Source: Macrostomum lignano
Taxonomy: Eukaryota
DNA: 64,000 nt
Direction of reading: 5' to 3'
Assembly: GCA_002269645.1 (NCBI GenBank)
Contig: NIVC01000386.1
Span: forward strand, 310,001-374,000
The notes under the pieces: generated by a model
What the model saw: only the letters and a program-made list of their open reading frames with translations
What the model was told of the DNA's origin: nothing
Databases searched by the model: none
Made by a program: the position numbers and the translations under genes
In this document: one piece after another, positions 1-64,000 of the stretch
How the letters are laid out: each line of letters starts with the position of its first letter
Numbering within the stretch: the first letter of the stretch is position 1

Positions 1-1830
1 TGCTGAGACCGCCGACCGCCTCCGTCTCGTCCAGGGTGGCGCCGCGCGCGTTGCCGTTGAAGTAGAAGCCGGAGGCAGTTGTCGAGTTGAAGGAGACCCC
101 AGCAGCAATAGAAGCCGCGGAGCTGTTCGAACTTGCATTAAACGCGGCGTCAGACCTGAACAGGCGGGATATCGACTCGGCTGGCCAGAACACGTTGTGC
201 CAAATCTTTCCATCGTACACGAAGAAGTCGTGAGAGACGTTGTTGCTGATGCACTGCCGAAACACGGCATACGTGGCGCTGCGGTTCAGAGGTGACTTGC
301 GTGCACTTGCCGGCTAAATGAACAGCGAGCTGTTTCAGACTTTTAGAAAATTATACTCACTCAATGTTCAGCGGGTGCTTGGCCCGGACGAAGAAGGAGA
401 ACTTGTTGCCCTTGTTGACCACCGTCTCGAAGCCGGGCGTCTCCGCCATCAGGAAGGAGTCCAGGCTCTGCACAAAGTGCGCACCAGAGGCGTTCACAGT
501 GGCGTTGCCGCTACTCAGCCGGTACTTAGAGGGATCGGCGACGTTCTCGAGGCCGTGGCTGGCGAACCTGTAGAGCAGCTTGAGGCACAGCTGGGCCACA
601 ATCGGGTCCACGGATGACGGCACTGGAATGGTTTGATGATGGTCAATCGGGCGATTGTGAAAATGATTTATGAGTTGCTGACAAGACCGAAACGAGATGT
701 CAACTTAAGCATGGGAAATCATCAATCCGTAATGGGGAGGAATGCCCTTCCTGCCTCTCCGGTGTCGAGAATGCGGAGCACTTCATCTGTGACTGCTCTG
801 CCTATACTCAGAACAGGTGTAGTGACTGTGCATCGGGCCTAGGTGTTGTCAAGCGACCATCCACGACCTGGACTCTCCGAAGGAAAACCGCGCAGCGGAT
901 CTTCAAGGATCTCCTTGTGCGACAACGCAACACCAGCTGCCCGTGGTCACCAGAGGTCAGCAAAATGGGCGGAGACGCCTCCCCACTGTATCCAAATGTC
1001 CGGAACCCCCTGCAGCTGGGTCAAGTAAGTCACGGGAATCCATTGGTTCACAGGGGATATAGGGGATAAAACTGGGATTTCACCTTAACTTAAACCTAGA
1101 ACGGAGCCCAACGAAAAGTTTCAAACTAAAGCGCCTTCAACCGGAACCCCTGCATCCCTGGAAGCCCCTTGTGAGGGATCTGGAGGAGAGGTCACGGCTT
1201 CTCTAATCGACTGTTCCGAAGAAATGATCGAATGCAGTCCGTCTGGTCCAGGGGCCCAGCTTCACAAGAAAAAAATAACAAAACATCGAAAAATATTATC
1301 GGGTCTTTCGCAAGACCGAAGCATTGGAAAACCCTCATCAACAACAAGCGCTACCAGCCTGATTGATGAATCCTTTACCCATTCTGAGAACTTGGCATCG
1401 GCAAAAATGTATGACCAGCCAACTGCCTTTTCATGTAAACAGTCTTTCAATCTGACCAAGCGGTTTTCGGTCTTGCATGTATGATATCTCAGTCCTTATG
1501 GATAAGCGACCCCCACGTCATGCACAGCCTCGCACCTTGTCTATACGACTCGCAGGGCCCATTGCTCCACAGGGCCAGTCCCTCGCACGTGGAGTTGCCA
1601 TGGTAACAGAGACCAGCTGTCCGGTTGAAGTGGAACAGGTCGCAGTCCGGCCTGCTGCTGCACGCAGCGCCGCAGCCAATCTTCGAATTCTCGGCTCGGG
1701 CGGGCAGCGCGGAGAGCCGCGGGCACAGGGCGGCCGCTTTGAACTGCTTGACTGTGGAGAGGCCGGGGCAGCCCTGCAGCAGCTGCAGGAGAACGACGCA
1801 GAACAGAAGGAGCTCGCGGTGGGGGCTCAT
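1..1830 (-). CDS. Secreted PAN/Apple + ConA-like (LamG3-type) protein, paralogue A; exons 1830-1536, 622-361, ~305-<1 (runs off window start)
   Basis: Signal peptide MSPHRELLLFCVVLLQLLQGC; PAN Cys pattern (C..SKIGCGAACSSRPDCDLFHFNRTAGLC); phase-1 intron AAG|GTGCG...TTCCAG|TG; exons closely match paralogue B. The exon 3 acceptor is uncertain (AAG at ~305 keeps the frame). Confidence 0.8.
640..840 (+). mobile_element. Degenerate non-LTR retrotransposon ORF2 C-terminal fragment (CCHC finger) in intron 1 of paralogue A
   Basis: Manual + translation gives GEECPSCLSGVENAEHFICDCSAYTQNR, the C-x2-C...H-x3-C motif typical of I/R1/Jockey-group LINE ORF2 ends. Confidence 0.6.
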
Positions 1831-2559
1831 GGCAAGGGAGGTTGCAAGCAGCGGGGAGAATTGGAGACGGGGAGGCTGGATGCTTTTTATGCATCTTCGG
1901 ACTCCCAACTCAGCCAATGACCACCTGGATGAATAATTCACAGTCTCCGAGAAATTTGCGAGCCATTGTGTTTGTCAGCGATGGAGGAAATGCTGGGCTG
2001 CACAGGCTTGGAGCAGAAACTGAGGCAGGCCCGCTAATGAGCAAGCAAGCCGTGGGTTGGCAGGCTTCACTAGAAAAGCTAAAAATGGTTACCTGTTGGA
2101 ATCTGCAGCAGGTGCGTCGCCTGGTTTCTAACATCTTCTCTCCGTCGCTAACGTCCTTAGACAGAAATTGCGTGCCAGAATTATGATAAATGCTCCGTCA
2201 TGGCTAAAAAACATTTCTGCCTTTACTTCCAGGAGCTTCCAATTAGTTAGGGAGAATTTTTTATAATCTTTTTTGAGATCTTCTAACTCAACCAGTTGGT
2301 AGTGCTTCAATTGCAAGGACAAAAATGTCTGCAAGTAATGGTCGACCCTACTTGAAGTAGAAAAAAGGTTTTCACTTTAAACACCAGAGACTGTGCTGTG
2401 GTCTTTCGTATACAATGGTTTCGTATACCAGCTGACTCGAATGACTGCTCATCATCGATACTTGAAAACATGTGGCACTTTTTCAAAACTGTTGTAATTG
2501 ATACGGACCGTGCCCGTTCGTGCCCGTGTGCTGATGACAGAATAGAACATTGGGTTTCA

Positions 2560-3998
2560 GAAGACAATATTCGGTGTCAGAGACAAGTATTGGGTGTCAG
2601 AGACAAGTATTGGGTGTCCGAGACAAGTATTGGGTGTCAGAGACAAGTATTGGGTGTCAGAGACAAGTATTGGGTGTCCGAGACAAGTATTGGGTGTCAG
2701 AGACAAGTATTGGGTGTCCGAGACAAGTATTGGGTGTCAGAGACAAGTATTGGGTGTCCGAGACAAGTATTGGGTGTCAGAGACAAGTATTGGGTGTCCG
2801 AGACAAGTATTGGGTGTCAGAGACAAGTATTGGGTGTCAGAGACAAGTATTGAGTGTCCGAGACAAGTATTGAGTGTCCGAGACAAGTATTGGGTGTCAG
2901 AGACAAGTATTGGGTGTCCGAAACAAGTATTGGGTGTCCGAGACAAGTATTGGGTGTCCGAGACAAGTATTGGGTGTCAGAGACAAGTATTGGGTGTCCG
3001 AGACAAGTATTGGGTGTCAGAGACAAGTATTGGGTGTCAGAGACAAGTATTGAGTGTCCGAGACAAGTATTGAGTGTCCGAGACAAGTATTGGGTGTCAG
3101 AGACAAGTATTGGGTGTCCGAAACAAGTATTGGGTGTCCGAGACAAGTATTGGGTGTCCGAGACAAGTATTGGGTGTCCGAGACAAGTATTGGGTGTCAG
3201 AGACAAGTATTGGGTGTCCGAGACAAGTATTGGGTGTCAGAGACAAGTATTGGGTGTCCGAGACAAGTATTGGGTGTCAGAGACAAGTATTGGGTGTCCG
3301 AGACAAGTATTGGGTGTCAGAGACAAGTATTGGGTGTCCGAGACAAGTATTGGGTGTCAGAGACAAGTATTGGGTGTCAGAGACAAGTATTGAGTGTCCG
3401 AGACAAGTATTGAGTGTCCGAGACAAGTATTGGGTGTCAGAGACAAGTATTGGGTGTCAGAGACAAGTATTGGGTGTCAGAGACAAGTATTGGGTGTCCG
3501 AGACAAGTATTGGGTGTCAGAGACAAGTATTGGGTGTCCGAGACAAGTATTGGGTGTCAGAGACAAGTATTGGGTGTCAGAGACAAGTATTGAGTGTCCG
3601 AGACAAGTATTGAGTGTCCGAGACAAGTATTGGGTGTCAGAGACAAGTATTGGGTGTCAGAGACAAGTATTGGGTGTCAGAGACAAGTATTGGGTGGTGT
3701 CCGAGACAAGTATTGGGTGTCAGAGACAAGTATTGGGTGTCCGAGACAAGTATTGGGTGTCAGAGACAAGTATTGGGTGTCCGAGACAAGTATTGGGTGT
3801 CAGAGACAAGTATTGGGTGTCCGAGACAAGTATTGGGTGTCAGAGACAAGTATTGGGTGTCCGAGACAAGTATTGAGTGTCCGAGACAAGTATTGGGTGT
3901 CAGAGACAAGTATTGGGTGTCAGAGACAAGTATTGGGTGTCAGAGACAAGTATTGGGTGTCAGAGACAAGTATTGGGTGTCCGAGACAAGTATTGGGT
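2560..3998. repeat. 20-bp minisatellite AGACAAGTATTGGGTGTC(A/C)G, ~72 units
   Basis: Directly visible tandem array; explains the repetitive ORFs in this interval. Confidence 0.98.
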
Positions 3999-4039
3999 AG
4001 TCAGAAGCACCACTTGGGATGCAGTACAGTGGCGGTACA

Positions 4040-4300
4040 AAAAGAGGCCGATGCAAGCGTGTCTGGAAGCCACTGCTGCGGCGCGGGTGCATCAAAAGCC
4101 TCATGGCAGGTGAATCAACAGCGTCATGGCGGGCCCGCGTGTGCATCAACAGCCTCATGGTGGGTGAATCAAAAGCCACATGGCGGGTGAATCAACAGCA
4201 TCATGGCGGGTGCATCAATAGCATCATGGCGGGTGCATTAAAAACATCATGGCGGGTGCATCAACAGCATCATGGCGGGTGCATCAATAGCATCATGGCG
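4040..4300. repeat. Degenerate ~20-bp array CATGGCGGGTGCATCAACAG
   Basis: Visible tandem copies, more regular towards 4300. Confidence 0.85.
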
Positions 4301-4789
4301 CGCACCATGGAGCGCACCTAGCCTGGTATTTGCAGCTGTGGAGTCTTAATATCGATCGGAAGTGTTCCTAAAGATACAGAATGTCAATTTCAAGAGACGC
4401 TGTAACTGGGCGGCCCCTGCACTCGGGCTGGGGTATATCTGGCGCTTGACCCCTGAATGTACAATAATTCCCTCGTTATGTCCCTATCATTCCCCCTGTG
4501 GCGTTGTCTCATTCCCCTGCTTTCCCCTGTGCCCCTGATACTGAGTTATGCCGCTTATATTAATACATATTTCCCTCTGTCAACTATAGTAGGGAGAGGA
4601 CTCTCTCCTTTTTCTCCCCCCTTAACATATTTGCGCCACCAGCTATATTCCCAATGTAATTTCCCCTGCTTATTTTCCTTCCTCGCCCGTGAGCACACCG
4701 CCTTCATGCACTCCACTTTTCCCGCGCACGACCCAACTGCTCACGCAATCCCACGATTGTTTATTCTATTTCGCGGCCAATTTCCATTT

Positions 4790-5150
4790 AGTATTTTTTA
4801 TCAGAGGCGGGGGCTGTGTACCCCCCTGGGGCACTTTAAGCGACATTGTCACACAATCGGCGAGAGACATTACCGCCCAATCCGCTAAATCCCTTGAGCA
4901 GGCACACAAGCGCGCGGATAAGTGCGCAGTCATACGCACAGGCACACACTCACACAGGAGTGCACATCGGCCATAACTTTATTTATCGTTAGGTATGTAC
5001 ACTTCACTGTGCCTTGGGTTGGGCCTCAAGGGTGTTAATTGCATGAGCAGACCCAAGCCGAGATTCCAATTTAGCCCCAAATTAATATGACTGCACTTGG
5101 AATCGAGCCCGGACCGCTGGCCCATCAGATCACTAGTAGTGCTGCTCTCC
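4790..5150 (-). mobile_element. tRNA-derived SINE, diverged copy
   Basis: Collinear similarity over ~350 bp to 32488-32840; retains B-box GGCTCGATTCC on the minus strand; AT-rich tail at ~4790. Confidence 0.75.
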
Positions 5151-5336
5151 TATTGCTACTTGTAGTATTCATTCACGACTGTTGTTTTCCTGATTTGCTT
5201 TTTCCTGCAACTGCCTAGGCACTAGCCTCGTAGGTTAGTGCGCCCTACCCGTTTTTCTACCCCTTTTCTTGCATTTTCCACACGTGATCCGCGTGATAAG
5301 GCTATTTTTAGAAGCATTTCAGTGACATTTCTGATT

Positions 5337-5975
5337 GCAGACCAGTACACACTTCAACTGCAGACCAGTACACACCTAAACTGCAGACCAGTACACACCT
5401 AAACTGCAGACCAGTACACACCTAAACTGCAGACCAGTACACACCTCAACTGCAGACCAGTACACACCTCAACTGCAGACCAGTACACACCTCAACTGCA
5501 GACCAGTACACAGCCAGAGTAAAGACCAGTACACACCTAAACTGCAGACCAGTACACAGCCAGAGTAAAGACCAGTACACACCTAAACTGCAGACCAGTA
5601 CACAGCCAGAGTAAAGACCAGTACACACCTCAACTGCAGACCAGTACACAGCCAGAGTAAAGACCAGTACACACCTAAACTGCAGACCAGTACACAGCCA
5701 GAGTAAAGACCAGTACACAGCTAAACTGCAGACCAGTACACAGCCAGAGTAAAGACCAGTACACAGCTACACTGCAGACCAGTACACAGCTAAACTGCAG
5801 ACCAGTACACAGCCAGAGTAAAGACCAGTACACGGCCAGAGTAAAGACCAGTACACAGCTAAACTGCAGACCAGTACACAGCCAGAGTAAAGACCAGTAC
5901 ACAGCTACACTGCAGACCAGTACACAGCCAGAGTAAAGACCAGTACACAGCTAAACTGCAGATCAGTACACAGCC
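5337..5975. repeat. Composite 23-bp minisatellite (CAGACCAGTACACACCTAAACTG and CCAGTACACAGCCAGAGTAAAGA units)
   Basis: Two related 23-bp units, first homogeneous and then interspersed. Confidence 0.95.
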
Positions 5976-6288
5976 AACTGCTCCAACTCAGTCTGCTCGC
6001 ATCTACAGAACCTGAGTTGCTGAGATGAGCAGCCCCAGAGTAGTGTAAAATAAGCTGAAATTCAGAGTCGCGGTTAGCATTTGAATTTTTGGGATGCTCG
6101 AGGAAAAAGGGCCAGCTGGCGTTGTTTATTCGTGTCTGTCTTAGACCGGGACTTGCGTCAGGGATCAATTTGTCAAGTCTCTCAGATAAACCTCTTGAAT
6201 GAAGGATTTGCGCTGTTATTCAATCTTCAGGTGCGATCAGATTCTCAGAAGTTCGAACTGTACTGCTGGCTTCCATGGGGCCACCGCT

Positions 6289-7478
6289 TCAAACCTGCTG
6301 GCACCAGCTGTCCAGCAGCGCGAACTCGGACTGGTTGAGCACTCGAGTGCTCAGACCGAAGCAGGAGATGCTGCCTTGGATGGAGAATCCGCTGACAGGG
6401 AAGCCCCCAAGCTGCAGGCATTGGAAATTCGCAGTGCTGAGGCCGGATTTCGATTTTGTTGAATTTAGGCTGGCAGCGCGGCTGCTCCCGTTGAAGAAGA
6501 AGCTGACGGCTTCGTCCGTGTCGTAGGAGACCCCGGTGGAGACCAGGGCGACTGAGCTGCTTCTGCTGTACACGGTGCCGGAATTGTAGAGGTAGGATAT
6601 TCCGTCAGCGGGCCAGAACACCTGGTGCCAGGTTTCTCCTTTGTGAGTGTACAGGTCGTGAGCCACGGATGTCCAGGATGTTCCGGTGCAGTTCCGGAAG
6701 GCTGCGTAGGTGCCGCTGCAATTAAGAGAGGGTTTGGAACTCTCAGCCCCATTCGCACTGTGGTGCACAATCACTCAGCAAGAACCCGAGCTCCACTTGA
6801 ACTTTAACTGCCTCAGAGGAGACTCACTCGATGTCCAGCGGGTGCTTGGCCCGGACGAAGAAGGAGAACTTGTTGCCCTTGTTGACCACCGTCTCGAAGC
6901 CGGGCGTCTCAGCCATCAGGAAGGAGTCCGGGCTCTGCACAAAGTGCGCACCAGAGGCGTTCACCACCGTGGCGCTGCCGCTCCTCAGCCGGTGCTGGCA
7001 CGGGTCGGCGACGTTCTCGAGGCCGTGGCTGGCGAACCTGTAGAGCAGCTTGAGCCCGAGCTGGCCCACAATCGGGTCCAGAGAAGACCGCACTGGAGTG
7101 GCTGGGGTGGTCAGGGGGATTTGCAAAGCATTCGGAAGGAACAGAGAAAATCCAGCACCGGACTTCCAGCTCACGGAAGCTACCTGCTCTGTAGGAGTCG
7201 CAGGGCCCATCGCTCCACAGCGCCAGTCCGTCGCAGGTGGAGTTGCCATGGAAACAGAGACCGGCTGTCCGGTTGAAGTGGAACAGGTCGCAGTCCGGCC
7301 TGCTGCTGCACGCAGCGCCGCAGCGAATTTTCGACTTCTCGGCTCGGGCGGGCAGCGCGGAGAGCCGCGGGCACAGGGCGGTCGCTTTGAACTGCCGGCT
7401 GGTGGAGAGGCCGAGGCAGCCCTGCAGAAGCTGCAGGAGGACGGCGCAGCACAGGAGGAGCTCGCGGTGGGGGCTCAT
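6289..7478 (-). CDS. Secreted PAN/Apple + ConA-like (LamG3/pentraxin-like) protein, paralogue B, ~342 aa; exons 7478-7184, 7092-6828, 6757-6289
   Basis: Frame-consistent GT-AG model; signal peptide; PAN domain; ConA-like motifs FSFFVR, WHQVF, FFFNG, LQLGG, QGSISCF, RVLNQSE. Confidence 0.85.
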
Positions 7479-9610
7479 GGCTGCGGCGCCGGCGGGCGGG
7501 CGGAGCGGCGGGTCGGGGCGAGTCTGCAGGCCTTTAAATCGGCTGCCGCCCAGCCAATCAGCGCCGGATTTGCTTGAAACGCCCTCAAGCAAAGAGTATT
7601 CTGCAAAAGAAAAGGCTCTTTGAATGGAAGCTTCTCATAATAGCTATCAGGCGAACGGTTGCTAAGGAAGTGGCGGGACTGCTCAAACTTCAGTTTTCTA
7701 CGAAGCAGAAGAGAATTGGAACATCTGTGGTATTGAAAATTTGATAGAAAAGCCCATGAGACTCACGGAGCTGCTTAAGCTGGTTTACATGCTCAAACAG
7801 TTGATGTCTTTGCTGGTGTTGGAAACGAGTTTGGGACTCAGAGGATGCAGGGCGCGGCTCCTCAAGGTGAATACCAGTATACGCTTCTGTCGCATCAAGT
7901 CCCCTCAGGCTGCTTAGCTTCAAAGCGACAGATAATCCCAGGCAACCAGGCCCAAGGCTAATGAGAAAGGTCCCACAAGTTGAGTAAAAAGACTGTTCTA
8001 AGCTAGATTGGAATGCTTTATCACCGAATTTGGCTGAATGAATTTCTTAAGAAGGGTGTCTTTTTGAATGCCGATTTCTTTAATTCTGCGATATTTTCCA
8101 GTCCTGCAATATCTGCAATCTCTGAATCCTTCAAGTCTATTATCTCACTTCTAATACTATTCTATTTGATCTCCGAGCGAATACTTTTTTCACTGCTCAA
8201 CAAAACTGGTGAAACCTTAGGACTATACAGCCATACGCAGCCTCCAGATGCGCCGCGCAATAGCTGCGACTGAGCTGTCTGTCGGTTGCTTGGAGCAGGT
8301 GTAATCAATTATTACGAGTATTATTTATTATTAAAACCAAAATTTCACATCACCGAAAACTGCTGCATGGTCCCCCTCCCTCTGAAAAATGAAGGCACAT
8401 TATAGACGCATATTCTATGTATCTCCACTCTTAGAAGAAAAATTGCTTGTTCGACAGGTTTCTTTTCCCACAAAACTTCTCGCGTATCACGTAGCAGCTC
8501 AGGGTCCCCTTGATTTCTCGTAATTCTGATTTCTATTCATTCCTTCACAGACCCTTAAGAGGGCCCATGTCGGACATTTATTTTTCCTGCGCCTTCTAAA
8601 GCTTGCTACCTTACCTCAATTTTCCCGATCAGCTGCCCCAGTCGCTCATCAGTCCCGTGTTCCATTTGCAGCATTATCTCACTAGGGCGTCTTGGCGTTG
8701 TAGCGTGCGGCGTGACGCGATAGCAAACTAGAAATGCATTCAGGCACTCTAGTGCATCATGGGAATCCCTCATGCCTATTCTCAACGCTCTCTTAGCGGT
8801 CTGAACCATCCGTTCAGCGAATCCATTTGGCCGCGGATGTCTCACAGACGTGATTTGGCAGCTTCGGAGATTCTTTAGTTCGTCCGAAGTGATTTATCTT
8901 GGATAACCGTATCGAATGATTGCTGCAGCTTGCCAATCGTGCCACGGGTAGTCGCTGATCTCATAAGAAAATTTCCACTCACTTGGTCGTGGCAGCCTCA
9001 ATAATCGTCAGCCACATGAACCCGTAGCAAGAACCGAAGAAGTCCAAACAGAGTCCACGGTTTTCCTGGCCATTGTAATGGTTGGAGTGGAACGTGAGCC
9101 ATTGGATTCCTCTGGGCTTATCAGCCCTGCAGTTGGGCAAAGCTGTCTCGATGTATTTGTTGATCCTCGGGTACGAAACGTGCGGCCGAGCTTACTTCAT
9201 CCCCAAGATTCCATGATGGCCCTTCTTAAGAGAAGCAGAGAGCAAAAATCCGGATGCCTCACAAGGTGACTCATCTTGGACACTTAGCTCATTTCGCCTT
9301 GAGTAATAGAATTGAAGTTCTAGGCGAGATCAAAGGACAGATCTTGGTCCGTTGCAGTCGCTCTCTTTAACTATTGGTGGTTAATTGGCTGAGCTTCTAT
9401 GCAATTTTGACACACATCATCTTCGTGACCCAGCATTCTCCAGTGGCAAGCTTGGAAATGCGTCTGCATTTTCATGTTCATCCGTCCGGCTCTATCGAAT
9501 CTCAAATTGATAGGCTGACAGAATCACAGCCCAGAGCTGCAACCGACTGGCAGATATTCTTGGGATTTACAAAAGTTAAAATCAACATAGATTATAATAA
9601 ATTCTTTCTT

Positions 9611-9647
9611 CCGACGCGTTTCGGTCCAACAATGACCATCTTCAGGG
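9611..9647 (-). ncRNA. Minimal hammerhead ribozyme of Penelope-like element type
   Basis: Minus strand CC-CTGAAGA-T-GGTC-attgttg-GACC-GAAA-CGCGTC-GG: CUGANGA and GAAA cores, helix II, palindromic ACGCGT helix III, GUC cleavage triplet; lies 3' of the GIY-YIG ORF. Confidence 0.8.
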
Positions 9648-9790
9648 TCTGGTGTATTTTTAACTCACACAACAACTTTATAAGTGAACAAATGTTAACT
9701 GTACAGTCCAAAGGGCATGTCATGGGCAGAATTTTCCAAAAAAATGTTAAGCATAGATTGCAAGTACATTGTTCAGACTAGTGCCTTTAC

Positions 9791-10277
9791 TTAGAATACC
9801 TTGAGCAAATGGCCCGCACCACTATGGGAGAGCTGAATATTCAGATTAGGTTTTTGGTCTTTAATGTACATGGATTCAAGTATGTTGAGCCTAAAATCAG
9901 TTCTATACCGATCAATAATTTTAAACTGCTGAGTTTGCTCAATTTCGCAACAACTGTTGCAACAGAGCAGGTGGTCTTGGATAGCCGACCTTTTTAACCA
10001 ATGCTCTCTGACTCTGGTGTACAGGTGCCTTTTAGTTTTACCTATATAGGTAATGTTCTGGTCAACAGAACAAGAGAACTTATACACAACACTTGCCGCC
10101 AGAGCAAGAGGAACATGGGATTTCAGTCTACTAACGTATTGGCCGACCTTAGCAGTGCGGAAAACAATCTTAATAGGCGTGTTAAAGAATTTACGGAAGC
10201 TTTTCTCAATTTTCTTCTTCAACAGGTTAGAGCAGTTGCCATAGAAAGGCAAGACCATGGTCGGGCAAGTTTTGGAT
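9791..10277 (-). pseudogene. Penelope-like GIY-YIG endonuclease C-terminal fragment
   Basis: Open frame from KTCPTMVLPFYG to stop; 5' RT portion missing. Confidence 0.85.
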
Positions 10278-10753
10278 GATTCGTTGTTTGTTGCTCTGAT
10301 TCGTTGTCTGTTGCTCTGCGTCTGATTCGTTGTTTGTTGCACAGGGCCTACACGGTTTGCAGCTCTTGGACCAATCTCAACATTGAAGTTAACAATCTCA
10401 CCAAAATTCTGAGAATGAATCAATTTCCCAAGAATCTCATTTGCAGTGAAATCAATAGATTCATCTCTAATAAAATGACGAAGAAACCGAGTTTTGCTTC
10501 TGATAAGGATGTGTTAAAAACTTGCCCGACCATGGTCTTGCCTTTCTATGGCAACTGCTCTAACCTGTTGAAGAAGAAAATTGAGAAAAGCTTCCGTAAA
10601 TTCTTTAACACGCCTATTAAGATTGTTTTCCGCACTGCTAAGGTCGGCCAATACGTTAGTAGACTGAAATCCCATGTTCCTCTTGCTCTGGCGGCAAGTG
10701 TTGTGTATAAGTTCTCTTGTTCTGTTGACCAGAACATTACCAATATAGGTAAA

Positions 10754-10956
10754 ACTAAGGCTGCGGTTTGCGCTAGGCTTGCCTTGAGCAAACCGGCTTT
10801 AGTGCCCAAGTGCGCTGCGTCTGTGGTGCGCCCCCCCCCCCGCCGCGTGTGTACGTTCTGTGTTGTTTAGGTGGGCGCCCACCCCTCCGCCGGTGGGGGG
10901 GGTATTTTACTCCAGCCGCGCTGCTGCGTTGGCAGTGTTTTCGCGCAGTTCTTTTT
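10754..10956 (+). repeat. Ngaro repeat A1 (second copy A2 at 14805-15005)
   Basis: ACTAAGGCTGCGG...CAGTTCTTTTT is repeated; by eye the differences are in C and G homopolymer lengths. Confidence 0.95.
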
Positions 10957-10986
10957 GCACTGAACTCTAATGCCAATCGCTGAATC

Positions 10987-12027
10987 ATGGCTAGCACTGA
11001 CACTGTCAAGTCACTGCGCGAGAGGTTGCAATGCCTAGGCCTGCCAACCCACGGAAACAAAATGGAGCTATTGGAGAGGCTGTCTGCACACATCGACAGC
11101 GTTACATAACTGCAGGACGGCGATGATCGCAGACCTTCACTGACCCCGGAGACGACTCGCTCGAAGAACATTCAAGATTTGCTGGCGGCTGCGGCGGACG
11201 GCGAAGCTGCGACGGCGGCGTCAGAGTCTGGAGCGGCTGGCGGCCTGGACGACGAGGTGCGGGAAGTCGAGCAGCGTATACGGCTGCTGAAACTGCGCAA
11301 GGAAGAAGCCGAGCTGCAGGCCGAGGTTAACCTATTGCAGCGGCACCGGGCTCCCTCAACTAACCATGGTGAGTTGTTTGGTCACGTGATATCAGGGAGT
11401 GAGTCAGCTAGACCAGCGATCCCGCATGGTACCTACCGCATCCCCGAATTCATCTGTAAACGCAAGCAGCAGGAAGCGGGTATCATCCAGTCTGTTGATC
11501 GGACAGGTAAAGTTGTCTACAAAGTGAAGGAGGCAGCGTTAGAATCTCTGACCTTTGGCGACTGGATTGCTGGCAATGCGCGCATAATGCTGAAGATGCT
11601 GGATGATGGAGCTCTAGTTAAGAGCGGTGAAGGAGAATGTCCTGATGTTTCTGAGCTCCGAGACTACCTGCGCTTTAATATTCGGATAGGAGAGCTTTTT
11701 GACCTTGGTTTCGAGAAGACCCGCGTCATGAGATTCGACGATGAGTGCAGAATAAGCCAGACAGCTACTACCTCTTGGGAAGCCAGAGCCTCCGACATGG
11801 GTCTGGTGGCCGCCTACCTGATGGCACCACAGAGGGGTCCGACTGCCTCAGAGAGACTGTCGAAGCGGAGCCAGCAGCCTGTGTGCTTTGATTTCAATAA
11901 AGAAGCCGGTTGCAGCAGAAGAAACTGCAAGTTTGCTCATCAATGCCGGAGGTACGGTCTAGGCCACTCAGAAGCGGCTGCCCACCGGGATGGCGTGGGC
12001 ATCGAGACGGCCAGGCCCTCGCACTGA
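10987..12027 (+). CDS. Ngaro gag-like ORF1: N-terminal SAP-like domain, coiled coil, C-terminal CCCH finger; in-frame TAA at 11107-11109
   Basis: MASTDTVKSLRERLQCLGLPTHGNKMELLERL; CFDFNKEAGCSRRNCKFAHQC; ATG 10987 is in frame with ORF 11179-12027. Confidence 0.75.
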
Positions 12028-13731
12028 CTGAGTGCCCGTAGTGATTTTAACGTCCCCGTTTTATCTACAGATTTGAGGTTCGTGGAGTGGGAGAAGGAGC
12101 TGTTGTGTATTGATTTGCCTATGGATCGGAAGAAGTTTATTCTCGATGGTGTTGCATATGGTTTTCGTATAACTAACAAAACTGTTTCTGACTGCAAGTC
12201 AATTGATGTTAACAACTACCATTCTGTCAATGTGCATTTCGAGGCTGTGGAAAAGCAGATTAAGAAGGAGCTCGGGTGTGGCAGGTATCGCGAATGCCCG
12301 ACCGGCTGGCGTCCGCAAGTGGTCAGTGCTCTCGGAGCCTTGCCCAAGGTTGGTGGCCGTGTGCGCCTGATTCACGACTGCAGTCGGCCCGTGAATAACT
12401 CTGCGAACTCCAGATGGGTCAGCCAGGAGAGGCTGCGCTTCACGTGTGCCGACAACTTTGCGAGGAAGCTTTCTAGAGGCTGCTTTATGACTAAGGTGGA
12501 TCTCAGCGAAGCGTACCGCGCCTGTGGTGTTCACCCCGATGATTTCAGCCGGACAGGGATCAAGTTCCGCTTCGGCGAGTCCAAGGCAGCCACCTACATG
12601 TATGACACCCGTTTGCCGTTTGGCGCTGCAGCTTCTTTTACCTGTTTTCACCATCTTAGCAATGCTGTGCGTTTAATGATGGTGCGCAGAGGCTTTGTGG
12701 GCACCGAGTCCTACCTGGACGATTTCGCCTTCGCGGGCTCGCGTGACGAATGCCAGCGGTTTTACGACGAGCTGACAGGCCTGTTGACGCGGCTGGGCTT
12801 CACTGTAAACTGGGCAAAGTGTCAGACACCAACTCAGCGCATGACCTTCCTTGGTGTCGAGTTCGATACAGTTGCCGGCATCAAGAGGTTGCCCGAGGAG
12901 AAGGCGAGGAACCTCGCTGAGTTGTTAGCAACTGAAAGGAGCAAAACCAGGATCAGCAAGTGGGCTTTGCAACGCTTGATCGGCAAGCTTGGCTGGGCAG
13001 CACAGGTGATTCGCAAAGGAAAAACTTTTCTGCGTGATTTGATCGAAGTATGCAACGCGATGCGGCCTGACGAGAGAATTAAAGTCAGCTTACAGCTCTG
13101 TGACCAATTCTGCTGGTGGATTGTAGCGCTGGAGTCGGCCCGGTGGGTGGAGCTCTGGCCTGTTTTCAAGAACCATGTGGCGATCGAGTCCGATGCATGT
13201 GGCAGAGGCGGGGCAGCGGTGCTTCGAAGGTCAGATGGCAGTTGGGACTGGTGCTACATCAATTGGAGCCAGGATGGGGCCGGAGTATTCGCTGATCTGC
13301 CAATCAACTACAAAGAGGCGGTGGCTCCTTTGGTGTCAATCCTGCCCTGGAGGGAAGAGCTGAAAGGCTGTAACGTTAGCGTTTATTGTGACAACATGGC
13401 GGCCTGTCATATTATCAATAATGGCACTTCGAGGTGTCCTGTCGTGCAGAGGCTACTGCAAACGATTGCGTTGATGTCTTTACGGCATGGTCTGAGTGTG
13501 CGAGCCTTTCATGTGCCGGGAGAGTTTCAAATTCTCGCCGATGCAGCGTCTCGGTTGCACGAGCGCAGTCAGTTGATTAATTTTTTATTTCGCTGCTATG
13601 GCAACTTGTGCCCGTTTGCTTTGCAATCAATGCATCGACATGCTTTCTGCCCTGCCTCTGCCCACTTTCTTCATTTTCAGGCCGTCCAGCTGCGCCAGAC
13701 TCTCTCAGCCGCCGGGCCGCGTCGCTGCTAG
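12028..13731 (+). CDS. Ngaro reverse transcriptase / RNase H, uninterrupted
   Basis: RLIHDCS, KVDLSEAYR, RLPFG, YLDDF, FLGVEFD; RH ESDAC, INYKEA, YCDNMAA, ILADAASR; same frame as gag, immediately after its TGA. Confidence 0.95.
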   Translation: MSARSDFNVPVLSTDLRFVEWEKELLCIDLPMDRKKFILDGVAYGFRITNKTVSDCKSIDVNNYHSVNVHFEAVEKQIKKELGCGRYRECPTGWRPQVVSALGALPKVGGRVRLIHDCSRPVNNSANSRWVSQERLRFTCADNFARKLSRGCFMTKVDLSEAYRACGVHPDDFSRTGIKFRFGESKAATYMYDTRLPFGAAASFTCFHHLSNAVRLMMVRRGFVGTESYLDDFAFAGSRDECQRFYDELTGLLTRLGFTVNWAKCQTPTQRMTFLGVEFDTVAGIKRLPEEKARNLAELLATERSKTRISKWALQRLIGKLGWAAQVIRKGKTFLRDLIEVCNAMRPDERIKVSLQLCDQFCWWIVALESARWVELWPVFKNHVAIESDACGRGGAAVLRRSDGSWDWCYINWSQDGAGVFADLPINYKEAVAPLVSILPWREELKGCNVSVYCDNMAACHIINNGTSRCPVVQRLLQTIALMSLRHGLSVRAFHVPGEFQILADAASRLHERSQLINFLFRCYGNLCPFALQSMHRHAFCPASAHFLHFQAVQLRQTLSAAGPRRC

Positions 13732-14666
13732 GCGTCTCTTATGCACCACGGTCAAGGCAGGCGGTGGCAAGGCACATCCGTGAGTGGCTAGCTTACTGCA
13801 AGCAGACCCGCTGCAGTCCTGTATCCTGTCCGCTGAACAGCCTGCTCGACTACCTGGCCAGCCTAGTCGGGACGCGTTTGCGTGCGTACGGCAGCGTTGC
13901 TTCTGTCGCCAGCTCGCTGTCCGTTTAGTTTCGCGTCAACTCTGCACCAGACCTGACGAAGCATGCCGCAACGACTCTCCTCCTGCGAGGTGCCAAGCGA
14001 GAGCTGGGACTTCGGGTGTCGAGAAAACGACCAGTATCGCCGCTCATGTTGTCGGAGATTCATCAGCGAGTCAGTCGTTCTGACGGGCTTCAGCTGGCAT
14101 GCTGGGCAGTCGCCATCTGCTGTTGGTGGGGCATGCTCCGAAAATCCAGCGTGATACCGACTTCGGGAAAAGGTCCGGCACGTGTGCGCTGCGCTGACAT
14201 CTTTCGACACCCGCGAGGTCTGATCTTGCGCCTGGAGCAAGGGAAGACTCTCCAGTTCAAAGAGCGGGTGCACCAGGTGCTTCTACCAAGGCTAGTGAGG
14301 CGGACGTCGCTGTGCCCGGTGTTAGCAATCGAGCAGCACGCAAGATTCAATAATCTGCAATCGGCTGATGCGCCTCTGTTCACTTATCGCGACGCCGGAG
14401 GCAACCAGCGGCTGCTGACAGGCAGGCAGCTCGATCGCTTCCTAGCGGACAAGCTAGGGGCTGCGGGCTTCAGGCGTGAGCACTTCTCAGCCCACAGCCT
14501 CCGCCGTGGCGGCGCGACCTGGGCCTCGGTGTTGGGTGTGCCGGTGCCCGACATCATGCGGATCGGTGACTGGAAGAGCGACTCAGTGCAGCGGTATCTC
14601 CCGCAGTCGCAGCAGGGCTTGGCAGCTTCCGTCGTGTTTGCTAGAGGTGTGGGATCCCTCGTTTGA
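13608..14666 (+). CDS. Tyrosine recombinase ORF3 with an in-frame TAG at 13926-13928; overlaps the end of RT/RH
   Basis: Catalytic motifs MLRKSS (R), SAHSLRRGGAT (HxxR), GDWKS (W), VQRYL (Y); ORFs 13608-13928 and 14016-14666 are one frame; no ATG before the TAG. Confidence 0.9.
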
Positions 14667-14744
14667 CGTTGGCATCAGCTTTACGATGTTCCGTTTCCTT
14701 CAATTTTTTCTTTCGCGCGCTTTCCCGTTGTTGTTTCGGCTTTG

Positions 14745-14809
14745 GAGGCCTCGTTACTGCTTTCGCTTTCGCCAACATCGCGTATTCGTGTTTTGCTTTG
14801 GGGCACTAA
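14745..14809 (+). repeat. Ngaro repeat B1 (second copy B2 at 15055-15119)
   Basis: 65-bp GAGGCCTCG...GGGGCACTAA duplicated with one mismatch; AATAAA motifs lie between A2 and B2. Confidence 0.95.
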
Positions 14810-15222
14810 GGCTGCGGTTTGCGCTAGGCTTGCCTTGAGCAAACCGGCTTTAGTGCCCAAGTGCGCTGCGTCTGTGGTGCGCCCCCCCGCCGCGTGTGTA
14901 CGTTCTGTGTTGTTTAGGTGGGCGCCCACCCCTCCGCCGGTGGGGGGGGGGTATTTTACTCCAGCCGCGCTGCTGCGTTGGCAGTGTTTTCGCGCAGTTC
15001 TTTTTTTTCTTCTTCTTTTATCCTTATTCTTTTAATCAATAAAATATAAATAAAGAGGCCTCGTTACTGCTTTCGCTTTCGCCAACATCGCGTATTCGTT
15101 TTTTGCTTTGGGGCACTAAAAGGCACCTGTACACCAGAGTCAAATTCGTCACATGCGGTTTGTGGTACGTGACCAGTATGAACCGTAGGCCATAAGGTAC
15201 TGGTGAAATTTCTTCACCGCAA

Positions 15223-15398
15223 CAACAACAACAATAACAAAGTACGCTGTCAGGTAGAAAAAAGCAGCGTCACAGGGCACGCTTCAGAGCCTGGGCGCGA
15301 ACAAAGGCCGCACCGCCGGCAGAGTCCGGGGCGCCAGCGTCGGCCAGCAGGCAGTCGACGAAATGCCGAGTTCGGGCTTGGCCTCGCCGGTAGGGTGC
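15223..15398 (-). mobile_element. Short 5'-truncated RTE 3' end with (TTG)n tail and 11-bp TSD
   Basis: TSD CTTCACCGCAA at 15212-15222 and 15399-15409; similar to 18290-18410; removal restores Gypsy RH IIFAVKKFHQYL. Confidence 0.9.
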
Positions 15399-16864
15399 CT
15401 TCACCGCAAAAATTATCGCTACTCATTCCTTCTCTTTTTGTGAGTTGTTTCTTTCGGCCTTGGACTGGCCTCTAATTTCACAGCAGATTGGCTTCTCTGA
15501 ATCCTGCAAAATGTGCGAAAGCACTGCGCCTACGCTGTAGTATGATGCATCGCAGCATTAGCATGAACAACCAACTCTTTGCTTGGGGTCATAGTGAACC
15601 AACACTCGGTTATAAGTCAGCTGATTTCTAAGGAACAAATGAATAAATGACGCTCGTCAGTCCATCTAAACTCAGCGTCTTTCTGAAGCAGCGCATTTAG
15701 AGACGCCAGGATGGCGGACAGGCCTCTGATGAATTTCTTGTAGTAATTTATCTTATCAGACCAACTAGCGAGCGAACCTCCGGGATGCTAGTTGGCCTTG
15801 GGGCTTTAGTGATGGCTTTCATGATTCGTGATGGCTGATGCATGCCGTTCTCGTCAATCACATGCTTAAAGAATTCACTCTCGCGCTTCATGAACTCACA
15901 TTTATTCTTGTTTAGATTAATTCGATGGTTCTTCAGCAGCTTCAAAACATCTTTCAGTGTCGTTTTAAGCTCATACTGAGATGCGGCACTAAAAACAATA
16001 TCATATTGCGTCCGTATCACTCAAAAGCTTGTCTGTGGCCTCCTGGAAAAGAGCTGAAGAGTTTGCGAGACCCGTAGCCAGTCTGTTGTATTCATGTAGG
16101 CTCATATGTGTGTTGATTGTGGTGTATTTACGACTCCTCTTGCAGTTCCAGCTAAAGAAAGGCTTGAGATTTTGTGAAGGATTTGAAACTGAGTCGAGTA
16201 AACAGTTCGTCTGTTCTAACCACCGGATAAATTTCCACCTCGAGGGCTGGGTTTATGGTCTTCTTATAGTCTGCACATATTCGCATTGACTTTCCATCTA
16301 TCTTTTTTTCCATCCCCCGGCATAGTTTAGAATTTTATTCTATAATATTCTTGAGCTCGTGAGCCGCATTCAGGGAGAGGATCCCCCCTTGGCATTCCTC
16401 AAGCATATTTTCGGGTCAGATGGTCAAGTTGTGTTATCCAATCACGGCCCAGCAGATTCTGCTCCGTGCCGCCGTCAGTGACTACAACTTCCAGCAAATA
16501 TCGCAGTGTCGTTGATCACAACTTAAACCATAGCCTCTCCAAGCAGGAAAACCTGCTCATTACAATAGGAGGTAAGAACTAAGGTCGTGCGCTCTGCGCC
16601 AGTGTCCACTTTGAATTTAATGTGACCATTGACTCGCAATGTCTCCGAGAGAGGCTTAAACCGAGCTTTCTGTGTGCTTCTTCCTCAAACCTGGCCATTT
16701 TTTGAAGGCGGCTGTCTATCTGCAGCGCCAGCAGGCTGCTGTTGATGACGCCATTCTGGCCGTCTCGATGCCAGAGGCCGTGTAGCCTGGTCGGCTATCA
16801 ATGCTCTGACGGGGTGAAAGCGGCGCATTCCGCTAAACTTGGGCAGGTGACTTTGCGGACGAGC

Positions 16865-18421
16865 GCAGGAACGAGCTATGTGAGTTCTTCGCCACCATTG
16901 CTAGCGCGCCGCGACCCACGCTGCCCTGCTGCCGCCGGAGATGCCGTTGCCGGCAGAGGAGAGCTAGCCTAGCACCAGTCAGCACAGCCAACGTTGTGAG
17001 GCTCGCCCAACAGTCACCGGGCGGGAAAGCGCTAGGTCCGGACGAGGTGCCCATCGAGGCGCTGCGCATCCACTGTGTGTCCAGTGAGGTCGCCAGAGTG
17101 ATGAATCGCGAGCTCTTCGGTGAGGAAGCACCCAACGAATGGACCACTGCGCGCATCGTCGCAGTTCCTAAGAAGCCGGGCGCCACGAGGCTTGAGGAGC
17201 ATCGAGGTATCTGCCTTCAGTCCTGCGCTGCGAATTTGTTCAATCGGTACCTGCGTCCTGAGCAGAACGGCTTCCGGCCCTATCGCGGCACAGTGACGCA
17301 GATCCTGGCTCTTCGGCGAGTCATCGAGGAAGCACGGATACGCCAGTCGATCCTGATTGTTATCTTCATAGATTTCAAGAAGGCATTCGACTCGGGCGTC
17401 AGGTCTGTGCTCACAAAGGTGCTCCGTGCGTACAATGTGCTGATTTCCGCCATCATGGCGATCTACCTTGATACGAAAGCTTCTGTTTCAACACCGGACG
17501 GCCTATCGGACTTCTTTGAGGCATCCTCCGGTGTGCTTCAGGGAGATACGCTTGCACCATTCCTGTTCGTTCTGGTGCTTGACTGGGTGCTGCGGACCGC
17601 TCTTCCTACCAACGACGACGGCTTTCTGTTGCGGCGATGCGTGATTCGACGTCAACCAGAGAGGCGGCTCAGCGTGCTCGGCTACGCCGACAATCTCGCC
17701 CTGCTGTCCTCAACTGTCAGCGACAATTGGCCAAGATAGTTGCTGTTTCGGCGAGTGCCAGTCTAGTGGTCAACACGCAGAAGACCGTCATGCTCTGCGT
17801 GCCCGACGACATCGAGGCTGTGATTTTGTGCCGAGGCGCTGATGGACAGGCGACAGAGCTTCCGCGTTGTCAGCAGTTCATCTACCTCGGCGGTCTGGTT
17901 CCCATCTTCCGCGATTATTTGCGGCGTCGCCGCGGGTTATCCTGGGCTGTATTTCGTTATGTGAGGGCAGCCCTGCAGTCCGAGGCCTTACCTGACCGCC
18001 AGAGGGCGGAGTTGTTTCAGGCGGTGATCGAGAACGTCCTGCTGTACAACGCCGAGACCTAGACGCTGACGAAGTCGCTCGAACAACAAGTTGACGCGGT
18101 GCAAGCTGGCCTGCTGCGCGCCAATTTTAAGATCGGCTACGAGCGTGTGACCAACGCGGCTTTGTATCACCGCGCCTGCCTGGTCCGTCCAAGCGACCTG
18201 TTGCACCGTCGGCGACTCCATCTGTCAGGCCACATCATCCGCGGCGTGTTGTACTGCCCGGAGCCGGTGCAGGAGACACCCTACCGGCGATGGCAGGCGT
18301 GCACTCGGCGTTTCGTCGACTGCCTGCTGGCTGACGCCGGCGCCCCGGATTCGGCCGGTGGCGTGGCGTTCATTCGCGACCTGGCCTTGAGGCGCAGCCT
18401 GGGACGCTAACTGTTGTTGTT
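16865..18421 (+). mobile_element. 5'-truncated, frameshifted RTE-clade LINE
   Basis: KALGPD, QNGFRP, FIDFKKAFDS, GVLQGDTLAPFLF, YADN (mutated YADD), YLGG, LYNAET; (GTT)n tail. Confidence 0.9.
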
Positions 18422-19604
18422 GGGTTCGAACATCAAATATTCGCCAATTTCCGCGATGAGCTCGACTCCCTCAATCACCTCTTTAGTGATTGATTTGGCA
18501 ATGAAATACTGTTCCAGTCGCTCTTCGTATCTTTCAGGTCGTGCTGGATCGAATGTGCTCATTTTCGAAGCACTGTTTAGTTTTGTTTTCCTGGTCCTCT
18601 GGCTGCAGCAGACAGAAAATCGGCAATCGAAACGAGTTCCCAGCTCGCATTCTGTTCAGTCCAAATCTGGGCACTGACTGGCAGCTGCAGTTTTTTGCCG
18701 AAGCCGGTTTTGAATTCAAATGCAGCAGCCGCTTGCTGTAGTCGCGCGTTGCCTTACTGCTGTGGGTCCGATAGACTCTTTATTTAATAGAAATCAAGCG
18801 TGCCATCTTCTCTGGCTTCTGCCATTTCAAAATCTGTTGTTTCGGCGCACAAAAGCAAGAGGAGTCTGAATGCCATTTCTGAGCAGCAGGGAGTGCTGTA
18901 TCGCGACCTAAGGCTGTCTCGTACTTCAAGTAATTTGGACCAGTACCCGCCGTCAGAACTCTACTGCTGCCAATAACTACTGCTGCAACCAGCACCATCA
19001 ACGCGTCGCAATTCAGAGTTGCTAGTCATGAGAACAAGTATGGAACTAATTTGGGTCCAGTTCAAAATTCGACTTTCACGTACTGCAGTTATTTTTATCT
19101 TTGGTTATACAATAATCGGTTGTTCATCTTGGTCATCTAAGACAAAGTCTTAGCAATTCCGACGCTCTAGCAAACTACTATGGAAGCTTCTTGCTCCAGT
19201 GCAGTGCGTGATCTAGTGATCCTGTGATGTCACAGGCTGCTCGATTCTGCTTTACTGGCTGGCTCGAGTCAGTTTTACCAGAGCTGCTGCGGCACAGCCG
19301 CCGATAAAATTAATTTTATAAATAAGACGGCCGTCTGCCCTGAGGCAGTCGCATAATGTTTCCACCTGTTCTGATGCTTTGGTGCCTTTACTAGACCCAT
19401 CGAGGACCTTCCCGCATGAAGTTACGATACGTGGCCGGTGTAAGGATCAAATAATGGTTTTGTTCTGTACAGTGTCAGCAAAAACCAATGGGAAGCACCT
19501 CTGGCAGCTCTGCAGCCGTAGCTTCTTACAGTGCGAATGCGTACTCACCATTGGCTGAGGTCCAGTCCGTGAGGCCCAGTCCGTGACAACATGCTAGTGT
19601 TGGT

Positions 19605-20202
19605 GGTGGTGGTGGCGGTGATGTGGTGGTGGTGGTGGTGCAGGTGGTGGTGGTGCAGGTGGTGGTGGTGCAGGTGGTGGTGGTGGTGGTGCAGGTGGTG
19701 GTGGTGCAGGTGGTGGTGCTGGTGGTGGTGATGCAGGTGGTGGTGCAGGTGGTGGTGGTGGTGGTGGTGCAGGTGGTGGTCGTGGTGCAGGTGGTGGTGG
19801 TGATGGTGCAGGTGGTGGTGGTGGTGGTGCAGGTGGTGGTCGTGGTGCAGGTGGTGGTGGTGCAGGTGGTTGTGGTGCAGGTGGTGGTGGTGCAGGTGGT
19901 GGTGCAGGTGGTGGTGCAGGTGGTGGTGGTGCAGGTGGTAGTGGTGCAGGTGGTGGTGGTGCAGGTGGTGGTGGTGGTGGTGCAGGTGGTGGTGGTGCAG
20001 GTGGTGGTGCAGGTGGTGGTGGTGGTGGTGCAGGTGGTGGTGGTGCAGGTGGTGGTGGTGGTGGTGCAGGTGGTGGTGGTGCAGGTGGTGGTGGTGGTGG
20101 TGGTGCAGGTGGTGGTCGTGGTGCAGGTGGTGGTGGTGATGGTGCAGGTGGTGGTGGTGGTGGTGCAGGTGGTGGTGGTGGTGGTGCAGGTGGTGGTGGT
20201 GT
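19605..20202. repeat. (GGT)n-GCA compound microsatellite, ~600 bp
   Basis: Visible; generates poly-Pro/Thr/His/Val ORFs. Confidence 0.97.
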
Positions 20203-20913
20203 GCATCCAACGGGCATGGGGCTTTCTGGGAGGACTGCAGTGCAGAGCTTAGAGTTGGCTAGAGAAGTTTTCCACATTCTGATTGTGATAACTTGTTAAG
20301 CGAGGCAGAAGTTTGGAATTGCAGGAGTGAGTAAAAGGTGCTCGCTTGAGAGCTAGGCTGTTCACATTTATTATTTAGCACTGAGGTGGTGGGTGCAGAC
20401 AGATTCAAACGCGCGCATGGGGTGGGGTGGAATAAAATACAATCTCTAAGCCGATCAATAACAACTCCACTGCTAGTGAGTCAACACTACAGTGCATGCA
20501 ACCTATAGCAAAGTTCATCGTGTCACTATGTCACACTGATTAACGGAACCCAAAGAGTAGCGATTTAGTGCCTTGCAATATTGATGTTATCAACAATGCG
20601 CCACCTTCGAGTCTATTCGTTATAACTAAATCTGTGGATGTCAGCCAGTCAGTCAGTAAGCTGGCATTCGACTACATGTACAAGAGAAAACGCTGTTAAT
20701 CCACTGGTTGCTTTTGATTAACAACTTAGCCAGCTTGGTGGGACAGGCGTCAGTAGAGGGCAATCAGACATTGGGAAAAGCGAGAATTCTGCACCGCGGA
20801 AAATGTGCAGTTGCACTCATGCAGATGATTTTTTGTTTTGAATCACTTTACTATGTACAGTAGCTCGTAAATGTTGTTAATTCAGCCAGTTAGATCATTC
20901 TTAGAATTGGCGC

Positions 20914-21657
20914 TTAGTTGAACGGCGAAACGCACTCGCACAGGCCGCTCCTGCCGCTGTCCGCGCCATCACTGTCGCCCAGCTTCGAGTAGTGGTGTCC
21001 TCTAACGACAACATTCTCCCTGCCAAGCCCGTTGTTGGGCTCGCCAGAGTTCCACAGGCTGCTGCTGCCGCTCAGGGGGATGCCGCAGGCTACCCAGTAC
21101 CAGCCGCCGTCGGGCTCCACGCTGTCGGGCTGCTGGAACCCGCCCAGGTGGAACGACAGTCCGTAGCTGCTCGACAGGGCGTCCACGTGGCTCATCTCCG
21201 TGCTGTCCATCACGTCAGCCATGATCACCTGGCCCGGGTCGGACTCGCAGATCTGCCTCTGAGTGGTCCAGTTATTCATCGCGCTGAGCACGCGGTACTT
21301 CACTCCGCACAGCTCGTGGCCGTAGCCGGGAGGACACAGCGAGCCCGCCGAGAGTCCCGGCTGCCGCTTCACGAACAGGCGGCCTCTCCGGGAGCAGCCG
21401 CAGTCCCGCACCGACTTGCTGCACCTGTCGAACACGAACAGCTGGCACGGACCGTCGGCCGTGGCGAAGGCCTGGCAGCGCTGGTTGCTGCTACAGAGAG
21501 CGGCGCAGGTCAAGGAGTTGGTGTTCCAGTGACGGACGACGAACTCTGCGTTGATGCAGAGGCTGCCCTCGGTGCTGTGGTACTCGGCGAGCCCCCAACT
21601 GGCCCGGATTGGCGGTGGCAGCAGCAGCAGAGCGAGCAGCGCCGCTGTCGATATCAT
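20914..21657 (-). CDS. Secreted PAN/Apple + C-type lectin protein, single exon, ~247 aa
   Basis: Signal peptide MISTAALLALLLL; PAN CAALCSSNQRCQAF; CTLD NWTTQRQIC, LGG, WYW, WNSGEPNN, terminal CE. Confidence 0.88.
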   Translation of the reverse strand: MISTAALLALLLLPPPIRASWGLAEYHSTEGSLCINAEFVVRHWNTNSLTCAALCSSNQRCQAFATADGPCQLFVFDRCSKSVRDCGCSRRGRLFVKRQPGLSAGSLCPPGYGHELCGVKYRVLSAMNNWTTQRQICESDPGQVIMADVMDSTEMSHVDALSSSYGLSFHLGGFQQPDSVEPDGGWYWVACGIPLSGSSSLWNSGEPNNGLGRENVVVRGHHYSKLGDSDGADSGRSGLCECVSPFN

Positions 21658-22164
21658 CAGGGCTGCCGGTTGTCTAGAAAAGCCCCTCCTACTGGGCCGG
21701 TTTCTCCCCACTATCCGATCCCTTTATAGAGGCCGTCAAGAGGTCGCAAAAAGCGAGGCGCAGTGGGTGTGACGCCACTCGAAGAGTCTGCCTCGAAATG
21801 CGCCGTGCCCTCTCGTCTGCTGCCCCCCTGGCAGCCTTTTTCACTTTTAAAAAATTCAGCAGTCAGTTTCCATCGTTTCGGTTTCATTGTAAGGTCGTCC
21901 TGTTTGTCTGCCTTTTTCACAATTTTGGCTCGTCTTTCCTCAATGATTTTGAATGACGAACAAGGCAAAGAAGCAAAAAACGGGCCTTGATTGACGTGTG
22001 CTGTGCCAGCCAGTTGTTTCTACATGGTGGGGGATTGGTGGGCACGATACAGTAGAATTTTAGATGCGGGCGTCCAGCAATAGCCAGAATCCCAATCGTT
22101 TTGCTGTGACAGCCATGCCCTGCATGGGCCTTTTGCTCGACATTGTCATCCCTCATGTGGCTCA

Positions 22165-23135
22165 CAGGCTGGCCCAGCAACTGAGGATCTGAGAGGCTGG
22201 CCCAGCAACTGAGGATCTGAGAGGCTGGCCCAGCAACTGAGGATCTGAGAGGCTGGCCCAGCAACTGAGGATCTGAGAGGCTGGCTCAGCAACTGAGAAT
22301 CTGAGAGGCTGGCTCAGCAACTGAGGATCTGAGAGGCTGGCCCAGCAACTGAGGATCTGAGAGGCTGGCCCAGCAACTGAGGATCTGAGAGGCTGGCCCA
22401 GCAACTGAGAATCTGAGAGGCTGGCTCAGCAACTGAGGATCTGAGAGGCTGGCTCAGCAACTGAGGATCTGAGAGGCTGGCCCAGCAACTGAGAATCTGA
22501 GAGGCTGGCCCAGCAACTGAGGATCTGGGAGGCTGGCCCAGCAACTGAGGATCTGGGAGGCTGGCTCAGCAACTGAGGATCTGAGAGGCTGGCTCAGCAA
22601 CTGAGGATCTGAGAGGCTGGCCCAGCAACTGAGGATCTGAGAGGCTGGCCCAGCAACTGAGGATCTGAGAGGCTGGCCCAGCAACTGAGGATCTGAGAGG
22701 CTGGCCCAGCAACTGAGAATCTGAGAGGCTGGCTCAGCAACTGAGGATCTGAGAGGCTGGCTCAGCAACTGAGGATCTGAGAGGCTGGCCCAGCAACTGA
22801 GAATCTGAGAGGCTGGCCCAGCAACTGAGGATCTGGGAGGCTGGCCCAGCAACTGAGGATCTGGGAGGCTGGCTCAGCAACTGAGGATCTGAGAGGCTGG
22901 CTCAGCAACTGAGGATCTGAGAGGCTGGCTCAGCAACTGAGGATCTGAGAGGCTGGCTCAGCAACTGAGGATCTGAGAGGCTGGCCCAGCAACTGAGGAT
23001 CTGAGAGGCTGGCTCAGCAACTGAGAATCTGAGAGGCTGGCCCAGCAACTGAGGATCTGAGAGGCTGGCCCAGCAACTGAGGATCTGAGAGGCTGGCCCA
23101 GCAACTGAGGATCTGAGAGGCTGGCTCAGCAACTG
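22165..23135. repeat. 28-bp minisatellite GGCTGGCCCAGCAACTGAGGATCTGAGA
   Basis: Tandem array; reverse complement of the unit at 49055-50275. Confidence 0.97.
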
Positions 23136-23869
23136 AAGATCGGAGAAGGAAGTCAGAAGAGTAAGAGATTTGAAAAAATGAAGCAACTCGAAACTCTTAA
23201 GAGCAGTGCTGCAGATTGAAGCAAACGCAGTGTTTAAAACAGGTAAACAAAACATGTAGACAGCGCGCATAGCACTCAATGTATTTACTGTCAAAACATG
23301 TGACAGCAATTATATTGTTCTGATATTAGTCATTTAAACGTGCGGAACGAGCAGAAACAATCGACCTGGCTCGCTGTCAATCTAAATGATGCAAGATATC
23401 ACAGGCTGCTGTACACAGCTGTCCGGCGGTTTGGCACTTCCTGTGCTGTGCAGCTGCACTGGGCTGGTGCCAATGATCGCACAATAAAATTAGTGGCGAC
23501 TTTGTACAAAATTATTTCCAACCGGAAACTGGGCGGGAAAATGCGCGCGCAGATCGAACAGCGAATACGAAAGCTACTGCAACAGGTACAGGTACAGGTA
23601 AAAATAATCTTTCCAGGAATCGGCTGACAATTCTTGAAGCCACAGGGTCAGAGAAATCGCTGGGGGGGGGGGAATTGTGTAAGAAAGGTCGCAGACTCAA
23701 AGTATATCAAACTACCAATAAATTTGCTAATCGGCTGTTGATTGAAACAAGCGCAATCTAGCTGAGCTGGGACAGTTTAAAGGAAGCTGAGAAAAGCATG
23801 GAAGCACAGTGTGAATACTGCTGTGGCTCACTGAATTCAGTGAGAACTGGATGAGCATGAGCAGTATTA

Positions 23870-24085
23870 CCGTTGCTATGCACCCGGTAACTATAGAGAA
23901 ATTATCCTTGCTATGCACCCGGTAACTATGGAGAAATTATCGTTGCTATGCACCCGGCAACTATGGAGAATTTATCGTTGCTATGCACCCGGTAGCCATG
24001 GAGACATTGTCGTTGCTATGCATCCGGTAACTATGGAGACAGAGACATTATCGTTGCTATGCACCAAGTATCCATGGAGACATTA
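23870..24085. repeat. ~35-bp array CGTTGCTATGCACCCGGTAACTATGGAGAAATTAT, ~6 copies
   Basis: Visible just downstream of the NACHT gene stop. Confidence 0.9.
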
Positions 24086-24100
24086 TTGTTAGCGCCCCAG

Positions 24101-27100
24101 TCAGTCCCTCAGGGTCAGGGTAGCCAGCATGTCGCTGACAACTTCGTCCACTCCGTCATCGTCGGCCATTGCCGAGGCCGAAGCTGCGGTGCCGTCGCCG
24201 GACGCCTCGTCCTCCTCCGACGGCAGCTGGTCTTCGTCCAGCAGCACGAAGTCGTCCTCGGAAGCCGCCGCGGCGCCTTGCGACACCGACGAGGTGGCGA
24301 AGAAGCTGCCCAGCGGATTTCCCATGCCGCCGGAGTCGACGGCGCCAGCGCTGTCGTCGTCTTCCTGGAGCTCGCGCTGGCTGAACTCGGCCTCCTGCTC
24401 GGGCCCGACCTCGGCGGAGTGCAGGTGCCGCAGGTACAGCGCGGCCCGGCGGTAGCGAGGCTCCAGCAGCACGGAGGCCGCCCGGCAGGTCTTGGGGTGG
24501 TCGGGCCCGTACACCAGCTGAATCACTTCCGCCCAGCGCCGGAAGTACATGTAGGCGCGCAGGAAGCAGGACTGGACGGGCGAAACGGAGGGGAGATTGG
24601 GGAAAACTACTGTGTAATCAGTATGCGGCATTTTACAGCAGCTGAACTTTTCACAGTACCTACTGGGACGCCTGATTGGTCCTGAACCATCATGCCCTCA
24701 GCCCATCAATCATCTGGTGACCCCAATACCCAATTGCTTCTGTGACCCCAATCATCAAGTGACCACCCGTGACCCCAATCATCAAGTGGCCACCCGTGAC
24801 CCCAATCATCAAGTGGCCACCTGTGACACCAATGATCAAATAACCCGTGACCCCAATCATCAAATAACCCGTGACACCAATCATCAAATAACCCGTGACA
24901 CCAATCATCAAATAACCCGTGACACCAATCATCAAATAACCCGTGACACCAATCATCAAATAACCCGTGACCCCAATCATCAAGTGACCACCCGTGACCC
25001 CAATCATCAAGTGGCCTCCCGTGACACCAATCATCAAGTGACCACCCGTGACACCAATCATCAAGTGGCCACCCGTGACACCAATCATCAAGTGACCACC
25101 CGTGACACCAGTCATAAAAAAACCTGTGACCCGAATTATCAACCCGTTGAAAACGTTTCCGTGACAAGAATCACTAAAGACTAATTGCAAACAACTCACT
25201 AGCGCCTCTGAGGCGACTCTTGTGACTTTTTAACGACTCAAACAGCTGTAATGCGACGGTGAGGCGACTGAGTTGTTGTGTTAGCGCTCAACTTACTACT
25301 AACTCAAGTAGACCAGAGACGCAGACAATAAAACGCCTCAAATTGACTCTTAAGCGACTTGTACCGCGACATCTCGTCATTTTAGAGTCGTCTAAAGTCA
25401 CTTCTGTCCTACTGTATTTTACCTGTGTTACCTGCAACGACTCTGGGGGCGACGCAAATGACTCTGGGACGTTTCATGGCTAAGGCGTCAGTCTCATGGA
25501 GAGACGACCCTCCAGAGCATCCGCTACCTATCCCCGCGGCTCCGGCCTACCTTGTCCTCGTAGGCGATGCCGATGTTGATGTACAGCCGGCCCACTAGCC
25601 TGTGGCAGTCTCCGAACAGCATCCTGGCCAGCCGCAGGGCCGCCTTGTACAGCCGCAGCTGCCGGTCGGAGCCCCGCTTGGCCAGCACGCCCTGCGTCAT
25701 GGCGGCCTCGCTGGCCAGCTGCCTATCCAGCTGCCTGGCGAAGGCATCCGAAGCGGACTGGACGAGGCCGAGCGCCTTGCCGACGGCCTGCTCGGGGGTG
25801 AGCCAGGAGTGGCCGCCGCTGCAGGCCCGCCAGGAGTCCAGCGCGAAGCTCAGGCGCATCTGCAGCACGGCGAGCCGGCGGCGCCCGCTGTCCCGGCGCA
25901 TCCGGGCGTAGACGCCGATGGCGGCCTCGGCGAATTTGATGGCCCGGCGCAGCGTCGGCTTCTGGTCGCTGGTGACGAAGTCGGACAGTTTGAGCCGGTC
26001 ATCGTACAGGTGGAACATCAGGCCGCACAGGTCGGCTGTGATTGGCTGCGGCAGCCCGGCCGCCTTGGCCAGCTTGTAGGCCGACTTTGCCGCCTCCAGG
26101 CACCTGCGGCGGCGAGGAATTGAGGGTCAGAAGGGATCTGGGATTGTGGCAGGGATGTTTGGGGATCAGGGGACAAGCAGAAATAATTTGAGGTACTGGG
26201 AGACGATCAGATGGGATTTGATTTGAAGATCAAGAAGACGATCAGAAGGGATTTGATTTGAGGATCAGGGAGACGATCAGAGGGGATTTGATTTGAGGAT
26301 AGGGGACGATCAGAGGGGATTTGAGGATCAGGGAGACGATCAGAGGGGATTTGAGGATCAGGAAGACGATCAGAGGGGATTTGATTTGGGATCAGGGAGA
26401 CGATCAGAGGGGATTTGATTTGAGGATTAGGGGACGATCAGAGGGGATTTGAGGATCAGGGAGACGATCAGAGGGGATTTGAGGATCAGGAAGACGATCA
26501 GAACGGATTTGAGGATCGGGGAGACGATCAGAGGGGATTTGAGGATCAGGAAGACGATCAGAAGGGATTTGAGGATCAGGGAGACGATCAGAGGGGATTT
26601 GCTTTGAGGATTAGGGGACGATCAGAGGGGATTTAAGGATCAGGGAGACGATCACAGGGGGTTTGAGGATCAGGGAGACAATCAGAGGGGATTTGAGGAT
26701 CAGGAAGACGATCAGAGGGGATTTGAGGATCAGGGAGACGATCAGAGGGGATTTGAGGATCAGGAAGACGATCAGAGGGGATTTGATTTGAGGATCAGGG
26801 AGACGATCAGAGGGGATTTGATTTGAGGATTAGGGGACGATCAGAGGGGATTTGAGGATCAGGGAGACGATCAGAGGGGATTTGAGGATCAGGAAGACGA
26901 TCAGAACGGATTTGAGGATCGGGGAGACGATCAGAGGGGATTTGAGGATCAGGAAGACGATCAGAAGGGATTTGAGGATCAGGGAGACGATCAGAGGGGA
27001 TTTGCTTTGAGGATTAGGGGACGATCAGAGGGGATTTAAGGATCAGGGAGACGATCACAGGGGGTTTGAGGATCAGGGAGACAATCAGAGGGGATTTGAG

Positions 27101-30100
27101 GATCAGGAAGACGATCAGAGGGGATTTGAGGATCAGGAAGACGATCAGAGGGGATTTGAGGATCAGGGAGACGATTAGAGGGGATTTAAGGATCAGGAAG
27201 AAAATCAGAGGGGATTTGAGGATCAGGAAGAAAATCAGAGGGGATTTGAGGATCAGGGAGGTGATCAGGGGGGACACTAATTCTAATATCGATCAGAATC
27301 AGTGAAAAATGCTAAAAGCCGCTCACTTTCGATAGTGCCCGGCCAGCAGCAGCACCCGGCAGATCAGCAGGTGGCGGTGCAGGTCGCAGGCGGCGGGCTC
27401 GGCGGCCTCTAGCAGGGCGCAGTAGCGCTCGGCCATGGAGCTGTAGTCCCCGCACTGGGCGGCGTCCCGCCACAGCCGCAGGAGGCGGTCGCTGGGGTCG
27501 GGCGCGTCAAGCTGGTGAAAAGTTTCCAGCACGTCCCAGCGGCAGAGGAAATCTTCAAGGCGGCCGAGGGCACCGCTGGCCAAAGCGGCGGGCGGGAACT
27601 CGTCCAGGGCCCGGTCCAGGCCCGCGAGCTCCGGCCGCTCGAACTGATCGGCCAGCCGGGACAGCCAGAACTGGGCGCTGGGCTGCTGCAGGGAGCTGGG
27701 GGGGGGCGGCGGGTGCGCTGGACTGGATTCATATATGCGAAACCTTCGGAATCACCCGGCCGTTTCTATTGGCAACACACACATGTAAGTCCTGTTGGCT
27801 GAGAGCAGTCACGTGACTATTATTCTGTCCAATAGCGACTTACGTGTGTGTGTGTTGCCAATAGAAACGGCCGGGTAAATCCTAGGTTGCACCCAGGCCC
27901 ACGCATGACTGGATTGCCACTATTTGTGAATAGGGCGGAAACTGTGGGTGAATGAGGCGGAAACTGGAGGGTGAATTGGGGGCGGAAACTGTGGGTGAAT
28001 GGGGCGGAAACTGGAGGCTGAATAGGGCGGAAACTGTGGGTGAATGGGGCGGAAACTGGAGGGTGAATGGGGTGGAAGGTGAGGTTCAATGGGGCGGAAG
28101 GTGAGGTTGAATGGGGCGGAATCTGTGGGTGAATGGGCGGAAACTGGTGGGTGAATGGGGCGGAAAATGAAAAAAAAATGGGGCGGAAAATGAAAAATGA
28201 ATGGGGCGGAAGGTGAGGTTGAATGGGGCGGAAAAGCGGGCTGAAGGGGCGGAAACTGGAGGGTGAATGGAGCGGAAAAGCGGGCTGATGGGGTGGAAAC
28301 TGGAGGGTGAATGGGGCGGAAGGTGAGATTGAATGGGGCGGAAAAGTGGGCTGAAGGGGCGGAAACTGACCGAGCAGCCTTTCGCAGCGCCGGATGGCGA
28401 AACGCCAGCCAGCGGTCAGGCTCAGTTCCTATTGGCGCCGGCGGCGCTAACAAGGGCGCCAAAGCGCCGAGCACGCCGGCCCAAAGCCGAGGCGACCAGC
28501 TCCGACGATAGGCGGGCGAATCGATACGATCGGCGCCGCTGGCGAGCCCCGCCGCGCTGCCGGCCTTCTCCGACGCCTCGACGCCGTCCTTCTCGGCGAA
28601 GGGGCCTCCAGGCGCGGTCAGCGGGCCGCTGCTCAGCAGGCCGACGGCTTCGGACTCGAAGAGGCCGCCATGGGCTGAGTTGGCCAGCAGGCACAGCAGC
28701 GCCTCGGCGACTGGCCCGGACTTTCCATCGCCAGAGTCGAGTTTGGCCGCGTCCTCCACGGCGTCGGCGACAACGGAGCGGCACAGCTCGGACAGCGAGT
28801 CGCAGTCGGCCAGGCGCTGGCACTGGCGCCGGCGGCTGCGAGCGGCGCTCAGCTGGAGGAACATCGCCTGGTCGGAGCAGCGGGCCAGCCGGGCCACCTC
28901 GGCGGCTGACAGCGGCGGCTGGGGACCCACCTGAGGAGATTATGGATCAGGGACTAGATGGATCAGAGACTAGATGGATCAGGGACTAGATAGATCAGGG
29001 ACTAGATAGATCAGGGACTAGATAGATCAGGGACTAGATGGATCAGGGACTAGATGGATCAGGGACTAGATGGATCAGGGACTAGATGGATCAGAGAATG
29101 AGGGATTAAATATTTGGGATTAGAGACAAGAAGTTCGAGATTGGGGATCACTCTAAAAGAAAGTTTAGCTCAACAACGCGGAAGAGTCCGCGGCGAGCTC
29201 ACCGCATCCGCAGATGCTGCGGCAACGATGAGGCGTCTCTCCGGCTCGAACAGCGGCAGCACCAGCTCGCAGTCGATGCGCCCGCCGCCCACGTCACCGC
29301 CGCTGTTGCCGCCGCCGCCGCTGGAGACGCCGACATCGTCCCGGCTGCGCAGGGTCTTGGCGGGCTCGCAGTCTGGCGGGCAGGAGATGAGCACGCGAAC
29401 GAACGGGGCCAGGTTGCTGGGCAGCCAGTTGAGCAGGCGGGCAGCGCCGGAGTCGCCGCGCAGCTGGTCGCACCCAGGCAGGATGAGGTGCAGCGGCCGG
29501 CGGGGACCGGAGAACTCCAGCAGGAAGGCGACCGCATCGGCCAGCCGGGAGACGGGGGCGTCTTCGCGCAGCAGGTCGGAGCAGAACGGGGCCTGCGGGT
29601 GGGAGCGGCAGAAGTCACGTGATCTGCCTCTCTACTCAATTATCCCCCAAGAGTACCCGGTACTGATCCCGTGTGTGCGCCCAGTCCCTATACCTGATAG
29701 GCCAGAAGCTCCGGCGGCAGCGGAGGCGTCAGCGGGCAGCCGCTGGGTGCGGAGGCGGCAGCCGCGGCGGAGGCAGCCGCAGCCCAGTCGACTCCGTCAA
29801 GCAGCTCGGCAAGCAGGCGGATGAGCAGCCAGCGCACGTCGCCGCTCTTGTAGTCGGCGCAGGGCGAGTGGTACAGCAGCACGGAGCCGCTGGCGGACGC
29901 CGCCTCAGGCATGGACGGATCCCGCCGTCGTCCGCGCAGCCATCGGCGAAGCTGGCAGGCGACGCTGGCGAGCACGCAGGCTTTGCCTTCGCCCGGCTCG
30001 CCGACCAGCAGCACCGGCGAGTTGCCAGAGGCCGCGGCGGCGAGTCTCCCGCTGTTGTCCTCTGCTGCCCGGGCCTCGCCGTCATCGTCGTCTGTGTCGC

Positions 30101-33100
30101 TGCCGGGTTGGTGCAGCGTCGGGATGATCCATTGGCGCGGAAGCGGCGGTGGCAGCGGCGGAGCCCGAGTCGGCGACATCGTCATGAGGTGGGCGGCACT
30201 TTCGATGGGAGCACCGCCGGACCTGGGGATGCTAAGATTTAGGGCGGGTGCCAGAAGTCTTGTTGGGATGTCAGATGCCTTGGTAGGATGTCAGATGCCT
30301 TGTTGGGATGTCAGATGCCTTGGTAGGATGTCAGATGCCTTGTTGGGATGTCAGATGCCTTGGTGGGATGTCAGATGCCTTGGTGGGATGTCAGATGCCT
30401 TGGTGGGATGTCAGATGCCTTGGTGGGATGTCAGATGTCTTTTTGGGATGTCAGATGTCTTGTTGGGATGTCAGATGCCTTGGTGGGATGTCAGATGTCT
30501 TGTTGGGATGTCAGATGCCTTGGTGGGATGTCAGATGCCTTGGTAGGATGTCAGATGCCTTGGTGGGATGTCAGATGTCTTTTTGGGATGTCAGATGCCT
30601 TGGTGGGATGTCAGATGCCTTGGTGGGATGTCAGATGTCTTTTTGGGATGTCAGATGCCTTGGTGGGATGTCAGATGTCTTGTTGGGATGTCAGATGTCC
30701 TGGTGGGAGGTCAGATGTCTTGGTTGGATGTCAGATGTCTTGGCGAGGTGTGAGATGTCTTAGTGGGATGTCAGATGTCCTGGTGGGATGTCAGATGTCT
30801 TGGTGGGATGTCATGTGAGATGCCTTGATAGGATAACTGCTGCATTGTTGGGATGCCAGGTGCTTTGATAGGGTGTCAGGCACTTTGATAGGGTGTCAGG
30901 CACTTTGATAGGGTTTCAGGCACTTTGATAGGGTTTCAGGCACTTTGATAGGGTGTCAGGCACTTTGATATGATGTCAGGGGCACGGTTAGTGTGCCAGA
31001 TACTCTGACGGTCACCTGGGCGCCGGATAGTCGGGGCAGAGCCGGCGCAGCAGGCGGTTCACCAGGCCGTTCCTGGTGCGCGGGTGCCGCTCGGCCGACC
31101 GCCTGTCGCAATCGGTCGCCTGCGATTCGGCCAGGCCGGCCAAAACCCAGCGGCAGCGGCGGACGCGAAGCCGGAGGGCGGCCCAGTGCCGCAACGAGTC
31201 GGCCGGACTTGAGCTGTCCGATTCCTCCGGCCGGACAGGCAGAAGGCGGTTGTTCTGCAGTCAGCCATGAGAGCAACGTTTGCTTAGTCTCCGTAGCTGG
31301 ATCACGTGATTTTTATTCCGCTCACCTACTAGAGATTATGAAACTAAGAGATCTCCACATAAACTAAACTTCCAAGATTTTTAAGTCTGGAATGCCCTAG
31401 TCACGTGACTAAGTTCTAATTACCCCCCCCCCCTACAACACCTGATGAAATACCAAATTACCGCAAATCACGTGACGTGACATCCCAGCCAGCCGCTCAC
31501 GTGACCCTGTTCAACTGCAAATCACGTGACACCCCAGCCAGCCGCTCACGTGACCCTGTTCAACTGCAAATCACGTGACACCCCAGCCAGCCGCTCACGT
31601 GACCCTGTTCCCGCAAATCACGTGACACCCCAGCCAGCATCTCACGTGACCTTTTTGAACTGCAAATCACGTGACAACCCAGCCAGCCGCTCACGTGACC
31701 CTGTTGCCACAAATCCCGCGACACACCCGTGACATACGTGATAATACTGCAGCAGCAGGTCGCCGGCGGAAGCGCCGCCAGCGAATCTCCGCTGGGCGAA
31801 TTTCCTCGCCCTCGGCGACAACTCGGCGGCGTCGTCAACAACGCAGACGGCGTCTTCGAGAAGCGGATGGTGCATGGCGGACAGGGCGGCCGCGGCCGAC
31901 CGGCTTAGACGGAAGTGGCGGGCGAACTCGCTAGCGTAGGCCGGCTGTCCGGGAAACTCGTGCAGGATGCCCACGCCCTCGTGGACGAGATTCACGCACA
32001 GCGTCGTCCTGTCGCCATTCGGGTCCCCGACGCTGGCGTCATCGCGGAGGCGGGCCTCAAGACCGTTGGTTCCGCCGCGGTCACCAATTTGGACCTCGTC
32101 GTGGTCCCCGTTGCATTCTTCCAGGCTTCGAGATTTCGTTCCCTGTAGGTGTTTTTCAGCTGGCTTGCTGACTATTCTGATAGTGAATATCTAGGCTTGC
32201 GGCGCCAGCTGAGGGATTGAGGCCGAGGGTTCGCGGCGCCAGCTGAGGGACTGAGGTTTAGTGGGGCCAGCTGAGGGACTGAGGGTTAGCGGCGCCAACT
32301 GAGGGACTGAGGGGAGGGACTGAGGGTTAGTGGCGCCAACTGAGGGACTGAGGGTTAGCGGCGCCAGCTGAGGACTGAGGTTTAGTGGCGCCAGCTGAGG
32401 GATTGAGGGTTAGCGGCGCCAGCTGAGGACTGAGGTTTAGTGGCGCCAGCTGAGGGACTGAGGTTTAGTGGCGCCAGCTGAGGGATTATTATTTTTATTA
32501 GAGGCAGGGGGGTTGTGTGCACCCTGGCGCGACATAGGCACACAACCGGCGAGAGGCATTACTGCCCATTCCGCCGACTCCCCTGAGCAGGCATACAAGC
32601 GCGCGGATACGTACGCAGGCACACACTCACACAGGAGTGTACAGCGGCCCTAACTTTATTTTATCGTTAGGCATGTACACTTCACTGCGCCTTGGGGGGT
32701 TGGCTCTCAAGGCCGTTAATTGCACGAGCAGAGCCAAGCCGAGATTCCAATTCAGTCCCAAATTAATGTGACTGCACTTGGAATCGAGCCTGGGTCGCTG
32801 GCACACCAGAGCAGCTGCGCTACCGCTGGGCTACGGCCCCCCTCAGCTGAGGGATTGAGGGTTCGCGGTGCCAGCTGAGGGACTGAGGGTTAGCGGCGCC
32901 AGCTGAGGTACTGAGTGTTCGCGGCGCCAGCTGAGGGACTGAGGGTTAGCGGCGCTAACTGAGGGACTGAGGGTTTGTGGGGCCAACTGAGGGACTGAAG
33001 TTAAGTGGCACCAAGGATATGAAATGATTGCTATAAACCTCAATAGTGTAGACTGACTTACCCAAAAGATTTCTTCAGTGGACACAGATAGGCCAGGAAA

Positions 33101-33208
33101 TTCAGCTTGCAAGAAGGGAATGACACTGTTGGACAGGTCGAGCACCTGCAAGTCCAGCTCATCAAAGCAGGAAAGCTTGATAAGTAAAGATTTGCCACAC
33201 CAGGTCAT
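24101..33208 (-). CDS. DUF4062-like + NACHT-like (STAND) NTPase + TPR protein (NPHP3/TTC41/TEP1-like architecture), ~1220 aa; exons 33208-33062, 32142-31738, 31254-31016, 30222-29694, 29592-29203, 28930-28371, 27695-27327, 26103-25551, 24571-24101
   Basis: All eight introns GT-AG with consistent phases; EIFW|G at the DUF4062 DLRWG position; LLVGEPGEGKA; NWLPSNLAPFVRVLIS; LAFRHPALR; TPR LFGDCHRLVGRLYINIGIAY and VYGPDHPKT. Confidence 0.85.
24715..25110. repeat. 24/27-bp minisatellite GTGAC(A/C)CCAATCATCAA..., NACHT gene intron 8
   Basis: Visible tandem array. Confidence 0.93.
26200..27270. repeat. ~30-bp minisatellite GATCAGAGGGGATTTGAGGATCAGGGAGAC, intron 7
   Basis: Visible array containing an internal higher-order duplicated block. 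Confidence 0.95.
27741..27888. mobile_element. Small palindromic MITE-like element
   Basis: Inverted arms ACCCGGCCGTTTCTATTGGCAACACACACA / TGTGTGTGTTGCCAATAGAAACGGCCGGGT; central AGTCACGTGACT palindrome. Confidence 0.7.
27940..28365. repeat. Degenerate GAATGGGGCGGAAA-based array, intron 6
   Basis: Visible repeated motif. Confidence 0.88.
28945..29095. repeat. 16-bp array GATCAGGGACTAGATG, intron 5
   Basis: ~9 tandem copies. Confidence 0.93.
30255..30980. repeat. 20-bp arrays GGGATGTCAGATGCCTTGGT then CACTTTGATAGGGTGTCAGG, intron 3
   Basis: Visible tandem arrays. Confidence 0.95.
31465..31720. repeat. ~49-bp array with two CACGTG per unit, intron 2
   Basis: AAATCACGTGACACCCCAGCCAGCCGCTCACGTGACCCTGTTCAACTGC, ~5 copies. 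Confidence 0.9.
32200..33000. repeat. ~28-bp array GCGCCAGCTGAGGGACTGAGGGTTAGCG, intron 1, split by a SINE
   Basis: Present on both sides of the SINE. Confidence 0.9.
32488..32840 (-). mobile_element. tRNA-derived SINE, full-length copy
   Basis: Minus-strand head GGGGCCGTAGCCCAGCGGTAG...CCAGGCTCGATTCC with A and B boxes; A-rich tail; candidate TSD CAGCTGAGGGATT at 32475-32487 and 32844-32856 (ambiguous because it lies in a tandem array). Confidence 0.85.
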
Positions 33209-36200
33209 GCTGTGTTGAAACCACAGTATTGTTTATTCAGTTCAAGAATTACATGGGGGTGTCTTAGAGATGAGAATCTCTCATGCATGTTAATGAAATA
33301 TTAGTTATTGATTTTAAAATTATTTTACTCTTCTAAATGTAGCTTAGATAAACTAATAATATTTTAATAATTTCCCATCAAGAAATTAGTTCACTGTGTA
33401 GTAGGCAAGGCCTCCCACTGTTCCCTACTGAGTGTCTTTGCTCACCATGTGAAATGCTTTTACTTTAAGTATATTCATGTTATTTTCCTATGTGGAAATC
33501 ACTATTTTGCCCCTTAGTGTACTTAGGGTACCCACCCCCTATAATTTTTATTTTGCTATTAATTTAAAAAGGGTTACACCCAGTATTTAGTCCTTACCAC
33601 CTAATATACTTCTATTTTCTATTGTGTGAAACTCTTTCCACTTGGAGCAACCTTTTTTCTCTTAGTAGCTTATAACATTACTATTTAAGAGTCTAGGTGC
33701 CCTTTTTTCCCATTAGACTCTTGTGTGGAACCCATATAGACCTATTAAATGACCTCTTTCTAATATTCCTAACACAGGAGGACCTATGTATAATCCTAGT
33801 TTCTCCCTTGACCCAACCAACTCTGTTTTTAAATAATTAATCAATGTATATATTACAATAATTTGTTATTTAAATATAATCTTATTTTATTAATAATTAA
33901 ATTTTTATTTTACCTATCTAGATAAAAACAAAAAATGATAGTACAAAGCATATCAATATAGCTCACATCACAAATGGATGGTAGATAATAAGATAAAATG
34001 ACTTAATGACTAAAATCCATACAACCAATGGCAACCAATCAAAAGGGCGACAGATGAAAAGGGCAACAGTTAAAAGGGTGACAGTCAAAAGGGCGACAGT
34101 CAAAAGGGTGACAGGGTATTAGACCAAGAACTACTTAAGTGGAAGGACGGGAAACCTTGTTTCTTAGAAAACCTTAGAATCTTAGCAATAACAATTTTTG
34201 TGCTCTACATTTTTGTTACTCTACATTAAAAATGCTATAATAAATTTTAACTATATATATACGAGTATATACGAATGAATATACGACCCATATACGAACC
34301 ATATATATATATATAAATTTTTTATATATGCCCAAATTACAAAAATTTACCTAGCTATGCAACCTAATTTTTGACAAAAAATGTGATTTACTTATGAAAG
34401 AAGCCCTAAAACAAAAAATAATGTAATTTTGAATAAACAACAAAAGTAACTTTGACTATAACTATATTATTAATTTAAATGTCTCATCATCTAATTAGTT
34501 AATATAATGCCTATATTTTTAGGTTAGCATTTTTGAGACTTACCTTGGCTAGACCTCTTGCTAACTGGCCAAATCAGCTCAGGTTGGCTGGGTATTAGGC
34601 ATGTTGGGGCCTATGTATTTAATTGAAAATTGTCAGTGACTCAACTGTGACAAGATCTCACCCAACCTCTAAAAATATCAATACATATATTGGATAGGGA
34701 TTCTGAAGATTCCTGACCTAACTCACTTACTACCATAATTCTAAAACCCCTGGCTTGCAGCCAAGCCAAATTAAATTGTCTACAATACAATACCTCACAG
34801 TAAGTCGTGACCAAGTCTTGAAAAAGTCACAAAAAACGTCTGATGATGCATACATAAGCAAGAAGAATTGGGGGAAGTGTTTATTTATCAATTTATGTGG
34901 GTTTTTAATCCCATTCAATTAATAGGGCCTAGCTTAGGAGTCAAGATTTTGCGTTGTAGTACATAAGTACAAGAAGACGTAGCTGTAAAACTTGTAGACG
35001 TCATGCAGCTGAAGTTATAGAATTAGAGTATAAATAGGCCTAATACTAATAATAGGCTTGACTTGTTATGTATAAAAATAAAAAAATAAAAATTTATCAT
35101 TTATTCATCAATCATGCTTGCAAAAATGGTTATTATAAGCTGTTTAATTTATAAATAATTTTTATCAAAAAAAGTTTTCTGTCATATCTGCCTATCTATT
35201 AGCCTGATTGATCATCGATTTCCAAGAAAATTGTTTCTTCAATTCTAACAACTCTCAAACTCAAACGCGGTAATTAAAGTCTTTAGTACACTAAAGCAAA
35301 TGTTTTCATTTTGGCAATAACGATCTGCTTTTTATCAGCAAATATTTTTTTAATCTCAAACTAAAATATTAATTAGATTTTTTTTAGCCGACTGGTTTCT
35401 ATAAAGCACTTAGTTCTTAAAAATTGAACCAAATTATTAATTCTGTTTGTGGACGCGATCATTGAGCTCTTGACAATCCTTGGTATCAGTTGCAGGCGGA
35501 TTTGTGTAGTGTCTTGATCGGTAGATAAAGTGAAACTTTTTTATATTTACTGTAAATTTATTCAATGTATGTATAGTCACCAGGTCTATTAATGTAAAGC
35601 CAAATTACTATTTTTATAAGGGCCTAGTTAGTCATTGTTTGAATTGGAATAGAATATATTTCATTAATATTATGGTTAATATTAAGTTATTAGCTATGAT
35701 CAATGACAATAACAAGGACCATTAGAAGTTACCACTGACATCGGCCTATCATTATTCTATGCTTCAAAACTTATAAATATAATGTATGATGGCAGAAAGC
35801 TATTGTATTAGTAGTAGTAGTAGTAGTAGTGGTAGTAATAGTATAATTATGGCCAAAATGTTTTATCATAGACAAACTCACTGACTAAAAGCTAAAACCT
35901 ATCTAAGTAATGCTTTTTGAGAGTACCAGTCATTTCAATGACTAGTTGTTTTAGTGATAGATGTTTCAATGGCAAAAATCATTTTGGCATGATTTTGCCA
36001 TGCTTTTCTCTTTGACTTTGTGATAGACACACTTCACTTTTGATGGAAAATTAAATATTTCATAAGTATAATCATTTTAGTGATAAGAGGCACTTTATAA
36101 TATTAGTGTGTAATTATTTTGTGAAGATTTATATTTTATACATATATTTATAAATTTCTATCAAAATATTAATATATTTAAAAAAAGAAATCAAACTAAT

Positions 36201-36424
36201 TATATTGTTTTCTTTTGTGCAAATTGTTTTGAATTGTTCTAAATATTCAGAATATTCAAACATATACATATGCAACCCTGATTTATACTGATTATATGAC
36301 TTACTTTTTGACCAAAAATGTGATTTACCTATGAACGAAATGCTAATAAAAATTAATGCAATTTGGATAAATGGCAGAAATACTGCCTTATTAAGGCTAA
36401 ATACCCCATCATATAATTAGTACT

Positions 36425-39400
36425 ACTTAGGAGGTTCAACCCCTAGCTTTTTATAGGAAGTCACTGGAGACCTGGTTTAAGCAGCTAGAATCACAATTTA
36501 CCCTATTGGAATAAGTTGACAAAATGCGGACGACTGTCTGTCGCATTTTTGGATTCTCCTGCTGTCGCGTTGCGTGACAGTGGTGTCAAGTGGTGTGTCA
36601 CGTCGCGCGACACTGGAAACCTGGTGTCGTCATGCGTCGTGTCGCGTGACACGACACAACGAGACGCGTAAGTGTGGCAACTTGGCGGCTAGTGTCGTCA
36701 TGTGTTGCATTGCGGCCTAGATCTGCATCCAAAACCTCGCAAACTGTGTTTCATTGTAATATGTTCACAGTTGTTTCTCGGTATTTAAATGTTTCAAACA
36801 TGTTTGATAAAAACTAATTCTTGAATTGTTCTTTTTTATTTTGACTGTAAAATAACTAATACTTTAAATATAATTTCTAGAAAGGTTACTTGTTAGTTAC
36901 AATGCATGCGCTGTTTTTCTAACTGTTGTACCTTTGTTGTTTTACTGTTTATTGTTTTTAAATTTCATTTCTTTTTCCGCAAAATTGAAAGGAATACTCT
37001 TGTCCCTCGCTCCATGGTCTTGGTGTCGGGAGTGAACAGCAGAACAAGAATTGTCAATTGCAACGTGGCTGCTGTGGCGTCCTTCCCCCCCCCCCCCCCA
37101 GTCATTCGGTCAACAGACATCGGTGTTGCGTCGCGCATCGCTGCCCCCAGTCAACAAAATTTGGTGTCGCGTCGCACTTTTGAGGGTACAATTTTGGCAC
37201 CTGTGTTGCGCATCTGCAGGTTTTTGAAACTTATTCCAATAGGGACAATTCAGACTCGCCAACCTCACTAGCAGCTCCACCAAGTACCATTATGCCTTAG
37301 CAACCCTCCCAAAGGACATCACATGCTAACTCAACCTCAATGGCAACAACTACAATGCATTGAAGAAGGTGGTGGGCAATAGCCTGCACTTTGCGCACTA
37401 ATTGGCATCAGCTAATCAAGGAAGCCCTTTCTGCCATGGAACTTGGCCCTCGGAGACCAAGCCAACTTGTCAATGAGAAAATGCCAATTTACTGAGGTCA
37501 GCCTGAAGGTTGACGATGCCATAGTCAAGTCATGCCTCATCTCTGTGTTGCCGCCCCACATTTGCTCCGCACTCATTGGACATGAGCACAGCCTACTAGA
37601 TAATTTTCCAAGATTGTGGACAGCATGCTCGCTGTCTCTAGTCGACCCTCACTATTTGCTGACATCAATCAGTTGTCCACTGCTGCTAATGCAGAGCAGC
37701 AACTGGCCTGGCATCTCTCCTGGCGACCTGACCCTCCGGCTCACAATGCCCAGCCTCACAGATGGCAGTGACCACTTGTCTGTAATTCACATATCTACTA
37801 TGCTGGCAGAGCTCTAACTTGCCGACCCTGGTGCAAGTGGCCAGGTTTAAAGCCATCGAACATACTCCACCAAGGTCAGCCAATACCTGCCCAGTCTCGC
37901 ATGGCTTTGCCAACCCCAAATGAGTGAGTCATGTGCAGTGGCCGGGCCATGACAACGTACAGGCCCGCACACCTATCATTCCCACTCAAATACTAAGTTC
38001 CTCTGTTTTATTCCTTGTTGACACCAGTGCGGAAAAATCCTTACTGCCTCTGTGTTTCGTCCCATTTAACCTCATCACCCCCTGTAACGTTCAACTTTGT
38101 GGGGTCAGTGGACACAAGGCTGCACCCATGGGCAATGCAACGCTTCATTTTTGTTAAAAGGTTTACGCCGCACCTTTCAATTCAACTTCATCGTCGCAGA
38201 CACAGCCCCCATTCTCGGATTGGATTTTTTATTTCATTATGGACTGTCCATCAACATGGGAGCCAAGTGCCTTCGAGATCCCCTGACTTCGCTGGTTGCG
38301 CCGCTCAATTTCGATGCCAAGCAAGAGTTTCGACCACTGTCAATCCACATTGTATCAGACGTTGACGGTAGTGCAATTTTCGGCAAATATCCTGGGCTGA
38401 CCGAGCTCTGGATTACTCAATCCTGCCAACTACTCCGGTGCAGCATCGCATCATCACGTCAGGCGAACCAGTCTACTGCAAGCCGCGCCCTCTCTCGCCT
38501 GCAAAGTTCGATGTGGCCAAGGCAGAATTTGACAAGCTCCTTCAGATGGGCATTGTCCGCCCGTCCTGCAGCCCTTGTGCGTCACCACTCCATATGGTCA
38601 AGAAGGCTGACGGATCATGGAGACTCTGTGGGGACTACCGCGCTTTGAACAGCATGACGGTGCCCGATAGGTGCCCGATAAAACCCACTCCGCATATCCG
38701 GCATTTTCACCACCAACTTCGTGGCAGCAGCGTGTTCAGCAAATTGGACTTGGTCAAGGCCTACCATTTCATACCAGTTGCCGAGGAGGATATTTCCAAA
38801 ACAGCAATCTGCACGCCATTCGGCTCTTTTGAATACGTCCGGATGCCATTCGGGTTGCGCAACGCCGGCAGCACATTTCAACGCTTCATCGATTCGCTGT
38901 TTCGAAACCTGTCCTGTGGCATCACATACGTTGACGATATACTGATTCAAAGCAAGTCAGAGGCAGACCATCACAACGACATTCAGATCGTGCTGCAACG
39001 CCTACATAAAGAGGGGCTCCGAGTTCAACCCGCAAAATGCCAGTTCTTTCAGAGTAGCATCGAATTTCTCGGTCATTTAGTCTCCAAAGACAGAGTCCAG
39101 CCACTACCATTCCGCGTGGAAGCGCTGCGACAGCTGTCACCTCCAGCAGACTTCAAGAGCCTTCAGCGCGTTCTCGGCATGTTCGGTTTCTACCTGTGCC
39201 ACATTCCGAAATACGCAAGCAATGTGCAACCGCTGCGATCGCTCACCGAAATCGATTATCATTGGCAATCTGAACATGACGCCGCCTTCCGAGAGCTCCA
39301 GGATAGCCTAGCGGCAGCGGTGACTCTCGCCTTCCCGACCCCAACTGGTTCATTCACCATCACGTCGGATGCCAGCTCGTTCACATTGGGCGCCAGTTTG

Positions 39401-41395
39401 CACCAGAATATAGACGGCGATTCGGTCCCCATTGCGTTCTATTCACGGAAACTCACCAAAGCGTAAACGGCATACAGTACAGCGCGTTCGACCGTGAACT
39501 TCTAGGCGTGTTCGCTGCCGTCAAAACATGGCGACACATCATTCACGGCCACCCCACGACCGTGTTTAGCGACCACAAGCCGTTAGTCGGTGCATTCAAC
39601 AGCAATAAGGAGCGCCTATCCGATCGGCAGCAGCGCCAGTTGGCCACCATCTCAGAATATGTGATCGACATCATTTACATCCCGGGAGCCAAGAACGTGG
39701 TCGCCGATACCTTAACTCGTGACACCGTCAAACCTGGCAAGCACACAGTGAACACTGTCCAATCAGAAGACGTGTACACATTGCATTTGCCCGCAGATCT
39801 CCCTGCGATCGCCAAGGCACAGCGAGAAGCAGGGCTCACGAGCGGTGACCGTTACCGCCCATTCGATGTCGGATTATTAGATTGTCCCCTGTACTGCGAA
39901 ACTTCGCAACCAAACCCGCGACCGCTCATACCAGAGCACATGCGCCGTCAGGTTGTGCTAGCACTGCACAACATCGCCCACCCAGGTGTGAAGGCCACGT
40001 AGCGTTTAGTCGCCCATCGTTTTTTCTGGCCATGCATGAAGTCAGACATACAGCGCTGGACGGCAGAATGCACACAATGTCAATCAGCAAAAATTGGTCG
40101 TCATGTTTGCCGTCCACTGCACCACCTGCCTGCACCTACACAGCGGTTCACAACGGTCTGCATGGATTTAGTCGGACCGCTCCCGGCGCCGGACCCAACC
40201 GAAACAGCTGTACCCCAGCCGCGATATTTACTAACCATCGTGGACTCGTACTCCCGCTGGGTCGAAGCAATCCCATTGCAATCGATCACCAGTACGGTTG
40301 TTGCACAAGCCTTCGTTGCCCACTGGGTTTGTCGATTTGGCCCACCGTTAACACTCATCACAGACCAAGGAGCTCAATTTCGCTCGGAATTAATGGCAAA
40401 CCTGGTGAAACTTCTCGGCGTCCATCACATCCGCACGGCCGCATATAATCCTAAGGCCAACGGCATGATCGAGCGAGTTCATCGCACACTGAAGGTGAGC
40501 CTCAGAGCTCGCGGCCGGTGCTGGCTTAACCAGCTGTCCATCGATTTATTCGGATTGCTCATTAACCCGGACGACCAGAGTCACTCGCCATTCTCAATCG
40601 TCACAGGAGAACAGCCGCTAGTTCCACCGGTTACAACTAATGACGTCGACCAGCGTCAGCTGTCGACTCAACTACACGACCTGTTTTTCCCGTACCGCCT
40701 GCCGCGGACCCGTCAGCAGCCTGTCCACATACCTCCGGAGCTGGAGTCCTGCGAGTTCATGTGGCTCCGAGTTGACAGTGTTAAGCAATACTCGAGGCGC
40801 CATATCAAGGACCCTACAAGGTGTTGCGACGCTCAGCAACCACCGTGACGCTCGTCATAAAAGGCAAGCCCCAGGCCGTTTCTATCGAGAGAGTGAAGCC
40901 GGCAGTGCTACCAGGAGACAGTCAGCGCCAGACCCGAGCAATGACGAAAGAGGCACGGCCGGATAAGCCAACGACTAATACCCCTGCGACGAAACATCGT
41001 CCCGCGAAGGAAGCCCAATGAGTTCGTTTTTCCGAGAAGCCAACAGTTCACGTTATTGATTATTGATCAACAATCCCTTATCGAACAATCAACTAACAAA
41101 CAGAAATTAAATTAACTTTACTGATCGCCAAACATCGTTTATAGTTGTTCGCTTTTCCATTGGGGGAAGTGTTTGTAGTGCCTTGTTTCCCACTGTCCTT
41201 GCGTAATAAAAGTACTTTTTGTTGAGTGCCCACAAGCTAGGTTGTCTATGACCCAAACTCCAACTTTCGGTTTCAGCCCCAAAGTAACTGTACTTTATTT
41301 TTATTAAATAGACGCGATCGCCCCCCAGCCGAGGTTTAACCTTCGCTCAACTTAATTAATCGTCTTCATCTTTTGGTAGCCAGCGCTACACTACC
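36425..41395 (+). mobile_element. Ty3/Gypsy LTR retrotransposon, defective; putative 3' LTR ~41170-41395, 5' LTR not found
   Basis: gag TWFKQLESQFRLAN; protease FLVDTSAE; [24 protein letters not shown]; RH SDASS; INT HNIAHPG, CMDLVGP, TDQGAQF, ANGMIER; GPY motif; PPT GGGGGAAG at 41162; stops at 39464 and 40000. Confidence 0.92.
36501..37244. mobile_element. 744-bp non-autonomous DNA transposon inserted in Gypsy gag
   Basis: 17-bp TIR CCCTATTGGAATAAGTT at both ends; 8-bp TSD ACAATTTA / ACAATTCA; removal restores gag ESQFRLAN. Confidence 0.9.
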
Positions 41396-42249
41396 TTTGT
41401 ATTCCCTTGGGTAGGAATTTTGCAACTTATCCCTGATTACCACAATTTATAGTGGCTGAATTGGCAAGGTTGGCTAGCAGCTGCGCATGTATGTTTTGAT
41501 GCAAACCATAAACCTATAGAGAACAGGAAATGCACGACCACAAGAAAAGCAGAGATATTCAATGGACATTGGATTTGGATCTGAAAACAATTTCAAAAGA
41601 TTGCAACTCTGTATTTGTAAATAAACAAAATTAAGTAAAGCAATACTTAACTATTTCAGAAAGTTATAAAATTTTAAGTTGAATGAAAATATCCCTTAAG
41701 ATTTGCAAGGTAATTTTCTATTTAAAAACAGAATGGCTATCACTAAAAAGGTATTTTTCTTGTTACCAAAATGACTTGCTTCACACCAAAAGGACTGTCA
41801 CCAAATGTCTTGTCACCAAAATGACTATAATGCATTTTTTGGGCAAAGTTATTAATGGATTAGCCTTCAAATTTTATAGTTTCTAATCCCAAATATTCAG
41901 TTAGTCTGACTTGAATTAGTTTTTTTAATTCTAAATCTAATTCTTTTAATATTATTATTTTCTTTTAGATCCTATTTAAAGGATAATAGAAAAAGGTTGA
42001 TCATTTTTTGAACAATATACATTATTTAAATCAGAAGATTTAGGTTCAATGCACATATATTTTAAAGCATTTTTATATCTGCATTTACTATGAAAAATAA
42101 ATGCTTCTATTGCTTTTAAAGATACATTCTAATAAGGTTTTATTATCTAGATCGATATCCAATTTTGCTCTCTTGACCCTAGGTTGATGTCCTTCAAAAC
42201 ATTTTTTTATTTTTTGATCTAGGTTGATACTCTTGTAATCCAGGTTAGG

Positions 42250-42535
42250 TTGATGCTTCTGACATCCACTTTGATGCTTCTGACACCCAGGTTGTTGCTT
42301 ACTGACACCCATGTTGTTGCTTTTGACATCCGGGTTGATGCTCCTGACATCCAGGTTGTTGCTACTGACATCCACTTTGATGCTTCTGACATCCACTTTG
42401 ATGCTTCTGACATCCACTTTGATGCTTTTGACATCTACTTTGATGCTTCTGACATCCACTTTGATGCTTTTGACATCCAGGTTGATGCTCCTGACATCCG
42501 GGTTTTTGCTTCTGACATCCAGGTTGATATTCCTG
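42250..42535. repeat. 21-bp array TGACATCCACTTTGATGCTTC upstream of the ZDHHC start
   Basis: Visible; artificially extends ORF 42250-43119. Confidence 0.92.
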
Positions 42536-42564
42536 ATATGCACCCTGACTGCCCGCAGCCAGCA

Positions 42565-44612
42565 ATGATGTCTGCACCAGCCAGCTCAGGTGCGGGTCAG
42601 CCAGCGCCTGAGACCGCCAATTCTGCTGAGCTCCCGCCACCGATTGGCTCACCAGCTTCACCCGCCGACACTGCGGTGTCCCTTGGCGACGACGAGCTCA
42701 GCGACGGAGAGCACCTGCTCGGTGGCGGCTCCGGTCAGCAGCAGCCGAAGATCATCGTACGGACTGCCACCAGCCGGAGTCGGCGAATGGCCGCAGGCGG
42801 CGCGCACGGCCTCGCCAGAGACGCCGGAGCAGCCAGCAGCGGCTGCGACTGCGGGCCCACCTGCCGCCTCATCGGCATCAGCCGCTTCCCACCGGCCGGC
42901 CTGTGGTTCGTCAAGGACGTCTGCGGCGTCTTCTGTGCCATGTTCACCTGGTTCCTCATCTTCTACGCGGAGTACGTTGTGCTGTTTATAGTGCTCATTC
43001 CGGCGCCCTCCTTCGCCTTCAAGTGGATCAACGGGGTGATCTTTCACGTGCTCATCCTTCTGGCATTCTCTTCGCACTGCAAAGCTATGCTAAGCGACCC
43101 AGTGAGTGTATTGCTCTGATTTGATTGGGTTTGGTTTAATTTTGTTCATCCTGTGTGACCGTCTGACCTAATTTCACCTTATCCCATCTTTTATATGACA
43201 TTTCGTGACCTTATTTGACCTCATTATGCATAACTTTAACGGAATTGGCTGGACTTCATCCTATCTGACCTTATTTGACCTCATCCTATTCTTGTTTAAC
43301 CTATTTTGATGTGATCTCATTGCTATCTGATCTACTGTTTTGTGACCTTATTTGACCTTATTTGAACCTCCCTCGCAACGCAGGGCGCGGTGCCCATCGG
43401 CAACGCAACCAAAGAAAACATCCTGCGCATGGGCTACCGCGACGGCAAGGACAGGGTGATCTACAAGTGCCCGAAGTGCTGCTGCATCAAGCCCGAGCGC
43501 TCCCACCACTGCAGCGTCTGTCGCAGGTGCATCCGCAAGATGGACCATCACTGCCCTTGGGTTAACAACTGCGTTGGCGAGACCAATCAGAAGTACTTTG
43601 TACTGTTTACGGTAATCGCGGCGCGTTGATCTGATATTTAATCGCCAAATACGGAAGCTTTATAATATTTATGCTACCATTTTTCCTTTGTTCCCAGCTG
43701 TACATCTGCATCGCCAGCTTCTTCGCCATCTACCTGACCGTGCACTACTTTGTGCTGTGCGTCGGCTCGGAATGGGAGTGTGAGTTAATTTATGCTACTG
43801 ATTGTACACCTAAACCTTTATATACTACTGACAAGCTTTGAGTAGCAATGGGAGGAAATTTTTCTATTTACGCTGATATCGTTCTAACGCTAAGAGTATT
43901 CTCTTCAGCCTGCGCCTCCGGCTTCTCCCCGCCTGCCACCACCATATTCCTGGTGTTCCTGCTGGTTGAAGGCGTCCTGTTTGGCCTCTTCACCGCCATC
44001 ATGTGCGGCGAGCAGCTGCACGGCATCATCAACGACCAGACGGTATGCGGGATTTTAGGGATTTATGATTTGAGGATTCTGAGTTCATGCTATTGGGATG
44101 TGAGCTCATGCTGTATTGGGATGTGAGCTCATGCTGTATTGGGATGTGAGCTCATGCTGTATTGGGATGTGAGCTCATGCTGTATTGGGATGTGAGCTCA
44201 TGTATTTGGATGTGAGCTCATGCTGTATTGGGAAATGAGCTCATGCTGTATTGGGATGTGAGCTCATGCTGTATTGGGGTGTGAGCTCATGCTGTATTGG
44301 GATGTGAGCTCATGTATTTGGATGTGAGCTCATGCTGTATTGGGAAATGAGCTCATGCTGTATTGGGATGTGAGCTCATTTTTGGGATCTGAGCTCAGCT
44401 GTATTGAATCCACCGTGACCTGACCTGACCCCGGCGGGCGCCCGCAGGGCATCGAGAACCTGAAGCGGGAGCGGCACAGCTGGGAGAAGAAGTCCCGCCT
44501 GGTGTCCATGGAGGCGGTGTTCGGGCACCCGTTCTCCTGGCGCTGGCTCAGCCCTTTCAGCTCGCCTAACCTGAGCAATGGCAAGCACCAGCCCTACATG
44601 TACTCAGTGTGA
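42565..44612 (+). CDS. ZDHHC3: DHHC palmitoyltransferase, ZDHHC3/7-like; exons 42565-43101, 43384-43611, 43698-43779, 43909-44042, 44448-44612
   Basis: [11 protein letters not shown]; AMLSDP|GAVP; [43 protein letters not shown]; DQT|GIE; C-terminal PYMYSV; phases consistent. The start codon is inferred, and ZDHHC3 versus ZDHHC7 cannot be resolved. Confidence 0.93.
44095..44400. repeat. 23-bp array TGTGAGCTCATGCTGTATTGGGA, ZDHHC intron 4
   Basis: Visible tandem array. Confidence 0.95.
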
Positions 44613-44994
44613 TGAAGGGGGACCATCCTCCCGAGGTTCCTCACTGTGTACACATGCTGAAAAATGTTGTTAAACTTGCAAAACTATTATATAACTGTTG
44701 GGCTCAGCCGATCGCTGTGTCTTGGTCTGTGGTCTTTGTGTACTCGAACACTGTCAGATTAAAAATTATATAATACTTACTCTTCATCAGCTCCCAGTTT
44801 CTGTTTTATACTGCGCTGAGATTCACAGAATTGCTCGTAAATGCTAGGCTGCTTTGTTTTAGACTTATGTTCGCTCCTGTGTGTTGCCACCCACTCAGCA
44901 CTCTTATCTATTATTATTAACATTATTACTATTATGTTCTTTAGTGCAGTCTCCAATATTTTATCTCGCTTTCAATGATGAGGTCTCATCTATG

Positions 44995-45420
44995 TGGAGC
45001 TGACCCCATCCACTCAGACCTGACCCTATCCACTCAGAGCTGACCCTATCCACTCAGACCTGACCCTATCCACTCAAACCTGACCCCATCCACTCAGAGC
45101 TGACCCCATCCACTCAGACCTGACCCCATCCACTCAGACCTGACCCCATCCACTCAGAGCTGACCCCATCCACTCAGAGCTGACCCCATCCACTCAGAGC
45201 TGACCCCATCCACTCAGAGCTGACCCCATCCACTCAGATCTGACCCCATCCACTCAGATCTGACCCCATCCACTCAGATCTGACCCCATCCACTCAGAGC
45301 TGACCCCATCCACTCAGATCTGACCCCATCCACTCAGAGCTGACCCCATCCACTCAGATCTGACCCCATCCACTCAGATCTGACCCCATCCACTCAGAGC
45401 TGACCCCATCCACTCAGACT
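44995..45420. repeat. 20-bp array TGACCCCATCCACTCAGA(G/T/C)C
   Basis: ~21 tandem copies. Confidence 0.97.
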
Positions 45421-45884
45421 TTACTCCATCCAATCTCAGTCTCGCACTCAAGAGTTGTCGAGTTAAAAAAATTAATTTATTCACTGAAGGCGCATCAGAG
45501 CTCTGCTATGTTGAAAATTTGGATTCCTCAATCAACCTGTACGCGGTTATCGCTGAGACGCGCATACATCAGTAATGCATGTCTCTTATCTCTTAAACCT
45601 GAATTTCTGATTACTGCCATCCAAGCTCGTGAGTTTCAAATTTGAACTTTTTGTAATTCCCTCTTGTTCGATGTAGACAAAATTCTGCGCTAAAACTTGT
45701 AGATTTATTAATAATTGTTATTCGTGTACAGAGCGGCATAAGCTGAGCTTTGATCAATCCTCTGTTTTTTTAGCTTTCTTGGTCTTTTTTAAATGCAGAG
45801 CCTCACTTGTGACGCATTGACTGTACTGGCGCTGGTGGCTTCGCTCTGATTTTTTTGTTTAACTACTCACTGGGCCCGTAGCTA

Positions 45885-46060
45885 CTCGGGAGTCACTCTA
45901 TACCCACTCATGAGTCACTCTATACCCACTCAGGAGTCACTCTATACCCACTCAGGAGTCACTCTATACCCACTCATGAGTCACTCTATACCCACTCATG
46001 AGTCACTCTATACCCACTCAGGAATCACTCTATACCCACTCAGGAATCACTCTATATCAC
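45885..46060. repeat. 22-bp array GAGTCACTCTATACCCACTCA(G/T)
   Basis: ~7 tandem copies upstream of KDM4. Confidence 0.92.
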
Positions 46061-46160
46061 TCCACCCCACACCCAACAATGAGCCACCCCACACCTAACA
46101 AGGAACCGCCCACTTCCCCGCAGCAGCTCGGCCCCAAGCCTGGCAGCTGCCCCCTCCGCC

Positions 46161-47825
46161 ATGTCCTGCCCGCCCACCTCGGCCGTCCGCATCCGCACCT
46201 ACCGGCCTACCGAGGCTGAGTTCGCCGACTTCGCCGCCTACGTGTCGGACACCATCGAGGCCACCGGCGGTCACCTGGCCGGCATCTGCAAGGTGGTGCC
46301 GCCGGAGTCTTGGCGGCCCCGCCAGGCCGGCTACGAGGACCTCAGCCGGATGTCCATCCCGCAGCCAATCCGGCAGCGGATTGTTGGCACCGACGCGGGA
46401 GCCTACCAGCTCTGGAATGAGACTCTCAAGTCTCTGACGCTTGAGCAGTACAAACTGCTGGCTGAGAGCGATGTTCACAGGTGAGACCCGCGGTGCTGCT
46501 TTTCCCTCACAGTCCCCCTCCCCGCAACCCGGGTCTCCGCCCCCCCCCCCCGCAAACCGCATCTCCTGCCCTCCGCAACCCGCATTTCCGCCCCGCAACC
46601 CGCATCTCCTCCCCCCTCACAACCCGCATCTTCATCGCTACAAACCGCAACTCTTAGGCCGCCGGCCCGCTGCAGCAGCCCGGAGCAGCTGGAGCGCAAG
46701 TACTGGGCCAGCCTGACGCTCAACCCGCCAATCTATGGCGCCGATGTCAGCGGCTCGGTGACGGACGCGGACCAGCCGCTGTGGAACATGCGCCGTCTGG
46801 GCACCCTGCTGGACAGTCTGGACCAGCGCATCTCCGGGGTGAACACACCCTACCTGTACTTCGGCATGTGGAAGAGCACCTTCCCCTGGCACACGGAGGA
46901 CATGGACCTGTACTCCATCAACTACCTGCACTTCGGCGCCGCCAAGCACTGGTACGCCGTGCCGCCGGCCAACGGACGCCAGTTCGAGCGCCTCGCTGAG
47001 GCCTTCTTCGGCTCCTACAGGGCCGACTGCCCGGCCTTCTTGCGGCACAAAACCTCCGTGCTCAGCCCGCAGCTGCTGCGCCGCCATGGCGTCCCGTTCG
47101 ACTCGGTGGTGCAGCGCCAGGGCGAGTTCATCATCACCTTCCCGTTCGGCTACCACTGTGGCTTCAACGCCGGCTTCAACTGCGCCGAGAGCACCAACTT
47201 TGCCAGCCGACGCTGGATCGACTTCGGCCTGGCCGCCCGACTGTGCCGCTGCCAGCCCGACAGCGTTGTCATCGACATGGCCGCCATCGTGCGCCGGTTT
47301 GGCGGCGCCGCCAAATGTGACTCCGGCAGCCACAAGCGGCCGCTGCCTCAGGGCCGGCACCCCGCCGAGCTGGAGGCCGCTTCGAGTAGTCGCCGGTGTC
47401 CGCGGCAGCGAGTCGGCTCCACTGACGGTGGGGACAGACCTGCCGCTGAAGCAGTCCGCTCAAAGCGGCGTCGGAAAGTACAGTCATCTTCCGGTGCCGA
47501 CACTTCAAAGGATGCCGACATTTCAAAGGATGCCGACACTTCAAAAGATGCCAACATTTCAAAGGATGCCGACACTTCAAAGGATGCCGATATTTCAAAG
47601 GATGCCGACATTTTGAAGGATGCCGACATTTCGAAAGATGCCGACACTTCAAAGGATGCCGACATTTCAAAGGATGCCGACATTTCAAAGGATGCCGACA
47701 CTTCAAAGGATGCCGACATTTCAAAGGATTCCGACACTTCAAAGGGTGCTGACATATCTGTGCCATCGGAAGCGCCGCGGAAGGCCGTCGCAATGAACCT
47801 GTTTGACAGGCTGCGCTCGCTCTGA
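46161..47825 (+). CDS. KDM4: KDM4-family JmjN/JmjC histone demethylase, short form; exons 46161-46480, 46658-47825
   Basis: Jmj[19 protein letters not shown]; [71 protein letters not shown]; no PHD/Tudor seen. Confidence 0.95.
47493..47762 (+). repeat. Coding 18-bp minisatellite encoding 15 x DAD(I/T)SK-like hexapeptides
   Basis: In frame within KDM4 exon 2; unique coding sequence resumes before the stop. Confidence 0.9.
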
Positions 47826-48164
47826 GGGCAATCGGAAATCCGGAGCACCAGGATCCGCACTTTGCCCTTTTATGACTGCATTTTCATCCACAGATTTGTG
47901 ATTGCCGTTGTTTGGATTGTGTTTAATAAGAATATAGTGTTAAAATATTTTAGTGCATTTGTTTATACACATTTAGTGTATTTTTCTGCACATGTATGCC
48001 TGTCTTACTGTCAGTAGTGAGATAAGCACTTATTAATACCGTTTTAGTACCTTATTTAAGCATGTAATTTTCTGTAAAAGATTTGTCAGATGTCAAGATT
48101 GTATTTGTACAAACTAGATTATATTATGTGCTAAGCTGCTAACCCTCCCAGATACTCGGCCCTC

Positions 48165-48660
48165 CGCAATACCAGCTCCTCAGGCAGCTCACCTCAATAC
48201 CAGCTCCTCAGGCAGCCCACCTCAATACCAGCTCCTCAGGCAGCTCACCTCAATACCAGCTCCTCAGGCAGCCCACCTCAATACCAGCTCCTCAGGCAGC
48301 CCACCTCAATATTAGCTCCTCAGGCAGCCCACCTCAATACCAGCTCCTCAGGCAGCTCACCTCAATACCAGCTCCTCAGGCAGCTCACCTCAATACCAGC
48401 TCCTCATACCGCCCATCTCATTACCAGCTCCTCATACCGCCCATCTCATTACCAGCTCCTCAGGCAGCTCACCTCAATGCCAGCTCCTCAGGCAGCCCAC
48501 CTCATTACCAGCTCCTCATACCGCCCATCTCATTACCAGCTCCTCATACCGCCCATCTCATTACCAGCTCCTCAGGCAGCTCACCTCAATGCCAGCTCCT
48601 CAGGCAGCCCACCTCATTACCAGCTCCTCATACCGCCCATCTCATTACCAGCTCCTCAGT
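48165..48660. repeat. 28-bp array CCAGCTCCTCAGGCAGCCCACCTCAATA with a variant unit
   Basis: Visible tandem array. Confidence 0.93.
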
Positions 48661-49054
48661 CTGGGTAACGCTGGAGTTGATTAATTCTGATTAGTTTTTT
48701 GTCCTGCTTTTGCACTGTTCTATGCAAGAACTCCTTTGTTTTGTATAATAAGATTTTATATCGTTTGTACATAATTGCACCGTTTGATTTCTGCCAAATC
48801 GAACGTGTGCAGTATCGTGCTTGTTTTACAAATTAAACACCTCTTACTGATAATATCGGCCTACAGAGGTCTGGCCGCTTGTTGTACAAGTTATGAAACT
48901 TTTTGCATCAATTTGTACGAGCGTGTTTTTATTTTTTAAAACAGCTACTCTTGCCTCAAAGTACATTCAGAGTAAAGTACATTTAGAGTATATACCATTC
49001 TACATGTAAGACAGGGGAAGTTTATAAACTAAGCCTTTGTGGAGTTGCATCTGT

Positions 49055-50275
49055 CAGCCTCTCAGATCCTCAATTGCTAAGCCAGCCTCCCAGATCCTCA
49101 GTTACTGGGCCAGCCTCTCAGATCCTCAATTGCTAAGCCAGCCTCCCAGATCCTCAGTTACTGGGCCAGCCTCTCAGATCCTCAATTGCTAAGCCAGCCT
49201 CCCAGATCCTCAGTTGCTGGGTCAGCCTCCCAGATCCTCAGTTGATGGGCCAGCCTCCCAGATCCTCAGTTGATGGGCCGGCCTCCCAGATCCTCAGTTG
49301 ATGGGCCAGCCTCCCAGATCCTCAGTTGCTGGGCCAGCCTCCCAGATCCTCAGTTGCTGGGCCAGCCTCCCAGATCCTCAGTTACTGGGCCAGCCTCTCA
49401 GATCCTCAATTGCTAAGCCAGCCTCCCAGATCCTCAGTTGCTGGGTCAGCCTCCCAGATCCTCAGTTGATGGGCCAGCCTCCCAGATCCTCAGTTGATGG
49501 GCCAGCCTCCCAGATCCTCAGTTGATGGGCCAGCCTCCCAGATCCTCAGTTGCTGGGCCAGCCTCCCAGATCCTCAGTTGCTGGGCCAGCCTCCCAGATC
49601 CTCAGTTGCTGGGCCAGCCTCCCAGATCCTCAGTTGCTGGGCCAGCCTCCCAGATCCTCAGTTGCTGAGCCAGCCTCCCAGATCCTCAGTTGCTGGGTCA
49701 GCCTTCCAGATCCTCAGTTGATGGCCCAGCCTCCCAGATCCTCAGTTGATGGGCCAGCCTCCCAGATCCTCAGCTGCTGGGCCAGCCTCCCAGATCCTCA
49801 GTTGCTGGGCCAGCCTCCCAGATCCTCAGTTGCTGGGCCAGCCTCCCAGATCCTCAGTTGATGGGCCAGCCTCCCAGATCCTCAGTTGCTGGGCCAGCCT
49901 CCCAGATCCTCAGTTGCTGGGCCAGCCTCCCAGATCCTCAGTTGCTGGGCCAGCCTCTCAGATCCTCAGTTGCTGGGCCAGCCTCCCAGATCCTCAGTTG
50001 CTGGGCCAGCCTCCCAGATCCTCAGTTGCTGAGCCAGCCTCTCAGATCCTCAGTTGCTGGGCCAGCCTCCCAGATCCTCAGTTGCAGGGCCAGCCTCCCA
50101 GATCCTCAGTTGCTGGGCCAGCCTCCCAGATCCTCAGTTGCTGGGCCAGCCTCCCAGATCCTCAGTTGCTGGGCCAGCCTCCCAGATCCTCAGTTGCTGG
50201 GTCAGGCTCCCCAATACTCAGTTGCTGGGCCACCCTCCCAGATCCTCAGTTGCTGGGCGACCCTCCCAGATCCCC
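49055..50275. repeat. 28-bp minisatellite GCCAGCCTCCCAGATCCTCAGTTGCTGG
   Basis: Same family as 22165-23135, in the opposite orientation. Confidence 0.97.
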
Positions 50276-50322
50276 AACCGGGCCTGAGGATTAGTCCCTC
50301 ACTGAGCACTCAGCAAAGAAGT

Positions 50323-53300
50323 TCAAGAGTTCAACTTCGATTCCTCGCTCGACTTCTCGGTCGCCTCCTCCGCTGACGCCGCGCGGCCCTGGCAGAAGCC
50401 CAGCTGACAGGCCTGGCAGCCGGTCCGGTCGTGCTTCCGGTTCGGGTTTCCGGCGCGGCGCCACAGCTGCACCCGCTGGTCGCCCAAACTGACCCGGTAC
50501 AGGGTCTGGCCTATGCGCCGGAACACATTGTACATAACCTGAATTGGAGTTTGGCAGGGCTCGGAGCCTTCACCTCCTGGATGACCCGTGCTCTGATCCT
50601 TCACCACCTGTATGACCCGTGCTCTGATCCTTCACCACCTGTATGACCCGTGCTCTGATCCTTCACCACCTGTATGACCCGTGCTCTGATCCTTCACCAC
50701 CTGTATGACCCGTGCTCTGGTCCTTCACCACCTGTATGACCCGTGCTCTGATCCTTCACCACCTGTATGACCCGTGCTCTGATTCTTCACCACCTGCATG
50801 ACCCGTGCTCTGGTCCTTCACCACCTGTATGACCCGTGCTCTGGTCCTTCACCACCTGTATGACCCGTGCTCTGAGCCTTCACCACCTGCATGACCCGTT
50901 CTCTGATCCTTCACCACCTGTATGACCCGTGCTCTGGTCCTTCACCACCTGTATGACCCGTGCTCTGGTCCTTCACCACCTGTATGACCCGTGCTCTGAG
51001 CCTTCACCACCTGTATGACCCGTGCTCTGATCTTTCACCACCTGAATGGCCTGATTCTTCACCACCTGAATGACCCGTGCTCTGGTCCTTCACCACCTGT
51101 ATGACCCGTGCTCTGAGCCTTCACCACCTGTATGACCCGTGCTCTGATCCTTCACCACCTGTATGACCCGTTCTCTGATTCTTCACCACCTGTATGACCC
51201 GTTCTCTGATTCTTCACCACCTGCATGACCCGTGCTCTGATTCTTCACCACCTGTATGACCCGTGCTCTGATCTATTACGACCCGCAGTTCATCTCCCTG
51301 CCGCACCTTCTCGATCTCCTCCGGGTACCACTGTGGCTCCTCAAACACGGTGTCGGCTCCGCCGCGGTGACCTGCGGTCTCGTGGCAGCGCTGCTTGAAC
51401 AGGCGGAACAGTAAGTTGTAGCCACGCTGCAACAACGGCCGCCCGTTGTCCGGGTCCAGCAGTCCGGGCCCCGCGCCGTCCACCCGGAACAGGTGGAACA
51501 CGATGCGGCCCTTCATGGACGTCCACTCCTTTGGACATTGCTGGCGAGGGGTTTCGGGCTGTGGTTACGCTTCTGAGAAGTCTATCTAATGAGTTCGAAT
51601 AGGTTCAGTTAACGATTCTGAATAGGTTTCAGTTGAGGATTTTGAAGAGGTCCAGTTGATTTCGTACAGATTTATTTGACATAAAAAATCGAAGGCCCTG
51701 GCAACAGATGGCCTGCTAATCACGCACGCTACCTACACATTGCACTGCTTTACTCCAACTCTGTGTCCAAACAGTTGGCCCGGAGCATCCCCTCGTCAGC
51801 TAAAAGTTCATTCCCAGTCATTGATCGAGCGGGCTGGCTGCCTGTCACCCCTCTGGGAGTTTATTATTGTCTTCAACTATTCAACTTTAGCAGGTAAAAA
51901 CTAAAGAGGCTTCGCGCCTCGCCCAGGTCGCGAGAGTTCAGCGGGAAAAAGCGGAACAAAAATGGGAGCAGAACTTTTTCGGCAAGAAGCGATGGGGGAT
52001 TACACTGCATCGCGTGTCAGCGAGCCTGCCAAGCCATTGAACCCCTGCTGGCAGTGTCTGGAGAGCCACAGAACACAGCCTTACAGACTGAATGAACAGC
52101 CACAGAACACAGCCTTACAGACAGTCTGAACAGCCACAGAACACAGCCTTACAGACAGTCTGAACAGCCACAGAACACAGCCTTACAGACAGTCTGAACA
52201 GCCACAGAACACAGCCTTACAGACAGTCTGAACAGCCACAGAACACAGCTTTACAGACTGACTGAACAGCCACAGAACACAGCCTTACAGACTGACTGAA
52301 CAGCCACAGAACACAGCCTTACAGACTGACTGAACAGCCACAGAACACAGCCTTACAGACTGACTGAACAGCCACAGAACACAGCCTTACAGACTGACTG
52401 AACAGCCACAGAACACAGCCTTACAGACTGACTGAACAGCCACAGAACACAGCCTTACAGACTGACTGAACAGCCACAGAACACAGCCTTACAGACTGAC
52501 TGAACAGCCACAGAAGACAGCCTTACAGACTGAATGAACAGCCACAGAACACAGCCTTACAGACTGAATGAACAGCCACAGAGCACAGCCTTACAGACAG
52601 TCTGAACAGCCACAGAACACAGCCTTACAGACTGACTGAACAGCCACAGAACACAGCCTTACAGACTGACTGAACAGCCACAGAACACAGCCTTACAGAC
52701 TGACTGAACAGCCACAGAACACAGCCTTACAGACTGAACAGCCACAGAACACAGCCTTACAGACAGTCTGAACAGCCACAGAACACAGCCTTACAGACTG
52801 ACTGAACAGCCACAGAACACAGCCTTACAGACTGACTGAACAGCCACAGAACACAGCCTTACAGACTGACTGAACAGCCACAGAACACAGCCTTACAGAC
52901 TGAATGAACAGCCACAGAACACAGCCTTACAGACTGAATGAACAGCCACAGAGCACAGCCTTACAGACAGTCTGAACAGCCACAGAACACAGCCTTACAG
53001 ACTGACTGAACAGCCACAGAACACAGCCTTACAGACTGACTGAACAGCCACAGAACACAGCCTTACAGACTGAATGAACAGCCACAGAACACAGCCTTAC
53101 AGACTGAATGAACAGCCACAGAGCACAGCCTTACAGACAGTCTGAACAGCCACAGAACACAGCCTTACAGACTGAATGAACAGCCACAGAACACAGCCTT
53201 ACAGACTGACTGAACAGCCACAGAACACAGCCTTACAGACTGAATGAACAGCCACAGAACACAGCCTTACAGACTGAATGAACAGCCACAGAACACAGCC

Positions 53301-55861
53301 TTACAGACTGACTGAACAGCCACAGAACACAGCCTTACAGACAGTCTGAACAGCCACAGAACACAGCCTTACAGACTGACTGAACAGCCACAGAACACAG
53401 CCTTACAGACAGTCTGAACAGCCACAGAACACAGCCTTACAGACAGTCTGAACAGCCACAGAACACAGCCTTACAGACTGACTGAACAGCCACAGAACAC
53501 AGCCTTACAGACTGACTGAACAGCCACAGAACACAGCCTTACAGACTGAATGAACAGCCACAGAACACAGCCTTACAGACTGAATGAACAGCCACAGAGC
53601 ACAGCCTTACAGACAGTCTGAACAGCCACAGAACACAGCCTTATATCCCGGTGACTCACAGAGCAGCGGAATCGAACCTTGGCCCCATCATAGAATGAGC
53701 AGCCCACAATGTTCAGTCGCAGGTTGTTGCTCAGTGGCTCCCGCGGGCTCCACAGGCAGCCGTAGTCGCCCCCGGCTGGCGGCAGACCGCCCGTCAGTCG
53801 GCGAAGCTTCGCCTCGGTGGCGTCGTCTAGCGGTGACGGCCCGTCCGGCGGCGACTCCCGCCAGAGCTGCGCCTCACCGAGGTAGGCGGAGCTGCCGGTC
53901 AGGGCGGTCAACAGCCGGTGGCGCTGCAGATGGAACTGCGCCTGCCAGACCCTGCGGATCTCCGCGCTTTTGAGGGAGAAGGGAATGAGAGTATGCTGAG
54001 AGTAAATGCGAGAGTGGGCTGAGAGTAGGCTGAGAGTAGACTGAGAGTAGAGGGAGAGTAGAGGGAGAGTAGGCTGAGAGTAAGGGTGGGAGTAGGCTGA
54101 GAGTAAGGGTGGGAGTAGGCTGAGAGTAAGGGTGGGAGTAGGCTGAGAGTAAGGGTGGGAGTAGGCTGAGAGTAAGGGTGGGAGTAGGCTGAGAGTAAGG
54201 GTGGGAGTAGGCTGAGAGTAAGGGTGGGAGTAGGCTGAGAGTAAGGGTGGGAGTAGGCTGAGAGTAAGGGTGGGAGTAGGCTGAGAGTAAGGGTGGGAGT
54301 AGGCTGAGAGTAAGGGTGGGAGTAGGCTGAGAGTAAGGGTGGGAGTAGGCTGAGAGTACATTTAGAGTGGGCTTTGAGTGAGAGCAGAGTTGGGCCTGTC
54401 AGCCGAAGCGGTTGATTTTGGGATTTCGTGGTTTTTTGCTTCCCAAAATCATCCCTGCTCAAACAATGCGCTGCCTGGCTGGCAACCGGAAACCGGCCGG
54501 CTGTTCCGCTTCACACAGCGCGGGCAGGTTGCTCCCGAGCCCCGCTTTGTTCCCAGGAAATGCGAGATGGGAGAATGGGGATTCTTCGGCCAGCGCGGAA
54601 CTGGGGATCTGGACGGGAGGCTGGGACGAGGCAGTGAGAAAGGAAGACGGGACGAAAAACATTCCGGGTCCGGCTTTTTGAGAGGCGCAGGCCGGGGATG
54701 CTGGGAGCAACAACTGATGGAGCTGGCAGTCCTTGTCCCCATTGTTCCCCAGTCGGATTGCGACGTCTCTTCTGGAAGCAGAAAAAAATCTTTCAGGTAG
54801 AGCGCGGAACAATTTTCGGCGGCAAACAGGGCTTGGATTTCCCGAACAGGGGGGGGGGAGATTTATCCCCTGCGATCTGACAGCTGCGTGACTTCGTGCG
54901 GCTGAATTCCTCAGGGCGCGGCTGGGGACTGATTGAGAACCTGCTTTGGACATGGCTGGGGGCTGAGAAGGTAGAGCCCAGCTGAACAGAATACTGCGAC
55001 TAGGCTCCTATGCGCTGAGTATGGGAGTAATTAGCGTTGAATGAAGTAGATAACATAAAGTGGGTTTTCTTTTAGTATAGGTAGAGCGCTGCTGTAGCTT
55101 ATGAGAGCAGGGTCACTCGAGAGCGGGCAGTGGCACTCACTCAGAGTAGGACAGGGCACTCAGCAGCACTCACTCAGAGTAGGACAGGGCACTCAGCGGC
55201 ACTCACTCAGAGTAAGACAGGGCACTCAACGGCACTCACTCAGAGTAGGACAGGGCACTCAGCGGCACTCACTCAGAGTAGGACAGGGCACTCAGTGGCA
55301 CTCACTCAGAGTAGGACAGGGCACTCAGCAGCACTCACTCAGAGTAGGACAGGGCACTCAGCGGCACTCACTCAGAGTAGGACAGGGCACTCAGTGGCAC
55401 TCACTCAGAGTAGGATAGGGCACTCAGTGGCACTCACTCAGAGTAGGACAGGGCACTCAGCGGCACTCACTCAGAGTAAGACAGGACACTCAGCGGCACT
55501 CACTCAGAGTAGAAGCCGACAGGCAATGTCGATGACAGCGCAGGCTTTGGCTGGTCCGCCACAGCTGCCGCCGCTGCCGCAGCCGCCACCGTTGTAGAAG
55601 CTGTCGCACTCCATGGTGTTTCAAAAGCATCTGGTCGAGCCCAAGCTGCAGAAGCCAGAAGCTGCTGCTGCTGCAGTTGTTGCTGCAGCCAGAAGTGCTG
55701 CAGAAGCAGCAATTGCTGTTGCTGTTGCTGCAGCAGCGCCAGGGGAATCGGCACCGGTCTTCTTGGAGGCTTTGCCACCCGGCCGCCGGACACGCCGCGA
55801 CACCTGATGAAGGCCGGCGTCTCTTCGGGGGGTTGATCAGCCAGGGCGCTGTCCAGGTGAA
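50323..55861 (-). CDS. RTP-like zf-3CxxC protein with Q/A-rich N-terminus; exons ~55861-55504, 53966-53660, 51540-51307, 50538-50323; start unresolved
   Basis: Spliced AKVRFRCS|QCPKEWTSMKGRIVFH, LFKQRCH, PQWYPEEIEK|VMYN, KHDRTGCQACQLGFC; phases consistent. Confidence 0.8.
50580..51275. repeat. 31-bp array ATGACCCGTGCTCTGATCCTTCACCACCTGT (RTP-like intron)
   Basis: Visible tandem array. Confidence 0.96.
52070..53640. repeat. 34-bp array ACTGAACAGCCACAGAACACAGCCTTACAGACTG (RTP-like intron)
   Basis: ~46 tandem copies. Confidence 0.97.
54000..54358. repeat. 23-bp array GAGAGTAAGGGTGGGAGTAGGCT
   Basis: Visible tandem array. Confidence 0.95.
55130..55512. repeat. 33-bp array containing the exon end and splice donor of the RTP-like gene
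   Basis: Minus-strand TACTCTGA|GTGAGT recurs ~12 times. Confidence 0.93.
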
Positions 55862-56579
55862 CTGTCAGGTGGGTTGCCAGGTTTCCCAGGTGTCCGCAGT
55901 TTTGACTGAACCTTTTGTAGCCCTGACATCCTCCTTTCAGTTCTGACATCCAATTTGGGCTCATGACACCCTTTTTGGGAACTTCTGAAATTCTCTTACC
56001 TGAATCTGTAGGTGTTTCTGACAGCCAATTTTGAGTGACAGCCAGTTCACCTGCACCTGACTAACATCAGAGTACCCAGGGCCCTGACACCCACCGCCTT
56101 GACACTCACCAAGATTCCTGACACCCATCTAGAGGCCCTGACACCCTAGGGAAACAACTGTTGTCCTTTGAAATACTCGGTTCCCCAACTCACCTGCTTT
56201 CCCAAGAGCAGTGACTACGAGTGTCCTACAATATGTTCCGAAGGAGCTCAGAATTCTGAAGAGTGGCCTCTAAAAGGAGCGAGTTCACCTGAGCTCAGTC
56301 TCGTGTGGGCGTCAGAAAAGCTCGATTTGAAGCCCGGCCACGCCTGTCCGCCTGGCTGATTGATGCAGGTCGCATGTGGCCTCCCCTGCGGTTATCGAAT
56401 CAGCTTCCTTTGAGAGATTCTTCATCAGATCCTGAGCAACCGATTCTGACCTGCATGACGGCTTCTCATTGGCCCGCGGGAGAAATTATGCTAAACTGTT
56501 CTCAGCCACAGGTGTGATACTCGGGTAGTAGGCTTTTAGCCCTATAGTACATGGCGTCCAATGTCAATTCCACATGTAT

Positions 56580-56750
56580 TTGAGTGTGCACTCAGTCCAA
56601 ATACACAATTCTACTTGAGTGTACACTCAGTCCAAATACACAATTCTACTTGAGTGTACACTCAGTCCAAATACACAATTCTACTTGAGTGTACACTCAG
56701 TCCAAATACACAATTCTACTTGAGTGTACACTCAGTCCGAATACACAATT
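56580..56750. repeat. 35-bp array with internal palindrome TGAGTGTACACTCA, ~5 copies
   Basis: Visible tandem array. Confidence 0.92.
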
Positions 56751-56819
56751 CCAATCTTCCTCGATTTAGAAACAACTTAAAAGTTTAAGTTGACTGAGGG
56801 TTGAAGGAGCAGTGGGTGA

Positions 56820-57110
56820 GCACTGTCACTCAACCAGCACTGTCACTCAACCAGCACTGTCACTCAACCAGCTGTCACTCACCCAGGACTGTCACTCAAC
56901 CAGCACCGTCACTCACCCAGCACTATCTGTCACTCACCCAGCACTAGCTGTCACTCACCCAGCACTAGCTGTCACTTAACCAGCACTAGCAGTCACTCAC
57001 CCAGCACCGTCACTCACCCAGCACTATCACTCACCCAGCACTGTCACTCACCCAGCACTGTCACTCACCCAGCACTGTCACTCACCCATCATTATCACTC
57101 ACCAAGCATT
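56820..57110. repeat. ~17-bp array CACTGTCACTCA(A/C)CCAG
   Basis: Visible tandem array. Confidence 0.9.
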
Positions 57111-58876
57111 GTCACCTAATTTTATGTAATGTCATGAATTTCCAAGTTCTAAAAATAATATTTTTTACTATCAAACCCCATTATGCAAACAGTAATTATA
57201 AAATTGGAAAATTGGAAAGAGTATACATTTGAAATCAGTATTCTAAAAACCTTGCAGGGCCTATTTAATAGTAGTGAAAGTTTCTTATTTCTTATAATTT
57301 AACCTTAACATTTACAGTTTAACTGTGGTAGTTTTAGAACTCTAACTGATTCATTCATTTTTAATGTAAACTAATGTAAACAATTTAAACTGTAAACTAG
57401 TATGGTGTGTTTGTAAATGCAGCTTATTTATTTTGATGTGTTATTTAAAACTATAATTCTAATTTTGAAACTATATAAAATAATTTTGTTTTAATATACA
57501 AACAAATACTATAAATAGATCTATAACAATTTTGTTTTTTGTTTATTTTATTGGTGAAAAATGTAAAAAATGATATGACTAGGCAGTCTAGCCCTTTTAT
57601 TAAAAGTTGTGAAAATATAAATAAAATATTTTCATGCTTCAGGTCACAGAATATACATTCTCATTGCTGCATTGCCACAAAAGCTATTTAGGTATAGCCA
57701 GGGCCGGAACTAGTGTATAAATTCGACCTGAACTCGTTTTCAATATTAAAAATTTAATTTTTGCCTTCTGTCAGAAAAGCAAAAATAGATTTTTTGCTTA
57801 GGACATTATCGATTAAGAGGTATCATTGAACTAAAAGAATACGGTTTGTCTGGATCATTCGCAGTGTTTTTTTCTGAGAGGGGACCTGCAACTCGTTCGT
57901 TTTCACACGAAATACCAGTAAATACCATTACTGGTATTAATAGTAAATTAGTAAATACCGAAATACCATTTTCACAGCCAAGAACTCGCACGACTAAGAT
58001 GAAAATAAAATTAAAGTGTGAATCACAGAGATACTTACTTATTTAATGACGGTGTGGATATGTGTTTAATTAATACATCGAAAGATAGTATAATCCAAGA
58101 ACGTATGTACAGCGCTGCATGTCCGCGGCACGTTGCTAATTTTTAAACGCAGATACTTAGCGTTTTGCGCATTTTAACAAATATAATGTATTAGCAAACC
58201 CATTTCTTAAGAATTAGAATACAATTTTTAGTATATGAATTGTTAATTTTTTATCGAAAGCAAAATTCTGAAACATAATACTAAGGTACGTTTGTAAGCA
58301 AAAAAGTTGTTAACTCTTTCGATAAATTTAAATTATACATGTGGTCGACGAAGTGCTCGCTCTATGCAAAAATCATACGGCTTTAGCTAGTCATCATCAA
58401 CGTGGAATTTCAATGCAAGAAACAAACAGTTATGCAGAATAAATTTGGTAACAAGTGAGTTCTTACAAATGTAAAGTAATTCTCACTTAAATATTTCTTA
58501 ATACTGCTAAAATTATTATATAACTCTGAAATTAAGACAATATACTATTACCTGTTTGTTTTTAAATAGCTCATAGAAACCTTATTCGTTTCCCAATAAA
58601 ACTGCAAGAACAACAATGACACAAAAGTATTTAACAACGTTCTCTGTTTACAGCATAAAACGCTCAGCTGTCTTATGCATGTTTATGTTTACAATATTAT
58701 TATTACTTGTAACAGAAAAAAAATTTGTTCGTCATTTTGCGGAAGTTTTTTTGCTATTTTATCGGAAAGTCACAATTAGAGCAGAGTATATTTAGTTAAA
58801 AGTAGATTCTAACCAACTGCTTTCTGAACACACTAAAATGGCTATTTGACAGGTAGTCAAGTGCTTCAAGCAAAGG

Positions 58877-63667
<4,791 letters not shown>

Positions 63668-63685
<18 letters not shown>

Positions 63686-63800
63686 GTAGGTGGCCGGGCA
63701 CTTACCATGGACAATCGGACAGGTAGGTGGCCGGTCACTTGGCCATGGACAATCGGACGGGTAGGTGGCCGGTCGCTTGGCCATGGACAATCGGACAGTT
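63668..63800. repeat. 37-38-bp repeat of exon end plus donor CATGGACAATCGGACAG|GTAGGTGGCCGG, 3-4 copies
   Basis: Visible at the cadherin exon 3 boundary. Confidence 0.9.
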
Positions 63801-64000
63801 AGATTGCCGAATACACGGCCACGGACAGCATCCTGGGGTGCTGATAGATTATCAGCATTTGATGGATTATCAACATTAATATTGGGCACAGAATATCAAC
63901 ATGAGCCTCCACACTGCCTTACCTCGGGCTAAAACACAATCGCTGACTTTGTGCCATTTTTTCGCAGTTTTCGAAGATCCAGCTTCCTACTGTCCCAGCA

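What the first reader, a model, noticed from the sequence alone, without database searches (positions are those of the whole stretch)
10740..15141. Filled and empty target sites in one window define a 5-bp ACTAA crossover core for YR integration
Seen: the left junction is GGTAAA-ACTAA-GGCTGCGG, the right junction GGGGC-ACTAA-AAGGCACC, and the internal B1/A2 (circle-like) junction GGGGC-ACTAA-GGCTGCGG. The uninterrupted target GGTAAA-ACTAA-AAGGCACC survives in the inverted Penelope arm (10021-10043, minus strand). Established: YR retrotransposons are thought to integrate a circular intermediate by recombination over short homology, without a true TSD. Inference: exchange occurred within ACTAA, which would be the target requirement.
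Basis: partly seen in the sequence, partly recalled or inferred. Interest (0 to 1): 0.72.

Follow-up and report, generated by a model that had tools for sequence, protein, structure and literature searches.

The report
Ngaro-like retrotransposon insertion sharing ACTAA with target
A young tyrosine-recombinase (Ngaro-type) retrotransposon sits inside one arm of an inverted Penelope-like repeat, and it shares 5 bases (ACTAA) with its target, as the published short-homology integration model predicts; one insertion cannot show that ACTAA is required, and ten insertions of related elements (about 9 families) argue against a strict requirement.

Summary
ACTAA is present at the left junction (10754-10758), at the internal B1/A2 junction (14805-14809) and at the right junction (15115-15119). 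It occurs once in the uninterrupted inverted arm (10032-10036, minus strand). The joined flanks match that arm at 81 of 82 positions.

The element (10759-15119) has split direct repeats A1-[ORFs]-B1A2-spacer-B2, a SAP/gag-like ORF, an RT/RNase H ORF and a tyrosine recombinase. It has no methyltransferase-sized domain, so it is Ngaro-like.

A target-site duplication is excluded because the same 5-mer lies at the internal junction. Recombination between a circle junction and a short matching target sequence is already the published model for DIRS-order elements (3 bp) and Cryptons (4-6 bp).

"ACTAA is the target requirement" is not established. No second copy of this family could be found. In ten insertions of related elements (about 9 families) the left junction matches the element core only partly (22/40 over 4 nt, none perfect), while the right junction carries the full element core in eight of nine cases. 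This places the exchange at the 3' edge of a conserved ..TAA|GG boundary.

A new observation is that this boundary is the end of one arm of a conserved, covarying inverted repeat (hairpin) in all nine families examined.

The parts
10009..10273 (-). Uninterrupted arm of the inverted Penelope-like (GIY-YIG) repeat. It holds the empty target site ...GGTAAA-ACTAA-AAGGCACC... (ACTAA = 10032-10036 on the minus strand).
   Evidence: the repeat finder I1/I2; ORF 9791-10423 minus strand with GIY-YIG hit; flank-join comparison 81/82
10517..10758 (+). Left part of the interrupted arm, ending with the left copy of ACTAA (10754-10758). By analogy with relatives this copy is target-derived.
   Evidence: analogy
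10759..10956 (+). A1 repeat (starts GGCTGCGG). It contains TTAGTGCCC at 10799-10807, the inverted partner of the B end GGGCACTAA.
10987..12027 (+). ORF1: N-terminal SAP domain, an in-frame TAA at 11107-11109, then a gag-like region with a C-terminal Cys/His-rich motif (C-x8-C-x5-C-x3-H, read from the translation; Pfam found no zinc-finger family in this ORF).
   Evidence: Pfam SAP E=4.5e-7 and no family for 11110-12024; translation; gag-position ORFs of some relatives carry weak zf-CCCH hits
12073..13731 (+). ORF2, intact, 552 aa: reverse transcriptase plus RNase H. There is no room for a methyltransferase domain.
   Evidence: Pfam RVT_1 E=4e-10, RT_RNaseH E=1.5e-3; homologues at 60% identity or less
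13608..14666 (+). ORF3: tyrosine recombinase with the R..K..HxxR..W..Y residues conserved, interrupted by an in-frame TAG at 13926-13928.
   Evidence: Pfam Phage_integrase E=5.9e-4, below cut-off; alignment with six relatives' recombinases, invariant R137, K172, H255, R258, W281
14745..14809 (+). B1 repeat, ending with the internal ACTAA (14805-14809).
14801..14858 (+). Two-tier hairpin / inverted repeat across the B1|A2 joint. The lower stem is GGGCACTAAGGC / GCTTTAGTGCCC and the upper stem is CGGTTTGC / GCAAACCG.
   Evidence: strand folding as DNA: -22.3 kcal/mol, z=-5.0, 0 of 200 shuffles as good; inverted-repeat test P=0.0012; the same architecture in 8 related families
14810..15005 (+). 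A2 repeat.
15006..15054 (+). T-rich spacer with two AATAAA hexamers (15038-15043, 15049-15054), probable polyadenylation signals just upstream of B2.
   Evidence: read directly from the sequence
15055..15119 (+). B2 repeat, ending with the right copy of ACTAA (15115-15119). By analogy with relatives this copy is element-derived.
15120..15142 (+). Right part of the interrupted arm (AAGGCACCTGTACACCAGAGTCA). Homology to the other arm ends at 15142.

Best explanation
An Ngaro-type tyrosine-recombinase retrotransposon inserted, after the inverted Penelope-like repeat had formed, into the codons of the YIGKTK|RH motif of one arm.

Shown: its cDNA carried a B-ACTAA-A joint identical to the internal B1/A2 joint, and it recombined with a target that had ACTAA at the matching place. 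This left one ACTAA at each end and no true duplication.

Inferred, by analogy with ten insertions of related elements: the left ACTAA comes from the target and the right one from the element. The strand exchange lies at the 3' edge of the core (..TAA|GG). The core is the inner part of a recombinase-recognition arm or stem (GGGCACTAA) that has an inverted partner inside A. The enzyme prefers, but does not strictly need, target bases that resemble the last 3-5 bases of that arm. ACTAA is therefore a well-matched target for this family, not a demonstrated requirement.
For: Structure and junctions.

Domains and catalytic residues.

A target-site duplication is excluded because the 5-mer is also at the internal joint. 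Chance frequency is about 7e-4 to 4e-3.

Published model of recombination between a 3-bp circle junction and an identical genomic sequence, without duplication: PMC3266345 and PMC7192593.

Relatives: the internal joint is conserved as ..TAA(A)|GG in 8 of the 9 families examined, counting the window; L008 has TTAAA|TC. The 4 nt left of A match the element core at 22/36 positions against 10.6 expected, P about 1e-4, with no perfect match; with L014 added the count is 22/40. The right flank shows no similarity to the start of A (0-2 of 6). The right junction carries the full element core in 8 of 9 usable cases; L013 has one substitution.

The inverted repeat is anchored at the boundary in every family. 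Combined P is 1.2e-10 for 8 families, and a ninth shows the same fold. Folding z-scores range from -2.5 to -5.6.
Against: There is only one insertion of this family, so its own target spectrum is unknown.

The relatives are distant (34-39% RT identity) and their cores are A/T-rich, which makes alignment register and chance matches uncertain.

The copy has two in-frame stop codons, so it may have been mobilised in trans or have decayed since insertion.

No circular or other intermediate is observed here, and for DIRS-1 the detected cDNA is mostly linear and single-stranded (PMC7192593).

The hairpin could serve a different purpose, such as an RNA packaging, priming or template-switch signal, and only coincide with the boundary.
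Confidence: 0.65

Rival explanations
1. ACTAA is a 5-bp overlap (crossover) region in the classical tyrosine-recombinase sense. Both strand exchanges flank it, and identity between circle and target over all 5 bp is required.
For: There is a perfect 5/5 identity at the only insertion for which the empty site is known. Classical tyrosine recombinases need identical overlap regions (general knowledge). A published 3-bp identical-sequence model exists.
Against: In ten insertions of relatives no left junction matches the core perfectly, even over 4 nt. The mismatching version is always at the left junction, and the full element core is at the right junction in 8 of 9 cases. Random segregation of a heteroduplex overlap would not give that pattern. 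Known overlap regions are 6-8 bp, not 5 (general knowledge).
Confidence: 0.15
2. The ACTAA pair is a 5-bp target-site duplication made by staggered cleavage, as with DDE integrases of LTR retrotransposons.
For: The same 5 bp lies at both ends and occurs once in the empty site. 4-6 bp duplications are typical of LTR elements (general knowledge).
Against: The same 5-mer lies between B1 and A2 inside the element, which a duplication does not predict (about 1e-3 by chance). No DDE integrase was found; a tyrosine recombinase is present instead. The ends are split direct repeats, not LTRs. Relatives have no flanking duplications.
Confidence: 0.02
3. The match is coincidental. Integration is essentially sequence-independent, or merely A/T-biased, and ACTAA at the target is chance.
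For: There is only one event. The relative L014 shows 0/4 and L007 1/4 matches. Targets of relatives are simply W-rich at positions -1 to -6.
Against: The probability of the window match is about 7e-4 to 4e-3. The relatives' left flanks match their cores about twice as often as the local background, P about 1e-4.
Confidence: 0.08
4. Host repair (microhomology-mediated joining or annealing of a linear cDNA) inserted the element, and ACTAA is the microhomology that was used.
For: DIRS-1 cDNA is mainly linear and single-stranded (PMC7192593). 5 bp is a typical microhomology length (general knowledge).
Against: The element ends coincide exactly with the internal B|A boundary in the window and in every usable junction of the ten relatives' insertions across about 9 families. 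Repair of random cDNA ends would not give this. Microhomology would be needed at both ends, but the right flank shows none to the start of A. The boundary is marked by a conserved inverted repeat.
Confidence: 0.07

Closest known systems
Ngaro retrotransposons (DIRS order; Goodwin & Poulter 2004, as described in PMC4157794, PMC9210276, PMC8547959)
   Same: Split direct repeats A1-[ORFs]-B1A2-B2 with the internal repeats downstream of the recombinase. Gene order is gag-like, RT/RNase H, tyrosine recombinase. There is no methyltransferase domain.
   Different: ORF1 starts with a SAP domain. No SGNH hydrolase ORF is present. The RT is at most 60% identical to anything in the protein collection searched. 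Phylogenetic placement against reference Ngaro sequences was not done.
DIRS1-like elements and their 3-bp circular-junction integration model (PMC3266345; PMC7192593, citing Poulter & Goodwin 2005)
   Same: A short sequence at the circle-junction template is also found at both ends of the element and in the target, and there is no target-site duplication. The junction triplets reported there are A/T-rich (AAT/AAA/AAC), as are the ..TAA cores here.
   Different: DIRS1-like elements have inverted terminal repeats plus an internal complementary region and a methyltransferase domain. The shared sequence here is 5 nt in this insertion. In relatives the match to the target is imperfect, not identical.
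Cryptons (tyrosine-recombinase DNA transposons)
   Same: They are flanked by 4-6-bp direct repeats that are interpreted as microhomology between the element circle and the target, not as duplications (PMC13465315).
   Different: Cryptons have no reverse transcriptase and no split direct repeats.
Folded or hairpin recombination sites of bacterial tyrosine recombinases (integron attC, CTX phage attP(+)); recalled from general knowledge, analogy only
   Same: An inverted repeat forms a stem that carries the cleavage point. Only a very short sequence is shared with the duplex target. The products are asymmetric, as expected from exchange of one strand.
   Different: There is no evidence here that the hairpin is the substrate, and it may act in RNA instead. 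The recombinases are only distantly related.
LTR retrotransposon 5-bp target-site duplication
   Same: The same 5 bp lies on both sides of the insertion.
   Different: The 5-mer is also internal. There are no LTRs and no DDE integrase.

Membership tests
Ngaro (DIRS order) | Encodes RT/RNase H together with a tyrosine recombinase instead of a DDE integrase | tested here: met
   Pfam RVT_1, RT_RNaseH and Phage_integrase (weak). The R-K-HxxR-W-Y residues are conserved in the alignment. The recombinase ORF has one in-frame stop at 13926.
Ngaro (DIRS order) | Split direct repeats A1 ... B1 A2 ... B2, with the internal pair downstream of the recombinase | tested here: met
   The repeat finder D1-D4 and blastn: A 10754-10956 / 14805-15005; B 14745-14809 / 15055-15119.
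Ngaro (DIRS order) | No methyltransferase-like domain after RNase H | tested here: met
   ORF2 is 552 aa. The RNase H match ends at residue 462 and the recombinase ORF starts at 13608, inside ORF2. No further Pfam domain was found. This is absence by size and by Pfam only.
Ngaro (DIRS order) | RT and recombinase fall in the Ngaro clade in a phylogeny with reference elements | not tested
   No named reference Ngaro, PAT or DIRS1 sequences were available in the tools. Hits are unnamed or labelled 'hypothetical protein'.
DIRS1-like | Inverted terminal repeats plus an internal complementary region | tested here: not met
   No inverted repeats link the element ends. The repeats are direct and split.
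PAT-like | Split direct repeats together with a methyltransferase domain | tested here: not met
   The repeats are present, but there is no room for and no hit to a methyltransferase domain.
Short-homology (att-like) integration of tyrosine-recombinase retroelements | The same short sequence is at the circle-junction template, at both outer junctions, and once in the empty site | tested here: met
   ACTAA at 14805-14809, 10754-10758 and 15115-15119, and once at 10032-10036 on the minus strand.
Short-homology (att-like) integration of tyrosine-recombinase retroelements | The shared sequence recurs at independent insertions of the same family (a target requirement) | not testable with these tools
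   There is one copy in the window, no exact-protein record, a best homologue at 60% identity and no exact DNA match in metagenome contigs. In relatives the match is only partial.
Short-homology (att-like) integration of tyrosine-recombinase retroelements | A circular double-stranded intermediate and recombinase-catalysed exchange | not testable with these tools
   This needs experiments or sequencing of extrachromosomal DNA.
LTR retrotransposon with target-site duplication | Identical LTRs at both ends, a DDE integrase, and a duplication that is absent from the element interior | tested here: not met
   The 5-mer is also internal.
Penelope-like element (the target) | GIY-YIG endonuclease domain downstream of an RT | tested here: inconclusive
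   The GIY-YIG match has E=2.7e-4 and is 1 bit below the Pfam cut-off. The YKFSC...YIGKT..R...REH motif is readable. Both copies are 5'-truncated, so no adjoining RT could be checked.

The most novel reading that the evidence does not exclude
The integration site of Ngaro-type elements is not a simple duplex core. It is a folded structure: the last 5-9 bases of B, including the 'core', pair with a covarying partner 24-40 nt inside A. Cleavage and exchange take place exactly at the end of that stem. The target is chosen by resemblance to the stem's inner bases, and only one strand is exchanged. In this reading the exchange resembles integron attC or CTX-phage integration, or guide-directed single-strand transposition. 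It would explain why the left junction keeps the target version in all ten relatives' insertions and the right junction keeps the element version in eight of nine. In the window, ACTAA/TTAGT would be the inner five base pairs of that stem.
Probability: 0.2. Interest if true: 0.75.

Novelty: new member of a known kind. Interest (0 to 1): 0.45.

Why it matters
Integration by eukaryotic tyrosine-recombinase retrotransposons has never been reconstituted, and the short-homology model rests on sequence comparisons of a few families.

A paired filled and empty site is a clean natural example for an Ngaro-type element. It confirms the absence of a true duplication and gives a precise joint.

More useful for experiments are three features seen across about nine families: the conserved ..TAA|GG boundary, the consistent left/right asymmetry of the junctions, and the covarying inverted repeat that ends at the boundary. 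Together they define a compact candidate recombination site of about 50-70 nt. That site could be tested directly with the encoded recombinase, as duplex or hairpin and as wild type or with compensatory mutations.

If ACTAA were only a chance-assisted good match, the window itself adds an ordinary new Ngaro-like family.

Tried and rejected
Searches for the same family elsewhere:
- Exact-protein look-up of ORF2 found nothing on record.
- The homologue search gave a best identity of 60%, so the host genome is not in the collection.
- An exact scan of metagenome contigs for the B end, deliberately without ACTAA, gave 0 hits.
- blastn and tblastn of the element against the rest of the window found no second copy and no solo A or B.

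Closest relatives and unusable loci:
- L001 (60% identity) and L002 (58%) lie on contigs of 3-4 kb without 3' ends. The upstream region of L001 has no DNA similarity to A, so no junction could be defined.
- L009 has a 509-bp direct repeat but no detectable B2, so it could not be used.
- L011 and L012 are two copies tail to tail, and only one left junction is usable.

Methods that did not help:
- MAFFT with RNAalifold on the nine junctions misaligned the window and L008, because loop lengths differ, and recovered only the upper stem. I therefore used per-sequence folding with shuffles and an inverted-repeat test anchored at the boundary.
- A plus-versus-minus strand folding comparison found the plus strand more stable in 9/9 families. 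This hints at a sense-strand (RNA) structure with G-U pairs, but it is confounded by the G+T richness of the sense strand, so I give it little weight.

Literature:
- One literature search was mis-specified and returned nothing relevant.
- Goodwin & Poulter 2004 is not held, so I could not check whether the junction hairpin or Ngaro target sequences were already described there.

Rejected readings: target-site duplication, DIRS1-like or PAT-like membership, and Crypton.
Full report
**1. The observation**

- 10748-10766: GGTAAA-ACTAA-GGCTGCGG
- 14800-14817: GGGGC-ACTAA-GGCTGCGG
- 15110-15127: GGGGC-ACTAA-AAGGCACC

The repeat finder and blastn define split direct repeats. A1 (10754-10956) matches A2 (14805-15005), differing only in the lengths of C and G runs. 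B1 (14745-14809) matches B2 (15055-15119) at 64 of 65 positions. B1 and A2 overlap by exactly the 5 nt ACTAA.

The host sequence on either side is one arm of an inverted repeat. 10517-10758 pairs with 10032-10273 (241/242), and 15115-15142 pairs with 10009-10036 (28/28). The two matches overlap by 5 nt on the uninterrupted arm. Joining the flanks with a single ACTAA reproduces that arm at 81 of 82 positions, up to the point where the arm ends. The filled/empty pair is therefore real.

ACTAA is not rare: it occurs 43 times on the + strand and 56 times on the - strand in 64 kb. Finding it at one given position has a frequency of about 7e-4. A 5-of-6 or better match of the internal B end to a random flank position occurs at 0.0036.

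**2. What the element is**

- ORF1 (10987-12027) begins with a SAP domain (Pfam E=4.5e-7). It has an in-frame TAA at 11107 and then a gag-like region ending in a Cys/His-rich motif, read from the translation. Pfam found no family in that region.
- ORF2 (12073-13731) is intact at 552 aa and contains RT plus RNase H.
- ORF3 (13608-14666) is a tyrosine recombinase. The Arg, Lys, His-x-x-Arg, Trp and Tyr positions are conserved with six relatives. It has an in-frame TAG at 13926.
- RNase H ends about 90 residues before the stop of ORF2, and the recombinase ORF starts inside ORF2, so there is no room for a methyltransferase domain.
- A T-rich spacer with two AATAAA hexamers lies between A2 and B2.

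The split direct repeats, the gene order and the missing methyltransferase domain are the structural definition of Ngaro elements (PMC4157794; PMC9210276; PMC8547959). DIRS1-like membership (inverted terminal repeats plus internal complementary region) and PAT-like membership (methyltransferase) both fail. Phylogenetic placement could not be tested.

The repeats differ by one substitution plus homopolymer lengths, and the host arms differ by one base in 270. Both the inverted duplication and the insertion are therefore young. The two nonsense codons suggest decay or mobilisation in trans.

**3. The target**

The uninterrupted arm encodes ..VVYKFSCSVDQNITYIGKTKRHLYTRVREH... It has a GIY-YIG match just under the Pfam cut-off (E=2.7e-4). 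The insertion lies between the codons of YIGKTK and RH. Both copies are 5'-truncated and head to head, an arrangement I recall as typical of Penelope-like elements. 'Penelope arm' is therefore a reasonable label but is not fully proven.

The window also carries a 1218-aa cadherin-repeat ORF, a JmjC ORF, an LTR-retrotransposon pol fragment and many minisatellites. The host is therefore an animal.

**4. Target-site duplication or shared homology?**

A staggered-cut duplication predicts the 5-mer at the two outer junctions only. Here the 5-mer also sits between B1 and A2, and that joint is the template of the circle junction in the published replication models. The 5-mer is thus an element sequence that also occurs in the target, which is an att-like arrangement.

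This is the published model. [quoted passage not shown] The same idea is summarised in PMC7192593. Cryptons are described as flanked by 4-6-bp repeats that reflect microhomology with the target (PMC13465315). What is specific here is the length (5 nt) and the clean empty site for an Ngaro-type element.

**5. Is ACTAA a requirement?**

- The window has a single copy.
- ORF2 is not on record.
- The best homologue is 60% identical.
- An exact scan of metagenome contigs for the B end found nothing.

I therefore examined relatives at 34-39% RT identity that lie on long contigs. This gave ten usable insertions from about nine families: L003-L005 (one family, three loci), L006, L007, L008, L010, L011, L013 and L014.

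Their internal joints are:

| Locus | Internal joint |
|---|---|
| L003-L005 | GAATC-TAAA\|GGTAAT |
| L006 | ATAAT-TTAA\|GGTTAT |
| L007 | CATTTAA\|GGGGTA |
| L008 | GATTAAA\|TCAATA |
| L010 | GGGTTTAA\|GGGGAG |
| L011 | ACTTTTAA\|GGAGAA |
| L013 | TATTTAA\|GGTGAG |
| L014 | GTGTTTAA\|GGGGTT |

. The boundary ..TAA(A)|GG is thus conserved in eight of the nine families, counting the window's ..CACTAA|GGCTG; only L008 departs from it on the A side.

At the right junction the complete B end, core included, abuts the flank in eight of the nine usable cases. L013 has one substitution, and L011 has no usable right junction.

At the left junction the bases in front of A differ from the core:

| Locus | Left-junction bases | Element core |
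|---|---|---|
| L003 | AAAA | TAAA |
| L004 | TATA | TAAA |
| L005 | AATA | TAAA |
| L006 | TTAC | TTAA |
| L007 | ATTT | TTAA |
| L008 | TTTAA | TTAAA |
| L010 | TAT | TAA |
| L011 | TTTTTA | TTTTAA |
| L013 | ATTTTT | ATTTAA |
| L014 | ACTT | TTAA |

Over 4 nt, nine relatives match at 22 of 36 positions against 10.6 expected from their own flanks (P about 1e-4). With L014 the count is 22 of 40. No insertion matches perfectly. The signal is confined to about -4 to -1, and the right flanks do not resemble the start of A (0-2 of 6).

Because A1/A2 and B1/B2 are otherwise 99-100% identical in these copies, the deviating bases are best read as target bases, not later mutations. Relatives therefore prefer targets that resemble the last few bases of B, but they do not need identity.

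The joints also behave as if the exchange lies at the 3' edge of the core. Target bases run up to A on the left, and element bases run up to the flank on the right. If a mismatched overlap were exchanged on both strands and then segregated, the two arrangements should be about equally frequent. Only one arrangement is seen.

By analogy, the left ACTAA of the window would be the target's copy and the right one the element's. The window insertion is simply the best-matched of eleven. That fits a real preference, but it does not show a 5-bp requirement.

**6. A conserved structure at the joint (new here)**

The match list showed the reverse complement of GGGCACTAA inside A. A systematic check found that in every family the last 5-9 nt of B, ending exactly at the boundary, have a perfect inverted partner 24-40 nt inside A, enclosing a second small palindrome:

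| Locus | Arm at end of B | Partner inside A |
|---|---|---|
| window | GGGCACTAA | TTAGTGCCC |
| L008 | TAGATTAAA | TTTAATCTA |
| L010 | GGGTTTAA | TTAAACCC |
| L011 | ACTTTTAA | TTAAAAGT |
| L006 | AATTTAA | TTAAATT |
| L004 | TCTAAA | TTTAGA |
| L013 | ATTTAA | TTAAAT |
| L007 | TTTAA | TTAAA |

L014 has the same architecture.

Folded as single strands, all nine give the same two-tier hairpin, with z-scores from -2.5 to -5.6 against dinucleotide shuffles. I also ran a test that asks only how long a suffix ending at the boundary has its reverse complement within the next 60 nt, compared with every other position of the same locus. It gives P between 0.0012 and 0.076 per family and 1.2e-10 combined for eight families.

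The arms differ between families but stay complementary. That is what one expects either from a base-paired stem (in RNA or single-stranded cDNA, or as a cruciform) or from two inverted binding sites for the family's own recombinase.

Three further points bear on this:
- If the central palindrome were extruded, the two arms would be about 6-10 nt apart. This is my own count from the folds, and it is close to the spacing of classical core sites.
- The sense strand folds more stably than the antisense strand in 9 of 9 families, but base composition confounds this comparison.
- The three YR-less derivatives (L008, L010, L014) keep the repeats and the hairpin, as expected for a cis-acting site.

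I could not check whether this hairpin was described in Goodwin & Poulter 2004, which is not held. None of the open papers I searched mention it.

**7. Most likely mechanism**

Shown: this is an Ngaro-like element whose ends coincide with its internal B|A joint; a 5-mer is shared by joint and target; there is no duplication; a conserved ..TAA|GG boundary ends one arm of a covarying inverted repeat; and relatives show partial, one-sided target similarity.

Inferred: the encoded recombinase recognises the arm GGGCACTAA, as duplex or stem, and cleaves after ..TAA. It then does the same at a target whose last 3-5 bases resemble the arm and joins them. ACTAA is thus recognition sequence or microhomology next to the exchange point, and not an overlap that must be identical.

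Whether one or both strands are exchanged, and whether the substrate is a double-stranded circle, a cruciform or a folded single strand, cannot be decided here. The consistent asymmetry, the lack of right-flank homology and the reported single-stranded DIRS-1 cDNA keep a single-strand-exchange, integron-like reading alive. I put it at about 0.2.

**8. Verdict**

The element is a new member of a known kind, and the principle is known. The claim of a 5-bp requirement is unproven and, judging from relatives, probably too strong. The added value is the clean empty site and the conserved junction hairpin with its asymmetry, which give a compact and testable candidate recombination site. Interest is moderate.

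Noticed in passing
window 14801-14858 (also 10799-10807 in A1); L004 8751-8786; L006 8703-8740; L007 8722-8772; L008 8160-8205; L010 8109-8157; L011 8728-8770; L013 9039-9076; L014 7976-8016: A conserved two-tier hairpin / inverted repeat spans the B|A joint in nine Ngaro-like families. Its outer arm ends exactly at the element boundary, and the arms covary between families.
   Followed up: yes
L003-L008, L010, L011, L013, L014 junctions (coordinates): The junctions are asymmetric. The right junction keeps the element's full B end in 8 of 9 usable cases (L013 has one substitution). The left junction carries a deviating, presumably target-derived version in all 10. Random resolution of a mismatched overlap would not give this.
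   Followed up: partly
L008, L010, L014 (whole loci): These related copies have gag and/or RT/RNase H, complete split direct repeats and the junction hairpin, but no recombinase gene (tblastn negative). They are probably non-autonomous derivatives mobilised in trans, and their RT clusters have 40, 20 and 5 member sequences respectively.
   Followed up: partly
L003 4551-8756: This copy of the L004/L005 family consists only of A-internal-B, followed directly by flank (no A2-spacer-B2). It could arise from B1 x B2 deletion or from integration of a one-junction circle. It may be related to the 'isolated AB repeats' reported for Cafeteria Ngaros (PMC8547959).
   Followed up: no
L011/L012 about 5981-12045: Two copies of one Ngaro-like family lie tail to tail as a 2.9-kb, 99.97% identical inverted duplication that shares a single B2. 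This may be a palindromic rearrangement, an assembly artefact, or an insertion next to an existing copy.
   Followed up: no
window 10987-11106: ORF1 of the element begins with a SAP DNA-binding domain (Pfam E=4.5e-7), followed by an in-frame TAA. A DNA- or chromatin-binding module in the gag-like protein could influence target choice, as was suggested for ORF1 of Cafeteria Ngaros.
   Followed up: no
window 11107-11109 and 13926-13928: There are in-frame stop codons in ORF1 (TAA) and in the recombinase ORF (TAG), although the terminal repeats are nearly identical. The copy was either mobilised in trans already defective or decayed quickly.
   Followed up: no
window 10009-10273 / 10517-10758 + 15120-15142, spacer 10274-10516: Two 5'-truncated Penelope-like (GIY-YIG) fragments lie head to head at 99.6% identity. 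The + copy extends about 100-140 nt further 5' and stops 28 nt after the insertion site.
   Followed up: partly
window 2549-4005, 5336-5976, 22166-23146, 26158-27274, 49055-50273, 52064-53643 and about 30 more: The window is packed with long minisatellite arrays (periods 15-50 bp, up to 70 copies). The same 28-bp unit appears on opposite strands at 22166-23146 and 49055-50273.
   Followed up: no
window 60070-63726; 46758-47825: There is a 1218-aa open frame with at least four cadherin repeats (E=2e-65) and a JmjC-domain ORF (E=9e-42), so the host is an animal. The species was not identified.
   Followed up: no
window 38438-39466, 40036-40848; 16996-17739: An LTR-retrotransposon pol fragment is present (RT, RNase H, rve integrase), along with a separate RT-bearing ORF just downstream of the Penelope/Ngaro cluster. 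Neither was examined further or reconstructed.
   Followed up: no
L013 4430-4463 and 9589-9620: This relative is inserted in a short tandem repeat (ttttcaaggac units). Its right-junction core has one substitution (ATTCAA against ATTTAA), the only right junction that deviates from the internal joint.
   Followed up: no

Follow-up and report, generated by a model that had tools for sequence, protein, structure and literature searches.

Here, a retrotransposon of Macrostomum lignano is described in which gag and the reverse transcriptase (RT) gene occupy one reading frame and are parted by a single TGA-CTG. The feature is real, and readthrough of the stop to give a Gag-RT fusion is, judged from the sequence, the likely mechanism. 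A wider model is offered tentatively, at somewhat under an even chance: Ngaro elements would make Gag-RT by recoding, with at least two past switches from -1 frameshifting to UGA readthrough, and would in addition produce a spliced Gag(N-terminus)-recombinase protein, all from one promoter.

The element spans positions 10755-15119 of the window (the whole stretch of DNA analysed, 64,000 nucleotides of contig NIVC01000386.1) in the order A1, gag, RT/RNase H, tyrosine recombinase, B1, A2, B2 (Table 1). Its gag matches the SAP domain (PF02037, E 4.5e-7) and is 39-54% identical to six gag homologues and to the gag part of P0003; the Cys/His zinc-finger region has no Pfam match. The stop-to-stop frame behind the TGA (567 aa) matches RVT_1 in Pfam (E 4e-10) and ends about 90 residues past an RNase H-like match (RT_RNaseH, E 0.0015) that is below the Pfam cut-off. 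The recombinase frame matches PF00589 at E 6e-4, again below the cut-off, and its motifs align with those of five relatives. No Pfam match to a methyltransferase domain was obtained in the element at E 0.1. By this predicted content of gag, RT/RNase H and recombinase without methyltransferase, and by an A1-ORFs-B1-A2-B2 arrangement with an internal repeat pair after the recombinase, the element agrees with the structural definition of Ngaro (order DIRS) given in the available text of PMC4157794 and PMC9210276. Ngaro elements are described with overlapping ORFs in different frames, however, whereas gag and RT of the window element share one frame without overlap.

Table 1. Coordinates in the window of the retrotransposon's repeats, reading frames and candidate translation and splice sites
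Feature	Position	Strand	Basis or remark
Split direct repeat A1 (left end)	10755..10956	+	Compared with A2
Gag ORF: SAP, coiled-coil-like stretch, core, C-terminal Cys/His fingers	10987..12027	+	Early TAA
Premature TAA in gag (copy decay), then CTG	11107..11109	+	P0003 and P0176 stop-free there
Candidate donor, intron start 11369, phase 1 in gag	11366..11374	+	Rank 1/274 GT sites; prediction
Cys/His zinc-finger region, gag C-terminus	11884..11967	+	Translation and alignment with homologues
Candidate readthrough site, gag stop TGA + CTG	12025..12030	+	Same layout in L009:2171-2176
RT/RNase H frame, in frame with gag	12028..13731	+	Conserved Trp 12088-12090; ATG 12121
Candidate acceptor in RT frame, phase 1	12051..12070	+	Pyrimidine tract, AG 12069-12070; rank 2/295; prediction
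Tyrosine recombinase frame, -1 relative to RT	13581..14666	+	Broken by TAG 13926-13928
Candidate acceptor, recombinase start, phase 1	13661..13680	+	AG 13679-13680; rank 1/295; prediction
Split direct repeat B1	14745..14809	+	1 mismatch in 65 relative to B2
Split direct repeat A2	14806..15005	+	Repeat comparison with A1
Split direct repeat B2 (right end)	15055..15119	+	CTAA at element end

The copy is read as a recent, clean insertion of the recombinase type because A1 and A2 show no substitution over 204 alignment columns (with six gap columns in homopolymer runs), B1 and B2 are nearly identical, and the target site, CTAA, marks the two element ends as well as the point where B1 meets A2. When the flanks are joined through a single CTAA, they match 10009-10060 in reverse complement. 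The element lies within the inverted part of a GIY-YIG-bearing (Penelope-like) element (9791-10758, 15116-15142), in the other arm of which the target site is unoccupied and CTAA stands once. The inserted copy would so have been defective already, and the available text of PMC7192593 describes the RT of DIRS-1 as acting in trans. No other copy was found within the 64-kb window, where the element matches itself and its own flank only, and searches of the plasmid and phage collections with the RT were empty at E 1e-20.

RT-bearing frames at 38372-40848 were rejected as another copy; they belong to a decayed retrotransposon of the LTR type, whose RT, RNase H and DDE integrase lie in broken frames. 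A further RT fragment lies at 16837-17739, a JmjC-domain exon at 46485-47825 and a long cadherin-domain frame at 60025-63726. The window also holds many minisatellite arrays (near 2400-3800, 5200-6075, 19500-20300, 30100-30900, 50400-53500 and 62650-63400), and a 28-nt array occurs twice, inverted and about 26 kb apart (22166-23146 and 49055-50276).

The sequence-only reading had gag end at CAC TGA (12025-12027), the RT frame continue without a further stop to 13731 and its first ATG fall at 12121, and each of these points was borne out. The codons are TCG CAC TGA CTG AGT GCC, the RT frame is open from CTG until the TAG at 13729-13731, and ATG 12121 is codon 32 of that frame and the first ATG downstream of the TGA. 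After the TGA the -1 frame closes within 4 codons and the +1 frame within 16, and the last 15 codons of gag contain no slippery heptamer of the form X XXY YYZ. The UGA-C context alone is unremarkable, since TGA+C accounts for 20 and TGA+CT for 4 of the 109 stop triplets in the element (all frames, sense strand); the junction stands above chance because a second element, L009, repeats both the frame and the TGA-CT context. Two further in-frame stops, which the sequence-only reading had missed, interrupt this copy, the TAA in gag and the TAG in the recombinase frame. A variant genetic code was set aside, as three different stop codons interrupt the frames of the copy.

As far as proteins can tell, the TGA is the natural end of gag. 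Five gag homologues stop 9-16 residues past the last aligned histidine, as against 13 in the window gag, and the sixth gag-only homologue, P0162, leaves the frame ahead of the fingers and is uninformative on the gag end. Because five of the six end at the same place, the stop does not appear to be a copy-specific break in a fused ORF, a possibility that had been raised against readthrough and that the homologues did not bear out. Among 80 matches to the read-through query, only P0003 spans gag and RT, and in this gene model the junction is skipped. The two closest informative gags, P0113 and P0130, group with that of the window element (SH-aLRT 93, quick tree) and are without the KN ending encoded by A AAA AAC, which is present in the more distant gags P0176, P0190 and P0232; the closest relatives (P0113, P0130/P0002) are known here from proteins alone. 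At the other side of the junction, the segment ahead of ATG 12121 is conserved, as had been supposed, with Trp21 and Leu25 shared by at least 90% of the 31 RT proteins aligned. The ATG column itself holds Arg, Glu, Glu and Glu in P0002, P0003, P0004 and P0082, respectively (by eye). Use of this ATG, a second possibility raised against readthrough, fares badly, as the codon is unconserved and lies behind conserved residues, and it is an unlikely RT start.

Translational fusion of Gag and RT is taken as the pattern of the family because a slippery heptamer goes together with an RT in the -1 frame in eight of nine related loci. The nine (L001-L009) were confirmed among 13 pattern matches from one scan of prokaryotic genome records. 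Together with P0031, they are Ngaro-like eukaryotic retrotransposons that sit on short contigs in the records of several bacterial MAGs and are apparently contamination there; from their content, L001-L009 would be eukaryotic elements binned into prokaryotic assemblies. In the eight, gag ends on the heptamer or one codon past it, and the heptamer is A AAA AAC in six (L003-L008) and C CCA AAA in two (L001-L002); they represent about three lineages, not eight independent cases. These heptamers, for example L003:707-716 and L006:1663-1672, are clear candidates for the signal of a -1 frameshift that yields Gag-RT in Ngaro elements, and the relatives presumably use such a frameshift at the end of gag. 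The peptide motif KK[LPHQR] was rejected as a frameshift census since it is too loose; upstream of the conserved Trp, 9 of 42 RT-frame proteins have it, and in two of the nine it falls within gag sequence.

The ninth locus, L009, has the layout of the window element. Its junction is GCC TGA CTC with RT in frame, and the conserved Trp lies 54 nt past the stop, compared with 60 nt in the window element. L009 has no A/U slippery site, its upstream heptamers are G/C runs only, and its -1 frame is closed; TGA+C makes up 17 and TGA+CT 4 of its 105 stop triplets. The two elements without an A AAA AAC or C CCA AAA site thus share an RT in frame 0 that follows TGA-CT, and the UGA-C prediction for the window element had been made independently of L009. 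The junction is regarded as a recoding site because relatives are of the frameshift type at this point and L009 repeats the in-frame TGA-CT. L009 is itself decayed, its gag being interrupted by one stop and its RT by a frame break, and since both in-frame elements are decayed single copies a copy-specific indel is possible. It is also in tandem: positions 1-554 are the final part of another, nearly identical recombinase gene, and its own recombinase is at 3757-4740.

The RT of L009 is about 40% identical to that of the window element, and a quick tree joining L009 and P0148 to the window element's four-member clade was rejected (p-AU 0.002). P0005, on the other side, falls inside a wider clade with the window element (support 98-100%), and its RT-frame peptide KKL fits a -1 site. 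All trees are quick trees with only unnamed relatives and gene models as members, and the nearest named relatives of the window element are Macrostomum lignano gene models. Because L009 is a separate lineage and because of where P0005 is placed, the simplest reading, from an unrooted tree and two decayed copies, is that the in-frame layout arose twice from a frameshifting ancestor. The switch would then have run from frameshift to readthrough.

UGAC is a leaky stop context (0.3-5%) according to the available text of PMC3542737. Folding of the 3' context, suggested along with the sequence-only reading, revealed no significant stimulatory structure: z after the TGA is +1.3, +0.7 and +2.0 for 60, 90 and 130 nt, and -0.1 and -1.8 for 200 and 260 nt. 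A predicted stem pairing +7 with +250 has a z of only -1.8 and changes partner with the length folded. In the window element, a search for simple H-type pseudoknots found none, and no long-range duplex emerged, 95% of background windows pairing equally well or better. Local folding, simple pseudoknot and long-range duplex searches were also without significant result for L009 and for L001-L008. The tests are weak, because they equally missed any stimulator behind eight slippery sites. Rfam gave no match at the junction and one match inside gag (E 0.29) that was taken as chance; selenocysteine decoding has no support, the Rfam search having found no SECIS.

The junction resembles known systems in part. 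In the gammaretrovirus MuLV, too, gag and the RT gene are parted by a single in-frame stop and a low-level fusion protein is made, but the signal there is UAG-G with an 8-nt spacer and a pseudoknot (PMC3542737, available text), whereas the window element has UGA-CUG with no structure found, and has neither protease nor DDE integrase; the gammaretroviral (type III) combination of UAG, purine-rich spacer and pseudoknot is not found in it. Type II readthrough, in alphaviruses and others, takes place at UGA-CGG or UGA-CUA, usually with an extended stem-loop, which begins about 8 nt past the stop. The window element and L009 share UGA followed by CU, but the third base is G in the former (CUG) and C in the latter (CUC) in place of CUA or CGG, so that only the UGA-C minimum is present, and the one candidate for an extended stem-loop in the window element is the +7/+250 stem described above. 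The Candida albicans retrotransposon Tca2 likewise has an in-frame UGA between gag and pol, although it is an LTR element with a predicted pseudoknot, and its gag-UGA-pol junction alone gave no readthrough in yeast (both from the available text of PMC2194720). By analogy, Tca2 warns that an in-frame gag-UGA-pol arrangement need not read through on its own.

The proposal that RT is made as a Gag-RT readthrough fusion is therefore divided in its fate. Its recoding part stands, as fusion of the recoding type at exactly this point is the family rule and L009 is alike; its readthrough part is weakened by the missing 3' structure, by a context other than UGA-CUA or UGA-CGG, and by an in-frame splice route (11369/12070) that had been overlooked. 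That the stop is read through to make Gag-RT is given slightly better than an even chance. Most ribosomes would terminate at the gag UGA and release Gag, while a small fraction would decode UGA-C with a near-cognate tRNA and produce a Gag-RT/RNase H fusion. Readthrough would in this way replace the -1 frameshift of the relatives at the same point, giving the same fusion at a low ratio.

A somewhat unlikely alternative is that splicing, not recoding, connects the two genes. Joining of donor 11369 (or 11507) to acceptor 12070 would remove the gag core together with the stop and yield an in-frame SAP/coiled-coil-RT protein; the same donor would also serve acceptor 13680, and the in-frame TGA-C would be a coincidence. 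TGAC is the core of a branch-point motif. Both sites rank high (Table 1) and share phase 1, the donor looks conserved across the family, and acceptor 12070 enters the RT frame upstream of Leu16 and Trp21, so a spliced product would keep Leu16, Trp21 and Leu25 and would need neither an ATG nor a slippery site. In copia, splicing sets the gag/pol ratio (PMC2194720, available text). However, a top-10 phase-1 acceptor in the same stretch is also found in two of the eight frameshift-type loci (rank 4 in L005, at the position equal to 12070, and rank 7 in L002), which indicates that the peptide motif yields such sites by chance. L009 is left unexplained, as none of its acceptors fits its top donor (best rank 28/173, phase 0), and on these two grounds chance is a fair account of acceptor 12070. 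Furthermore, no protein joining the gag N-terminus to RT here was noticed among the matches inspected, the gene model P0083 joining gag and RT elsewhere, and the sites were scored with a generic matrix that was not trained on the host. Readthrough of the stop and splicing into 12071 can coexist.

It is considerably less probable that RT is initiated separately, whether by termination-reinitiation, by non-AUG initiation at the CUG, or from ATG 12121 on an internal or trans-spliced transcript. Macrostomum does have spliced-leader trans-splicing, and a CUG lies directly 3' of the stop in the window element, but the corresponding codon in L009 is CTC, which is not a start codon. Reinitiation can use non-AUG codons (PMC3542737) and the Tca2 junction holds a minor promoter (PMC2194720), according to the available text of each; against this, the TURBS motif TGGGA is absent within 120 nt upstream in both the window element and L009, and ATG 12121 has the poor conservation and position given above. 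Least probable is that decay created the junction, either through a nonsense mutation within a fused ORF or through an indel of one base that moved RT from -1 to frame 0, for although this copy has two other in-frame stops, one of them (TAA) also followed by CTG, and L009 is decayed too, gag homologues stop at the same place, the closest gags are equally without KN, the one match in 80 that covers gag and RT is a gene model skipping the junction, no slippery heptamer is left in the last 15 gag codons, and A1/A2 are without substitution.

Readthrough at the gag stop would account for RT, and the third gene appears to be served differently. Two elements have the recombinase frame at -1 relative to RT and six have it at +1, so a fixed -1 frameshift cannot serve it, and the candidate sites suggest that the recombinase is made from a spliced RNA in which the N-terminal part of gag is fused to the recombinase frame. 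A candidate phase-1 acceptor is present at the recombinase start in all eight elements that have a recombinase frame (window element, L001, L003-L006, L008, L009), with ranks of 1, 1, 3, 6, 2, 4, 2 and 2 among 173-310 AG sites by the same generic, host-untrained matrix. The top predicted donor of the sense strand falls within gag, and there in phase 1, in all 10 elements examined and coincides in seven with the glycine codon just 5' of the gag core; in L001 and L002 the glycine-codon donor ranks second. Absolute donor scores are unexceptional, the best minus-strand GT outscoring the gag donor in three of the ten. One of 109 recombinase matches, P0324, has a gag N-terminus, but it was rejected as a spliced product and is read as a deletion, since the contig it comes from is a long genomic one and the joint coincides with neither of the predicted sites. 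A splice-fed recombinase differs from what has been put forward for Ngaro, as it runs against the programmed frameshifting proposed for this gene by Poulter and Butler 2015, in the wording quoted in PMC13003380.

Readthrough between gag and the RT gene is already known from MuLV, and an in-frame stop from Tca2. For Ngaro or DIRS elements, no report of readthrough is contained in the available text of PMC8547959, PMC6681497, PMC3783388, PMC5009743, PMC12440569, PMC2632668, PMC11572971 or bioRxiv 10.1101/2021.04.08.439009, and an earlier mention may exist in Goodwin and Poulter 2004 or in Poulter and Butler 2015.

ORFs 2 and 3 of tyrosine-recombinase retrotransposons often have no usable start codon, and how they are translated is apparently untested in the literature as far as its available text goes, frameshifting having been proposed for the third ORF. 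Here, exact candidate sites are named, namely, at the end of gag, a slippery heptamer or UGA-C and, for the recombinase, a donor with its acceptor. If the proposed model is true, gene models and ORF calls for Ngaro elements start at the wrong place. Furthermore, Ngaro elements would repeat, in a distant group of retroelements, the retroviral split between frameshifting and readthrough, and would provide a natural series for the replacement of one recoding mode by another.
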